A stretch of DNA of 42,364 nt, taken from an uncultured Spirochaetales bacterium (GTDB lineage: Bacteria > Spirochaetota > Spirochaetia > Treponematales > JBGSOB01). The notes under the pieces are model-generated. The model made no database searches. It had not been told where the DNA came from and was given only the letters and a program-made list of their open reading frames with translations. Below are positions 1 to 42,364 of the stretch, piece by piece (positions within the stretch are counted from its first letter, which is position 1; the number at the start of each line of letters is the position of its first letter). The stretch spans positions 276 through 42,639 of the forward strand of contig CAZIEI010000009.1 of NCBI GenBank assembly GCA_964538705.1, given 5' to 3'. Both the position numbers and the translations under genes were made by a program.

Positions 1-138
1 TGGAAGCCTCGATGGGACCTCGCGATCGCCCTCGAAAAGAGCGTCGCTTGGGAAAAAGCGCGGTTGTCCGGAGAATCTCCCGCGAGCGTATGCGCGAGGC
101 AGATCGGCGAGTACGCGGAGGCCGGAGAAAAGGAATGA
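1..138 (+). CDS. rfbG: 3' end of a CDP-glucose 4,6-dehydratase-like gene (5' part lies upstream of the window)
   Basis: Frame +1 is open from base 1 to TGA at 136-138 and reads WKPRWDLAIALEKSVAWEKARLSGESPASVCARQIGEYAEAGEKE. The W-x-PRW-x-L ... V-x-W ... LSG ... I-x-x-Y pattern matches my recollection of the C-terminal tail of enterobacterial RfbG/DdhB. The stop overlaps the next start (ATGA 135-138). It is absent from the ORF track because it has no start in the window. Confidence 0.5.
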   Translation, partial: WKPRWDLAIALEKSVAWEKARLSGESPASVCARQIGEYAEAGEKE

Positions 139-1175
139 ACCGGATCCTGCGAGAGGACTTCCAGGATATCTTCGCCTCCCTCGAAGGGCGCTCGGACGCG
201 TTCCGCGGAAAGCGCGTCTTCATGACCGGGGGCACGGGCTTCATCGGCTCTTGGCTCACGGGGGCTTTGCTGTGGGCCAATCGGGAAGCGCGCCTCGGAA
301 TGCGGTTGACCCTCTTGAGCCGCGATCCCGAAGCCTTCAAGCAGAAGCGGCCCGAGATCGCCTCGCTCGGTGAGATCGAATTCGTGAAGGGCGACGTCAG
401 GACTTTCGATCCCGCGGAAATTGAGGCGGACCTCGTGGTGAACGGCGCCACGGAAGCGAGCGCGACGCTCAACGCCGAGGCGCCGCTCCTCATGATGGAC
501 ACCATCGTGGAGGGCGCGCGGCGCGTCTCGGAGATCAAGGCTGGAAGGACGCTCTTCCTGAGTTCCGGCGCAGTGTACGGGAAGCCGCCAGCGGGTTTGA
601 GGGTATTCCGCGAGGACTACGAGGGCGCTCCGTCTTCACTCGATCCGGCGCAGGCTTACGGCGTCGCGAAACGCCTCGCCGAGCTCTATACCGTATGCGC
701 CGCTAAGAAGAACGGCTGCGATGCCGTAATAACGCGCTGCTTCGCCTTCGTCGGCCCGTACTTGCCGCTCGACGCGCATTTCGCCATCGGGAATTTCATC
801 CGGGACGGGCTTTCCGGAAAGACGATCAGGATCAACGGGGACGGGAAACCGAAGCGGAGTTATATGTACGCCGCGGACATGGCCAAGGCGTTATTGCTTC
901 TGCTAATCGACGGGAAGCCCGGCGATGCGTACAACGTCGGTTCCGGCGAAGCCGTCTCCATAGCCGAGCTCGGCGACGCGGTATCGAGCGCGTTCGGAGC
1001 GGCTCCCGTGGAAGTCCTCGGGCAGTCGAGGCCGACGGACAGGAACCAGGATTACCTGCCAGATATCTCGAAGATCGAGGCGGAATTCCCTGAAATGAGA
1101 AATAGGCCCCTGTCCGAAGCGATCGCGCGAACGAGGGATTATCACGTGGAGGAACGACACGTTGGACATCATTGA
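135..1175 (+). CDS. NAD(P)-dependent sugar-nucleotide epimerase/reductase (extended SDR family)
   Basis: Rossmann motif GGTGFIGSWL near the N-terminus and catalytic YxxxK (AYGVAKRLAE). Start trimmed from 12 to the ATG at 135 (MNRILRED..), preceded by GGAGAAAAGG; the R-rich 41 aa upstream in the track ORF overlap the previous gene's tail. Confidence 0.8.
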   Translation: MNRILREDFQDIFASLEGRSDAFRGKRVFMTGGTGFIGSWLTGALLWANREARLGMRLTLLSRDPEAFKQKRPEIASLGEIEFVKGDVRTFDPAEIEADLVVNGATEASATLNAEAPLLMMDTIVEGARRVSEIKAGRTLFLSSGAVYGKPPAGLRVFREDYEGAPSSLDPAQAYGVAKRLAELYTVCAAKKNGCDAVITRCFAFVGPYLPLDAHFAIGNFIRDGLSGKTIRINGDGKPKRSYMYAADMAKALLLLLIDGKPGDAYNVGSGEAVSIAELGDAVSSAFGAAPVEVLGQSRPTDRNQDYLPDISKIEAEFPEMRNRPLSEAIARTRDYHVEERHVGHH

Positions 1176-1205
1176 GATGGCGCGATTTATCAACGGAGCG
1201 GCCGC

Positions 1206-1862
1206 ATGAGCGCATACCGGATCGTAGCGTTCGACCTCGACGGGACCCTCATGGACACCTCCGAGGGGATCTTTTCCGCGGCGATCGCCGCTGCCGCGGA
1301 GCTCGGATTGCCGCGGCCGGGGTCGGATTCACTGCGCCGTTTCATCGGGCCCCCTATCCGTATGTCTTTCATGGATGAGTTCCGGCTCGATGCGGAGGCG
1401 GCGACGAAGGCGGTGGAGGTTTTCCGGAGCCATTATCTCGGAGGGGAGATGTACAAGGCGGCGCCGTACCCCGGCATAGTCGACGCTCTCGGCCGGCTCC
1501 GTGCGAAGGGCATCAGCCTCAGGGTGGCGACATACAAGCGCGAAGACATGGCGATCGCGATCCTGGAGAGGTTCGGCATGAGCGGACTCTTCGAATCGAT
1601 CCGGGGCGCGGACGCGGAGAACAAAATGAGCAAGACCGACATCATCATGTTGGCCGTGCCGGAAATCTCGCGGACCGGTACCGGCGGGATCGCTTATGTC
1701 GGGGATGCGGAATCGGACGCGTCGAGCGCGGCTGAGCTGGGATTGGATTTTTTCGCTGCATTGTACGGATTCGGCTTCAAGGATGAACGGAACCCTTCGC
1801 TCGCCTCATGCTCCGGAATGGCCAGGAACGCGTCGGATATAGCACGGATTTTCGCATTATAA
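1206..1862 (+). CDS. HAD-superfamily phosphatase (phosphoglycolate-phosphatase-like subfamily)
   Basis: HAD motif I FDLDGTLMDT at the N-terminus and motif IV-like YVGDAESD; typical ~218 aa size; G/C-rich third codon positions. Confidence 0.8.
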   Translation: MSAYRIVAFDLDGTLMDTSEGIFSAAIAAAAELGLPRPGSDSLRRFIGPPIRMSFMDEFRLDAEAATKAVEVFRSHYLGGEMYKAAPYPGIVDALGRLRAKGISLRVATYKREDMAIAILERFGMSGLFESIRGADAENKMSKTDIIMLAVPEISRTGTGGIAYVGDAESDASSAAELGLDFFAALYGFGFKDERNPSLASCSGMARNASDIARIFAL

Positions 1863-1883
1863 GGGCTTTAGGGGGAATCGAAT

Positions 1884-2963
1884 ATGAATAGAGAATACTT
1901 CGAGGATTTATTCGTCTTGGAACTGGCCAACAACCATTGGGGAAAGGTCTCGCGCGGCCTCAAGATCATCCAGGACTATTCAAAAGTAGTCAGGTTCAAT
2001 AACGTCCGCGCGGCCATAAAGCTGCAGATCCGGGACGTCGACAATTTCATCCACAAGGACTTCAAAGACCGGAGCGATATACGGTACATCAAGAAGACCC
2101 TAGAAACGCAGATATCCAAGCAGGATTACGCCGCGCTCCTCGACGCGATCAGGAAGGGCGGCTGCATAACTATGGCCACGCCGTTCGACGAGGCGTCGGT
2201 CGAAACGTGCGTGGAGCTCGGGGTCCAGATCATCAAGCTCGCGAGCTCGGATCTCAACGACTGGGTCTTGATAGAGAAAATCGCATCCACGAGGAAGCCG
2301 GTGATCGTCTCGACGGGCGGGGTATCGGTCAAGGACCTCGACGATCTCGTGACCTTCTTCGAGAACAGGAACATACCGATGGCGATAAACCATTGCGTAT
2401 CGATCTATCCCGCCGAGGACAACGAACTCGAGATGAACCAGATCGATTTCCTCAAGAACAGGTATCCGAACCACACTATCGGATACTCGACGCACGAGTA
2501 CCACGATTGGACCACGTCAATCACGATCGCCTACGCGAAGGGCGCCAGGACTTTCGAGCGCCACATCGACATCGCGGAGGAGGGGTACGAGGTCTCCAAG
2601 TACTGCTCGTTGCCGGAACAGATCGACCAATGGTTCAAGAGCTACCGGAAGGCCGCCGAGATGTGCGGCGCGCCGGGCACCCAGATACGGATTCCTCCAG
2701 AGAAGGAAACTCGGTACCTTGAAGCCCTCGTCAGGGGTGTCTACGCGGCGAGGGATCTGCCCGCCGGATTCGTCCTGAGCGATAAGGACGTGTACCTCGC
2801 GATACCCCTGCAGAAGGGGCAGATATCGTGCCGCGAGCTCATGAGGGGCGAGGTGCTCCTCAAGCCGGTGAAGAAGGACGATCCGATCATGATCGACATC
2901 ATCGATAGCCCGTACGCGTACAATGACGCGCTTAAGATGCACATATTCGAAAGGGGCCTGTGA
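1884..2963 (+). CDS. NeuB-family PEP-condensing sugar synthase (N-acetylneuraminate/pseudaminate/legionaminate-synthase-like) with C-terminal SAF domain
   Basis: Motifs LELANNHWG (cf. IAEIGxNHNG), ATPFDEASVE, IKLASSDLNDW, VSTGG and NHCVSIYP. C-terminal SAF-like ARDLPAGFVLSDKDV. RBS AGGGGGA lies upstream. Confidence 0.75.
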   Translation: MNREYFEDLFVLELANNHWGKVSRGLKIIQDYSKVVRFNNVRAAIKLQIRDVDNFIHKDFKDRSDIRYIKKTLETQISKQDYAALLDAIRKGGCITMATPFDEASVETCVELGVQIIKLASSDLNDWVLIEKIASTRKPVIVSTGGVSVKDLDDLVTFFENRNIPMAINHCVSIYPAEDNELEMNQIDFLKNRYPNHTIGYSTHEYHDWTTSITIAYAKGARTFERHIDIAEEGYEVSKYCSLPEQIDQWFKSYRKAAEMCGAPGTQIRIPPEKETRYLEALVRGVYAARDLPAGFVLSDKDVYLAIPLQKGQISCRELMRGEVLLKPVKKDDPIMIDIIDSPYAYNDALKMHIFERGL

Positions 2964-4774
2964 GCAACATGGTACGCGTTTCCGACTACATCGCGTCGCG
3001 CCTGCGCGAAGCGGGGATCATCGACGTTTTCATGCTGACGGGCGGCGGCGCGATGCACTTGAACGACGCGCTCGGAAACGCCCCGGGCCTCAACGTGACG
3101 TTCTGCCACCATGAGCAGGCCTGCGCTATCGCCGCGGAGGGATACGCCCGGGCGAGTGGAAGGCTCGCGGCGGTGAACGTGACGACGGGGCCGGGCGGCC
3201 TCAACGCCCTCACCGGAGTCATGGGGCAATGGACGGACTCCGTGCCCGCCGTGTACCTCTCCGGGCAGGTTCGTTACGACACGACCGTTTACGCGAATTC
3301 CGGGAAGGGCATCAGACAGGTCGGGGATCAGGAATTGCCGATCGTCGATATAGTGAGGCCGATGGTCAAATACGCGGTCGTGCTCAAGGACGCGAAGGAT
3401 TCCAGGAAGGTCATGGATACGGCCCTCCGGTTGGCGACCGAAGGCCGGCCCGGCCCGGTATGGATCGACGTGCCCATGAACGTGCAGTCGGCCCGGATAG
3501 ATCCGGATTCCCTCGAAGGCGAGACGCGAGATGACGGCGAGGCCCGGCTCGACGATCCGGCCGAGGCGGCCAGGAGGATATATTCGATGCTGAACGCGGC
3601 CGAGCGGCCGGCCGTGATCGCCGGCCACGGCGTGCGATTGTCCGGGCAGATCGATAATCTAAAGAAATGGACGAACGGCGCCTGCTTGCCGGTCCTGACG
3701 ACGTTCAACGGCTTCGACGCGGTGGAGGACGACGACCCGTGCTTCATCGGGAGGATCGGGACTATCGGCAATAGAGCGGGCAATTTCGTGCTCCAGAACG
3801 CCGATCTCGTCGTGTGCCTTGGGACGCGGAACAATATACGGCAGATCAGCTATAACTGGGAAAATTTCGCGCGATCCGCGAAAAAAGTCGTTATCGATAT
3901 CGACGCCGCCGAACTCGAGAAACCGACTATCCGACCGGACGTCGGATTCGCGGCCGACCTCCGCGGGTTAATTCCGGAGCTCCTTAAGCTCATGGACGGT
4001 ACCGTTCCGGAAAAGCGCATGAAGTGGATGGAGTGGGCGAGGGAACGGCGCGCGAAGAATCCGACGTGGCCCGCCGACAAGGCTGTCGCAAGGGATATCG
4101 ATCCATACGCGTTCTGCAGGGCGTTGAGCGACGCCCTGCCCGAAGGCGCGATACTGGTATCGGGAAACGCGACCCCGAGCATCGCTTACCTACAATCCGG
4201 AAAATGCAAGCCGAGGCAGCATGTGATCTGGAATTCGGGCTGCGCCGCCATGGGGTACGATCTTCCCGCGGCGATAGGCGCATGCGTCGGATCCGGTAAG
4301 AAGGACGTGATCTGCATTACCGGCGACGGAAGCATACAGATGAACATCCAGGAATTGGCGACGATCGCCTATCGGCGTCTCCCGATCAAGATCATCTGCT
4401 TCAATAACGGCGGCTATATATCGATCAAGCAGACCCAGGACAGCTTTTTCCCCGGAAGAAGGGTGGGAATCGGGCCCGAGTCCGGCGTCGGTTTCCCCGA
4501 CATGCAGAGGATAGCGGCCGCGTACGGCATTCCCCGCATGTCGATCCGGAACGGCCGGGCCGTCGAGGCCGGAATACGGAAGGTCCTGCGGAGCGATGGA
4601 CCGATCTTCTGTGAAGTCATGCTGCCCCATGACTACGTCTATTCACCCAAGCTGTCTTCCGAGAAGAAGCCCGACGGCAGGATGGTCTCCAAGCCGCTCG
4701 AGGACATGTACCCGTTCATGGATCGGGAAGAATTCCTTTCCAATATGATCGTGCCTCCGATCGAGGAGCGGTGA
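2960..4774 (+). CDS. Thiamine-diphosphate-dependent enzyme, acetolactate-synthase large-subunit / YerE-like family
   Basis: 604 aa. N-terminal PYR domain (VFMLTGGGAMHLNDAL, NVTTGPGGLNALTGV). Canonical ThDP motif GDGSIQMN-x23-NNGGY. GTG start overlaps the upstream stop (GTGA 2960-2963); alternative ATG at 2969. Confidence 0.8.
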   Translation: MSNMVRVSDYIASRLREAGIIDVFMLTGGGAMHLNDALGNAPGLNVTFCHHEQACAIAAEGYARASGRLAAVNVTTGPGGLNALTGVMGQWTDSVPAVYLSGQVRYDTTVYANSGKGIRQVGDQELPIVDIVRPMVKYAVVLKDAKDSRKVMDTALRLATEGRPGPVWIDVPMNVQSARIDPDSLEGETRDDGEARLDDPAEAARRIYSMLNAAERPAVIAGHGVRLSGQIDNLKKWTNGACLPVLTTFNGFDAVEDDDPCFIGRIGTIGNRAGNFVLQNADLVVCLGTRNNIRQISYNWENFARSAKKVVIDIDAAELEKPTIRPDVGFAADLRGLIPELLKLMDGTVPEKRMKWMEWARERRAKNPTWPADKAVARDIDPYAFCRALSDALPEGAILVSGNATPSIAYLQSGKCKPRQHVIWNSGCAAMGYDLPAAIGACVGSGKKDVICITGDGSIQMNIQELATIAYRRLPIKIICFNNGGYISIKQTQDSFFPGRRVGIGPESGVGFPDMQRIAAAYGIPRMSIRNGRAVEAGIRKVLRSDGPIFCEVMLPHDYVYSPKLSSEKKPDGRMVSKPLEDMYPFMDREEFLSNMIVPPIEER

Positions 4775-4834
4775 TTCGATGCATTTGGCGCGAAAGGCGC
4801 GCGCTTCGATAAGGCGCGCGTCCCTCATAAACGG

Positions 4835-5917
4835 ATGGGCGGCATGAAGGTCCTGGCCTGCCTCCTCAAATACGACTATGGCGTTCCCGCGCGCGGCGAA
4901 TCCGGGGAGAAGCTCGTGATGGCGCCCGCGATGGAGACCGCCGGCGCCGAGGTCGCAACGTTCTGGCTCGAAGAGAATGGCTATCCCGGAGACATGGACG
5001 GGCTGCAGGCCAAGATCATCCGAGAGGCGGATCGGGTGAAGCCGGACCTCATCTATTTCCAGCTCATGCGGAACGAGGTGCGGAACGAGACGCTCGACGC
5101 ATTGAAGTCGAAATGGCTCACCGTGAATTTGTTCTGCGACGATCAATGGCGGTTCGAGGATTACTCCCGGTTCGTGGCGCCGCATCTCGGCGCGTCGATC
5201 ACCGTGGACAAGTTCAAGGTCGACGGGTATAGGGATCTCGGCTGCCGCGTCCTGAGATCGCAATGGGGAAGCCCGCGGTACGTCAGGGGCCTCGATCCGT
5301 CCAAGGCGGATTACCTCTACGACGTCAGCTTCATCGGGGGCAGGAACGCGACCCGCGAATGGACCGTCAGGGCATTGGCCAAAGCCGGCATCCAGGTAGC
5401 CTGCTTCGGGCATGGATGGCCGAACGGGCGCGTGGATATCCCGAAGATGGAAGAGATATTTTACAGGTCGAAAATCAATCTGAACTTGTCGAATTCCATC
5501 CCCTCGCTGCCTTCATTCAGGCGTTTCGTATTCGGGGACACGCTGAGAGCTTTTCTCGGTATGAACGCCCGGCGCTACGGTTCGTGGGCGAAAAGTATCA
5601 GAAAAGCCTTAGGGAACTTGTACTCGATGGCATTCAGCAAGAAACGGCGCGAGTCCATCAAAGCCCGTAATTTCGAGATACCCGCCGCGGGCGGATTCCA
5701 GCTCAGCCAATTCGCCCTCGAGATCGACGATTACTTCGTCCCGGGGAAGGAGATCGCCTTGTTCGCGACGATCGACGAGCTCATCGCGCAGGCGAAGTAC
5801 TACCTCAAGCATGAGGATGAGCGGATCGCGATTTGCCGAGGCGGGTATGCGCGATCGGAGAAGTACTCCTACGCGGATCGTTTCAAGGCCGTATTCGAGG
5901 AGCTGGGCTTGGCATGA
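4835..5917 (+). CDS. CgeB-family / Glyco_trans_1_2-type putative glycosyltransferase
   Basis: The C-terminal region FEIPAAGGFQLSQF..GKEIALFATIDELIAQAKYYLKHEDERIAICRGGYARS resembles the CgeB/DUF3880-type GT-B C-terminal domain, and the gene sits among sugar genes. Alternative start ATG 4844. Confidence 0.55.
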   Translation: MGGMKVLACLLKYDYGVPARGESGEKLVMAPAMETAGAEVATFWLEENGYPGDMDGLQAKIIREADRVKPDLIYFQLMRNEVRNETLDALKSKWLTVNLFCDDQWRFEDYSRFVAPHLGASITVDKFKVDGYRDLGCRVLRSQWGSPRYVRGLDPSKADYLYDVSFIGGRNATREWTVRALAKAGIQVACFGHGWPNGRVDIPKMEEIFYRSKINLNLSNSIPSLPSFRRFVFGDTLRAFLGMNARRYGSWAKSIRKALGNLYSMAFSKKRRESIKARNFEIPAAGGFQLSQFALEIDDYFVPGKEIALFATIDELIAQAKYYLKHEDERIAICRGGYARSEKYSYADRFKAVFEELGLA

Positions 5918-7788
5918 AAAAAATATCCATAGTCGTCGACAAGTACTACCAGAAGAATCGGCTCTTCGACCTCTCCGATCCGAAGGTCAACCGCGACGAT
6001 TGCATGTATCCCTTCTACGCGCTCAAGCGCAGGTGCGCCGAAATGGGATATGACCTCTCGACGAACGACATCAATACGCCATCGGAGTCATGCCTCGTCC
6101 TCTACAACGACATGCCCGCGACGTTGCCCGACCCGGCAGACGCGCTAAAATCCGTGTTGCTGGCTTGGGAGAGCCCGCTCGTCAAGCCGCAAAACTTCGA
6201 TCGCGTTTCGCACGAGCGTTTCGAGAGGGTATATACCTACGACGACCGCCTCGTGGACGGAAAGAAATACCGCAAGCTCTTCTACTCGCAGCGATTCCCC
6301 GAATCGCTCGATTTCCATCTGAAATCCATGCCGGAAGGATTCATGTGCGTCATCGCGGGCAATAAGAGGAGCGCGCATCCGCTCGAGCTCTACTCCGAAC
6401 GGCTCAGGACAATCAAATGGTATGAGGAGAACCATCCGGGAGAACTGGATCTCTACGGATTCGGGTGGAACGAGCGCGTTTTCCGGGGGCCCAAGATCGT
6501 GCGGGCCTTGAACAGGATAGGTTTGGCTAGAAAGGCGTTCGTGAGGGACAAGCGGCCGAGCTATCGGGGCAAGGCCGATGATAAAAGAAGCGTATTCGGA
6601 CGGTACCGATTCGCGCTCTGTTATGAGAATATCCGCGATATCCCGGGGTACATTACGGAAAAGCTGCTCGACGCCATGCTCTCCGGATGCGTGCCGATTT
6701 ATTGGGGCGCGCCGAACGTCTCGGACTTCGTACCATCGGATTGCTTCATCGACAGGCGGAATTTCAAGGATGAGGAGAGCCTCTATCGCTTCCTTTCCGG
6801 GATGAAGGAACGCGAGCATCGTTCGTATCGTGAGAGGATGTCCGCGTTCCTTAAAAGCGAGGCGGCGCGACCGTTTAAAACCGAGGGCTTCGTCGACGAG
6901 ATGACGGGAATGGTGCGGGAGCGCGAGTCCGGTCGGGGACACCGCAAATACCTCCTCACGATAGCCATCCCGACATTCAATCGAGCTGAATATCTTTCGG
7001 AATTGCTCGACAGTATGATTCCGCAAGTCGCGCGCGCGAACCGGGAATTTGCGGCCGTTCAGCTCCTCATAAGCGATAATTGCTCGAGCGATGGAACGCC
7101 GGAGGTCATTGAAAGCAAGCTCCGGGGCAAGCCCTGGGTATCGCTCTACCGTAACGACCGGAACGTGGGCGGAGACGAGAATTTCATCCTCTGCGTAGAG
7201 CGAGCGGAAGGAGATTACGTCTGGCTTTTCGGCGACGACGACATTCTCCTGGAGGACGGCATCGCCAGGATTATACGCGCGTTGAGCCGTTATTCCCCCG
7301 CGCTGGTCATCTGCGCGAGCAATTCGCCGCGCTCCGCTATTTTCCCTTCATATAGGAGCGTCCTGGGGCATTTCCTCCGCCGGAGCCTCGTTTTCCCGTG
7401 GAATCATACGCTCATAACCTCCAACGTGTTCCTGAAGGACGGTTTCCGATGCGATGTCGCGAGGGGTATGCGCCATACGAATTACGGCCACATGTACGCG
7501 ATGATGGATATGCTGAGGGAGAGGTCGAACCGGATCGTGGTGCTCTCCAAGAATAAGGCGGCATTCGATCTTCGGAAAGTGCGGGCGCCATTCGAAGTCG
7601 AGCCGCAGAACATAGAGAAAAAAATCGTCAATTACGTCGTCGCGCTCTCGAAGGCTTTGGAATACTCCCCTCCCGCGATAGGCGTCAATTTCTTCTTCCG
7701 GGTGTATAACAGGATGAGGGGCCTCGCATTACCGCTCGCGAGGCTCATAAAGCGTAGCAGCGAGTCGCTCCTGGGGTGGCCGAAGTGA
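5914..7788 (+). CDS. Two-domain glycosyltransferase: N-terminal GT10 alpha-1,3/4-fucosyltransferase-like domain fused to a C-terminal GT2 domain
   Basis: The N-half carries YRFALCYENIRDIPGYITEKLLDAMLSGCVPIYWGAPNVSDFVPSDCFIDRRNF. This matches the GT10 signature recalled from Helicobacter FutA (FNLCFENS..GYVTEKI.DA....IPIYWG.P.V..DFNP.SF). The C-half (from ~6945) has GT2 hallmarks LLTIAIPTFNRAEYL, SDNCSSDGT and LFGDDDIL. Start trimmed to ATG 5914 (MKKISIVV), overlapping the upstream stop (ATGA). Confidence 0.75.
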   Translation: MKKISIVVDKYYQKNRLFDLSDPKVNRDDCMYPFYALKRRCAEMGYDLSTNDINTPSESCLVLYNDMPATLPDPADALKSVLLAWESPLVKPQNFDRVSHERFERVYTYDDRLVDGKKYRKLFYSQRFPESLDFHLKSMPEGFMCVIAGNKRSAHPLELYSERLRTIKWYEENHPGELDLYGFGWNERVFRGPKIVRALNRIGLARKAFVRDKRPSYRGKADDKRSVFGRYRFALCYENIRDIPGYITEKLLDAMLSGCVPIYWGAPNVSDFVPSDCFIDRRNFKDEESLYRFLSGMKEREHRSYRERMSAFLKSEAARPFKTEGFVDEMTGMVRERESGRGHRKYLLTIAIPTFNRAEYLSELLDSMIPQVARANREFAAVQLLISDNCSSDGTPEVIESKLRGKPWVSLYRNDRNVGGDENFILCVERAEGDYVWLFGDDDILLEDGIARIIRALSRYSPALVICASNSPRSAIFPSYRSVLGHFLRRSLVFPWNHTLITSNVFLKDGFRCDVARGMRHTNYGHMYAMMDMLRERSNRIVVLSKNKAAFDLRKVRAPFEVEPQNIEKKIVNYVVALSKALEYSPPAIGVNFFFRVYNRMRGLALPLARLIKRSSESLLGWPK

Positions 7789-9353
7789 ACGCAAGGAAGA
7801 ACTACCTGATGACCTTCCTGAGCGGGTTCGGAGGAGCGGTCGTCTCGACGGGCCTCGGCTTGGTATCGGCGCCGCTTTCGCTCTCCTATTGGGGCGAGGA
7901 GCGTTTCGGGCTATGGGCCATCCTGCTCTCCGTCCTCTCGTACCTCAGCGTGTCGAATTTCGGGATCGGGCAGGCGGCCACGACCCTGATCGGGAAGAAC
8001 AACGAGTACTCGGATAAGCGGAGGATCCTGGGACGTTCCGCGATAGCCCTGGCGGTATCGATAGCCGCCAGCGTGGCCATCCTCGTGACGATCAGCGCCT
8101 TCTATCCCGGATGGCATAGGCTGCTCGGAAAGATCCCCGCGAACCTCGAAGCCGAAGCGAAACGGACGAGCGTCCTCATCATGGCGTTCTTCTTCGCCAA
8201 CCTGCCCTTCACGCTCGTCTCCAGCGCCCTCGTCGGGACGCAGAGGGCCTATCTCGAGAACGTATTCCAGATAGGCGGTACGGTCGCGAATTTCCTCGGC
8301 CTCGTTTCGGTCATCCTCCTCAGGCTGTCATTGCCGTGGTACGCGGTCATGAACGGATTATTCTCGCTCGCGCTGAATGCCGCGAAGGCGGTCGTCGCGT
8401 TCACGGGAAAGGGCGCGTCCTTGCGGAGCGCCGGCGATCGTACCTCGGACGCGCCGATGCCCGCGTCTCCTGATGCCGGGTATCGCACGCTCCTGCGGAC
8501 GAGCGCGCGCTTCTTCCTGATATGGCTCGCGGCGACCCTGGTATGGAATACCGACAATTTCGTCGTATCGAACGTCATAGGGCTCAAGGAGGTCACGCCC
8601 TATTCCATCACGTTCAAATTCTACAACCTCATATTCACCTGCATTTTCATCGTCAATAATTCGCTCCTCCCCCTCATGGCGAAGGAATACGGAGCGGGTA
8701 ACTGGGAATGGATATCGAAATACTATAGAAGCTTCACGGTGATCGGGTCGTCCCTCGGGGGATTGGCACTCGTCGGCGGCCTCTCGTTCGGCCACGATTT
8801 CGTGCTGCTGTGGACCGGCCCCAAGGGATACGCCGGAACGGGCGTCCTCGTCTTCCTCGGGCTCTATTCGTACCTGCTTTCGATGGTGAATTTCAATTCA
8901 GGCATCATCAACACCTTCAATTACACGAAGGGGACATGGCTCATCGCCTTCGCCGAAGGCGGGACGAAGATAGGGGCGTCCATACTGCTGGGCAGGAGAT
9001 TCGGGCTCCCCGGGATCGCCGCGGGCACGATGCTCGGTTCGTTCCTTGCGCCCGCTTGGATCTGCCCTATTATCATCTACTTAAGAAGCCAAAAACGATT
9101 GCGTTTCCAGTGGAAGAGAATGATTTTGCATTTTATTGGATGCGTAGCGCCTTGCGGACTACTCGCCGCTTTAATTAATGTAAACATCAAATCAACGGTT
9201 ATCCGGATTCTGCTTGGCATTGTCCTAGTGTTCATTTACTGTCTGGGGACTTTTTTCACTTGGCCTATGGACATCAAGAAGACATTCTCAACGCTCCTAT
9301 CAGGAGCCCTCAATATCATAAGGGGGCGAGGCGGGATCATTGAAAAGGTATAA
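7776..9353 (+). CDS. wzx: Polysaccharide flippase (Wzx / MOP superfamily), copy 1
   Basis: About 12 hydrophobic segments and a polysaccharide-locus context. The GTG start at 7776 overlaps the upstream gene's end (alternative GTG 7785 as GTGA, or ATG 7809). Composition drops from GC-rich to AT-rich at ~9060, inside the gene. Confidence 0.7.
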   Translation: MAEVNARKNYLMTFLSGFGGAVVSTGLGLVSAPLSLSYWGEERFGLWAILLSVLSYLSVSNFGIGQAATTLIGKNNEYSDKRRILGRSAIALAVSIAASVAILVTISAFYPGWHRLLGKIPANLEAEAKRTSVLIMAFFFANLPFTLVSSALVGTQRAYLENVFQIGGTVANFLGLVSVILLRLSLPWYAVMNGLFSLALNAAKAVVAFTGKGASLRSAGDRTSDAPMPASPDAGYRTLLRTSARFFLIWLAATLVWNTDNFVVSNVIGLKEVTPYSITFKFYNLIFTCIFIVNNSLLPLMAKEYGAGNWEWISKYYRSFTVIGSSLGGLALVGGLSFGHDFVLLWTGPKGYAGTGVLVFLGLYSYLLSMVNFNSGIINTFNYTKGTWLIAFAEGGTKIGASILLGRRFGLPGIAAGTMLGSFLAPAWICPIIIYLRSQKRLRFQWKRMILHFIGCVAPCGLLAALINVNIKSTVIRILLGIVLVFIYCLGTFFTWPMDIKKTFSTLLSGALNIIRGRGGIIEKV

Positions 9354-9431
9354 ACCCCCGGGAATGACAACAATTAGCGGTATGGCGGAATTCCCGGAGC
9401 ATCGCTGAATAAACGATTTAATCTCCGTTGA

Positions 9432-11018
9432 ATGAACATTTCAGGAGTGAGCATGGGATTGACGAGCAAGAGCCAATACATAAGAAATTTCATCAGTGGC
9501 ATTGGCGGAGCCGTCATATCTACGACATTAGGCTTGGTTTCCGCACCGCTCGCGTTATCGTATTGGAAAGAAGAGCGATATGGATTATGGGCCTTGATCT
9601 TATCCGTCCTGACTTACCTCCATGTTTCGAATTTCGGGATCGGGCAAGCCGCCGCCGTATTGATGGCGAAGAATTGCGATTTAAAAGATAAAAAAACCAT
9701 ATTACGGAAAAGTTTTTCATTGATGCTGATATCGATGGCGACTGTCGCGGTAATCGTGATAATTATTGCGACGTTCACGCCCCAGTGGATACGCTTGTTG
9801 GGGAAGATCCCCGTCGACCTGGAGTCGGAAGCGCGCACGACATGTATTTTTATTGTATTGTTTTATTTCCTTAATCTACCGTTTTCCTTAATGTCGAGTC
9901 TTCTCGTCGGAACACAGCGGGCATACATAGATAACGTTTTCCAAATAATGACGACAGTATGCAATTTCATAGGATTAGTCTCGGTGATCTTGTGCAAATT
10001 GACAATGCCATGGATGGCGATCTTGAATGGCTGCTTCATCTTGATCGTGAATTTGGTTAAAACAGCCGTTGCTTATTCCGGTTCGGAGAGAGGAGAGTTG
10101 TTAGGCGGTGCCAGTACTGTCGCCCCGTTGACTGGAGAAAACGAAGACGTGAAATATAAAAATATCCTTAGCGCGAGCCTTAGGTTCTTTTTAATATGGT
10201 TGGTGAATAATATATTATGGAATTCCGATAATTTCATCATATCCAACCTCATCGGCTTGAAGGAGGTCGCTTCTTATTCACTGACCTTCAAATTTTATAA
10301 TTTATTGTTTTCTTGCATATTTATTTTCAATAATTCGATGCAACCAATATTTTCCAAGGAATTCGGCGCTAATAACTGGACTTGGATAAGTAAAAGGTAT
10401 AGGAGTTTTACCGTATTGAGCGGCTTCCTCGGAGGGCTCGCCGCCATGGGCGGCATTCTCTTCGGTGAAGAATTCATCATGATATGGACGGGTAAAACCG
10501 GTTATGCGGGATTATTGGTACAGATTTTACTTGGGGCCTATTCATATTCGATATCGACTTCGCATTTTTGCCAACAAACGCTCGGAGCGTTCAATTATAC
10601 TAAATGGCTATGGAGCGTCATATTAGTCGAAGTCATAGTACGCGTAGCGTCGTCGGTGATTCTGGGAAGGATATTGGGACTAGGCGGGATCGCGGCCGGG
10701 ACCTTGTTGGGATCATTGGCGGGGCCTTTCTGGATGTATCCCTTCCTCGCAAAAAGAAGGAGCGAGGGCAGACTAAAAATCCACTGGAAAGGAAGCGCGT
10801 TGCATTTCTGCGCCGTTCTATTGCCGCTCATGGCGGTTTCGGTAATCATGAAGGTTCATGTGGACAACGGGATCGCGAATCTGCTGATCGGAATTGCTCT
10901 GACTCTGGCGTACCTAACGTTGTCTTGGATCATCTCGCCCAAAGAGGTTAAAAACGAAATATCGTTGGCGTTGCGAGAGATGGCAAAGAAACTAGCAGGA
11001 AATCGTCGATTGACTTAG
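9432..11018 (+). CDS. wzx: Polysaccharide flippase (Wzx / MOP superfamily), copy 2, AT-richer paralog of copy 1
   Basis: Colinear with copy 1 over the whole length, e.g. FISGIGGAVISTTLGLVSAPLALSYWKEERYGLWALILSVLTYLHVSNFGIGQAA versus FLSGFGGAVVSTGLGLVSAPLSLSYWGEERFGLWAILLSVLSYLSVSNFGIGQAA. It uses A/T-ending codons. Alternative start ATG 9453. Confidence 0.75.
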   Translation: MNISGVSMGLTSKSQYIRNFISGIGGAVISTTLGLVSAPLALSYWKEERYGLWALILSVLTYLHVSNFGIGQAAAVLMAKNCDLKDKKTILRKSFSLMLISMATVAVIVIIIATFTPQWIRLLGKIPVDLESEARTTCIFIVLFYFLNLPFSLMSSLLVGTQRAYIDNVFQIMTTVCNFIGLVSVILCKLTMPWMAILNGCFILIVNLVKTAVAYSGSERGELLGGASTVAPLTGENEDVKYKNILSASLRFFLIWLVNNILWNSDNFIISNLIGLKEVASYSLTFKFYNLLFSCIFIFNNSMQPIFSKEFGANNWTWISKRYRSFTVLSGFLGGLAAMGGILFGEEFIMIWTGKTGYAGLLVQILLGAYSYSISTSHFCQQTLGAFNYTKWLWSVILVEVIVRVASSVILGRILGLGGIAAGTLLGSLAGPFWMYPFLAKRRSEGRLKIHWKGSALHFCAVLLPLMAVSVIMKVHVDNGIANLLIGIALTLAYLTLSWIISPKEVKNEISLALREMAKKLAGNRRLT

Positions 11019-11920
11019 AATAAAGCATCTGTGAATTCGGCCATGCTCCCTTCATACCGGATAAGCCTGATATTGGCATATCCCGTTGGCCCAGACATCT
11101 GATTGCCAACCGCGTATGAAATCACGAGATGGTCGCCTCTATCGATCATATCCATATCGCTTGTGTTTATATCCGTCTCCAGGTACTTTGGATCTAAGAC
11201 GATAAGGGGGGATTTTTCGAACTCGGTGAAATTTACGGTTCTCGACACTCGTTTTCTCCAATATCCTGGTGCGCTTTCTAGCCAAAAAATATAATAATAG
11301 CCCTCGAAATATCGGATACATGGACAGGCCGAGTACTCGTCGGGATTCAAGGCCGTTCCTGACATGCTCCACGTATCCAAATCAGATGAGAAAAGAAATC
11401 TTTCGGAGAAAGGAACTTCCCCCGGAGTCGCATACTCATATGCAAGGACGAATTCCTCGGTAGTTGGATTGTAGGTTACGCTGGTATTAAAGAGTTTAAT
11501 CGATGAATCGGCTGTAAAGATGGTGGTTTTCGACGTCCAGTTAATGAGGTCTTCGCTCGATATCATAGAAATCGAATTGCCCGGACTAGCCCAATCCGAG
11601 GTACCGAATACATAGCATCGCCCGTTGAATATGATGCTGGAGCATAAGCCCATGTCATCAACCGCGACTGTCCTGATTTCCTGCAGCGCGGATTCGTCCT
11701 CGGATAGGCGAAAAATTGTAAAGCCGCTCCCATGAGTGTCCTGCCGCGAATATGAAAATAAATAAACCTCGCCGTTGAAATCCAGCAATGAATTTTCCAT
11801 CGCGTTGTAGAGGGTTACCGGAAGCCTCGTGTACGAGATGTCCGGAGATGCTGTTTCGGACAACCCGCAACCCGAAAATGCGAGGATGGAGAATATAAAA
11901 ACGATATGCGTTTTCGTCAT
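11015..11920 (-). CDS. Lipoprotein of unknown function, possibly a beta-propeller glycoside-hydrolase-like fold
   Basis: Signal peptide plus lipobox MTKTHIVFIFSILAFSGC. Strong SD GAAGGAGGTGAAATC directly upstream. The body is beta-rich and aromatic-rich (..GRCYVFGTSDW.., ..YYYIFWLES..); the fold call is a weak guess. Low GC. Its stop overlaps the stop of wzx copy 2 by 4 nt (convergent). Confidence 0.65.
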   Translation of the reverse strand: MTKTHIVFIFSILAFSGCGLSETASPDISYTRLPVTLYNAMENSLLDFNGEVYLFSYSRQDTHGSGFTIFRLSEDESALQEIRTVAVDDMGLCSSIIFNGRCYVFGTSDWASPGNSISMISSEDLINWTSKTTIFTADSSIKLFNTSVTYNPTTEEFVLAYEYATPGEVPFSERFLFSSDLDTWSMSGTALNPDEYSACPCIRYFEGYYYIFWLESAPGYWRKRVSRTVNFTEFEKSPLIVLDPKYLETDINTSDMDMIDRGDHLVISYAVGNQMSGPTGYANIRLIRYEGSMAEFTDALF

Positions 11921-11984
11921 GATTTCACCTCCTTCAGGAACCGCGGTAGATACAACATGATAACTGCCCGTGACTCGGGCTTTA

Positions 11985-12875
11985 TCACGTCTGGCTGATG
12001 AAATAATTCTTCAGGGTCTGGCGTCTCGCTTCTACTGATGGGAGTAGCCGGATGGTGTCATCGCAATAGAGTTCGTGTCCGGGGAATATGGATTTTTTCT
12101 CCCTTATGCACTTTGCGATGTATTCCTCGCTATCATGGCCTTTGTGCTCTACTTCGTGTGCGTACGCGAGGAGCTTTTTCCTGGCGGACGCGGCGTCGCC
12201 CAGCCAGGAGTGGTGGAAGCCGAGGAAGTCGTCGATGCAGTGGACATCGTTCAGAAGCCAGCCGCGCTCGCCGCGCTTCCTGAGTTCGTCGATGGGCATC
12301 CCGAGGGTATTAAAGCGCTTCCCGGTCATCATGAAGAGGCGGTAACTGTAATCGGGCGCGCCCGCCCAGTTCTTGGAGAAAAGGTTGAAATAGAACAGGG
12401 TGAGCCTCAGTTTGCAAGTGACGATGCCCCGCTTCCTTGTCTCTTGGATCATCTCCTGAACGCGCCGGGGGTCGAGGATCTCGTCGATGTCGGAAACGAC
12501 GACGATATCGTCATCGTTCGGCTTTATAAACGAGGAAGCGGCATTCCGCTGGACAGCGTCATTATGCCACGGCGGTGTAGTAAGGGTCGTCCGGACATAT
12601 TCGTTCCTCGAGAGCCTGTTGCGGGCTAGGAGGACCTTGCCGAAAAAATCGTTCCGGACGAACGCCTTCCCCGCGTCCATGGGATGATAGCGGACGATGG
12701 ATCGCGATGCGAGCGTTTCATCGAAGCAATAATCCTTCTGCGTTCCTTTAAATGTCATGTTTGCTTCGGTTATGTGCAATTCGTCTATCCAGGATGCGGC
12801 CTCGTTGATCGCTATCATGGCGATGACGTTCTCGTCGAAGAAGAGGGTGTTATAAAAAATTCTATCGGCCTTCAT
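11985..12875 (-). CDS. GT17-like glycosyltransferase (beta-1,4-mannosyl-glycoprotein GlcNAc-transferase / GnT-III family homolog)
   Basis: The N-terminus FFDENVIAMIAINEAASWIDELHITEANMTFKG and the later PWHNDAVQRN...DDDIVVVSDIDEILDP follow the GT17 pattern as I recall it: F.nE.d.L..R..el...VD.FvivE...TF.G, then W..E..QRn...D.i.isD.DEIp. Confidence 0.55.
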   Translation of the reverse strand: MKADRIFYNTLFFDENVIAMIAINEAASWIDELHITEANMTFKGTQKDYCFDETLASRSIVRYHPMDAGKAFVRNDFFGKVLLARNRLSRNEYVRTTLTTPPWHNDAVQRNAASSFIKPNDDDIVVVSDIDEILDPRRVQEMIQETRKRGIVTCKLRLTLFYFNLFSKNWAGAPDYSYRLFMMTGKRFNTLGMPIDELRKRGERGWLLNDVHCIDDFLGFHHSWLGDAASARKKLLAYAHEVEHKGHDSEEYIAKCIREKKSIFPGHELYCDDTIRLLPSVEARRQTLKNYFISQT

Positions 12876-13012
12876 TAACCTTCATCCATGGTTCGGAAGC
12901 GAAATGGATTCCTGGAGACATGCTCGGGCTCCCTTCCTTTTCAGGAACGGTCGTATGGAAATCGGAGCTCGACGATAGTCGATCCCTCGACTTCAAAGCC
13001 CGAGGCCGATTG

Positions 13013-13026
13013 ACCGGCGCGCCGGT
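13013..13026. repeat. Perfect 14-nt GC palindrome ACCGGCGCGCCGGT followed by TTT on the + strand
   Basis: Read directly; it lies in the 420-nt non-coding region between the divergent GT17-like gene and the GT2 operon. Confidence 0.9.
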
Positions 13027-13100
13027 TTCGGTCGCAACGCCATTATAGCTAAGTGCAGGTAGGAAATCAATCGCGGAGTCGCGAGCTCGACCCGCTACGA

Positions 13101-13184
13101 GGATTGGATAACGAAACGCCGATTTGATCCGTGGATTCGGACCTGGACACCTAAAAGGCCGATCTCGAGGGTGGGGATTGGATA
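13101..13184 (+). repeat. 10-nt direct repeat GGATTGGATA (13101-13110 and 13175-13184), with a related GTGGATTCGG at 13131-13140
   Basis: Read directly; start-to-start spacing is 74 nt, upstream of the GT2 operon start. Candidate regulator binding sites; function unknown. Confidence 0.6.
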
Positions 13185-13295
13185 TCCGGGCTGCTCAACG
13201 TCCTCGGCGGCGAACGCCGTTTATTGATGCTTTCGATGATCTACGATACATTATACGCAAGCTATCCGAAGCAGGAACAGGTGCCCGAGGATCCG

Positions 13296-14276
13296 ATGGA
13301 AGACATATCCGTATGCGTACCCGTCTACAACTGCGCGCCCTTCATCGAGGCGACTCTCGAATCTATCCTGGCCCAGGACCGGCGGGGTTTCCGCGTCCTC
13401 GTGCAGGACAACGCGTCCACTGACGGGACGGCGGATATCGTTCGGGGAATGGCGGCCCGCGACGGCAGGATCGAGCTCCGCGTGAATCCAACGAACCTCG
13501 GGTATTGCGCGAATATCCGGACTGTCGTGGAACGGGCGGATACTGACGTAGTAGCGGTGTTTCACGGAGACGATCTCTATCTACCGGGGCTACTCGACGC
13601 CGAATACCGCGCGTTGAAGGAGAGCGGATCGGCGGCGGCGTTTTCCTCATACCGGCAGTTTTTCGGCAATCCCGGGAAGACGGCGGCCTATCCGGTCGGG
13701 CCCGATTTCGGCCCGGGCGCCGCTTGGTACGCAGCGGGGCTCGATGGTTATCTGCCGGTACTGATGTCCTGCGGCAATCCCTTCGCCTGCCCCACGCTCC
13801 TCACGTACAGGAGCATCCTCCTCGGGCTCGGTTCGTTCACGGACCGATATCCCTCGAACGAGGATCTCGACCTCTGGATCAAGTACCTCAAGGCCGGACA
13901 TAAGCTCGCCATCGTCAAGGACCGTCTATTCCTCTATCGGAGGAGCGCGGGCCAGGGATCCGCGTATTGGGACCGCCGCGACGAGCTGCCCGTCTATTTC
14001 GACCTCCTGGACCGGGAGGTCGTGCCCGGATCCGACGTGGACCCCGGCCTCATGGAAGGTTACCGTAGGCTAAAGGCGAAAGCGTTCCTGACGGCCGCCC
14101 TGAACGCGCGGAGGGCGGGGAAACGCGAAAAGGCCGCGGCTTTCATGGAGGCGTCGAGGGAACTCCGCAGGATGAGGCCGACGGACGGCGCCTGGTTCAT
14201 TTTCCAGAACTCCTTGGGCGCCTTCGCCGCCTATAAACGGCTCAAAGATCTAGCGAAGAGGCTGATGGCGCGATGA
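13296..14276 (+). CDS. GT2-family glycosyltransferase
   Basis: Motifs ISVCVPVYNCAPFIEATLESILAQ, QDNASTDGT and HGDDLY (DxD). Start placed at ATG 13296 (MEDISV..), preceded by GAGGA; the track ORF begins at TTG 13224 / ATG 13227 with no SD. Confidence 0.8.
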   Translation: MEDISVCVPVYNCAPFIEATLESILAQDRRGFRVLVQDNASTDGTADIVRGMAARDGRIELRVNPTNLGYCANIRTVVERADTDVVAVFHGDDLYLPGLLDAEYRALKESGSAAAFSSYRQFFGNPGKTAAYPVGPDFGPGAAWYAAGLDGYLPVLMSCGNPFACPTLLTYRSILLGLGSFTDRYPSNEDLDLWIKYLKAGHKLAIVKDRLFLYRRSAGQGSAYWDRRDELPVYFDLLDREVVPGSDVDPGLMEGYRRLKAKAFLTAALNARRAGKREKAAAFMEASRELRRMRPTDGAWFIFQNSLGAFAAYKRLKDLAKRLMAR

Positions 14277-15367
14277 GGATCCTCTACCTGACGACAGGGC
14301 TGTCTCTCGGCGGAGCGGAACGACAGCTCGCGCTCATGTCCGGCATCATGGCTGGGCGCGGGCACGAGGTGAGGGTCGTGAGCATGCTGCCCGCGCCGCG
14401 GGAGGGCGGCGTCGCGCTCGATCAGCGGATCGGCGCGTCGGATCTCGGGATGCGGAAGGGACGGCCGGGGATCGAGGCGATATTCAGGCTCGCAGGCGCC
14501 ATCGGCGAATTTCGCCCCGACGTGGTCCATTCCCACATGATTCACGCGAACATGCTCGCTTGCGCGACTCGTTCGGTATGTCGGATGAAACGTCTTGTCT
14601 GTACGGCGCATAGCGATTCCGAGACTTCCAGCCGATTAATGCTCTGGGCGTACAAGCGCCTCTCCAGGCGCTGCGACATCTTTACCCACGTGAGCCGAGC
14701 GGCCGCCGAGCGGTATGCCGGTTTGGGCATCCGCGGACCCGATGGTATCGTCCCCGTCCATAACGGGATCGAGTGGGAACGTTTCGCCTCCCCCGGGAGC
14801 GTTGATCGAAAGGCGGTCCGGAAGGAGTTCGGCATCCCCGACGACGCGTACGTGTTCGCGTTCGTCGGCAGGCTCGAACCCATCAAGGGGCCGGATATCG
14901 CCATCGAGGCGTTCCGTTCGCTCACCGGGGCCCGTCCGGGCGTTCACCTCCTCATGGTCGGCGACGGCTCCCTGGGGGCTTCCCTTAGGGGAGGCGTCTC
15001 CGATCCGAGAGTCCTCTGGGCCGGATCGACCGATCGCCCTGAACGGTATCTCCGCGCGGCCGATTGCCTCGTCATGCCGTCGCGGCACGAGGGTTTCGGT
15101 CTGTCCATCGTCGAGGCCATGGCGGTCGGGTTGAGCATCGTCGCGACCGATTGCGCGGGCCCGCGGGAAATACTCATGGACGGGCGGTACGGGCGCATCG
15201 TTCCCAGGGAGGCCCCGGCGGCCCTGGCGAGAGCAATGGCGGAATGCGTCAAGGAAGGGCGCTTGTCCCCGGAGCCGGGTCGAGAATATAGTAGAGGACG
15301 CTTCGACGCCGATCGGATCGCCGATGAATGGCTGAAGATCTATGGAAACCAGCGGGAGGGCTCGTGA
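14273..15367 (+). CDS. GT4-family (GT-B, Glycos_transf_1) glycosyltransferase
   Basis: N-terminus MRILYLTTGLSLGGAERQL and EX7E region EGFGLSIVEAMAVGLSIVATDCAGPREIL. ATGA overlap with the upstream gene. Confidence 0.85.
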   Translation: MRILYLTTGLSLGGAERQLALMSGIMAGRGHEVRVVSMLPAPREGGVALDQRIGASDLGMRKGRPGIEAIFRLAGAIGEFRPDVVHSHMIHANMLACATRSVCRMKRLVCTAHSDSETSSRLMLWAYKRLSRRCDIFTHVSRAAAERYAGLGIRGPDGIVPVHNGIEWERFASPGSVDRKAVRKEFGIPDDAYVFAFVGRLEPIKGPDIAIEAFRSLTGARPGVHLLMVGDGSLGASLRGGVSDPRVLWAGSTDRPERYLRAADCLVMPSRHEGFGLSIVEAMAVGLSIVATDCAGPREILMDGRYGRIVPREAPAALARAMAECVKEGRLSPEPGREYSRGRFDADRIADEWLKIYGNQREGS

Positions 15368-16659
15368 GCAAGAAGGAACTCTCATACGGAGGGATTTCCG
15401 TCATATTCGGCCTGAGTTACATCCTTTACCTGTTCGGGAATCCTATCGCACCGATGGCGTTCCTGACCGCCGCGAGCTTCTTGCTCTTATGGCTCCGAGG
15501 GCGCGGTTTGGATCAACGTAATTCCTTGATCCATCTCATGCTCTGGTCGATTCCGGCCTCTTTCAAGAACGTCCTGGGAGGGTCGTACGGGGAGCTGCCC
15601 ATTTCATGGTTCAATATCTGTTTTCTCGTCTTTTTAACGATCTGCGCAGTGTCATCGTTGAGGAACGGGGCTACCTTCGATAAACGCTTGATCGTCGCGG
15701 TCATGCTGGCGGCTTTCGTATCGATCACAATGTTCATATCCACCATCCTTTCGAGATTCGTGATGGATGGAATGAAGGATTACTTGAATGTCTTGATTTT
15801 CCTTGTGATCGCCGTGGTGGGTTTTGCATGGGATATCGATAGGGAGGAGTTCCGGCGATCCTGGATCGCATCAGCATGCGTCGCCTCGACTACGTTATTC
15901 GCGCAAATCCTTTGGTATAAGTTGACCGGGCGATCGGTCGGGTATATGACGGCGTTCTTTGAAAGAACCGCATACGCTTCAATTTTTACCGATTTTAGCT
16001 TTCTCTCGTTGTATTTCGCCGGAGCGGCCACCATGGCGCTATTCGCGGGAAGGTTGTGGGGCCTGGGAGCGGCAGGGTTGCTTCTTGCCGCATCGGCGTT
16101 GACTACCGCGAGGACGGGGTTATTCTCGTTTTTAGGCATCGTTCTCGTCATAATGCTCGGTAACACGATAAAAACCAGAAAAACGGCGAGCCTACTTGCA
16201 TTCGGAGTGGCGATTTCCGGAGCCGCGATCGCGATCATTTGGATCGCGCGATCGCGCGGAACGCAATCGCTATTCGCCGACAACGGACGCTTCGCGACAT
16301 ATAGAAGCGGGATACAGAATTTCATACATTACCCGCTATTCGGGACGGGCCTGGGAATCACCAATTACGGGTCATCACTGTATACACAAAGCGAATTCCC
16401 CCACTTCACGCTCCTGCAGCTCCTGGCCCAGACCGGCATCACCGGGACTGCGCCCTTCGTCGCGCTCATAATCGTGCTTATCCGAAAGGCTTGGCGTCAG
16501 AAGGATCTCCTGCCGGAATTGGCAACCATCCTGTGTTTCGTCGCGGGTTCGTTCTTCATCCCCGATATCATGAACTCGCGATTCTTCCCCTTAGCATTCA
16601 TCGGGCTCGGCGCTCCATGGAATTACAATGAGAATACTCCAGATCATAACCCTGTCTGA
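15364..16659 (+). CDS. O-antigen polymerase / ligase-family membrane protein (Wzy-like)
   Basis: About 10-12 TM segments with a larger loop before the last helices; located between GTs in a locus with Wzx and a PCP; lower GC, typical of wzy. Start set at GTG 15364 (GTGA overlap; strong SD GGGAGGG at 15354-15360). The track's ATG at 15328 has no SD. Confidence 0.65.
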   Translation: MSKKELSYGGISVIFGLSYILYLFGNPIAPMAFLTAASFLLLWLRGRGLDQRNSLIHLMLWSIPASFKNVLGGSYGELPISWFNICFLVFLTICAVSSLRNGATFDKRLIVAVMLAAFVSITMFISTILSRFVMDGMKDYLNVLIFLVIAVVGFAWDIDREEFRRSWIASACVASTTLFAQILWYKLTGRSVGYMTAFFERTAYASIFTDFSFLSLYFAGAATMALFAGRLWGLGAAGLLLAASALTTARTGLFSFLGIVLVIMLGNTIKTRKTASLLAFGVAISGAAIAIIWIARSRGTQSLFADNGRFATYRSGIQNFIHYPLFGTGLGITNYGSSLYTQSEFPHFTLLQLLAQTGITGTAPFVALIIVLIRKAWRQKDLLPELATILCFVAGSFFIPDIMNSRFFPLAFIGLGAPWNYNENTPDHNPV

Positions 16660-17707
16660 GCTCGGCGGCGCCCAGACCGTCGTCTCGAGCCTCTCGAACG
16701 CGCTGGTCAAGCTCGGTCATCGGGTGACGGTCATGTCGGATGTCGGCGGCAGGATGTGGACTGCACTCGACCAACGGGTAGACCGAGTTCCTTGCGCGGA
16801 TTTCAAGAGGGAGGTGGATCCCGTCCATGATTTCCGGGCGTTGCGCGCTATCAGGGAGATCATCAAGGCCGAAACGCCGGATATCATCCATTTACACTCC
16901 TCAAAGGCTGGCGCGCTGGGACGGCTCGCGCTCATCCCTCATGGGAGCCGGATTGTCTATACGGTCCATGGATTCGATAGTATTCTAAAGGCGAACAAGA
17001 AATTCCTATTTATCGAAAAAATCCTGAGGACAATGGCCGGGAAGATCGTGCCGGTGAGCGCGTACGACCAGAGAAATATGGCTGCACAGGGATTCAAGAA
17101 TACTATCGTCGTGGAAAACGCTTCGCTCGACATGGGTGGATCGAGGAGGCGGGACGTCGAGCTCGAGAGCATAAGGCGGCGATTCGCGTTCATCGTAATG
17201 TGTGTCGCGAGAGTCGGTCCTCAGAAAAGGGACGATTTATTCAAGGGGATCGCTTCGGCTCTCGCGCGCGAGGGGGCGGGTTTCGTATGGATTGGGAACA
17301 AGCTCCCGGTCGATGACGCCCCTCCCAATTGCTTTTTCCTTGGGGAAAGAGATAACGCCGGTGAATTGATACATTACGCGGACGCGTTCCTGTTACCGAG
17401 CAATTACGAGGGGTTGCCCATATCCATCCTCGAGGCACTCTCGTGCAGCGTTCCCGTAGTCGCGTCCTCGGTCGGAGCCATCCCGGATATCCTGGATGGA
17501 TGTAATGGGTTCGCTTGCGAAAATGCCATCAATGCATTCGCGGATCGCTTGGCGATGCTGATGAAGGATGATGCGTCGAGGGGGAAAATCAGATTGGCCG
17601 CCCGAACGACATGGGAGCGGCGTTTCGCTCTGGATTCCATGGTAGACGGGTATTTGAAAGTATATGAATCGGCGATCAAAGGAGAGGCGAGCCATGACGC
17701 AAAATGA
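16628..17707 (+). CDS. GT4-family (GT-B) glycosyltransferase
   Basis: N-terminus MRILQIITLSELGGAQTVV and EX7E region EGLPISILEALSCSVPVVASSVGAIPDIL. Overlaps the upstream gene by 32 nt. Confidence 0.85.
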   Translation: MRILQIITLSELGGAQTVVSSLSNALVKLGHRVTVMSDVGGRMWTALDQRVDRVPCADFKREVDPVHDFRALRAIREIIKAETPDIIHLHSSKAGALGRLALIPHGSRIVYTVHGFDSILKANKKFLFIEKILRTMAGKIVPVSAYDQRNMAAQGFKNTIVVENASLDMGGSRRRDVELESIRRRFAFIVMCVARVGPQKRDDLFKGIASALAREGAGFVWIGNKLPVDDAPPNCFFLGERDNAGELIHYADAFLLPSNYEGLPISILEALSCSVPVVASSVGAIPDILDGCNGFACENAINAFADRLAMLMKDDASRGKIRLAARTTWERRFALDSMVDGYLKVYESAIKGEASHDAK

Positions 17708-18533
17708 TAAGAACCGGGAATCACGGGATGAGACGACGGTAGGTCTTGCCGATCTGCTCGCCATCTTTATTAAGAAGCGCTGGCTCATCATTATCCCGAC
17801 TATCGTGAGCATTCTCGCCGTCGGGGGGATGTACGCGGCGGGTTTGATAGAGAAGCGCTCGAAAAGCCCGATGAATATTTTCGAGAAGAAGATGGAATTC
17901 ACCGTATACAATGATTATTCGGATTTCGTCGCATCGTACCTCTCATCTCCCGATCTTCTCTCTAGAGTTTTTATCGATTCAGAGAATCCGGATTCAGCTG
18001 ATGGGTTCGATGCCAAGTATCCCATCGTCAGAGTGGATTGGGAAACGAAAAAAAGATCCTTGAGCGAGAACCGGTCTGTGATCGTTCGGTCGCAGCCAGT
18101 CATCATCAACCGACGGAATGTATTGTTCAACCTGTCGGCTGAGAGCGAGGCGGCGCTCCTCTTGGCGGTCGAGCTAATAAACTCATCCCTGGACCGATAT
18201 ATTCAAGATTACAACGAGAAGATACAGATACGGTATCTCGAGCAGGTCAAATACGACGAATCCGAAAAGGCGGCCGTCGAAGCCTATGCGTTGTTCTTAG
18301 CGCAACAGCAGATAATCGTCATGCCTTTCAAGGAATCGGAAATCGCCGTTGCCCCAGTGCCTGTCGATCTCCCAAAACCCCGCACCCTCGTAACCATCGT
18401 CGCCGCCGTCTTTTGCCTCTCGATTTTCGCCGCCTTCATCGTGACTTGGCTGCAGGCCTTCGTGAAGAACGAGGACAACGTGAGGAAGCTCAGGGAAGCG
18501 CTCGGCCGCAAGCGAGGCAAGGGAGCTTCGTGA
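17694..18533 (+). CDS. Wzz-like polysaccharide co-polymerase (PCP-1-type chain-length determinant)
   Basis: Two-TM topology: N-terminal LADLLAIFIKKRWLIIIPTIVSILAVGGMYAAG and C-terminal TLVTIVAAVFCLSIFAAFIVTWL. The second TM is preceded by a Pro-rich APVPVDLPKP motif, with a ~200-aa soluble middle. Start trimmed to ATG 17694 (MTQNDK..). Confidence 0.55.
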   Translation: MTQNDKNRESRDETTVGLADLLAIFIKKRWLIIIPTIVSILAVGGMYAAGLIEKRSKSPMNIFEKKMEFTVYNDYSDFVASYLSSPDLLSRVFIDSENPDSADGFDAKYPIVRVDWETKKRSLSENRSVIVRSQPVIINRRNVLFNLSAESEAALLLAVELINSSLDRYIQDYNEKIQIRYLEQVKYDESEKAAVEAYALFLAQQQIIVMPFKESEIAVAPVPVDLPKPRTLVTIVAAVFCLSIFAAFIVTWLQAFVKNEDNVRKLREALGRKRGKGAS

Positions 18534-20032
18534 GGATACTCAGGTTCGCCCTGCTCAACCTGGGGCGTAACAAGGCGCGGAGCTTCCTCATCGGGACCAT
18601 CATGGCCGCCGGGACCGCGGTCGTCGTCCTCTCCGCGGGACTGATGGAGACGTCGGGCGAACGGCTCGAGGCCGCCTACGCGGGAGGGCTCACGGGCGAT
18701 TTCGCCGTCCTTCCCGCAACCGGTGCGGGATCGGGGCTGTTCGGCGACGAGACGCCCATCGTGAGCGACTACGCCGTCATGCCCGCCCTGGCGGGATATC
18801 GGGAGCTGAATGCCGCCCTGTCGACCATTGACGGGCTCGCCGATCGCGTCCCCGCCCTCGGCACCCAGGCGGTGCTCCAGGCAGAAGGATTCAACAGCCA
18901 GGTCTTCGCGTTCGGAGCCGAGGCGCGGGACTATTTCCGGGCGCTTCGCGGGATCAGCCTCGTCTCGGGCGCCCTCCCCGGAGTCGACGAGCGCTGGGTG
19001 CTCCTGAACGCGGCGAAGTGGAGGGAAGCAAACGGAGCCCTCGGCCGCGATCTCGTGATAGGCGAGACCCTCCAGCTGAGCGTCTTCTCAAACACGGGCT
19101 TCAAGCTCAGGCCGGTGCGGTTCGCAGGGGTATTCGAGTACGAGGCTCCGTCTTCTGTTTTCGAGAAGGTGGTTCTCTGCGATCCCACGACGGCCCGTTC
19201 GCTCTCGGGTTTCACTCTCGGATATTCGAGGGCCGATATCGAGGAATCGGCCGCTGGAGAAGCGGCGTCAGATGAGAATCCTGGCGGAATGAGCGCGGAT
19301 GATCTTGATGATTTATTCTCCGATGCGGCGCCTGTCCGATCGGGCGGCTCCGAAGCGGGAGGCGGCGCGGGGAGCGTCCTGGCCGACGTAGAGGCGCGGC
19401 TCGCCGATTCCGAAGCGCGGGAGGAGCTGACCCTGACGGACGATTCCGCGTGGAACTACGTCATCCTCCGCGCGAAGGCAGGGGTATCGAGGCGCGAGCT
19501 CCGGTCGGCGCTCAGGACCGCGCTCTCGGGATTCAGCGCCGGGTACCGTCTCCTCGGTTGGAAGAAGGCGGCCGGTATGTCCGCTCAGACGGTCTTCATC
19601 CTCCAGGCGTTCCTTTCGGGCGGGCTCGCCTTCGTCATGGCGGGCGTGGCCCTCATCCTCATGAACAGCCTCTTCATCGCCGTCATCGAGCGTACCAAGG
19701 AGATCGGGACGATGCGCGCCCTCGGCGCCTTGCGTTCCTTCGTGGCCCTCGAGTTCGCCGCGGAAGCCGGGCTCCTCGCCGTCGCCTCAGGCCTCGCGGG
19801 CGCTGCCATCGGACTGGCGATCATGCTCGCGATCAGGGCATCGGGCGGAATCGCGCTCGACAACGAGCTCCTCGCGACCCTGTTCGGCAGTCGCCGTTTG
19901 ATGCCCGCGATCGGCCCTGTCTCGGCGGCGCTCTCGGCAGGGCTCGTGGCCGCCGTGGCGGCGCTCTCGTGGATCGTGCCCGTGAGGCTCGCGTCGGGCA
20001 TCGAGCCCGGAAGGGCGATGAGAGAGGAATGA
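18530..20032 (+). CDS. FtsX-family ABC transporter permease (MacB/LolC/LolE-like, type VII), copy 1, with an acidic low-complexity insert in the periplasmic loop
   Basis: N-terminus VRILRFALLNLGRNKARSFL + TM1, a ~330-aa loop, then the FtsX signature IAVIERTKEIGTMRALGALRSFV and three TMs. GTG start 18530 overlaps the PCP stop (GTGA); the track ORF from 18413 is upstream read-through. Confidence 0.8.
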   Translation: MRILRFALLNLGRNKARSFLIGTIMAAGTAVVVLSAGLMETSGERLEAAYAGGLTGDFAVLPATGAGSGLFGDETPIVSDYAVMPALAGYRELNAALSTIDGLADRVPALGTQAVLQAEGFNSQVFAFGAEARDYFRALRGISLVSGALPGVDERWVLLNAAKWREANGALGRDLVIGETLQLSVFSNTGFKLRPVRFAGVFEYEAPSSVFEKVVLCDPTTARSLSGFTLGYSRADIEESAAGEAASDENPGGMSADDLDDLFSDAAPVRSGGSEAGGGAGSVLADVEARLADSEAREELTLTDDSAWNYVILRAKAGVSRRELRSALRTALSGFSAGYRLLGWKKAAGMSAQTVFILQAFLSGGLAFVMAGVALILMNSLFIAVIERTKEIGTMRALGALRSFVALEFAAEAGLLAVASGLAGAAIGLAIMLAIRASGGIALDNELLATLFGSRRLMPAIGPVSAALSAGLVAAVAALSWIVPVRLASGIEPGRAMREE

Positions 20033-21315
20033 GGGCCTACGCGATGATCGCGGCGCGCAACGTCGTCGCCCAGAGGAAGAAGTACTCGTTCATCGCCGCC
20101 GCGATGGTAATAGCCATGGCGATCATGACGCTCATCACGGGCGCGGCGAGTTCCATGATCGGGGCGATGAGCGACAAGGCGGCGCGCTACTTCTCCGGCC
20201 ACGTGACCCTCCTCGGGTACGACGGTTGGGAGGTAGGGCTCCGCGATCCTCTCGCCGTCATCGCGCGACTCGGCAGCGCGGGAGGAGCGCTCCGGGGAGC
20301 CGCGCCGCGGTCGGTCTCGTACGAGACGGAAGCGAAGCTCTACTTCAACGGCAATTCGATGCGCCAGCGGCGGCTCATCGGGGTGGACTACTCGTTCGAG
20401 AAGTCGGAATTCGAGCGCATGCGCTTCCTAGCGGGCGACGCTTCGGGGCTCGCCCGCGCAGATGGCATCCTCATCAGCGCGGAGGCCGCCCGGGTGCTCA
20501 AGGCGGGGCCGGGCGACGACGTGACGCTCTTCATCACGACGAAGTCAGGGCAGAACAACCTGGCCGTCTTCGTCGTCTCAGGCGTATTCGACGAATCGGC
20601 AATCTTCGGCTACGCGTCTTACGTCGACAGGAGGGCGCTCAACGAGGCCATGGGAACGGACCCGGACCTCGTCACGGAGCTCGCGCTCTTCGCGCGGACC
20701 GGCGTGGATTCGGGCGCCGCCGAATCGGCGGTGCGGAAGCGCGCGGCGTCCTGGCTCCCTCTCATGGACCCGATCCGTTCGAAGGACGAGCTCTCGAACT
20801 CGATACGCGCGAACGTCGGGTACCACCTTCCGGTCATCGCGGTGGACGCTCACTTGAAGCAAGTGCGCGACATAATCGGGGCCTTCCTCGCGGTAACGTA
20901 CGTCGTCCTCGTGGTGTTTCTGGTCATCATAGCCGTGGGCATTTCCAATACTATCAGGATCCTCGTGCGGGAACGGACAAGGGAGATAGGCGCGATGCGA
21001 GCACTCGGCGCCGCGAGGCCGGCCGTGGCGGGGCTCTTCCTCTTGGAAACGCTCTTTCTGACGGCGGCGAGCCTCGCGACCGGTTTGGCGCTGGGATGCC
21101 TCGCGCTCGCGGGATTCTCCGCCATCGACCTGGGGTCGGTGCAGGGCGCGGCGATGTTCCTGGAGAAGGGCCGCGTCCGCTTCCAGCTCGATACGGGCCT
21201 CCTGGCCCTTAACGCCGCCATCATCACGGCGATTTCGCTCCTCGCGTCGGCCGGACCGGCGCTCAAGGCCGCTCGAACGGAACCGGCGCTCGCGATGGGT
21301 ACGGGGGCATCATGA
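20029..21315 (+). CDS. FtsX-family ABC transporter permease (MacB/LolC/LolE-like), copy 2
   Basis: N-terminus MRAYAMIAARNVVAQRKKYSFIAAAMVIAM (TM1), a large loop, then ILVRERTREIGAMRALGAARPAV and three TMs. ATGA overlap at 20029-20032. The track ORF starting at 19450 is an R/G-rich read-through overlapping copy 1. Confidence 0.8.
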   Translation: MRAYAMIAARNVVAQRKKYSFIAAAMVIAMAIMTLITGAASSMIGAMSDKAARYFSGHVTLLGYDGWEVGLRDPLAVIARLGSAGGALRGAAPRSVSYETEAKLYFNGNSMRQRRLIGVDYSFEKSEFERMRFLAGDASGLARADGILISAEAARVLKAGPGDDVTLFITTKSGQNNLAVFVVSGVFDESAIFGYASYVDRRALNEAMGTDPDLVTELALFARTGVDSGAAESAVRKRAASWLPLMDPIRSKDELSNSIRANVGYHLPVIAVDAHLKQVRDIIGAFLAVTYVVLVVFLVIIAVGISNTIRILVRERTREIGAMRALGAARPAVAGLFLLETLFLTAASLATGLALGCLALAGFSAIDLGSVQGAAMFLEKGRVRFQLDTGLLALNAAIITAISLLASAGPALKAARTEPALAMGTGAS

Positions 21316-22103
21316 AAGCGATCAGAATAGCCGCGTTCGCGTTCGCCTGCGCGGCGCTCTCGGCGCGAAGCGCGGCGGTCTCGGCGCAAAACGGGAAAGA
21401 CGCTCCGGCGAAGCTCCTCGCGGCCGTCGACGATCTCCTCACCTTCGACGCCGAGGACCTCTCGGCGGAGATCCGGGTGCAGCAATCGAGCCCCGGAGGC
21501 GGAACGTCCACGACGGTCGCCGCGCTATTCAGGCGGGACAGGAAGGGGCAGTACCTGATCCTCGTCCTCGAGCCCGAGATCGACAAGGGCAAGGGCTACC
21601 TCAAGATGGACGACTCGGTCTGGCTCTACGATCCTGTGGGCAGGCGGTTCACCTTCTCGAGCGCCAAGGAACGCTTCGAGGGAACGGGCGCGAGCAACTC
21701 CGATTTCTCGGGATCGACGCTCGCGAAGGATTACCGAGTCGCGGCCTCCAAGCGCGAGAAGCTCGGCGCCTACGAATGCGACGTGCTAGACCTCGAGGCG
21801 CTGAACGACCGCGTCGCCTACCCCAAGAAGCGCGTATGGGTCTCTACGGACGGTCTCCTCAGGAAATACGAGGACTACAGCCTCTCCGGAAAGCTCATGA
21901 GGACGACGGCGATCCCGGCGTATCAGAAGAAGGGCGCCACGCAGGTTCCCTCGACTCTGGTGGTGCTCGATCACCTCAAGTCGAAAGTCGTCAACGGGAA
22001 GACCCAATACGAGAGGACGACGGTGACCCTCAGCAAGATTTCCCTCGAGAAGCTCCCCGACATCATGTTCACGAAGGAATATCTCGAGAAGGTGAACCGA
22101 TGA
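21312..22103 (+). CDS. Periplasmic LolA-like 'outer membrane lipoprotein-sorting' family protein
   Basis: Signal peptide MKAIRIAAFAFACAALSARSAAVSA. The body pattern (..LLAAVDDLLTFDAEDLSAEIRVQ.., ..GKGYLKMDDSVWLYDPVGRRFTF.., ..SNSDFSGSTLAKDY) fits the LolA_like family as I recall it. ATGA overlap. Confidence 0.7.
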   Translation: MKAIRIAAFAFACAALSARSAAVSAQNGKDAPAKLLAAVDDLLTFDAEDLSAEIRVQQSSPGGGTSTTVAALFRRDRKGQYLILVLEPEIDKGKGYLKMDDSVWLYDPVGRRFTFSSAKERFEGTGASNSDFSGSTLAKDYRVAASKREKLGAYECDVLDLEALNDRVAYPKKRVWVSTDGLLRKYEDYSLSGKLMRTTAIPAYQKKGATQVPSTLVVLDHLKSKVVNGKTQYERTTVTLSKISLEKLPDIMFTKEYLEKVNR

Positions 22104-23443
22104 TCGGGGGAATCGCCGTTGAGGCGGGGCGGCTCCCGCGAGCCAGGGCGCTCGCGCTCATCGCGGCGCTCATCGCGGGCGTCGCGGGTCGTGCGCCTGC
22201 GGAGGAGCCGGCTCCGGCAGCGGACGAAACGCCCGCCGTCTCCGCTGAGGAAGGCCTGGACGGGCTCTTCGATGAGCCCGCGGGTTCAGCCGAGGATGGC
22301 GACGACGTCCAGGGGCCGGCGGACGGGAAGCCAGCGGAAGACGGTCAGGCCGCGGGAGACGGCGAGGGCGGTACCGTGCTCGATCGGCTCAAGGAGAAAA
22401 AGGGGATCAACCTCCGCGGTTCGTTCTACTCTTCCGCGGGCGTGACCTGCGGATGGACGGACGTCCCCGATTTCAACGACCTCTCGAACGGATTTTTCTA
22501 CCAGCCCGGGGCGAGCATGGAGGCGCTTCTCGGCATCGACGCGAGCCCCGACCCGGACTTCCGCTTCTACACTCAGGTCGGCGCGCGCCTGGGATCGGAA
22601 TTCTCCTTCACGGAGTTCTACCTCAAGGAGCTCTTCGCGGACGTATCGCTCGGAGATATCGCCCTGCTCCGCATCGGGCAGAGCAAGGTCTCGTGGGGGA
22701 ACGGAAGGATCTTCTCTCCCGCCAACCTCGCGTCATGGGCGGACGGGACGGTGAACGCCCGGCTCGCCTTCCCCACACTGCTCGGCGGGCTCACGGGGAT
22801 CATCGCCGCCAACACTTCGCTTTATGACGAGCCGAGCCTCGAGGCGCTCTATTCCGCCGCCAAGCTCGACATCGTGCTGGGCCGAGCGCAGCTCTCGGTC
22901 ATGGGCGGGGCCCAGATGAACCTCGGCGCGAGGGCGGCCATGAGCCTCAAGACGGTGGTCCTGGGCGTCGACCTTACGGGCGAGGCCTCGCTCGGATACA
23001 AGGACGTCGGGGGCGGAGCGTATTTTCCCGCGGCCATGGCGGGCTTCTTCAAGGAGTGGAAGGGCCCGGGGATCATCCTTAACGCCGAGTACCTCTTCGA
23101 TTCGGAGCGATACGTCCTCTGGACGTCCGATCCGGTCAATTACGAGAAGGCGGGATACAACCACGCCGCCTGCCTCCAGTTCGCCTGGTCCAACGTCTTA
23201 GGCGACCTCGATTTCGGCTTCCGCTGGGCGCATTCCTTCACCGAGGCTTCGGGAAGCGCGCAGATCGGGTTCAGCCATCCGCTCTGGAACCACGTCAAGC
23301 TCAACCTCGCGTTCCCGGTGAACTACGGGCTTAACAGCGCGTACTATCAGGAGCGGTTCGAGGAGGACGACGAGCGGGCTTCCTTCCTCTCGGCCTTCGG
23401 CTTCGGCGCCGGCGTCGGCATCGGGATCTCGGCGGAGTTCTGA
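22100..23443 (+). CDS. Secreted protein, predicted outer-membrane beta-barrel, with an acidic N-terminal linker
   Basis: Signal peptide (..ALALIAALIAGVAGRAPA/EE), a ~70-aa E/D/G/A/P linker, then alternating hydrophobic beta-strand-like segments rich in G/Y/F/N. It ends ..GIGISAEF (terminal Phe, typical of OMP beta-signals). ATGA overlap at 22100; the track ORF from 21776 is read-through. Confidence 0.5.
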   Translation: MIGGIAVEAGRLPRARALALIAALIAGVAGRAPAEEPAPAADETPAVSAEEGLDGLFDEPAGSAEDGDDVQGPADGKPAEDGQAAGDGEGGTVLDRLKEKKGINLRGSFYSSAGVTCGWTDVPDFNDLSNGFFYQPGASMEALLGIDASPDPDFRFYTQVGARLGSEFSFTEFYLKELFADVSLGDIALLRIGQSKVSWGNGRIFSPANLASWADGTVNARLAFPTLLGGLTGIIAANTSLYDEPSLEALYSAAKLDIVLGRAQLSVMGGAQMNLGARAAMSLKTVVLGVDLTGEASLGYKDVGGGAYFPAAMAGFFKEWKGPGIILNAEYLFDSERYVLWTSDPVNYEKAGYNHAACLQFAWSNVLGDLDFGFRWAHSFTEASGSAQIGFSHPLWNHVKLNLAFPVNYGLNSAYYQERFEEDDERASFLSAFGFGAGVGIGISAEF

Positions 23444-23450
23444 GGACGGC

Positions 23451-24152
23451 ATGGTAGCGAAAAGCCCCCCGCTCATCGATCGCGTCGGCGGCAGCTCGGT
23501 CGCCGAGACGATCACCGCGCTCCACGGGATTTACCTCGAGGCGGATGCCGCGACCGCGCGCTTCTCGCTCATGAGCGGCATCTCCTGCTCGTCCGACTGC
23601 GGAGGCGTCTGCTGCAAAGGCTTCGAACCCGACGTGACCGAGGCGGAGGCGCTGTATCTGGCCGCTTGGATCATCGAATCGGGAGCGGACCCGGAAGCGG
23701 CGTTTCCGCGGGGCGCCGCTGACGGCGAGTACCGACCGCCCGATGGAACGGGCTGCCCCTTCTGGGATCGGTCCGGTTCGGGGCGATGCGGGGTCTATCC
23801 CGGACGAGGTCTCATATGCCGCCTCTTCGGGTTCGCCGCGCTTCGCGGGGCGGACGGGGAGAAGAGCTTCGCTCTCTGCTTCGCGATGGATCGGAACCAC
23901 ACGGGACCGCGGAAATGGCGAGAAGGAGATAGCGACTTTTTCGAGATCGCCGACCCTCCCGTCATGGCGGACTACGGCGCGCGCGTCGAGGCGCTTTCGC
24001 CGGGGGGAGGGCGCGAGGGCCTGGGCGGAGCCGTGGCGAAGGCGCTCGCGAAGCTGACGCTCATCCTCAGGTTCGGGGGAAGTCCGGGGAACGACCCGGG
24101 CGGCGAGGGTCCGCTCTCAGGAGGGCTCGGACCCGCGAGCGGCGCGGCGTAG
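23451..24152 (+). CDS. YkgJ-family cysteine-cluster protein (putative Zn/Fe-chelating domain, CxxCxxCC type)
   Basis: Motifs CSSDCGGVCCKGFEP, GCPFWD and RCGVYPGRGLICRLFG. The 3' end overlaps the convergent downstream gene by 36 nt. Confidence 0.6.
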   Translation: MVAKSPPLIDRVGGSSVAETITALHGIYLEADAATARFSLMSGISCSSDCGGVCCKGFEPDVTEAEALYLAAWIIESGADPEAAFPRGAADGEYRPPDGTGCPFWDRSGSGRCGVYPGRGLICRLFGFAALRGADGEKSFALCFAMDRNHTGPRKWREGDSDFFEIADPPVMADYGARVEALSPGGGREGLGGAVAKALAKLTLILRFGGSPGNDPGGEGPLSGGLGPASGAA

Positions 24153-25682
24153 GGCCGCGGCGATCCTTCCTAAGGGGCCTTTGGGAAGGAGCTCCCGCGC
24201 TTCCTCGAGCGGATTGCGGAATGTCCGTCTCGCGAGGTCGAGGTCTTTTTTACCGCCTCCGGCCTCCCTCACGGCGGCTTCGAGCCTCCGTTCGGTCTCT
24301 TCCGCGATGAGGAAGACGTCTCTCGAGATCCCTTCGTCCGATTCGATCCCCGCGTAGAGCGCGCGAAGCGCTCCTGCGGCCTCTATCGCCGCGGAGGCGA
24401 GGACGAAAGCCGACCGCTCCGCTTCCCAACCGCGCCTCCCCGAGTATTCGGTCTTGGACTTTTCGAGCGAGGCCTTCGCGCAGTCGAGGAAGGCGTACAC
24501 GCGGTCGTAGCGTTCGGCTGCGATTCGATGGAACGGCTTAGGGTCGCCACGCGGATCCAGCGGGCTCGTTCGGCGCGGCGTTTCCTCTCCCTCGGGAGCG
24601 CTTTCGCGGGCGAGGACGAGACGCCAGGCTTCCTCGAGGTCCCGATAATACGAGATCATCGCTTCCTCGGAATCGGCGGAGGACGCGGGACCGAAGGAGG
24701 ATCGGACGAATTCGCGGAGATCGCGTGGGGAAGAGAAACATGCGCGCGAGAAGGCCCAGGCGTTGGCGTCCGGCCGGTCGACGAAGCGCGATGGCATGCG
24801 GAGCTCCGCGCCGTCGAAGCCCATCGATACGGCATGCTCGACGTCCGCGCTTACGAGCGACGGCAGGAGGGGGGGCTGGATCCCGAACGCCCGTTCGTCG
24901 CCGTAATCGAGCAGGATCGCCGCGCTCCCGCCGCCGACCGCCTTCCATCCCTGAAGGGCATCACGGAGCGTCGCGCTTCTGAACGGTGCGTTGCGTTCGC
25001 AGGTCGCGTCGCCGAGGGCGTGGCCGCGGCAGCGTCTCCTGTCGTCGATGACGAGCCTGAGCCCGTGGAGCGCAGCCGCTTCCGGCCCTTCGGATGCCGA
25101 TCGGGCCGCGTCCACTATGCGCGCCGCCGTCTCGGGATCGCAGAGGATCGCGGTGCCTGGACGCGCGCCGCTTTGGGCTTCCGCCGAAAGCCGCTTGATC
25201 AGGTCGGCGGGCTCCTCGTCCTCGTTACGATCGCTCTCCGAGCCCTCCGTAGCGATGGCGGAGAAGGCCCGCGATTCCGCGCGCTCGACGAGGTCGCCCT
25301 CGGCGTCCGAGGCGAAGACGGCGATTCGCTCGCGGATCGCCGCTATCCTGCGTGCGCTCGCCTTGTCGAATGCGGGCCCGCCCGTACGGAGTTCCGCGTT
25401 CCCGAAGGGGAGAACGAGGCCGGAGGCCTCGAGGAAATCGTAGATCGCCCAGGGCAATGCGTCGAGAGAATCCGAGAAGATCTCTATGCGATGGGGCGAC
25501 CTTCGCCACGACCAGGCATGGTCCGGGCCCGATCCGAAATTGAGGATGGCGACGGGATCGTCGCCGTCGGAGGGGACGGCGGCGATACGGACGCCGAGTA
25601 GGGCGAGGCCCCGCCCGAGCGACGCGGCGGCGGCGACGACCCGCGGGCTTTCATCGGCCGTCTGGATGGTCCAAGATTCCAT
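24117..25682 (-). CDS. Hypothetical cytoplasmic protein (521 aa), no family confidently recognised
   Basis: Strong G/C third-position bias in this frame across the whole ORF (checked codon by codon), and a balanced amino-acid composition. The antisense + ORF (24528..25601) is R/G-rich. Start set at ATG 25682 (MESWTIQT), 14 nt after the GGDEF gene's stop; the track's 25700 is a TTG. Confidence 0.6.
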   Translation of the reverse strand: MESWTIQTADESPRVVAAAASLGRGLALLGVRIAAVPSDGDDPVAILNFGSGPDHAWSWRRSPHRIEIFSDSLDALPWAIYDFLEASGLVLPFGNAELRTGGPAFDKASARRIAAIRERIAVFASDAEGDLVERAESRAFSAIATEGSESDRNEDEEPADLIKRLSAEAQSGARPGTAILCDPETAARIVDAARSASEGPEAAALHGLRLVIDDRRRCRGHALGDATCERNAPFRSATLRDALQGWKAVGGGSAAILLDYGDERAFGIQPPLLPSLVSADVEHAVSMGFDGAELRMPSRFVDRPDANAWAFSRACFSSPRDLREFVRSSFGPASSADSEEAMISYYRDLEEAWRLVLARESAPEGEETPRRTSPLDPRGDPKPFHRIAAERYDRVYAFLDCAKASLEKSKTEYSGRRGWEAERSAFVLASAAIEAAGALRALYAGIESDEGISRDVFLIAEETERRLEAAVREAGGGKKDLDLARRTFRNPLEEARELLPKGPLGRIAAALRRAARGSEPS

Positions 25683-25696
25683 GGAACGGGCCCGTC

Positions 25697-26836
25697 TCAA
25701 GAGCGGAGGTAGGAGGTCTCGTCCGCGAGGCTCACCTTGTTGCGCCCCGCCGACTTGGACATGTAGAGTGCTTTGTCCGCCCGATCGATAACCGATTTCC
25801 CCGTGATATCCCGGGCGGCGTCGTACTGTGCGACACCGAGGGACATTGTGATGGAGAGCGAGAGGCCTTCGTATTCGAGCACGAAGTCCTGGATCGCCAC
25901 GCGGATGCGCCCGGCAATGAGGCCCGCGTCGTCGATGTTCGTGTCGGGGAGGAGGACGACGAATTCCTCTCCTCCGTACCGAGCCGCGAGGTCGTTGGAG
26001 CGGATGACGGATTGGACGATCTTGGCGACCTGCTTGAGGACTGCGTCGCCGCAGGAATGCCCGTAGGTGTCGTTGAATTTCTTGAAGTAGTCGATGTCCA
26101 TCATGATGACGGAGAGCGGGAGGCCCGATGCCACGGATTGCTCCATGCGTTCGAGAAGCACCGTGTAGAAGTAGTGCTTCATGCGGAGCTTGGTCATCAT
26201 GTCCGTGGTGGTCATCTCGAAGAGGAACGCGTTGTTTATTGCTATCGCCGCGAGCACCGCGATGTTGAGCACGTATTCCTTTTCGTACTCCGTGAAGACG
26301 TCGGTCTCGATCTGCTCGCCGAGGACGATGATGCCGTTGATGGCGCCCTTGGCCTTGAGCGGGACGATCAGGGTGGGTTCCAGTCCCGCGAGGGAGTCGA
26401 GGCCCTCGAAGGAACCGAGCTTCGAGCGGACGTCCTCCATGGTGTAACAGGCGTAATCCTGCTGGAAGAGGCGGATGAGAGGGTGCTCCTCATCGATGTG
26501 GTACTCGATGTCATGCGCGAGCTCGAAGCCCTTGTAATTGCGGTGGAGGGTGAAGACGGGCGAATCCAGCCCCTTCTTGGCGAAGAGCCCCGCCTTGAGG
26601 ACCTTCATCTGCCCCATGATGGTGTAGAGGATGGAGTCGATGAGAATGTTGTAATCCAGGGTGGAGTTGAGGCTCTTCGATATCTCGAGGAGTTGCTTGA
26701 GGTCGAATATCTGCTTCTCGTAGGCGTCACAGAGGCTCTGGATAGCCTCGTCACCGACGGCCGCCGGGGAAGCGTCATCGAATAGGCCCTCGCTGACGGG
26801 CTCGCCTTCTTCCGAGGGCTTCTTGTCTTCTTCCAT
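25697..26836 (-). CDS. Diguanylate cyclase: N-terminal GAF-like sensor domain + GGDEF domain with intact I-site
   Basis: Active site RYGGEEFVVLL and RxxD inhibitory site (RSND) five residues upstream. Also DIDYFKKFNDTYGH, and a GAF-like region (LKQLLEISKSLNSTLDY...). Start at ATG 26836 (MEEDKK, preceded by GGAAGACGG); alternative 26884. Confidence 0.85.
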   Translation of the reverse strand: MEEDKKPSEEGEPVSEGLFDDASPAAVGDEAIQSLCDAYEKQIFDLKQLLEISKSLNSTLDYNILIDSILYTIMGQMKVLKAGLFAKKGLDSPVFTLHRNYKGFELAHDIEYHIDEEHPLIRLFQQDYACYTMEDVRSKLGSFEGLDSLAGLEPTLIVPLKAKGAINGIIVLGEQIETDVFTEYEKEYVLNIAVLAAIAINNAFLFEMTTTDMMTKLRMKHYFYTVLLERMEQSVASGLPLSVIMMDIDYFKKFNDTYGHSCGDAVLKQVAKIVQSVIRSNDLAARYGGEEFVVLLPDTNIDDAGLIAGRIRVAIQDFVLEYEGLSLSITMSLGVAQYDAARDITGKSVIDRADKALYMSKSAGRNKVSLADETSYLRS

Positions 26837-27026
26837 CCGTCTTCCGCTGGGGAGCATTATAACCCTTCCCCGGCGGTCTGTCATGCCCGGTTCCGGGAGG
26901 ATTACCGGGCCCTATTCGGAGCGCCTGAGGCGGCCTGCCGGCCTGTCCATAGGTTCTTGGGCCTTCCGCGGGCGGTCCGCGGCGGTCGCCACCGGCGAGT
27001 CGGCGGCTGCACGGTCCGGACGGCGA

Positions 27027-27767
27027 TCAGCCCCGTCGAGCGTGCGCTACGCCGCGCTTGAAGATCTCGAGTCCCGTGGCGAGAATTCGCTCCCGGCGCC
27101 AGCGCGGATGGTGCTCCGGCCAGATGAAGCACTCGGGATGGGGCATGAGGCCCAGGACCATGCCCGAGGGATCGGTGATACCGGCGATCGCGCGGCTCGA
27201 GCCGTTCGGATTTCTCCCGGCGTAGCGGAGCGCCACGAGCCCGCGCTCTTCGAGCACGTCGAGGCGGGCCTCGTCCGCGGCGACGAACCGACCCTCCCCG
27301 TGGCGGATGGGGAGCTCGAGCGGTGGGAGCCCCTCCGTCCAGACGCAGGGGCTCCCGGGCTCGGCCTCGACGCGGATCCAGTCGTCGATGAAGGCGCCGC
27401 CCTCGTTGTGGATGAGCGACGCCTCGGGCTCCCAGTTCCCCGAGGCGTTCGGTACGATCCCGAGTTTGGCTATGACCTGGAAGCCGTTGCAGATTCCGAT
27501 GAGGGGTTTGCCTTCGCCCACGAAGCGCTCGAGCTCCTCCTTGGCGGATTTCCTGAGGAGGTTCGCGATCTCCTTGCCGGAGCCGAGGTGGTCACCGAAG
27601 GAGAAGCCTCCGGGAAATCCGAGCACGCCCGCGTCGCGGATGAGCTCGGGGCGCTCGACCAGGTCCGCCACGTGGACGCGGCGGGCGTCCGCGCCCGCGA
27701 GAGAGAACGCCTCTGCGAGCTCTGCGTCGGAGTTGAATCCGTATCCCGTGATGACGATGGCCTTCAT
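27027..27767 (-). CDS. purQ: Phosphoribosylformylglycinamidine synthase, glutamine amidotransferase subunit
   Basis: N-terminus MKAIVITGYGFNSDAELAEAF, catalytic Cys in LIGICNGFQV and His in GLMPHPE. SD GGAGGAAGGAT lies upstream. The track ORF (to 28391) is read-through into purL. Confidence 0.9.
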   Translation of the reverse strand: MKAIVITGYGFNSDAELAEAFSLAGADARRVHVADLVERPELIRDAGVLGFPGGFSFGDHLGSGKEIANLLRKSAKEELERFVGEGKPLIGICNGFQVIAKLGIVPNASGNWEPEASLIHNEGGAFIDDWIRVEAEPGSPCVWTEGLPPLELPIRHGEGRFVAADEARLDVLEERGLVALRYAGRNPNGSSRAIAGITDPSGMVLGLMPHPECFIWPEHHPRWRRERILATGLEIFKRGVAHARRG

Positions 27768-27783
27768 TCGATCCTTCCTCCGA

Positions 27784-30700
27784 TCAGGCGATGGGCGTTT
27801 TGAACGCGCGCTCGGCCTCGTCGAGACCGAGCGAGAGCGCCGTGTTCCCGCCGGCGGCGAACGCGATGACGGGATCGGCGGTCGTTTCCCCGATGCGTTT
27901 GCAGGGATGCCCCGCCATGGTGGTCTCGAAGCGCTCGCGATCCTCCGCACGCACTGAGACAAGGAGCCGGCCGGGGCTTTCAGAGAAGAGCGCCCTGTCG
28001 ATGGCGTCGGCGGGAATGCGCTTAGATTCGTACGCGCCGGGAAGGGCGCCGACGTCGATGCGCGCCCCCGTGCGGCCGCCGAGGCAGGATTCGAAGACAG
28101 CGACCGCGAGCCCTCCCTCGGAGAGGTCGTGCGCCGATCTGACGAGGCGGCCTCCCGCGGCCGCGTGGAATTTCCGATAGAGCGCCATGGAGGCCTCGAG
28201 GTCGACGTCGGGACACTCGCCCAGGGCGCTCGGTCCGTAGGTGGAGCCGCCCGTCGGGGCCGAGGGATCGCGCGCGGCGTCGAGGAGGAATCGCTCATAG
28301 GCGCTCCCGCCCATCTCGCCGTTCGTGGAGCCGAGGAGGTAGATGAGTTCTCCCGGCGCCTTGAAGTCGCTCGAGAGGCTCTTTCTGACATCGCCGATGA
28401 TTCCCATGAGGGTCACGAGGAGGGTGGGGCGCACGGAGACGCGCCTCCCCCCCAGCGTGGAGTCGTTTTTCATGGAATCCTTCCCCGAGATGAGGGGGAG
28501 GCCGTAGGCGAGGCAGGCGTTCTTGAGGCCGCGGCAGGCGCGCACGAGCTGGGCCGCCTTGTAGGGGCCGTCCGGATTCGAGGGCGACGCGACGGGATCG
28601 GTCCAGCAGGAGTTGTCCAGCGCTGAGGCTTGCTCGGGGTCGCCGCCCATCGCCACGTGCGAGCGGAAGGCCTCGTCGACCGCGCAACGGGCCATCCGTT
28701 CCGTGTCCCAATCGCCGAAGCGCGGGCAGATGCCGTGGGTCACGGTGAGGCCTTTCCATGAGGAATAGCGCGGCTTGATCACGGCCCCGTCCGCGGGCGC
28801 GTCGTAGTGTTCGCCGGCGAAGGGCTTGCCCACGGTGAGGGCCTGTACCTCGTGGTCGTACTGCCTGACGAGGGCTTCCTTGGATGCGACGTTCGGATCG
28901 GCGAGGATGCCGAGGAAGACGGCCTTCCTGTCGGCGACGGAGGCGAGCTCCGCGCCCGACGCCCGCTCCTCGGGCGGGATCCATCGAGCTTCGAGCTCGA
29001 TGCGTGGCAGGCCGCGATGGAGGAACTCGAGGGGGAGGAGGCCGACGGCCTTTCCACCCGCGCGGATGTCTATGACTCCGTCGCCGGTGAAGGTCCCCAC
29101 GACGGTCGCCTCCACATCGCGCTTGCGTGCGAGCGCCATGAAGGCGTCGAGCTTCTCCGGAGCGACCGCGAGGCTCATGCGCTCCTGCGATTCGGAGACG
29201 AGGATCTCCCAGGGGGCGAGGCCGGGATACTTGAGGGGGCAGGAGTCCAGGTCGATGCGGACGCCGCCCGATGTCTCGGACATCTCGCCGAGCGAGGACG
29301 AGAGGCCGCCCGCGCCGTTGTCCGTAATGCCCTCGTAGAGGCCCGCGTCGCGGGCCTCGAGGAGGAAGTCCGTCATTTTCTTCTGGATGATGGGGTCGCC
29401 GATCTGCACCGCGGTGACGGGGCTGGACTCGGAGAGTTCGAGGCTCGAGAAGGTCGCGCCGTGGATACCGTCCTTTCCGATCCTGCCGCCGAGCATGATG
29501 GCGAGGTCTCCTGGCCTGATGCGCTTTTTCCAGCCGTCCTCGCCGTTCACCTTCGCGGGGAGGATGCCGCCCGTCCCGCAGAAGACGAGGGGCTTCCCGG
29601 TGAAGGACTCGTCGAAGAGGAAGGCGCCCGCCGCCGTGGGGATGCCCGACTGGTTGCCGCCGTCGATGATCCCCTTGTGGACGCCGCGCATCACCTCGCG
29701 GGGATGGAGGACGCCCTTAGGGACCGCTTCGCGGTTTTCGCGCGGTCGCCCGAAGCAGAGGACGTTCGTGTTGAAGATGGGCTTGGCCCCGATCCCCGTG
29801 CCCAGGATGTCGCGGTTCACGCCCACGATGCCGGTGATGGCGCCGCCGTAGGGATCGAGGGCGGATGGGGAGTTGTGCGTCTCGGCCTTGATGCAGACGA
29901 GGGTCTCCTCGTCGAAGGCGATGACGCCGGCGTTGTCCGTGAACACGGAGCGGAGGAAGGGCTTGCGGGGAGCGAGTTCCTCGGTGACGGAGCGGATGTA
30001 GGTCTTGAAGATGGAGTCGATCGTCTCCTCGCGGTCGCCCTCGCGGTACTTGATGCGGGCGTTGAACAGCTTGTGCTTGCAATGCTCGCTCCAGGTCTGA
30101 GCGATCATCTCGAGCTCGACGTCGGTGGCCGTCGCCGGGAGCCCGCGCGCTTTCCGTGCCTCTCCTGTCCGGGGATCCGAAAAATGGGCCTTGATCGCGC
30201 GCATCTCCGGAAGCGTGAGGGCGAGGAGCCGATCCCGCGAGAGGCGCTCGAGGGCGGAGTCGTCCATGGCCGCGAGATCGAAGGCCTCGCAGGCCGCCTG
30301 AGCGCCGGCGTGCACTGACGGATACGAGGCCGGGGGGCGCTCTCCCGCCGCCCATCCGGCCGAGACGATGGCCTGGGCGCGTTGGATGAGGGGATTATGG
30401 AGGGATGCGAGCACGGCGTCGACTTCTTCGCCGGAGGGAGCCCGGTCCATCCAGAAGAGGATCTGCTTGGCGGTCTGGACGATCTGGCCCTTCACGGCCT
30501 CCTCGCCGAGCTCGTGGCTGATTGCCTCCCGGGCGGTAATCGCGAGGGTGTCCGTTACGCCGGGCTTGAACGCGACCTCCGCGAGCAGGGAGAATCCGCT
30601 CCACTCGGGGCGGGACGCGAAGGGTTCGTCGATGGCGCAATCCTGGACCACGGGATCCACGAAGAGGGAACGGAGGACGGAGCTCTCCGTCCGCGCGTCG

Positions 30701-30825
30701 GTGATGATGACGTCCGCGACCGCGACGCGGGATATATGGCCCTTGAGTCCCTCGGGTAGGGCCGCCGCGATGCCGCCGCCGCGCCCGTCGGGCACGCCCG
30801 GTTTATAGAATATCTCGATCCGCAT
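27784..30825 (-). CDS. purL: Phosphoribosylformylglycinamidine synthase subunit PurL with a fused N-terminal PurS-like region (PurSL architecture)
   Basis: Motifs WSEHCKHKLF, DNAGVIAFDE and ETHNSPSALDPYGGAITGIVGVNRD; duplicated AIR-synthase-like halves. The first ~80 aa (MRIEIFYKPGVPDGRGGGIAAAL...) look PurS-like. Start at ATG 30825. Confidence 0.9.
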   Translation of the reverse strand: MRIEIFYKPGVPDGRGGGIAAALPEGLKGHISRVAVADVIITDARTESSVLRSLFVDPVVQDCAIDEPFASRPEWSGFSLLAEVAFKPGVTDTLAITAREAISHELGEEAVKGQIVQTAKQILFWMDRAPSGEEVDAVLASLHNPLIQRAQAIVSAGWAAGERPPASYPSVHAGAQAACEAFDLAAMDDSALERLSRDRLLALTLPEMRAIKAHFSDPRTGEARKARGLPATATDVELEMIAQTWSEHCKHKLFNARIKYREGDREETIDSIFKTYIRSVTEELAPRKPFLRSVFTDNAGVIAFDEETLVCIKAETHNSPSALDPYGGAITGIVGVNRDILGTGIGAKPIFNTNVLCFGRPRENREAVPKGVLHPREVMRGVHKGIIDGGNQSGIPTAAGAFLFDESFTGKPLVFCGTGGILPAKVNGEDGWKKRIRPGDLAIMLGGRIGKDGIHGATFSSLELSESSPVTAVQIGDPIIQKKMTDFLLEARDAGLYEGITDNGAGGLSSSLGEMSETSGGVRIDLDSCPLKYPGLAPWEILVSESQERMSLAVAPEKLDAFMALARKRDVEATVVGTFTGDGVIDIRAGGKAVGLLPLEFLHRGLPRIELEARWIPPEERASGAELASVADRKAVFLGILADPNVASKEALVRQYDHEVQALTVGKPFAGEHYDAPADGAVIKPRYSSWKGLTVTHGICPRFGDWDTERMARCAVDEAFRSHVAMGGDPEQASALDNSCWTDPVASPSNPDGPYKAAQLVRACRGLKNACLAYGLPLISGKDSMKNDSTLGGRRVSVRPTLLVTLMGIIGDVRKSLSSDFKAPGELIYLLGSTNGEMGGSAYERFLLDAARDPSAPTGGSTYGPSALGECPDVDLEASMALYRKFHAAAGGRLVRSAHDLSEGGLAVAVFESCLGGRTGARIDVGALPGAYESKRIPADAIDRALFSESPGRLLVSVRAEDRERFETTMAGHPCKRIGETTADPVIAFAAGGNTALSLGLDEAERAFKTPIA

Positions 30826-30830
30826 GGCCC

Positions 30831-30859
30831 ATAGTATCGAAAAGCCCTTTTCGCGGCAA
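30831..30859 (-). promoter_or_regulatory. Candidate sigma70-type promoter for purSL: TTGCCG-17 nt-TACTAT, with only 5 nt (GGGCA) between the -10 box and the T of the ATG (near-leaderless)
   Basis: Read on the minus strand: -35 at 30859-30854, -10 at 30836-30831, ATG at 30825. No SD-like purine run before the ATG. Hexamers match consensus at only 4/6 each. Confidence 0.3.
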
Positions 30860-30983
30860 CGGGACCCGATCGGCGGCGGCAAAGCCGGCTACCGGCGGGC
30901 AATGCGGGCTTTCCCGCGGACCGCCGTCTGCCGATAATCGACATGCGCGCCCGATCGGCGGGCCGCGAGCGGAGGATCGCCTG

Positions 30984-31988
30984 GTGCGGGTCTTGATCAC
31001 TGACGACAGGTTCGGCGGCCATGAAGAGGAGTCCGCCGTGCTCTCTCCCCTCGGCGCCGAGATCGTCGTGGCGCCCGCTCACGATGCCGCGGCCCTCGCC
31101 GAGCTCGTGCGCGGCTGCGTTGCCGTGCTCTGCAACCAGGCCCGCGTGGACGCCTCGGTGATCGAGGCGATGGACAAGTGCCTCGTGATCTCCCGCTACG
31201 GGATCGGCTACGACAACGTGGACCGCGAGGCCGCCGCGGCGCGCGGAATCTGGGTGGCGAACGTTCCCGGCTACTGCGCGGACGAGGTGGCCGAGCACGC
31301 GCTCGGCCTCATCATCTCCTGCCTGAGGCGCATCCCCATGACTGACGCCGCCGTCAAGGCGGGGAAATGGAACGTCCGCGCCCCTGCCCGGCGCATCGCC
31401 GGACTCAGGCTCGCCATCGTGGGCTACGGCTCCTCGGGATCGGCGCTCCAGGCGAGGGCCATGGGTATGGGATTCCGTGAGGTGCTCGTCGTGGATCCAC
31501 GCGCGGAACAGAAGCTGCCTGCGAGGCCGCCCCGCGGCCTCCGGGGGGCGTCATGGGAGGAGGCTCTCTCGATAGCCGACGTGGTCTCTTTCCACGTCCC
31601 CCTGAAGGACGAGACGAGGAAGATGCTGAACCGCGATGCCATCGCGCGCATGAAGGACGGAGCGGTGGTGATCAACACGGCACGCGGCGGCGTCATAGAC
31701 GAAGCGGCGCTCGTGGACGCGCTCCGCTCCGGGAAACTTTCCGCCGCGGGCTTGGACGTCTTCGAGCGGGAGCCGCCCGAGGACAGTCCCCTCTTCGCGA
31801 TGGACAACGTAGTGCTTACTGATCACAGCGCCTACTACAGCGTGGAATCGGTAATTGACCTCAAGCGATTGACGGCGCTCAACGCCGCCGACGCCATCAA
31901 GGGAAAGGCCCCGAGCCATCCCGTGAACCGTCCTCGGTCTCCTAGGACGGACGATCCCGCGTTCCTGGCGACGGCCGCGGGGGCATAA
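30984..31988 (+). CDS. D-isomer-specific 2-hydroxyacid dehydrogenase (CtBP/PGDH-like)
   Basis: NAD-binding LAIVGYGSSGSALQ, then HVPL..ETRKMLN, INTARGGVIDEAAL, GLDVFEREP and TDHSAYYS. GTG start. Confidence 0.85.
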   Translation: MRVLITDDRFGGHEEESAVLSPLGAEIVVAPAHDAAALAELVRGCVAVLCNQARVDASVIEAMDKCLVISRYGIGYDNVDREAAAARGIWVANVPGYCADEVAEHALGLIISCLRRIPMTDAAVKAGKWNVRAPARRIAGLRLAIVGYGSSGSALQARAMGMGFREVLVVDPRAEQKLPARPPRGLRGASWEEALSIADVVSFHVPLKDETRKMLNRDAIARMKDGAVVINTARGGVIDEAALVDALRSGKLSAAGLDVFEREPPEDSPLFAMDNVVLTDHSAYYSVESVIDLKRLTALNAADAIKGKAPSHPVNRPRSPRTDDPAFLATAAGA

Positions 31989-32109
31989 GCCGATACCGCG
32001 GGGTGGACAGCGCACGGAGCGATGCGTTCAGCTCGATTGATTGCCGCGACGAGGCTGGGCGCGCGCCGATTCCGTGTAATGAAGGTGACGATCGTCAGGT
32101 AACAGGCTG

Positions 32110-32838
32110 TCAGGGTACGGTGAGGACGGAAACCCTGAGGCCGTCGCGGGAGTACGCGATCGCCGTATTCAACGGATCCGCGAGGAGCTCCCCACCGACG
32201 ACGAAGACGTAGCGCTGGACGCCCGGGGGGAGGTCGACGATGAGCTTGAAGAGGCCCGGTTCGATCTCCATCATCGGATACATGAAGGGATCCCAATCAT
32301 TGAACGAGCCCGAAAGGTAGACCCGATCGCCCGCGGCGCCGCGGTACGTGAACGTCGCGGTCCGGCCGTCGAGGATCCGGTATGAGCCGGGCACATCCTC
32401 GCTTAGGCGATCGAAGCGGAGGATGGAGAGCGCCGCCCCGGTATCGGGATCGCGCGCGGTCTCGACGTTCAGGGGATCCCGGATCCAGGCTCCGTCCACG
32501 ACCATCCGGTAACGGAGCGGCTCGGAGGATCCCGTGGGAAGCGGGTAGACCAGGAAGAAAACCCCGTAGCGGTTGATCTCCATGGGATGGACGATCCTGA
32601 AATCCTCGTGCTGGAACGCAACTCCCACGGAGCGGGCACTGAATCCGGAGGTGAAAATGGCCGCGTCGTGCAGGACGACGGGGCCTGAAGCCTTCTGGAT
32701 GGACGAGACGGCGATGTGGAGGGATTCGTCCAGGGATTCGGCCGCGACCGCCCGGGGCGAGGTCAAAGCGAGGCAGATGAGGAGAGTCGGAATGGCTATT
32801 CGCTGCATTGAACGCGATTCCATGGCCCTTTCCATCAT
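32110..32838 (-). CDS. Secreted protein with two tandem CBM48 / AMPK-beta glycogen-binding-like (E-set) domains
   Basis: Signal peptide ..MQRIAIPTLLICLALTSPRAVAA. The second repeat TFTYRGAAGDRVYLSGSFNDWDPFMYPMMEIEPGLFKLIVDLPPGVQRYVFVVGGELLADPLN is classic CBM48-like. The first repeat also ends ..YRMVVDGAWIRDPLN. Several alternative ATG starts lie between 32808 and 32838. Confidence 0.6.
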   Translation of the reverse strand: MMERAMESRSMQRIAIPTLLICLALTSPRAVAAESLDESLHIAVSSIQKASGPVVLHDAAIFTSGFSARSVGVAFQHEDFRIVHPMEINRYGVFFLVYPLPTGSSEPLRYRMVVDGAWIRDPLNVETARDPDTGAALSILRFDRLSEDVPGSYRILDGRTATFTYRGAAGDRVYLSGSFNDWDPFMYPMMEIEPGLFKLIVDLPPGVQRYVFVVGGELLADPLNTAIAYSRDGLRVSVLTVP

Positions 32839-32887
32839 CGGCCCGCCGCGGGCCCTGCTTGAGCCCTCATGTTCGCGGTTTCTTCGG

Positions 32888-32917
32888 TTAACAAAGCTCT
32901 GGAATATCCGTTAATAT
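32888..32917 (+). promoter_or_regulatory. Candidate sigma70-type promoter TTAACA-18 nt-TAATAT placed so that transcription would start at or next to the ATG at 32924 (leaderless-type)
   Basis: -35 at 32888-32893 and -10 at 32912-32917, then AGCCAT, then ATG. No SD sequence exists between the promoter and the start codon. Confidence 0.35.
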
Positions 32918-32923
32918 AGCCAT

Positions 32924-35900
32924 ATGCCGGATCCTCGGGAAATCGGGCGGCTCAAGAAAATCATTCGCGCCCTCGCGAAGGAGGATTCCGTCCTCGAGGA
33001 GAAGGGCGAGCCCTACGTCGACCTTCCGCCTCCTCCTCCCGTGAAGCCGCTTCCCCCCGGCGCCGAGGCGGGCGCCGCTCTCGGCCCCGCGCCCGATTCC
33101 GCGCCGCGCGGCGGCTTCGCCGAGGTCCCCGATTTCTCCTCCCTCCTCGCTGGAATCGACCTGGATGCCCCTCCCGAGGAGGAACCCGCCGAGCTCGTCG
33201 AACCTGAGCTTGAATCCGCCGGACCTGAGACTACCGCGCCTCCGGACGCGTTCGAGGCCGCGGGGGATTTTACCCGCGACGCCGGATTCTCCGACGACCT
33301 CCTCAAGGACCTCCAGCCGCCCGAGGAAGTCGAGGCCGTCGAGGAGCCCGAGGAAGGGGCCGCGGAGGAAGCCGAAGCGCTCGAACCCGCCCAGGACGAA
33401 TACTCGGCCTTCGACCTCGGCGATTTCGCCGCCTCCATGATGAACGAGCCTGAGCCCGAGCCGGGGGAGGCAGAAGAACCGGCCGCGCTCGGCGGCGATG
33501 AGGACTACTCGGCGCTCGCCGATCTCGTCCTGGGGGCGGGAGACAGCGAAGCGCCAGCTCCCCGATCTGGCGCCTCCGAAGAGACATCGTCCGCGGGGTT
33601 CGAAGATATCTCCCTGCCCGACTTCGGCGAGGAGCCTTCGGAAGGCGCCGACCTGGGCGTCGAGCCTCCAGTTGAAGCCGAACCCGAACCGGAAGCCCCG
33701 CTCGGACCGGGCTTCGAGGGACTCGAGTCCGCCGAGGAGCCCGCGTCGGCGTCCCCAACCCGCGAGGAGGAGATGTCCTCTTTCGAAGACGCCTTCGCCG
33801 ATATGGCCGCTGAAGATGAATCCGCTGGAGGGCGCGGTTCGTCATCCGCGCCTCGCGAAGATGCCGGGGCGGCCGAGGAGCCCGGCGGATTCGAAGAAGG
33901 AGCCGGCTTCGAAGATAGCGCCTTCGCTGCCGCCGAGGCTGATACGGCCGCCGAGGGGCCCGAGGAGCGGAGCGGCGAACGGTTCGCGCCTCCGCCCATG
34001 GACGAGGGCGGCTTCGATCTCGGCGGCGAGGACCGCGGCGGGATGCTTTCGGGCGGAGCGGAGGGGGAAGAAGCGCCGAGCGCGTCCGCCGAGCCTTTCG
34101 GGGGATTCCGCATCCCCGACGAGGACCTGCCCCCGCCCCGCGAGTCCTCCTTCGATGAGGGCATGCCGGGCGAGGAGGAGCATCCCGTTCCGCCTCCGGC
34201 CGCCGAATTCGAATTCACCCCCGAGCCCCCCCGCGGCAAGGAGCGGAAGCGCGCGGCCGAAGAAACCGAGGAGCCCGAGGAGGAGGGCGGAGGCGGGGTC
34301 GCGCTCACCGAGCGCCAGCTCGACAAGCTTCAGGACAGCCTCCTCTCGTATCCGCTCAATCTGCGCCTCGAGATCGAGAAGGGCATAGCGTCGGAGGTAC
34401 TGGACGACCAGCAGGCCGCGGCCGTCATCAAGCTCCTCGTGGACGGGGAGTCCGCGCGGAAGGTCGCCGAGGAGCTCGGCCGCATGCTCGGGAAGCGGAT
34501 CGCCGTGCCCAAGGGCTTCGAGCGCCGCACGGGCGAGGAGCTGGAGGCGGAGCGCGGAAGCTTCTGGTACGCCTTCCGCAAGAACATCCTGCCTCTCCTC
34601 GGGGCGGCCGCGGCCACCATCATCGGCCTTGCCGGCCTCGGCTTCTTGGGATACCGCTTCGTGTACAAGCCTGTCCGCGCAGAAGGGATCTACCGCGAGG
34701 GCTTCCGCGCCGTCGTCGACGAGGACTACGTCCTCTCCGAGCGCCTCTTCGACAAGGCGTACGGCGTGCAGGGTTCCAAGGGCTGGCATTTCCGCTACGC
34801 GAACGCCTACGCGGCCAGAAAGCAGTTCTTCCTCGCCGAGAAAAAGTACGAGGAGATCCTCTCTCGCTATCCGCGGGACAAGCGCGCCGCGATGGAATAC
34901 GCGCGCATGGAGTCCGAGGTCCTCCTGGACTACTCCAAGGCGGAAGCGGTGCTCAAGCGCACAATCCTCGACTGGAGCCCCAAGGACGCGGACGCGATCC
35001 TCCTATCGGGCGACAATTACCTCGCCTGGGCCGACGACCTCCCCGCCGGCGCCGAGCGCGACGCCCGGCTCGAGTCCGCGCGCAAGGCCTACGCCTCGCT
35101 CGTCCGGATGAAGGGGCGGAAGGACGCCTACATGGGCCGCATGGCCCGTTACTTCATCCGCGCCGACAAGCTGAAGGAAATCCTTCCCATCAAGGAGTAC
35201 CTCCTCTCGGAGAAGAAGGCGAAGGTCGACGCCCTCGTCTACGCCGAGCTCGGCGGCTACCTCATAGACCGCGAGCTCCTCGACGGAGTCCAGCCGCTCC
35301 TCATGGCGGGCGCCTCGCGCGATCCGGCCCTGCCCGAGACGCATTACCAGCTCGCGCGCTTCTTCCGTGCCACGGGGGTGAGAGAGGAAGAGCGCAAGGC
35401 GATCATGAAGGCCATCGCCTCCTACGACGCGCTGCCCGCGCTCACCAAGCGGCGAGCGGCGGAGCGGATAGACGCCCTCCACTGGGCTGGACGCTGGCAT
35501 TTCGAGAACTGGCGCGAGACGCGGTTCAGCGACGAGGACAGCTTCGCTAAGGCGTCGGACTTCTACGTGAAGGCCATCGAGGCCTACGAGGACGCCCTCG
35601 ACAAGCGTTTCGTGAGGCCCGAGGCCCGCTTCGGGGCGATCTACGCGGGCCTTGCGGATATCCACTACTATGACAAGGAGGACCTGTCGCGGGCCTACGG
35701 GCTTTACGACAAGGCCGAGCGGAACGGCTATTCCTCCAGGGACACGGACTACCGCCGCGGATACATCGATTATCGGCGCGGGGATTTCGCGACTGCCCTC
35801 GAGCATTTCTATTCCGCGTCCGTCGGGGCGCGGGAGGAGGACAATCTCCTCTACGCCATGGCCAACGCCCTGTTCCGCCGCGAGGATTTCGCCGCCTCAG

Positions 35901-36313
35901 CCGGTTATTACGAGCGCGTCTCCCGCCGCATGCAGGACGAGATCGATCGCTTCGTCTTCGAGGATCCCCAGGACAGGCCGCAGCAGCGCCGGGTCGTCCT
36001 CCTCCTCATGACCGCCCGGAACAACCTGGGCGTCTCTCTGTATCGGCTCTCCTCGCGGCTCGGGGACGCCTCGCGCCGCTCCAAGGCCATGGCCGAGCTC
36101 TCGGAGTCCGCGCGCCTCTTCGACGTGATGAACCGCGATCAGGACACCATGATCCGGGCCAAGCAGGCCAACCTCGCCTACCTCAACCTGGACGGCGTCC
36201 TCCATCCCTCGCGGTCCTTCGTGCCCCAGATCTATCCGGGGATCCCCCGCGACATCGTAGACACCGACGAGCAAGCCGCCGTGAATGCGATGCTCTATTA
36301 CGGGGGGATGTAG
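32924..36313 (+). CDS. Large membrane protein: ~450-aa acidic E/P/A/G/D-rich low-complexity N-terminus, single TM, C-terminal TPR-like helical-repeat domain
   Basis: The 1129-aa ORF has consistent G/C third positions. TM ILPLLGAAAATIIGLAGLGFLGYRFVY lies at ~34586-34665. The C-terminal ~560 aa have repeated A/Y/L-spaced helices (..YANAYAARKQFFLAEKKYEEILSRYP.., ..YRRGYIDYRRGDFATALEHFYSA..) typical of TPR. Confidence 0.75.
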   Translation: MPDPREIGRLKKIIRALAKEDSVLEEKGEPYVDLPPPPPVKPLPPGAEAGAALGPAPDSAPRGGFAEVPDFSSLLAGIDLDAPPEEEPAELVEPELESAGPETTAPPDAFEAAGDFTRDAGFSDDLLKDLQPPEEVEAVEEPEEGAAEEAEALEPAQDEYSAFDLGDFAASMMNEPEPEPGEAEEPAALGGDEDYSALADLVLGAGDSEAPAPRSGASEETSSAGFEDISLPDFGEEPSEGADLGVEPPVEAEPEPEAPLGPGFEGLESAEEPASASPTREEEMSSFEDAFADMAAEDESAGGRGSSSAPREDAGAAEEPGGFEEGAGFEDSAFAAAEADTAAEGPEERSGERFAPPPMDEGGFDLGGEDRGGMLSGGAEGEEAPSASAEPFGGFRIPDEDLPPPRESSFDEGMPGEEEHPVPPPAAEFEFTPEPPRGKERKRAAEETEEPEEEGGGGVALTERQLDKLQDSLLSYPLNLRLEIEKGIASEVLDDQQAAAVIKLLVDGESARKVAEELGRMLGKRIAVPKGFERRTGEELEAERGSFWYAFRKNILPLLGAAAATIIGLAGLGFLGYRFVYKPVRAEGIYREGFRAVVDEDYVLSERLFDKAYGVQGSKGWHFRYANAYAARKQFFLAEKKYEEILSRYPRDKRAAMEYARMESEVLLDYSKAEAVLKRTILDWSPKDADAILLSGDNYLAWADDLPAGAERDARLESARKAYASLVRMKGRKDAYMGRMARYFIRADKLKEILPIKEYLLSEKKAKVDALVYAELGGYLIDRELLDGVQPLLMAGASRDPALPETHYQLARFFRATGVREEERKAIMKAIASYDALPALTKRRAAERIDALHWAGRWHFENWRETRFSDEDSFAKASDFYVKAIEAYEDALDKRFVRPEARFGAIYAGLADIHYYDKEDLSRAYGLYDKAERNGYSSRDTDYRRGYIDYRRGDFATALEHFYSASVGAREEDNLLYAMANALFRREDFAASAGYYERVSRRMQDEIDRFVFEDPQDRPQQRRVVLLLMTARNNLGVSLYRLSSRLGDASRRSKAMAELSESARLFDVMNRDQDTMIRAKQANLAYLNLDGVLHPSRSFVPQIYPGIPRDIVDTDEQAAVNAMLYYGGM

Positions 36314-36333
36314 GCCCGCCCTCCGGGCGATCC

Positions 36334-36363
36334 TTGACCTCATGCCCCGTCACGGTTTACTTT
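36334..36363 (+). promoter_or_regulatory. Possible promoter for tRNA-Val: TTGACC-17/18 nt-TTACTT/TACTTT
   Basis: Good -35 (5/6) at 36334-36339 but a weak -10, about 20 nt upstream of the mature tRNA 5' end. Confidence 0.25.
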
Positions 36364-36382
36364 AGGGCCCTGACGGATTCCC

Positions 36383-36454
36383 GGGCGATTAACTCAGCGG
36401 GAGAGTGCTACCTTCACACGGTAGAAGTCATTGGTTCAAATCCAATATCGCCCA
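36383..36454 (+). tRNA. tRNA-Val (anticodon CAC)
   Basis: Hand-folded cloverleaf with all stems perfect: acceptor GGGCGAT/ATCGCCC, D stem ACTC/GAGT, anticodon stem CTACC/GGTAG with loop TTCACAC, and T stem ATTGG/CCAAT with loop TTCAAAT. Variable loop AAGTC and discriminator A. CCA is not encoded. Confidence 0.88.
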
Positions 36455-36721
36455 TACGTTTTCCAAGACCGGGCAGAGAAAATCGACGTCTACATCGGCT
36501 ATGATTCTGTCTCGGTCATGAAGAGGTGCCATAGCTTTTTTCGATTTTTCCTGTATTGAATTTCGTACGATTCTTTAGCGGCATCTGGCCCGGTTTTTCC
36601 GTTCAGGAAACAAGTCCTTATAGTCCATAGATATATACTCAGTGGAGAGAGTCCCTCGATATTGGCATTATTCCTGCATACAAATACCAGAAGAATCCGA
36701 TAAGGGGACTAATAGGTTTTT

Positions 36722-37357
36722 ATGAGCGATGTACGTAGGATAGACGCCCCGCGAGCCGCGGTTCGGCCGATCGACCTCGGACAACGGGAAATTCGAACGG
36801 AAATCATCCGGAAATCCCTCCATTTCCTCATCGGTCTCACGCCGGCCCTCGCGACCTTGAGCCATTCCATGACGATGTCCTTGCTCGCCGTCGGCGTCGC
36901 GGTGTATTCCTTCGCGGAGATCCTGCGCCTGAGCGGGCGCGAGGTCATCCTTATTTCGCGCGTCACGGCCCTCGCCTCGCGGACCAGGGACGATGGGCGT
37001 TTCGTGCTCGGCCCCGTCACCCTGGGCCTCGGCGCCCTCGCCGCCCTCAGCTTCTACCCGGATCCCGCCGCGGCCATCGCCATTTACGCCCTCGCGTTCG
37101 GCGACGGCCTCGCGAGCCTCGTCGGAAAGCTCTTCGGCACAATCCGCATCCCCCTCACGAGGGGCAAAAGCGTCGAAGGAAGCCTCGCCTGTTTCCTCGC
37201 GGTGTTTTCCTCGACCTTCGGCCTGACCCGCTCGTTCGGCCGTTCGGTCGCCGTCGCCGTTTTCGCCACTCTCGTCGAGGCGCTCCCCGTGAAGGACCTG
37301 GACAACCTCCTCATACCGATATCGGTGGGATCCTTCGCGACGTTGCTCTTCGCCTAA
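36722..37357 (+). CDS. CTP-transferase-1 superfamily membrane protein (polyprenol/dolichol/phytol-kinase or CdsA-like)
   Basis: Multi-TM protein with RKSLHFLIGL, YALAFGDGLASLVGKLFG and GKSVEGSLACFL, resembling the conserved C-terminal motifs of the CdsA / Sec59 dolichol kinase family. No clear SD. Confidence 0.55.
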   Translation: MSDVRRIDAPRAAVRPIDLGQREIRTEIIRKSLHFLIGLTPALATLSHSMTMSLLAVGVAVYSFAEILRLSGREVILISRVTALASRTRDDGRFVLGPVTLGLGALAALSFYPDPAAAIAIYALAFGDGLASLVGKLFGTIRIPLTRGKSVEGSLACFLAVFSSTFGLTRSFGRSVAVAVFATLVEALPVKDLDNLLIPISVGSFATLLFA

Positions 37358-37375
37358 TGCAGTCCTGCGGAATCG

Positions 37376-38206
37376 TCAACCCCACATCGCGCGTTTATAC
37401 TGCTTTCTAAGGTAAAGGAAGGCCCCCGCCCCCAGAGAAGCGAGGGAGGCGGCGCAGACGACGGGATCGGCGGCGTGGAGAAGCCCGAGCCTTCCCGCGA
37501 TTCCCGATCCCATGCCGACGGCCATCCACGCGTAATCCCTCGACCCCTGGCGTTTCGACGCGATGACGTACCCGACAACGCTCATGGCGCCCATCGCCGC
37601 CATGGCTCCGTTGGTCGCGGCGCGTAGGCCGGACTGCACGAGGAACGTCTCGTAGGCCCGTCCCGTGTGCAGGGGCAAGGTGCCGCCCACGACGATCGAG
37701 AGGAATACCGCGATGAGGGCTGCCTGCCCGCTCTTCCCGTACTCCAAACCGCCCGCGTACAGGCTCGCTCCGAGGAGGAAGGAGGTTCCTGCCCATCGCG
37801 CCGTGAGGACCGCCCGGGTGAGGATCGAGGGGATGATGACCGCGCCGGGCGACGCTCGAGAGAGTAGAAGAAAGGGCCTGAGGCCTTCTACGGAAAGGGA
37901 TGCGAGCGCGAGGCCGAAGAAGAGGATCTCGCTGGACGCGGTCTTCCGGAACCAGCGGAGGGAGAGCGCGCCTCCCGCGAGGGCGAGTGCCGCGAGGGCA
38001 CCCGCGGACGCGAGCGAGCTCAGCACCCTCACGGCTGGGAGGGGCGCGACTATTGCGAGGGAAAAATCCGGAGCGAGGGCCGGGGATCCGTCAGCCAGGG
38101 CTCCCGTCCCGGCGCAGAGGAAGGCGCCCATCCCGAAGGCGGCTGCCATGACGGCCTCCAGGACGAGGCAGGCCGTGAGGACCCGATTCCTGATCGATAT
38201 CGTCAT
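37376..38206 (-). CDS. Integral membrane protein (about 7-8 TM), unknown function
   Basis: 276-aa A/L/G-rich hydrophobic ORF with good G/C third-position bias; no recognisable motif. Confidence 0.55.
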   Translation of the reverse strand: MTISIRNRVLTACLVLEAVMAAAFGMGAFLCAGTGALADGSPALAPDFSLAIVAPLPAVRVLSSLASAGALAALALAGGALSLRWFRKTASSEILFFGLALASLSVEGLRPFLLLSRASPGAVIIPSILTRAVLTARWAGTSFLLGASLYAGGLEYGKSGQAALIAVFLSIVVGGTLPLHTGRAYETFLVQSGLRAATNGAMAAMGAMSVVGYVIASKRQGSRDYAWMAVGMGSGIAGRLGLLHAADPVVCAASLASLGAGAFLYLRKQYKRAMWG

Positions 38207-38317
38207 CGCCCTGAAGGGTAAGCGCTCCGCCGGGCTTTGGGAAGGGGCGGGGAGCCTCCAGGAATGCCTAAAGACCCGGCTCCCGGGGCCGATATTCAGT
38301 CAAGAGGAGTACGAAGA

Positions 38318-39010
38318 ATGTCAAAGCGCATCGCGCTCCTGGCGGCCATGGCCCTGATCGCGTCGGCGGCTCTGTTCGCCGGCGACGTGGCCGAGTTCGT
38401 CAATCTCGGATTCTCCGACGACGGGGCGTATTTCCAGTTCGCCCAATACGGGATCGACGCCGCCACCGGGGGTTCCTACGCCGAGATCTACACGGTCCAC
38501 AATGCCCGGAACGAATTCGTCCCCAAGGGACTAATCCGCTCCTCGAGCGACGCGCCCCTCGATATCGGGCAGGACGGTTCAGGGCTGTTTTACAACCTCC
38601 TTTACAAGAACGCCGAGCAGGCGCGGAAATATCGCATCGACCATCTCAGGCAGGGGCGCCTGCTCTACATACTCCTGGACGGAGAGACGCCGCGTCAGGA
38701 GCTCTCCTTCAGGGACTTCAAGACCGGAGTAGACTATTCGCTCGCTCTCGACCAGAAGGTCGTTGAGAGTGGGGAGACGGTCTATTCCTCCTTCTCCCTC
38801 GAGATCGTCGCCAAGGGCGTTTCCGGAGCCGAGCGATCGTTCCGGGGCGGCACTCCGTCGGTCAAGCGGACCGGCGTCGAAGGTTATCTCATCCGCAGGG
38901 TCGTGCTGTCGCCCGATGAGCGTTTCATGATCGTCGTCGTCGAGAAGAAGGTCCGCGCGAGGGACGCCGATTCCCTCAGGTACATGGTCGAGGCCGTCAA
39001 GCTCGATTGA
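38318..39010 (+). CDS. Secreted protein, possibly DUF2259-like
   Basis: Start trimmed to ATG 38318 (SD AGAGGAG at 38303-38309). Signal peptide MSKRIALLAAMALIASAALFA. GD.AEFVNLGFSDDGAYFQFAQYGIDAATGGSYAEIYTV resembles the DUF2259 N-terminal pattern as I recall it. Confidence 0.55.
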   Translation: MSKRIALLAAMALIASAALFAGDVAEFVNLGFSDDGAYFQFAQYGIDAATGGSYAEIYTVHNARNEFVPKGLIRSSSDAPLDIGQDGSGLFYNLLYKNAEQARKYRIDHLRQGRLLYILLDGETPRQELSFRDFKTGVDYSLALDQKVVESGETVYSSFSLEIVAKGVSGAERSFRGGTPSVKRTGVEGYLIRRVVLSPDERFMIVVVEKKVRARDADSLRYMVEAVKLD

Positions 39011-39109
39011 TGGCTCCGCCCCGCGTGGATCGGGGCGCATGATTTGTTGGTACGGGGGCTCGCCAATGAGAGGCGGCCCCTTTGTTTTATCCGGCGGGAG
39101 GGACGCTCG

Positions 39110-40243
39110 ATGAGGATGCGCGTTAAGGCCGGCGGGGTCGCATGGGCGTTCGCCGCCCTGTCTGCGATGCTGGTCTCCGGATGTGCCCGGAGGGGCGGCG
39201 CGGACGCGGGGAACGCCGATTCCTTCCGGATCCCGTTCGACGACGGCCCGAAAGCCTTCGCCTTCGGTTCCGCCGACGGAGGGCCGCTTCTTTCGCCGCT
39301 CGCGGGGGGATCGCCGATGGAGGCGCCATCGCGCCGAGAGGCGTGGACGGCGGCCGTCCACGCGCGGGGGTTCGCGCGGGTCGGGGACCGGCTCGCGTGC
39401 GCCGTGAACGGAGTCGGCTTCGTATGGTTCGCCACCGCCGCGGATGAGGGCATGACGGCCCTCGTCGCGAGGGACCCAGCGGCATTCGGGGGACGGACAA
39501 TCACCTCCGTATGGACTGACGGTGTCCGGGCTTACGCCTTCCTGGCCGCTAACGACGCATTCGGCCCCGCCGCCGCCTCGTCCCGCCTCGTTTCCATCGC
39601 GCCCGGCGAAACGACGTTCCGCGACGAGCCCTTCCCCTTCGCTGATGCATACCCGCCGCCGTGGAAGGTCGTATCGGCGCATCCGGCCCTGCCCGAGTCG
39701 ATTCGCTACCAATTGATCCGCGAGCCGGCCGAGGGCGAGGACAGCGCCGAGGAGGCTTACGTCGAAACGCGCGGCTCGGGAGGCTGGAAGAGGATCTCAT
39801 CGGCGGCGTATTTGTCCGCGTGGAATCCGGCGAGCATCGATGGCGCTCCGGCCGCGGCCATCGGCCTCGCGGAGCCCGCGCCGATACTGGCCCGCTACGG
39901 CCGCGACGAGGCCGAGGCTTTCCTGGCCCTAAACTTACGGAAGGAGCCCTTTTTCGGCCTCGACTGCTATGCGCTCGCGGGCGATCCCGGGGCGCTTTTC
40001 ACGGCGGACGCTTGGGCCTGGATCGACTCCGGCATCGCGATCGCCGCGTATCCGGATGGTACGCTCCGGTTCCGGAACGAGGACCGCGTCGGGAACATCA
40101 AGTCGGCGAAGCTGCCCGCGCTCCCCCCGAGCATCGATTACGGGGAGTGCGCGGCGCTGGAGAACGTCGCATTCGTTGCGTGGGCGGAGAACGTCTATCC
40201 CGATACGTTGAGGGCGGGGATCACGGTTTCAAGGATTTTCTAG
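39110..40243 (+). CDS. Lipoprotein, unknown function
   Basis: Start trimmed to ATG 39110 (SD GGGAGGGA at 39096-39103). Signal peptide + lipobox MRMRVKAGGVAWAFAALSAMLVSGC. Confidence 0.6.
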   Translation: MRMRVKAGGVAWAFAALSAMLVSGCARRGGADAGNADSFRIPFDDGPKAFAFGSADGGPLLSPLAGGSPMEAPSRREAWTAAVHARGFARVGDRLACAVNGVGFVWFATAADEGMTALVARDPAAFGGRTITSVWTDGVRAYAFLAANDAFGPAAASSRLVSIAPGETTFRDEPFPFADAYPPPWKVVSAHPALPESIRYQLIREPAEGEDSAEEAYVETRGSGGWKRISSAAYLSAWNPASIDGAPAAAIGLAEPAPILARYGRDEAEAFLALNLRKEPFFGLDCYALAGDPGALFTADAWAWIDSGIAIAAYPDGTLRFRNEDRVGNIKSAKLPALPPSIDYGECAALENVAFVAWAENVYPDTLRAGITVSRIF

Positions 40244-40297
40244 AGGGCGACCGGGGAGCACCGAAATGCCGGTATGCGTCGAGCGGACGCGCCGCGT

Positions 40298-41329
40298 TCA
40301 GGCCCAGATTTCGATCGGGACGCCTTCCTTGGCCATGATTTCGTAGACGAGGACCTGGAGGATGAGCCGTTCGAGCCCTGAGGGCGACGAGCGGAGCTCT
40401 GCGTCCGACTCCGTGAGCCGCGAGAGGACGCGGCGGCACGCGGCGCGCGGGAATCGGGCGGATCCCTGCCTGTAGAGCTTCTGCTGCTTCTTGGAGCGGA
40501 GGCCGGACCTGAGGAAGGCTTCGTCAGCCGAAAGCCCCGACGCCATGCAGGTCTCAAAGCCCTCGAGCCGCGCGAAGCACCACTGGAGCCCCGCGAGGAG
40601 CACGATGGGCTCCCCTTCCTTCGAGTAGAGGATTTTCTCGAGGGTCTCGAGCGCCTCCTCGAGTCCGTCTGCGCAGATCCTATCGAAGAGCGAGAAGGCG
40701 TCCTCCGCGCGATTATGGCTGAGGTACGCCTCGACCGTCCCCTCGTCGAGCGCCGAGCCCGGTTCCATGAATAGGGCGAGCCTGGAGCACTCCTCCTTGA
40801 GAGCTTCGGTGTTGTTCTCGACGAGCTCGAGGATGGCCTGGACCGCCTCCTCGGTCACGCCCGCGCCCTTGCGCTTGAAGAAGGAGCGCACCCACTCCTC
40901 CTTCCTGTCTTCGAAGAGCTCCCAGAAGATCTTCGTGCGCCGTTCGCCGGCCGCGTCCTTGATCCCCTTGTCCACGCCCGCCTGGTCCGAGAGGAGGATG
41001 AGGACCGCGTCGTCCGAGGGAGACTTGAGGTAGTCGATCAGGACCGACGCGTCGGCCTTGGAGCCGATCTGCTCGACCCCGTGGTAGATGAAGACGCGCA
41101 TGGAGGCGAAGAGCGCGCCGTTGCGCATCTCGGACACGAGCTCGGAGGGCTTGGTCTCCGGCAGGTAGCGGCGGTACTCCTCGGGCTTCGACCCCGCTTC
41201 CGCGGCGGCCATGGAGATGATCCTGTGGATGAAATCGTTCTTCTCGCCGAGCTCCGGGCCGAGGAGGAGGTATGCGCGTTCCGCGCCCTCGCCGCCATGG
41301 CGGGCGCCATCGCGGGCGGACGGGCTCAA
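40298..41329 (-). CDS. holA: DNA polymerase III delta subunit
   Basis: Motifs AYLLLGPELGEKNDF.., ..LFASMRVFIYHGVE.. and ..VLILLSDQAG..; ~343 aa, typical for HolA. The only in-frame start upstream of the conserved N-terminus is TTG at 41329, which overlaps the lexA stop (TTGA). The 626-aa track ORF is read-through across lexA. Confidence 0.75.
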   Translation of the reverse strand: MSPSARDGARHGGEGAERAYLLLGPELGEKNDFIHRIISMAAAEAGSKPEEYRRYLPETKPSELVSEMRNGALFASMRVFIYHGVEQIGSKADASVLIDYLKSPSDDAVLILLSDQAGVDKGIKDAAGERRTKIFWELFEDRKEEWVRSFFKRKGAGVTEEAVQAILELVENNTEALKEECSRLALFMEPGSALDEGTVEAYLSHNRAEDAFSLFDRICADGLEEALETLEKILYSKEGEPIVLLAGLQWCFARLEGFETCMASGLSADEAFLRSGLRSKKQQKLYRQGSARFPRAACRRVLSRLTESDAELRSSPSGLERLILQVLVYEIMAKEGVPIEIWA

Positions 41330-41928
41330 GCGTAGGTCCTGATGAGGCCTTTGAGGCGGCCGAGGATCCTGGCCTCCTGCGTGTAGATGGCGGGGAAGGC
41401 CGGATTCTCGGCCTGGAGCTTGATGCGGTTGTTCTCTCGGAAGAAGCGCTTCAGCGTGACGGACTCGTCCACCATGGCCACGACGATCTCGCCGTCCTCG
41501 GCCGTCGTCTTCTCCTCGATGAGGGCGATGTCGCCGTTCATGATTCCGACGTCCTTCATGGAGTCGCCCCGCACGCGGAGCGCGAAGCAGGCCCGCTTTC
41601 CGAGCATGTGGGCCGGGACGGTGATCACCTTCTCGCGGTTCTCGTCGGCGAAGAGGGGCTTGCCGGCCGCCACCTCCCCGAGGAGGGGAACGTCGATCGC
41701 CTGGTCCTCGCGCTCGCCGCGGCCCAGGACCTCCACCGCCCTGGAGCGGTTCCCCTCGACCCGGAGGGCGCCCTTCTTCTCGAGGGCCTTCACGTGGTCG
41801 TAGGCGCCCTTCACGGAGATGGAGAAACGCTCGGCGATCTCGCGGATCGTCGGCGGATAGGCCCGCTTCGAGACGTATCCGGAGATGAACTCGAGGACTT
41901 CCTTTTGGCGTTCGGTCAGGTTCTTCAT
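41326..41928 (-). CDS. lexA: LexA repressor (S24 peptidase)
   Basis: Winged-helix N-terminus MKNLTERQKEVLEFI..YPPTIREIAERFSISVKGAYDHVKALEKKG, cleavage site GEVAAGKP, catalytic Ser in VRGDSM and Lys in VTLKRF. 200 aa. Confidence 0.9.
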   Translation of the reverse strand: MKNLTERQKEVLEFISGYVSKRAYPPTIREIAERFSISVKGAYDHVKALEKKGALRVEGNRSRAVEVLGRGEREDQAIDVPLLGEVAAGKPLFADENREKVITVPAHMLGKRACFALRVRGDSMKDVGIMNGDIALIEEKTTAEDGEIVVAMVDESVTLKRFFRENNRIKLQAENPAFPAIYTQEARILGRLKGLIRTYA

Positions 41929-42364
41929 CTCTCGATCTGTATTCCGTATTTCTTGAGCTTGGCGTGGAGGTTCGAGGGGTAGACCCCCAGGGCCTCCGCC
42001 GTCCTGGAGATATTATATCCGCATTCGCGGAGTTTTTGCTCGATGAAATTTTTCTCGAAGGCGTCTTTCGCGTCCCCGAGCTTGAGGATCGCGAAGGTCC
42101 CCGGGATCTCCTGGCCGTCGCCAACGATGGGCGGCTTGCCGATCCCGGGCCGGGAGAGGAAGTGCTCGACCGTCTCACGGGACACGGGCGACTCGTCGCT
42201 CATCACGCAGACGCGCTCCACGATATTCTTGAGTTCCCTGACGTTGCCGGGCCAGGGGTGCTCCGCCAGCGCGGCCAAAGCCTCCGCGGAGAAGGACTTG
42301 GCCGTTCCCGCCGAGGGTCCGATGCCCTCCACGAAGGCCTCAACGAGGAGGGGGACGTCTTCCT
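41925..42364 (-). CDS. Sigma-54-dependent transcriptional activator (bEBP), C-terminal part only; the gene continues beyond the window end
   Basis: The frame is open to the window edge (..EDVPLLVEAFVEGIG..). End of the AAA+ domain HPWPGNVRELKNIVERV and Fis-type HTH YNISRTAEALGVYPSNLHAKLKKYGI. The stop overlaps the lexA start (ATGA 41925-41928). Confidence 0.85.
   Translation of the reverse strand, partial: EDVPLLVEAFVEGIGPSAGTAKSFSAEALAALAEHPWPGNVRELKNIVERVCVMSDESPVSRETVEHFLSRPGIGKPPIVGDGQEIPGTFAILKLGDAKDAFEKNFIEQKLRECGYNISRTAEALGVYPSNLHAKLKKYGIQIER

Follow-up and report, generated by a model that had tools for sequence, protein, structure and literature searches.

What does a divergent relative of the sialic acid synthases do between a putative reductase gene and the gene for a thiamine diphosphate (ThDP)-dependent enzyme in a polysaccharide locus? 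The question was raised by a stretch of 42,364 nucleotides (the window) from an uncultured Spirochaetales bacterium. The source is a metagenome-assembled genome (MAG) that is about 75% complete, so the absence of a gene elsewhere in this genome is no proof. The evidence presented below suggests that the NeuB-like enzyme probably forms the donor with which C4 of a CDP-activated 3,6-dideoxyhexose is extended by a long hydroxylated side chain.

Gene order and the upstream sugar genes

A preliminary description of the window had placed five consecutive, partly overlapping genes on the + strand in positions 1 to 4774. All five were confirmed at the coordinates that open the following list, and the catalytic motifs of the last four are intact.

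1–138, +, 3' end of a CDP-glucose 4,6-dehydratase gene (ddhB/rfbG; TIGR02622); the preceding part of the gene is split between contig C111 and the 265 nt that come before a 10-N gap
135–1175, +, extended SDR, 346 aa (PF01370, 121 bits; TGGTGFIG and YGVAK (YxxxK) motifs)
1206–1862, +, HAD-IA phosphatase, 218 aa (PF13419, 86 bits; DLDGT and GDAESD (GDxxxD) motifs)
1884–2963, +, divergent NeuB-family PEP-condensing enzyme with a SAF domain, 359 aa (PF03102, 133 bits)
2960–4774, +, YerE/JanthE-like ThDP-dependent carboligase, 604 aa, three TPP domains (alternative start, ATG 2969)
4835–5917, +, glycosyltransferase-like protein (Glyco_trans_1_2; PF13524, 82 bits), 77% identical in sister genome G001
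5833–7788, +, two-domain glycosyltransferase, GT10 fucosyltransferase-like plus GT2 (PF00852, PF00535), start uncertain
7776–9353, +, Wzx-like flippase with a MATE/polysaccharide transporter fold (PF01554; weak NF041503 WZX_like match)
9432–11018, +, second Wzx-like flippase (PF01943, PF01554), in a low-GC (46%) block of the GC profile
13224–17707, +, remaining polysaccharide locus: GT2, GT4, Wzy_C-type polymerase/ligase and GT4 (Pfam matches)

The ddhB stop codon and the SDR start codon overlap as ATGA, the SDR-HAD and HAD-NeuB-like gaps are 30 nt and 21 nt, respectively, and the NeuB-like and ThDP genes overlap by 4 nt. A search of positions 1 to 4774 yielded no terminator-like site on the + strand. 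The five genes are best read as a single operon within a Wzx/Wzy-type polysaccharide locus. A single gene across the open frame 3–1175 was rejected, as frame 1 (1–138) stops at the TGA at 136–138 and the SDR starts at the ATG at 135.

By itself, the 45-aa ddhB tail was weakly diagnostic (TIGR02622, E = 0.004). Its identity was secured by the 265 nt upstream of the gap on the same contig (C9:31-267; TIGR02622, 60 bits, profile positions 227–308), by the end of contig C111, which encodes the DdhB N terminus (profile positions 1–221, 346 bits against a cut-off of 278), and by sister genome G001, in which ddhB is whole and contiguous (91% nucleotide identity). The contiguous sister contig also confirmed the C111-to-C9 junction. 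Thus, the earlier assignment of the fragment to a CDP-glucose dehydratase held. The preliminary description had also pointed to the upstream sequence as the place to look for rfbF/ddhA and E1/E3 genes. Directly upstream on C111 we found ddhA (432 bits; cut-off, 300), E1/RfbH (667 bits; cut-off, 423), and a small E3-like reductase that lacks the ferredoxin domain of AscD. With the joined contig, the CDP-4-keto-3,6-dideoxyglucose route is therefore complete.

The enzymes of the cassette

The ThDP protein has HEQ and GDGS motifs and a C-terminal P-K/R...LEDM tail. Its identification as an acetolactate synthase (ALS) was rejected: ALS models gave 324 to 326 bits against cut-offs of 538 to 738, the ALS alignments stopped short of the C-terminal tail, and a true ALS is encoded elsewhere in the genome (C12, 744 bits). 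The closest solved relative was JanthE of Janthinobacterium sp. HH01 (PDB 8rph, 8rpi, and 8rpj), with 369 bits to 8rph over residues 2–595. This match extended into the C-terminal tail, where both proteins have LED and the Lys of the P-K-L motif; identity was roughly 40%, as judged by eye from the alignment. The two proteins differ in the ThDP motif, which is CDG in JanthE and the canonical GDG in the window protein. JanthE is a ketone-accepting carboligase with a broad 2-oxo-acid donor range that includes pyruvate (PMC12188165). The window protein was no nearer to PpYerE (236 bits) than to plant AHAS (252 bits). With a JanthE-like protein that scored far below every ALS cut-off and with the upstream ddhA, E1, and E3-like genes, two earlier suggestions were supported, namely, that the ThDP enzyme is YerE-like and that CDP-glucose 4,6-dehydratase feeds the branching pathway, of the YerE type, to which it belongs.

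The NeuB-like protein shares the NeuB TIM barrel, the C-terminal SAF domain, the metal-binding His residues, and the PEP-binding Lys and Ser residues with Neisseria meningitidis NeuB (NmNeuB; 1xuz) and with NeuB, PseI, and LegI in general. However, it scored far under the equivalog cut-offs of NeuB (119 versus 400 bits) and PseI (110 versus 340 bits), and its match to NmNeuB was about 75 bits. The top PDB match was 3g8r, annotated as "probable spore coat polysaccharide biosynthesis protein E" (223 bits over residues 8–337; roughly 45% identity by eye from the alignment), which shares the ANNH and STHE motifs and likewise has no equivalent of Arg314. We collected 331 relatives, and the best 80 of these were 68 to 76% identical to the window protein and came from many phyla. 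In all 80, the counterparts of metal ligands His215 and His236 and of Glu25, Lys53, Lys129, Ser132, Ser154, and Ser213 (NmNeuB numbering) were invariant. In contrast, the ManNAc-binding Arg314 was replaced by Ile or Val, and Asp247 and Asn184 were each replaced by Ser or Ala. Because the fold, the metal ligands, and the PEP-binding residues are conserved, condensation of PEP with an aldehyde is the expected chemistry. We propose that the protein is a 4-hydroxy-2-oxo-acid (3-deoxy-2-ulosonate) synthase and the source of the side chain.

The genomic setting also differs from that of NeuB, PseI, and LegI: no NeuA, NeuC, or aminosugar genes are nearby, and the subfamily, conserved as it is across phyla, is tied to ThDP and ddh genes. 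As the preliminary description had stated, no NeuA-like CMP-activating gene is visible in the window; specifically, no CTP_transf_3 (NeuA/KdsB-type) gene was found there, and the sole match in the genome was weak and KdsB-like (contig C120). In two other loci (L058 and L061), the nearest CTP_transf_3 gene was >500 kb from the NeuB-like gene, and in three further genomes, whose contig numbering could not be matched, none was seen near it. A separate, more canonical NeuB gene is present on C99.

The SDR scored below every NCBIfam cut-off and had homologues in 36 of the 80 NeuB-like loci. It is a candidate for the reductase of the side-chain C1' ketone, the role of YerF and ErwF. The HAD protein is phosphoglycolate phosphatase-like but under the family cut-off (TIGR01449, 86 bits versus 180 bits). 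An HAD gene was present in only about 15 of the 80 loci, which indicated that the phosphatase step is not universal.

Co-location and a cassette swap in a sister genome

Most loci were fetched via the NeuB-like gene, which biased the sampling of both the co-location counts and the ThDP tree; within this sample, a ThDP homologue was found in 67 of the 80 NeuB-like loci and lay ≤10 kb from the NeuB-like gene in 55 of the 56 loci whose flanks both extended for ≥5 kb, across many phyla, and the tree placed the window protein in a 9-row clade whose members all have a NeuB-like gene. Two members of this clade also have an aldolase, and at least six of the eight other members have the NeuB-then-ThDP gene order of the window. 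The tree did not include YpYerE, ErwE, or MMAR_2332. Genes of the dideoxyhexose route were also frequent (ddhC in 51 and ddhA in 45 of the 80 loci), usually in the same operon orientation, and about a dozen loci with NeuB-like and ThDP genes had no ddh genes within 10 kb.

The most informative evidence came from sister genome G001. Its gmd, fcl, ddhC, ddhA, ddhB, and SDR products are 89 to 99% identical to those of the window genome, and the SDR itself is 89% identical despite the different donor cassette. Between the SDR and glycosyltransferase genes, the HAD, NeuB-like, and ThDP genes are replaced by genes for a ThDP enzyme, an HMGL-like protein, and an HAD protein. The ThDP and HAD proteins of G001 are only 45% and 43% identical to their window counterparts, and the best families of the 535-aa HMGL-like protein are 4-hydroxy-2-oxovalerate aldolases of the DmpG/BphI type. 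Together with the co-location in 55 of 56 loci, this swap favored the alternative offered in the preliminary description, in which the NeuB-like and ThDP enzymes serve one route.

Aldolases were also found in ThDP and ddh loci that lack a NeuB-like gene: an HpcH/HpaI aldolase gene adjoins in L093, L094, and L099. In L098, where no ddh genes were detected in the locus, an HMGL-like and HAD pair lies about 3.4 kb from the ThDP gene. The aldolase cassettes of G001, L094, and L098 are all accompanied by an HAD gene. Two loci (L044 and L083) have both an aldolase and a NeuB-like gene, and the two are thus not strictly exclusive.

Proposed pathway and competing readings

In the published scheme for acyl-branched sugars, an aldolase makes a 4-hydroxy-2-oxo acid, which ErwE, MMAR_2332, or MyGE adds to CDP-4-keto-3,6-dideoxyglucose before a reductase finishes the sugar (PMC9306805). 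The examples are erwiniose (ErwI/J/E/F), caryophyllose (MMAR_2331/2332), and gastriose (MygI/MyGE/MygF) (Steitz et al. 2022, PMC9306805). As in the window genome, CDP-4-keto-3,6-dideoxyglucose genes lie by genes for a reductase, a YerE-like ThDP enzyme, and an enzyme capable of forming a 4-hydroxy-2-oxo acid, clustered within a surface-glycan locus. This aldolase arrangement is the one found in G001, L093, L094, and L099. The window cassette differs in that it has a predicted PEP-dependent NeuB-family synthase instead of a pyruvate aldolase (BphI/DmpG or HpcH/HpaI) and in that it includes an HAD phosphatase. The yersiniose A pathway of Yersinia pseudotuberculosis (YerE/YerF) likewise combines an ALS-superfamily ThDP enzyme with ddh genes and an NAD(P)H reductase and branches a CDP-3,6-dideoxy-4-ketohexose at C4. 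However, YerE builds its C2 branch from pyruvate and does not require a donor synthase, whereas in the window genes for a putative dedicated keto-acid synthase and a phosphatase lie between those for the reductase and the ThDP enzyme.

In the pathway that we propose, DdhA, DdhB, E1 (RfbH), and the small E3-like flavin reductase would provide CDP-4-keto-3,6-dideoxy-D-glucose, as judged from family membership, with three of the four proteins above curated cut-offs. The NeuB-like enzyme would join PEP to a small, possibly phosphorylated aldehyde. The resulting 4-hydroxy-2-oxo acid (a 3-deoxy-2-ulosonate) would have the carbon skeleton expected from a pyruvate aldolase but would be formed irreversibly. 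The HAD protein may take a phosphate off either this product or the precursor aldehyde. On the model of ErwE, MMAR_2332, and MyGE, the ThDP enzyme would then decarboxylate the keto acid and add the acyl anion to the CDP-sugar at its C4 ketone, and the SDR would reduce the new side-chain ketone. The aldehyde used would set the side-chain length; the simplest candidates are glyceraldehyde-3-phosphate, erythrose-4-phosphate, or their free forms. The downstream glycosyltransferases, flippases, and polymerase would incorporate the sugar into a polymer in which fucose is probably present as well.

The close linkage between the NeuB-like and ThDP genes also fits the opposite order. In that reading, the CDP-ketosugar would first be given a short unit, derived from pyruvate or glyoxylate, by the ThDP enzyme; the NeuB-like enzyme would then use PEP to lengthen the branch or to attack the C4 ketone itself, and its substrate would be a nucleotide-sugar instead of a free aldehyde. 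The absence of the ManNAc-binding residues reveals a change of acceptor but does not identify the new one. To our knowledge, NeuB, KDO8P, and DAHP synthases take free-sugar or sugar-phosphate aldehydes and not ketones or nucleotide-sugars, which counts against this order. It also leaves no role for the recurring HAD protein, since the cassette would have no obvious phosphorylated intermediate. Steitz et al. name such an order as a formal alternative for the aldolases, but ErwE, the one case tested, did not accept pyruvate and required a preformed 4-hydroxy-2-oxo acid (PMC9306805). We consider this order unlikely.

The main inference of the preliminary description, two separate products, seemed slightly less likely still. 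Here, the ThDP enzyme and the SDR would make a yersiniose-like C2-branched CDP-sugar from pyruvate, and the same polymer would receive an ulosonic or nonulosonic acid made independently by the NeuB-like and HAD proteins. A NeuB enzyme paired with an HAD phosphatase is the logic of the Neu5Ac-9-P and Kdn-9-P routes, pyruvate is among the donors of JanthE, the closest solved relative (PMC12188165), and the KdsB-like gene on C120, though weak, could be counted in its favor. The YerE-type branching half of that description stood, but the separate acid was not favored: the window has no CMP-transferase gene, the vicinity of the NeuB-like gene showed none either in five other genomes, two of which had readable distances, the NeuB and PseI scores are far below the cut-offs, the Arg314 equivalent is lost, and the more canonical NeuB gene lies separately on C99. 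Two products would also leave the 55-of-56 ThDP co-location across phyla unexplained, and in G001, where an aldolase replaces the NeuB-like enzyme, the ThDP gene is swapped along with it. It is very improbable that the cassette is unrelated to the CDP-sugar, with the NeuB-like, HAD, and ThDP proteins forming a small keto-acid or aldehyde pathway that is simply carried along by polysaccharide loci and the ThDP enzyme serving as a plain decarboxylase or acyloin synthase. The dozen or so loci without nearby ddh genes fit such a pathway, but most loci have ddhC or ddhA, the ThDP clade corresponds to the YerE-like enzymes that the literature describes as accepting ketones, and the genes sit between ddhB/SDR and the glycosyltransferase genes with gaps of ≤30 nt.

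Our literature search found no paper on a NeuB-like donor synthase in the acyl-branched sugar scheme. If the proposed pathway is correct, the locus would represent the published aldolase/ThDP scheme with a new donor synthase, in which a relative of sialic acid synthase replaces the aldolase.

Gene block, ketosugar supply and surrounding polysaccharide locus

The preliminary description had placed five + strand genes at 1-4774 of the window (G000:C9:276-42639). This arrangement was confirmed by open reading frames, Pfam matches and intact catalytic motifs, and the genes were as follows.

1-138, + strand: end of a dehydratase gene, last 45 codons (TIGR02622), in frame 1 with the stop codon TGA at 136-138
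135-1175, + strand: extended SDR, starting with ATG at 135 (PF01370, Pfam)
1206-1862, + strand: HAD phosphatase (HAD_2, Pfam)
1884-2963, + strand: NeuB-like synthase (NeuB and SAF, Pfam)
2960-4774, + strand: ThDP enzyme (three ThDP-enzyme domains, Pfam)

Gaps in the block were at most 30 nt or the genes overlapped, and no terminator-like site was found on the + strand within it. The SDR motifs TGGTGFIG and YxxxK were intact. A single 390-aa gene across 3-1175 was discarded, as that frame consisted of the dehydratase tail plus the SDR, i.e., two genes.

By itself, the 45-aa tail encoded at 1-135 was a weak dehydratase match (TIGR02622, E = 0.004). The CDP-glucose 4,6-dehydratase gene was broken by a contig break and by a 10-N gap (C9:266-275 of the window's contig). 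The end of contig C111, which joins upstream of C9, covered positions 1-221 of TIGR02622 with 346 bits (cut-off, 278); C9:31-267, in the 265 nt before the gap, covered positions 227-308; and window 1-135 covered positions 313-351. In the sister genome, G001, the dehydratase gene was in one piece, and its N-terminal 229 aa were 99% identical. The stretch before the gap, the C111 end and the uninterrupted G001 gene together secured the identity of the dehydratase, so the reading of the fragment at 1..138 as a CDP-glucose dehydratase held. The first ~10 codons of C9 (C9:1-30, PGVRARVVAV) lay off the dehydratase profile and RQHVLEPL, just after them, fitted it; the misfit is probably a contig-end assembly error.

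The C111 end carried, in order, uvrC, gmd (608 bits), fcl, a gene for a Fre-like flavin reductase (243 aa), E1/RfbH, ddhA and the N terminus of ddhB. UvrC matched a MAG named as uncultured Spirochaetales with 99% identity and places the genome in this group. The ddhA product, whose gene adjoined ddhB, scored 432 bits with TIGR02623 (cut-off, 300), and E1 scored 667 bits with NF011936 RfbH (cut-off, 423). Thus, ddhA and E1, two of the genes that the preliminary description had suggested looking for upstream, were present and above equivalog cut-offs, but an E3 gene with a ferredoxin domain was not, and a Fre-like module was found instead. The matches of this 243-aa protein (7763-8494 of L009, the fetched C111 locus) were confined to NAD_binding_1 and to flavin reductases of the Fre type (72 bits); it lacked the [2Fe-2S] ferredoxin domain that classical E3 (AscD/DdhD) has, and the fcl-E1 interval left no room for one. 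The Fre-like protein may be the reductase for E1. Counterparts with 34-47% identity occupied the same position in a few other loci (L017, L019, L025, L058 and L099), G001 also had a homologue (L257), and an E3 gene was absent in most loci.

Downstream of the ThDP gene, to ~17.7 kb, were genes for a GT1-like protein, a fusion of GT10 (fucosyltransferase-like) and GT2, two Wzx-like flippases, a GT17-like protein, a GT2, a GT4, a Wzy_C protein and another GT4. The region is a polysaccharide locus of the Wzx/Wzy type, with GDP-fucose as a further product, and its GC content was 46-59%, compared to 64.7% for the genome. The stretch at 9000-12900, with a GC content of 46-47%, held the second Wzx-like flippase (+ strand), a weakly GH43-like ORF (- strand) and the GT17-like ORF (- strand). 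Window 9067-13296 had no counterpart in G001, and the low-GC block is probably a separate insertion.

The NeuB-like protein and the putative ThDP carboligase

The NeuB-like protein scored 133 bits with PF03102 and 25 bits with the SAF domain, and its equivalog scores were far from the cut-offs for both NeuB (TIGR03569, 119 bits versus 400) and PseI (TIGR03586, 110 versus 340). It matched a structural-genomics entry (3g8r) with 223 bits versus only ~75 for Neisseria meningitidis NeuB (NmNeuB). Residues were mapped to NmNeuB from the printed alignment, and the columns were checked in 80 homologues. His204 and His227, which corresponded to the metal histidines His215 and His236 of NmNeuB, were invariant, and Glu13, Lys46, Lys118, Ser121, Ser143 and Ser202 of the NeuB-like protein were invariant in all 80 homologues. 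In NmNeuB numbering, the invariant counterparts were Glu25, Lys53, Gln55, Lys129, Ser132, Ser154, Tyr186, Ser213 and Glu234. Three NmNeuB residues were changed in the NeuB-like subfamily, namely Glu134 (to Asp), Asn184 (to Ser/Ala) and Asp247 (to Ser/Ala). NmNeuB Arg314 aligned with Ile307, in a column that was Ile in 66/80 and Val in 14/80 homologues. We take the NmNeuB residue roles, including the binding of ManNAc (the N-acetyl sugar) by the SAF-domain Arg314, to be those of the 1xuz literature; the 4ipi and 4ipj entries in the hit list deviated from the wild type at exactly this arginine. Because the PEP and metal residues were invariant and the Arg314 site was replaced, the NeuB-like enzyme is predicted to have retained PEP/metal chemistry and to have lost the sialic-type sugar site.

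The search for CTP_transf_3 (NeuA-type) genes found none in the window, in agreement with the earlier remark that no CMP-activating gene was visible there. The sole hit in the 75%-complete genome was a 227-aa protein on a separate contig (G000:C120:9537-10121; L170 1411-2094, - strand), which scored 44 bits with KdsB models over its N-terminal half only (cut-offs, 155-281) and adjoined a methyltransferase-like ORF. On this score, half-length match and location, it was not convincing as a missing NeuA, but in a genome that is 75% complete the role is only improbable. In five other genomes, three of them with unmatched contig numbering, no CTP_transf_3 gene was seen close to the NeuB-like gene; in L058 and L061, the nearest was >500 kb away.

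A further NeuB + SAF protein, of a more canonical type, was present in the window's genome (G000:C99:738-2150, L265; 206 bits with PF03102), encoded by a 470-aa ORF with a ~130-aa N-terminal extension that lay at a contig start and adjoined mutS2. This protein may be a true synthase of nonulosonic acid with no relation to the locus described here.

The N, M and C Pfam domains were all present in the ThDP protein. HHEQ, with the catalytic Glu, was at residue 50 and GDGS at residue 455, and these motifs were kept in 74-81 of 82 clade members. The protein scored 324-326 bits on acetolactate synthase (ALS) models, below every cut-off (538-738; TIGR00118, 538); it is therefore not a bona fide ALS, an identity that would have undone the preliminary reading. 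A spare ALS was likewise discarded, as a true ALS (744 bits) was encoded elsewhere in the genome, on contig C12. The best solved relative was JanthE (8rph, 369 bits, residues 2-595), compared to 252 bits for the best ALS (plant AHAS) and 236 bits for PpYerE (5ahk). JanthE has been described as a carboligase of the YerE kind that accepts ketones and takes a broad range of 2-oxo-acid donors, with physiological substrates stated to be unknown (PMC12188165, PMC12247030). The window protein shared with JanthE a C-terminal tail with the Lys of a P-K-L motif and LED, but it had a GDG motif where JanthE has CDG. The ThDP gene lay beside CDP-4-keto-3,6-dideoxyglucose genes and a reductase gene, as in most homologous loci; its product is a candidate carboligase for the addition of a 2-oxo acid to the ketosugar.

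In a FastTree phylogeny of ThDP proteins from the fetched loci, in which sampling was biased to NeuB-like loci and the outgroup was impure, the window protein fell into a 9-row clade. All members had a NeuB-like gene, two of them also with an aldolase, and at least six of the eight other members shared the NeuB-then-ThDP order of the window. Among the ThDP homologues of low identity that served as ALS outgroup, two rows had the P-K-L...LED tail and one row had a JanthE-like CDGG motif. Judged by tree placement, the JanthE-like rows were probably L103 (a Methylotenera MAG) and the second ThDP gene of L039 (1258-3048), both of which look like JanthE-type proteins and not ALS. The root position is approximate because the ALS outgroup was impure. 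When the ThDP protein was used in a pattern-based scan, just ~16 true relatives were recovered and the other hits were ordinary ALS genes, so co-occurrence in the reverse direction, from ThDP to NeuB-like, was poorly sampled.

Exchange of the putative donor genes between sister genomes and across phyla

In nucleotide sequence, the G001 UvrC region was 95% identical, and a single 92.8-kb contig of that genome carried the same locus. The encoded proteins compared as follows.

Amino acid identity between window-genome proteins and their G001 counterparts
gmd: 98%
fcl: 98%
E1: 96%
ddhA: 96%
ddhB: 99%
SDR: 89%
ThDP: 45%
HAD: ~43-45%
Glycosyltransferases and flippase: 66-77%

Between the SDR gene and the first glycosyltransferase gene, G001 carried ThDP, a 535-aa HMGL-like protein and HAD, versus HAD, NeuB-like and ThDP in the window. 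The HMGL-like protein had its best NCBIfam and PDB matches among DmpG/BphI-type 4-hydroxy-2-oxovalerate aldolases (90 bits, under the cut-off; 3dxi and 1nvm). ErwI of the erwiniose cluster belongs to the BphI-type aldolase class (PMC9306805), and an aldolase of that class in the cassette slot of G001 indicates that the NeuB-like gene holds the aldolase position. In addition, the ThDP gene was swapped along with the donor gene, as expected if the ThDP donor is the product of its neighbour. No NeuB-like orthologue was found in five related Spirochaetales genomes (best matches, 25-28% identical). The window protein was 75% identical to Terriglobia copies, so the cassette was gained horizontally. 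The lower identity of the downstream glycosyltransferases and flippase (66-77%) is typical O-antigen-locus mosaicism. Two further G001 genes were absent here. One, located between fcl and the E3-like gene, encoded a sulfatase-family protein of 598 aa, and the other, located between E1 and ddhA, encoded a GT87-like membrane protein of 434 aa.

A scan with one genome per species found 331 relatives of the NeuB-like protein, the best 80 of which were 68-76% identical. These 80 came from Acidobacteriota, several proteobacterial classes, Chloroflexota, Patescibacteria, Gastranaerophilales, Verrucomicrobiota, Actinomycetota, Planctomycetota, Omnitrophota, Firmicutes and Spirochaetota. In 67 of the best 80 loci, a ThDP homologue (40-55% identical) was encoded within 10 kb. 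Where the locus extended for 5 kb or more to each side, this was so in 55 of 56 cases, and the one exception contained 793 N. Among the same 80 of 331, ddhC was present in 51 loci, ddhA in 45, an SDR of the window type in 36 and HAD in ~15. A GT2 gene (~330 aa) was directly downstream of the NeuB-like gene in 55/80 loci (L010-L089), a PMT_2 (GT-C) protein was encoded in 12/80, and FkbM-type or large class-I methyltransferases were encoded in many. These neighbours suggest polyprenyl-phosphate sugar transfer and methylation of the branched sugar. The window lacked the downstream GT2, PMT_2 and methyltransferase genes and had Wzx/Wzy-type genes there instead.

Three loci (L093, L094 and L099) combined ThDP with ddhA/B/C and had no NeuB-like gene; in these, an HpcH/HpaI aldolase gene adjoined the ThDP gene, with a HAD gene additionally in L094 and a PfkB kinase gene in L099. 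In L098, genes for a 535-aa HMGL-like protein and a HAD lay ~3.4 kb from the ThDP gene, and the locus yielded no ddh matches. The idea that NeuB-like and aldolase genes strictly exclude each other was discarded, since two Gastranaerophilales loci (L044 and L083) carried both. Among the fetched loci, no isolate with the NeuB-like/ThDP cassette was identified; L094, from Arsenicibacter rosenii, carried the aldolase version, and L016 (Smithella sp. SCADC), an entry without a MAG label, carried the NeuB-like version.

The window HAD scored 86 bits with TIGR01449 (phosphoglycolate phosphatase; cut-off, 180) and had intact DLDGT and GDxxxD motifs; it is a generic HAD-IA phosphatase. HAD was found with all three donor synthase types (NeuB-like, DmpG-like and HpcH), and the window protein was closer to the G001 HAD (~43-45%) than to the HADs of other NeuB-like loci (28-33%). 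Together, these observations suggest that the phosphate sits on a common aldehyde precursor or product, e.g., glyceraldehyde-3-P or erythrose-4-P.

Proposed pathway, alternatives and implications

Bacterial surface glycans contain, as rare components of immunological importance, acyl-branched sugars such as yersiniose, erwiniose and caryophyllose. To our knowledge, the logic of their biosynthesis was not generalised until 2022, the side-chain supplier has always been a pyruvate aldolase, and long-chain C-branched dideoxy sugars have so far been reported from a handful of pathogens. NeuB, KDO8P and DAHP synthases share the reaction PEP + R-CHO + H2O -> R-CHOH-CH2-CO-COO- + Pi. In the scheme of Steitz et al. 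(PMC9306805), ErwE, MMAR_2332 and MyGE use 4-hydroxy-2-oxo acids from a neighbouring aldolase; the acceptors in that work were ketones standing in for CDP-4-keto-3,6-dideoxyglucose, and ErwE rejected pyruvate.

NeuB-type chemistry gives the aldolase-type skeleton irreversibly, and together with the Steitz scheme this led us to the following pathway. The ketosugar would be made by DdhA, DdhB, E1 and the E3-like protein, and the donor by the NeuB-like enzyme with HAD. The ThDP enzyme would then carry out the branching, the SDR would reduce the C1' ketone, and the downstream glycosyltransferases, flippases and polymerase would build the sugar into the polysaccharide. We put the chance that the NeuB-like subfamily is a dedicated PEP-dependent 4-hydroxy-2-oxo-acid synthase feeding YerE-like ThDP enzymes at about even.

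The main inference of the preliminary description was that the locus makes two independent products, with an ulosonic or nonulosonic acid alongside the branched sugar. This is not favoured and seems improbable, given NeuB and PseI scores below the cut-offs, the replacement of Arg314 and the lack of a NeuA-type partner in the window. Its alternative suggestion, that the NeuB-like and ThDP enzymes act on one route, is favoured by the co-location in 55/56 loci and by the aldolase swap in G001. The opposite order, in which the NeuB-like enzyme would work on the nucleotide sugar, is also unlikely, though slightly less so than two independent products, and a cassette pathway unconnected to the sugar is very improbable.

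The pathway type is already published, and its aldolase version is present even in the sister genome. The literature searched contains no case of a NeuB-family synthase in the role of donor-forming enzyme, and no paper linking a NeuB-like enzyme to branched sugars was found there. The locus contributes a complete ddh set with an E3-like gene, a clade with NeuB-then-ThDP gene order and a cassette swap between sister strains. If the proposed pathway holds, the sister pair, which differs in essence by the donor cassette alone, already amounts to a natural experiment.

If the proposed pathway is true, long-chain C-branched dideoxy sugars would be widespread among environmental bacteria. The side chain could be exchanged as a cassette made up of a donor synthase (NeuB-like, DmpG-like aldolase or HpcH aldolase) and the ThDP enzyme that goes with it, and this exchange would generate surface-antigen diversity between sister strains. 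The pathway would also suggest a candidate physiological donor class for JanthE-type carboligases, and biocatalysis would gain a way to make functionalised 2-oxo acids that is irreversible and driven by PEP. Finally, a large and widely annotated "sialic acid synthase-like" subfamily would gain a function, and a probable cause of mistaken sialic-acid predictions from metagenomes would be corrected.

Follow-up and report, generated by a model that had tools for sequence, protein, structure and literature searches.

A conserved FtsX–FtsX–LolA-like–barrel cassette adjoining a Wzx/Wzy glycan region in a Spirochaetales bacterium: a candidate trans-envelope export route

The window analysed here is a stretch of 42,364 nt from an uncultured Spirochaetales bacterium (GCA_964538705.1, contig CAZIEI010000009.1, positions 276–42,639, forward strand). 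Between 13296 and 23443 it contains nine plus-strand genes, which code successively for a GT2, a GT4, a Wzy_C protein, a second GT4, a Wzz-like protein with two TM segments, two FtsX/MacB-type permeases, a LolA-like protein of family PF17131 and an 18-stranded outer-membrane (OM) barrel (Table 1). Every junction is an overlapping stop/start: ATGA at 14273, GTGA at 15364, a 32-nt overlap at 16628, a 14-nt overlap at 17694, GTGA at 18530, and ATGA at 20029, 21312 and 22100. These gene limits and overlaps, given in an initial annotation made from the sequence, are all as stated there, the one nuance being that in some gene calls the second permease begins 12 nt further on, at residue 6. The sequence scan found no promoter-like or terminator-like site from 17233 to 24227, so that nothing of the kind separates the glycan genes from the genes that follow 18530, in agreement with the earlier reading of the whole as one unit.

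Table 1. Features of the locus (positions in the window)
Feature	Position	Strand	Support
MOP-family (Wzx-type) flippase, first of two in tandem	7776–9353	+	Pfam MatE
MOP-family (Wzx-type) flippase, second	9432–11018	+	Pfam MatE, Polysacc_synt
GT2	13296–14276	+	Pfam 1.8e-25
GT4 (first)	14273–15367	+	Pfam 9.8e-32
Wzy_C polymerase or ligase	15364–16659	+	Pfam 1.4e-10
GT4 (second)	16628–17707	+	Pfam 1.8e-22
Wzz/PCP-like protein	17694–18533	+	two TM segments (aa 16–52, 228–258); GC 0.50
FtsX1, type VII ABC (MacB/LolCE-like) permease	18530–20032	+	Pfam FtsX 1.3e-12
LDDLF motif, FtsX1 periplasmic loop	19304–19318 (aa 259–263)	+	motif pattern
FtsX1 major coupling helix region, ERTKEIGTMRALGA	19688–19729	+	position between TM2 and TM3
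FtsX2, second type VII ABC permease	20029–21315	+	Pfam FtsX 1.9e-16, MacB_PCD 4.3e-7
FtsX2 coupling motif	20971–21012	+	position between TM2 and TM3
Periplasmic LolA-like carrier (PF17131, TP_0789-like)	21312–22103	+	Pfam 1.2e-34
Predicted OM 18-stranded beta-barrel	22100–23443	+	signal peptide, C-terminal Phe, AF2 model
LDGLF motif, barrel N-terminal periplasmic tail	22256–22270 (aa 53–57)	+	motif pattern
CxxCxxCC (PF03692) gene	23451–24152	+	Pfam 1.9e-5; starts 8 nt past the barrel gene

The last four genes of the series had been read as two FtsX/MacB-type permeases with a large TM1–TM2 loop, a LolA-like protein and an OM barrel, and each of these assignments is borne out. Pfam and topology prediction agree for both permeases, whose TM1–TM2 loops span 230–310 aa. 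FtsX1 has four TM segments and a 310-aa periplasmic loop with an acidic insertion; its closest solved structures are 5xu1, MacB, YtrF and LolF (E 4e-6 or weaker). FtsX2 likewise has four TM segments, and its periplasmic core domain is MacB-like. The motif ERT[KR]EIG[TA]MRALGA lies between TM2 and TM3 in both proteins, and the TM2–TM3 segment of MacB is where the nucleotide-binding domain (NBD) makes contact (PMC5985334). A strict LolCE identity of the pair was considered and rejected, on scores of 52 (51.9 for FtsX2) and 23 bits with TIGR02212, against a cut-off of 362.

The LolA-like protein scores 120 bits with PF17131 (cut-off 30) and matches PDB 3buu, a LolA-superfamily protein, at 9e-14. 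A type I signal peptide without a conserved lipobox is seen across 39 homologues. It is not canonical LolA, an identity rejected because the carrier belongs to PF17131 and not to PF03548.

The AF2 model of the barrel (pLDDT 81, pTM 0.76) has 18 strands over residues ~100–446, preceded by an acidic, disordered N-terminal tail (~aa 29–90). Its top Foldseek matches are OM porins, OccK and AlgE (probability 1.0, TM 0.4–0.5). The protein itself has no Pfam match and belongs to a family of 255 representatives without a Pfam model, some members of which weakly match DUF1302 (10 of 76) or Porin_O_P (9 of 76).

FtsX1 and the barrel have a short motif in common, of the pattern [LIMFV][DE][DEGNSQ][LIMF]F. 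It occurs in 46 of 54 FtsX1-type proteins (4.5 expected from shuffling) and in 61 of 73 barrels, where it lies inside the N-terminal tail in 58; it is found in one of 64 FtsX2-type proteins and in none of the 61 LolA-like proteins (shuffle expectations across the protein groups, 1.6–5.8). F57 of the barrel is at least 90% conserved, and the barrel tail of Spirochaeta lutea carries three DEDALFGG-type copies. The motif may be a docking peptide common to the FtsX1 loop and the barrel tail.

Upstream lies a region of a different character. The two Wzx-type flippase genes are part of a variable glycan region; the GC content falls to 0.42–0.44 in the second, and the Wzz-like gene closes this low-GC stretch. 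The glycan genes 13296–17707 have 51–71% identity to their counterparts in a relative at 87% identity, against 87–95% for the cassette proteins. At the Wzz-like/FtsX1 junction (18400–18530) the GC content steps from 0.50 to 0.67, and identity to the close relative rises from 38% for the Wzz-like protein to 88% for FtsX1; these two jumps indicate that the conserved core directly adjoins a variable glycan region. The 4-nt overlap between the two genes is nevertheless kept in the window and in the close relative.

Some of the glycan labels have to be read with care. The Wzy_C family also takes in O-oligosaccharyltransferases, and the match does not separate polymerase, ligase and O-oligosaccharyltransferase. 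The window Wzz-like protein has no Pfam match, Wzz included, while 9 of 13 homologues match Pfam Wzz (best 5.6e-8) and the family alignment displays common N- and C-terminal motifs; the name is thus a predicted label valid only at the level of the family. Such homologues lie directly 5′ of FtsX1 or directly 3′ of the barrel gene in 11 other loci. The window contains no initiating phosphoglycosyl transferase and no lipid-anchor enzyme. As initially noted, Wza and Wzc are lacking as well: none of the 36 ORFs scanned in the 42 kb has a Poly_export or BY-kinase domain, and neither was matched among the recurrent neighbour clusters scanned in homologous loci.

The same annotation had reported that no ATPase gene is present. 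This is correct for the 42 kb, on a contig that ends at 42.6 kb: no Walker A or LSGGQ was found in the six frames, no ABC_tran match in the 36 ORFs, and tblastn with the cognate ATPase gave a best E of 0.98; the cassette loci of two close relatives contain no ATPase gene either. It does not hold for the system in general, since 16 of the 45 well-covered loci encode a LolD/MacB-type ATPase of 232–257 aa immediately next to the cassette. There the gene is mostly convergent and just 3′ of the barrel gene; two further cassette operons, in S. lutea and in contig L091, open with it. Its product is a typical MacB/LolD-type NBD (Walker A, LSGGQRQR, Walker B), of a subfamily whose conservation is so high (69–70% identity even with Limnochordia proteins) that identity values do not reveal orthology. 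In the other 29 of the 45 loci, from many lineages, the ATPase is unlinked. The coupling motif is no rarer in permeases without an adjacent ATPase (58%) than in those with one (45%). Since neither permease of the window has lost the NBD-coupling helix, and since about one third of the related genomes encode an ATPase beside the same cassette, the gene is most likely encoded elsewhere in the genome rather than dispensable.

The two paralogous permeases, the LolA-like protein and the barrel are always encoded together in the loci compared, and the cassette is present in 45 of 45 Spirochaetota loci with good flanks. The LolA-like protein has 330 relatives among GTDB species genomes; among the best 80, all those with a taxon name are Spirochaetota. 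The locus scan gave one cassette locus per genome record, except in one MAG, where two contigs carry it; cultivable carriers include S. isovalerica, S. lutea and Gracilinema caldarium. By raw count, 35 of 37 loci have recurrent glycan-assembly genes within 10 kb of the cassette; at least three are present in 22 loci and none in two, and about 23% of the flanking genes are of this type. They include epimerases, GT2, GT4, UDP-sugar dehydrogenase, PMT_2, GT28, WecA-like and WbaP-like initiating transferases, and Wzz-like, weakly Wzi-like and TagF/TagD-like proteins. The glycan link is therefore not a one-off, and the cassette does recur beside glycan genes. The association with Wzx/Wzy genes proper holds only in the two close relatives; in loci further removed, the glycan genes are of other kinds (WecA-like, WbaP-like, Wzz-like, weakly Wzi-like and TagF/TagD-like). 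Our literature search found no description of this arrangement, and the initial annotation knew of none for Wzx/Wzy pathways.

The best explanation is that 18530–23443 encodes those components of a type VII ABC (MacB/LolCDE-like) envelope export machine that lie in the membranes and the periplasm, a machine that is widespread in Spirochaetota. We favour, with modest confidence, a Lol-like route in which extractor, carrier and barrel bring a lipid-anchored glycoconjugate to the OM, with the ATPase encoded elsewhere. Of the dedicated trans-envelope route proposed initially, the permease–carrier–barrel anatomy and the link to glycans stand; the lack of an ATPase does not. It is from the gene neighbourhood alone that we infer the cargo, which would be a glycolipid, a lipid-linked glycan or a glycosylated lipoprotein.

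It may be, on the other hand, that the cargo consists of lipoproteins, the cassette being a general spirochaete sorter or a surface-lipoprotein exporter whose barrel flips them; the glycan neighbours would then glycosylate lipoproteins, with Wzy_C as a PglL-like O-oligosaccharyltransferase (the family covers such enzymes), or be unrelated. Spirochaetes have many surface lipoproteins, for which we know of no established OM translocator. A heterodimeric FtsX pair with a LolA-superfamily carrier mirrors LolCDE–LolA, the cassette is broadly conserved at a single locus in all genome records but that one MAG, and the Borrelia BBJ cluster has been interpreted likewise. Yet the LolCE scores are far under the cut-off, the carrier is not of the PF03548 type, canonical Lol needs no barrel, and glycan genes around nearly all loci are unexpected for a housekeeping sorter, which makes this explanation rather unlikely. 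Export of the polysaccharide chain itself, with an AlgE-like barrel as the channel in place of PCP-2a/OPX (Wzc/Wza), the permeases giving mechanical work and the LolA-like protein as adaptor, would account for the lack of Wza and Wzc and for the neighbouring Wzz-like protein; AlgE is among the fold matches, and MacB-type pumps do expel periplasmic substrates via an OM partner (PMC5985334). We consider it quite unlikely: the barrel match is generic to 16–18-strand porins, only 1 of 76 family members touches Pfam Alginate_exp, and there is no gene for an MFP or OPX-like conduit across the periplasm. Moreover, proteins with a PF17131 or LolA fold are half-barrels that bind lipid, and do not act as adaptors bridging to a channel.

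An efflux, resistance or uptake system of MacB type that merely happens to lie beside glycan genes is very unlikely. Many FtsX/MacB systems serve antimicrobial resistance (PMC5985334), DUF1302/DUF1329 genes are also tied to fatty ester use (10.1101/2020.07.04.188060), and two loci do lack glycan neighbours; but the other 35 span several spirochaete families, the cassette is translationally coupled to the Wzz-like gene in the window and its relatives, and this gene stays on one side or the other of the cassette in the 11 further loci. That the cassette works without any ATPase in this lineage, as a decayed remnant or with another energy source, is barely credible. It would fit the missing NBD in the window and in the two relatives, but the four proteins are intact, with 87–95% identity between these relatives, the coupling helix is conserved in both permeases, and the unlinked state of 29 loci is more in keeping with relocation of the ATPase gene than with its repeated loss.

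In the favoured glycoconjugate route, FtsX1 and FtsX2 would form a heterodimer driven by two copies of the ATPase encoded elsewhere. The exported product would be a glycolipid or lipid-linked polymer built on undecaprenyl phosphate; Wzx would flip it, and the Wzy_C protein, controlled by the Wzz-like protein, would polymerise or ligate it. The lipid moiety of the product would pass from the permease complex to the LolA-like carrier and on to the barrel, where it would be inserted or exposed at the surface, and the LDDLF-type peptide could dock the carrier at a loading end (the FtsX1 loop) and an unloading end (the barrel tail). The Wzx/Wzy cassette of this lineage, variable and exchanged horizontally, would have been spliced directly onto the conserved export core, much as serotype-specific regions adjoin conserved export genes in capsule loci.

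The closest analogues are ApeLMN (PMC8253772), the DUF1302/DUF1329/RND sets defined by cofitness (10.1101/072470) and the predicted Borrelia BBJ23–29 cluster (PMC13078400), each of which offers a precedent for a LolA-like carrier reserved for special envelope lipids. MacB-type export of glycolipids is known from DevBCA (PMC5985334).

Last, we note that the CxxCxxCC gene is probably the final gene of the transcript, the first plus-strand terminator-like hairpin (24227–24244) lying 3′ of it. It is outside the conserved cassette: among the loci compared, it is found beside the cassette only in the closest relative, L008.

Between 13296 and 23443, nine plus-strand genes are chained by stop/start overlaps at every junction, in full agreement with the list of the initial annotation, in a contig whose GC content is high (about 0.6–0.68). 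The last four of these genes form what we call the cassette: two FtsX-type permeases (FtsX1, the longer one, and FtsX2), a LolA-like carrier and a barrel protein. The genes located further upstream encode two MOP flippases (Wzx), both matching MatE (48.0 and 48.3 bits, cut-off 24.9) and the second also Polysacc_synt (39.5, cut-off 28.2), several further glycosyltransferases, a NeuB-type synthase, a TPP enzyme, a HAD hydrolase and an epimerase. The Wzy_C model, which is matched by one gene of the operon, covers WaaL ligases and O-oligosaccharyltransferases as well as polymerases. That the 42 kb contain neither Wza nor Wzc is confirmed by the domain scan, in which no scanned ORF of the window matched Poly_export (Wza) or BY-kinase (Wzc). 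Nor did the scanned ORFs match Bac_transf or Glycos_transf_4, the models used to look for an initiating phosphoglycosyl transferase; both kinds recur beside the cassette in other loci. Lpt-family domains (OstA/LptC/LptF/G) are absent from the window.

Coordinates of the features discussed (positions in the window unless another record is named)
Feature	Coordinates	Strand	Match or remark
Second flippase	9432-11018		MatE, Polysacc_synt
GH43-like protein	11015-11920	-	weak, sub-threshold
GT17-like protein	11985-12875	-	
GT2	13296-14276	+	Pfam
GT4	14273-15367	+	Pfam
Wzy_C	15364-16659	+	Pfam, 41.5 bits (cut-off 31.7)
GT4	16628-17707	+	Pfam
Wzz-like protein, 279 aa	17694-18533	+	no Pfam/NCBIfam match
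FtsX1	18530-20032	+	Pfam, FtsX
LDDLF in FtsX1 loop	19304-19318		
FtsX2	20029-21315	+	Pfam, MacB_PCD + FtsX
LolA-like carrier	21312-22103	+	Pfam, LolA_like PF17131, 120.1 bits (gathering score 30)
Barrel protein, 447 aa	22100-23443	+	no Pfam/NCBIfam match
LDGLF in barrel tail	22256-22270		
CxxCxxCC gene	23451-24152		PF03692, YkgJ-type putative zinc/iron-binding
First terminator-like hairpin	24227-24244		
527-aa protein and GGDEF diguanylate cyclase	24117-26884	-	527-aa protein without Pfam match
1129-aa protein	32924-36313		weak TPR matches only
DUF2259 protein	38237-39010		predicted secreted
L088 plasmid module	4909-8743		E. coli plasmid NZ_CP060058.1
L089 plasmid module	4539-9061		Aliiroseovarius plasmid
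L090 barrel gene	12367-13896		Spirochaeta lutea
L090 PlsC-type acyltransferase	14076-15188		PF01553
L091 PlsC-type acyltransferase	14878-16233		PF01553

Pfam and hydropathy scans bear out the description of the permeases as an FtsX-type pair with a large TM1–TM2 loop. The FtsX C-terminal domain (PF02687) scores 48.3 bits in FtsX1 and 60.7 bits in FtsX2, for a gathering cut-off of 25.5; each permease has four transmembrane segments, with periplasmic TM1–TM2 loops of about 310 and 230 residues, respectively. MacB_PCD is detected in FtsX2 (4.3e-7) and not in FtsX1. The motif ERT[KR]EIG[TA]MRALGA lies between TM2 and TM3 in both proteins, and the major coupling helix reads ERTKEIGTMRALGA in FtsX1 (aa 387–400) and ERTREIGAMRALGA in FtsX2 (aa 315–328). 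In MacB, the major coupling helix, between TM2 and TM3, is the site of contact with the nucleotide-binding domain (NBD) (PMC5985334); by analogy, the coupling helices of the window permeases would also touch an NBD. Their sequences place both permeases in the type VII ABC (MacB/FtsX) superfamily. We do not class them as LolCE: the scores with the lolCE equivalog model TIGR02212 (51.9 and 23.4 bits) are far below its cut-off (362.45), and the proteins are distant from every solved MacB/FtsX member (best E 2.7e-8).

The observation that the 42 kb encode no ABC NBD holds whether it is examined with Pfam, motif or tblastn scans: ABC_tran matches none of the scanned ORFs of the window, the six-frame translation of the window contains neither LSGGQ nor Walker A, and the cognate ATPase of the relatives finds nothing better than E = 0.98 in the window, with no pseudogene remnant. 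The absence of an ATPase is true of the window but not of the system as a whole, since the gene is directly adjacent to the cassette in 16 of 45 loci and starts the operon in two more. In Spirochaeta isovalerica and in a 3.97-Mb MAG, an ABC_tran gene of 232–234 codons, with Walker A, LSGGQRQR and Walker B motifs of the MacB/LolD type, is located directly past the barrel gene, in convergent orientation. This arrangement is found in 13 of the 16 loci (12 if a near-duplicate genome is counted once); the ATPase gene is co-directional past the barrel gene in two others and precedes FtsX1 in one. In Spirochaeta lutea and one further contig (L090 and L091), the order is ATPase-FtsX-FtsX-LolA-like-barrel, and these are complete operons, not orphan ATPases.

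The remaining 29 loci resemble the window in having no such ATPase gene within about 7–10 kb; a few of them have unrelated ABC NBDs (27–34% identity) further away. Permeases from loci that lack an adjacent ATPase keep the coupling-helix motif at least as often (44 of 76) as those from loci that have one (19 of 42). Sequence identity cannot be used as a marker of ATPase orthology, because the subfamily is too conserved (70–83% identity among hundreds of clusters, and 69–70% even in Limnochordia). On the simplest reading of the gene orders, the system regularly includes an ATPase, but in many genomes the gene for it is unlinked, so that the "permease without ATPase" of the 42-kb window would be an artefact of gene order rather than a mechanistic anomaly.

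The LolA-like nature of the carrier, which the initial annotation had proposed, is confirmed by its PF17131 score and by its match to PDB 3buu (E 9e-14). The protein has a type I signal peptide and lacks a conserved lipobox, and is therefore soluble; we assign it to the LolA_like/TP_0789-like proteins (PF17131) and predict that it is exported to the periplasm. The window carrier does not match canonical LolA (PF03548), PF17131 being its sole Pfam hit, while one distant homologue cluster matches both models. The newer name of PF17131 derives from TP0789 of T. pallidum. TP0789 itself was considered as a member of such a cassette and rejected, since it adjoins the RND protein TP0790 and the Lpt genes TP0784–0786, not an FtsX pair.

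A word-indexed search with the barrel protein returned only the window protein and its homologue in the 87% relative (MAG GCA_964399285.1), while an exhaustive HMMER search collected 255 cluster representatives, 114 of them at E<=1e-10, mostly of 380–440 residues. The barrel fold that had been predicted is supported by structure prediction: the AlphaFold2 model obtained from a 76-sequence alignment (pLDDT 81, pTM 0.76, core pLDDT >90) has 18 beta-strands over residues ~100–446, following a signal peptide and a disordered acidic tail; the sequence has an N-terminal hydrophobic segment (aa 12–35) and ends in ...ISAEF. Foldseek matches this model to outer membrane barrels of 16–18 strands in the PDB (OmpU, OccK, OmpF, AlgE, chitoporin) with probability 1.0 but TM scores of only 0.4–0.5, and the protein is therefore a predicted outer membrane barrel of no known family. 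DUF1302 (PF06980) weakly matches 10 of the 76 family members at E<=0.1 (best 0.0012), the window protein not being among them, and Porin_O_P weakly matches 9 of the 76.

The N-terminal tail of the barrel contains a nearly invariant Phe that is part of a short acidic motif (LDDLFsD in its typical form), which is also found in an acidic insertion in the periplasmic loop of FtsX1. Counted as [LIMFV][DE][DEGNSQ][LIMF]F, and with expectations derived from shuffled sequences, it is present in 46 of 54 FtsX1-type permeases (4.5 expected) and 61 of 73 barrels (5.8 expected; within the N-terminal tail in 58 of the 73), as compared to 1 of 64 FtsX2-type permeases (4.0 expected) and 0 of 61 LolA-like proteins (1.6 expected). 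The tail of the S. lutea barrel has three copies of the DEDALFGG type. Since the same peptide is displayed at both membrane ends, these counts suggest that it has a common binding partner at the inner and outer membranes, for which the soluble carrier would be the obvious candidate.

The 279-residue protein encoded just before FtsX1 has one transmembrane segment at each end, and its N- and C-terminal motifs are common to a family of ~300-residue proteins. Nine of 13 family members match Pfam Wzz (best 5.6e-8) and the window copy does not, so that the label "Wzz/PCP-like" is reasonable at the level of the family and is not backed by a match of the window protein itself. The single-sequence structure model of this protein (pLDDT about 44) is unusable as fold evidence.

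Homologues of the carrier are many (46–64% identity), and those that are named come from Spirochaetota. When each GTDB species was scanned through one genome, 330 loci encoding a relative of the carrier were found; among the best 80, every locus with a taxon name belongs to Spirochaetota (including Treponemataceae, Rectinemataceae, Spirochaetaceae, Salinispira, Sediminispirochaeta, Marispirochaeta and Gracilinema). The recurrence of the cassette beside glycan genes, which the initial annotation had put forward as a check, is clear: the order FtsX-FtsX-LolA-like-barrel is found in all 45 loci with adequate flanks (with the permease genes swapped in a few), and of the 37 loci whose flanks reach 5 kb or more on either side, 35 have at least one recurrent glycan gene, 22 of them at least three. 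The window cassette thus exemplifies an envelope module that is widely conserved in Spirochaetota. The set GT2-GT4-Wzy-GT4-Wzz-like itself precedes the cassette in the closest relative (cassette proteins 87–95% identical) and in a more distant one (cassette proteins 42–64% identical).

Clustering of the flanking genes of all loci, with Pfam annotation of the recurrent clusters, identified NAD-dependent epimerases in 27 loci, GT4 in 17, UDP-sugar dehydrogenase and WecA-like Glycos_transf_4 in 15 each, and GT2 in 12. Outside the window, the Wzz-like protein is encoded in 11 loci, in each case directly ahead of FtsX1 or directly behind the barrel gene. Further recurrent clusters are WbaP-like Bac_transf, TagF-like, cytidylyltransferase, PMT_2, GT28, RmlD and, weakly, Wzi-like proteins. 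Glycan clusters make up ~23% of the flanking genes, which would be far above the genome-wide expectation for such families. The lack of Wza and Wzc and the fusion of the cassette to a glycan operon are both noteworthy, and comparative genomics supports them.

In several loci that come mainly from gut or rumen Spirochaetia MAGs (L035, L040, L045, L047, L055, L023 and L030), the flanks of the cassette are conserved and encode a TagF-like glycerophosphotransferase, a cytidylyltransferase, a WbaP-like transferase, a UDP-sugar dehydrogenase and a protein of 850–980 residues with many transmembrane segments and a YidC/60KD_IMP domain. The set is suggestive of a pathway for a teichoic-acid-like polymer in a diderm. 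In L090 and L091, a PlsC-type acyltransferase gene directly past the barrel gene hints at a glycerolipid cargo; this neighbour does not recur in the other 80 loci.

The boundary between the glycan genes and the cassette is sharp. GC content steps from 0.50 to 0.67 precisely at the junction of the Wzz-like gene and FtsX1, and identity to the close relative jumps from 38% (Wzz-like) to 88% (FtsX1), the glycan genes being at 51–71%; the 4-nt overlap of the two genes is kept in both genomes. An internal promoter or terminator that would uncouple the cassette from the glycan genes was looked for, and no promoter-like or terminator-like site was found between 17233 and 24227. We conclude that, much as in capsule loci, the conserved core is joined by a variable set of glycan genes that has probably been exchanged horizontally. 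The glycan region (7000–18530) is a GC mosaic (0.42–0.65), as opposed to the uniform 0.64–0.68 found from 18530 on. Its lowest-GC genes are the second flippase gene and the neighbouring minus-strand pair; they break the run of plus-strand genes, which suggests recent horizontal insertions.

As the glycan neighbourhood is constant, the cargo of the cassette is most likely a lipid-anchored glycoconjugate made by the adjacent genes. The same constancy has to be set against the possibility that the cassette is an efflux system whose adjacency to glycan genes is coincidental; the MacB-type permeases would suit such a system, and the evidence weighs against it. Another possibility is that the cassette exports polysaccharide directly, in replacement of Wza/Wzc. 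The lack of both domains in the window would fit this role; here too the balance of the evidence is unfavourable. The window resembles Wzx/Wzy capsule/EPS export in its conserved export genes beside a variable glycan region, its MOP flippases, a Wzy_C protein and a Wzz-like protein, and differs from it in encoding neither Wza nor Wzc.

The third alternative is a lipoprotein route, possibly with a glycosylated cargo, and what speaks for it is the resemblance to LolCDE-LolA(-LolB) of E. coli. Both systems have a paralogous heterodimer of 4-TM FtsX/MacB-type permeases with large periplasmic domains (a heterodimer that is presumed in our case), a separate NBD where one is encoded, and a soluble periplasmic carrier of the LolA superfamily. 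LolC is the only Lol permease that recruits LolA, and the cassette permeases recall it by their asymmetry, LDDLF being present in only one of them. By analogy, the parts of the cassette match the logic of LolCDE-LolA, with a dedicated barrel at the far end. However, the carrier is of the PF17131 type and not PF03548, the outer membrane end is an 18-strand barrel instead of the lipoprotein LolB, the cassette is located in glycan loci, and in the window the ATPase is unlinked. On the whole, the evidence weighs against the lipoprotein route as well.

We tentatively propose, with rather low confidence, that the cassette represents a previously unrecognised envelope pathway of spirochaetes, in which a Lol-like shuttle delivers lipid-anchored glycoconjugates to the outer membrane and an LDDLF-type peptide recruits the carrier at both membranes. 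The shuttle would consist of FtsX1/FtsX2, a LolD-type ATPase, the PF17131 carrier and the DUF1302-like 18-strand barrel; its glycans would come from Wzx/Wzy and other undecaprenyl-linked pathways; the peptide on the permease loop and on the barrel tail would bring the carrier to either end. Such a shuttle would take the place that Lpt (for LPS) or Wza/Wzc (for capsules) has in Proteobacteria. Classical LPS is lacking in many spirochaetes, and the cassette is a concrete candidate for moving glycolipids, surface glycans or surface lipoproteins out of the inner membrane to the outer one and the cell surface. Its conservation extends across Spirochaetota, each of its five parts can be tested, a short motif predicts which protein binds which, and its cultivable carriers include S. 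isovalerica, S. lutea and Gracilinema caldarium.

The literature contains no description that we could find of the cassette or of its link to Wzx/Wzy pathways, in agreement with the earlier remark that no description of this export arrangement was known for such pathways. Its nearest published counterparts have all been put forward on the basis of predictions or fitness data. The Borrelia cluster BBJ23-BBJ29, a computational prediction (PMC13078400), also combines a LolA-like protein, a MacB-like permease and a barrel; unlike the cassette, it has a single permease (BBJ27, proposed to be a homodimer) with an adjacent ATPase (BBJ26), a barrel of the Omp85/BamA-TamA type (BBJ25) where ours has a porin-like fold, TPR proteins, and no glycan context. 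Since tblastn of the window carrier against plasmid records gave no Borrelia match at E<=1e-3, we consider this cluster analogous and not demonstrably orthologous.

In Proteobacteria, genes for DUF1302, DUF1329 (LolA/LolB-like), RND (COG1033) and BNR proteins are cofit and have been proposed to export envelope components (10.1101/072470). They likewise pair a LolA-superfamily protein with an outer membrane protein and an inner-membrane exporter, but their engine is an RND protein driven by the proton motive force instead of an ABC transporter, no glycan link is reported for them, and the DUF1302 likeness of our barrel is below any curated threshold. ApeL/ApeM/ApeN, from aryl-polyene clusters, comprise a LolA-like protein and an inner-membrane exporter proposed to place specialised lipids in the outer membrane (PMC8253772). 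In ApeLMN, as in TP0789-TP0790, a dedicated LolA-like protein is encoded beside the exporter; the latter is of the RND type, with a LolB-like partner, in place of an FtsX pair and a barrel, and the context of ApeLMN is a polyketide-lipid cluster rather than a glycan locus. LolA-like carriers dedicated to special envelope lipids, and encoded beside the genes that make them, are thus an emerging theme, which the cassette extends to glycan loci and to an ABC-driven engine with its own barrel.

Lpt (LptB2FGC-LptA-LptDE) is similar in concept, with an ABC extractor, a periplasmic carrier and an outer membrane barrel for a glycolipid, but the carrier of the cassette is a soluble LolA-like shuttle and not a bridge. 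DevBCA-HgdD of Anabaena is a MacB-type ABC exporter of heterocyst glycolipid to the outer envelope (PMC5985334); in contrast with the cassette, it is tripartite, with a membrane-fusion protein and a TolC-like duct, and has neither a LolA-like carrier nor a porin-like barrel. Two plasmid loci (L088 and L089) consist of an ATPase, a single FtsX, a PF17131 protein and a secreted protein of 400–480 residues, beside genes for a ketoacyl-synthase, a FeeM-like N-acyl amino acid synthase and a crotonase, which suggests that, outside spirochaetes, lipid biosynthetic clusters are also served by export modules of this kind. Homology of our barrel to the downstream proteins of these modules is only hinted at, hhalign finding a shared motif of ~40 residues with probabilities of 29% and 1%, and was not retained.

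Last, we note some features located downstream of the cassette. The CxxCxxCC gene begins 8 nt past the barrel gene and has a counterpart in the closest relative only; the first terminator-like hairpin lies beyond it. The 527-aa protein and the GGDEF diguanylate cyclase are encoded convergently to the operon and keep this position in two close relatives (84–95% and 35–86% identity), in the slot that the convergent ATPase occupies in other genomes; a c-di-GMP enzyme adjoining a surface-glycan operon may have a regulatory role. Further downstream are the gene of the 1129-aa protein and, close by, that of the DUF2259 protein.
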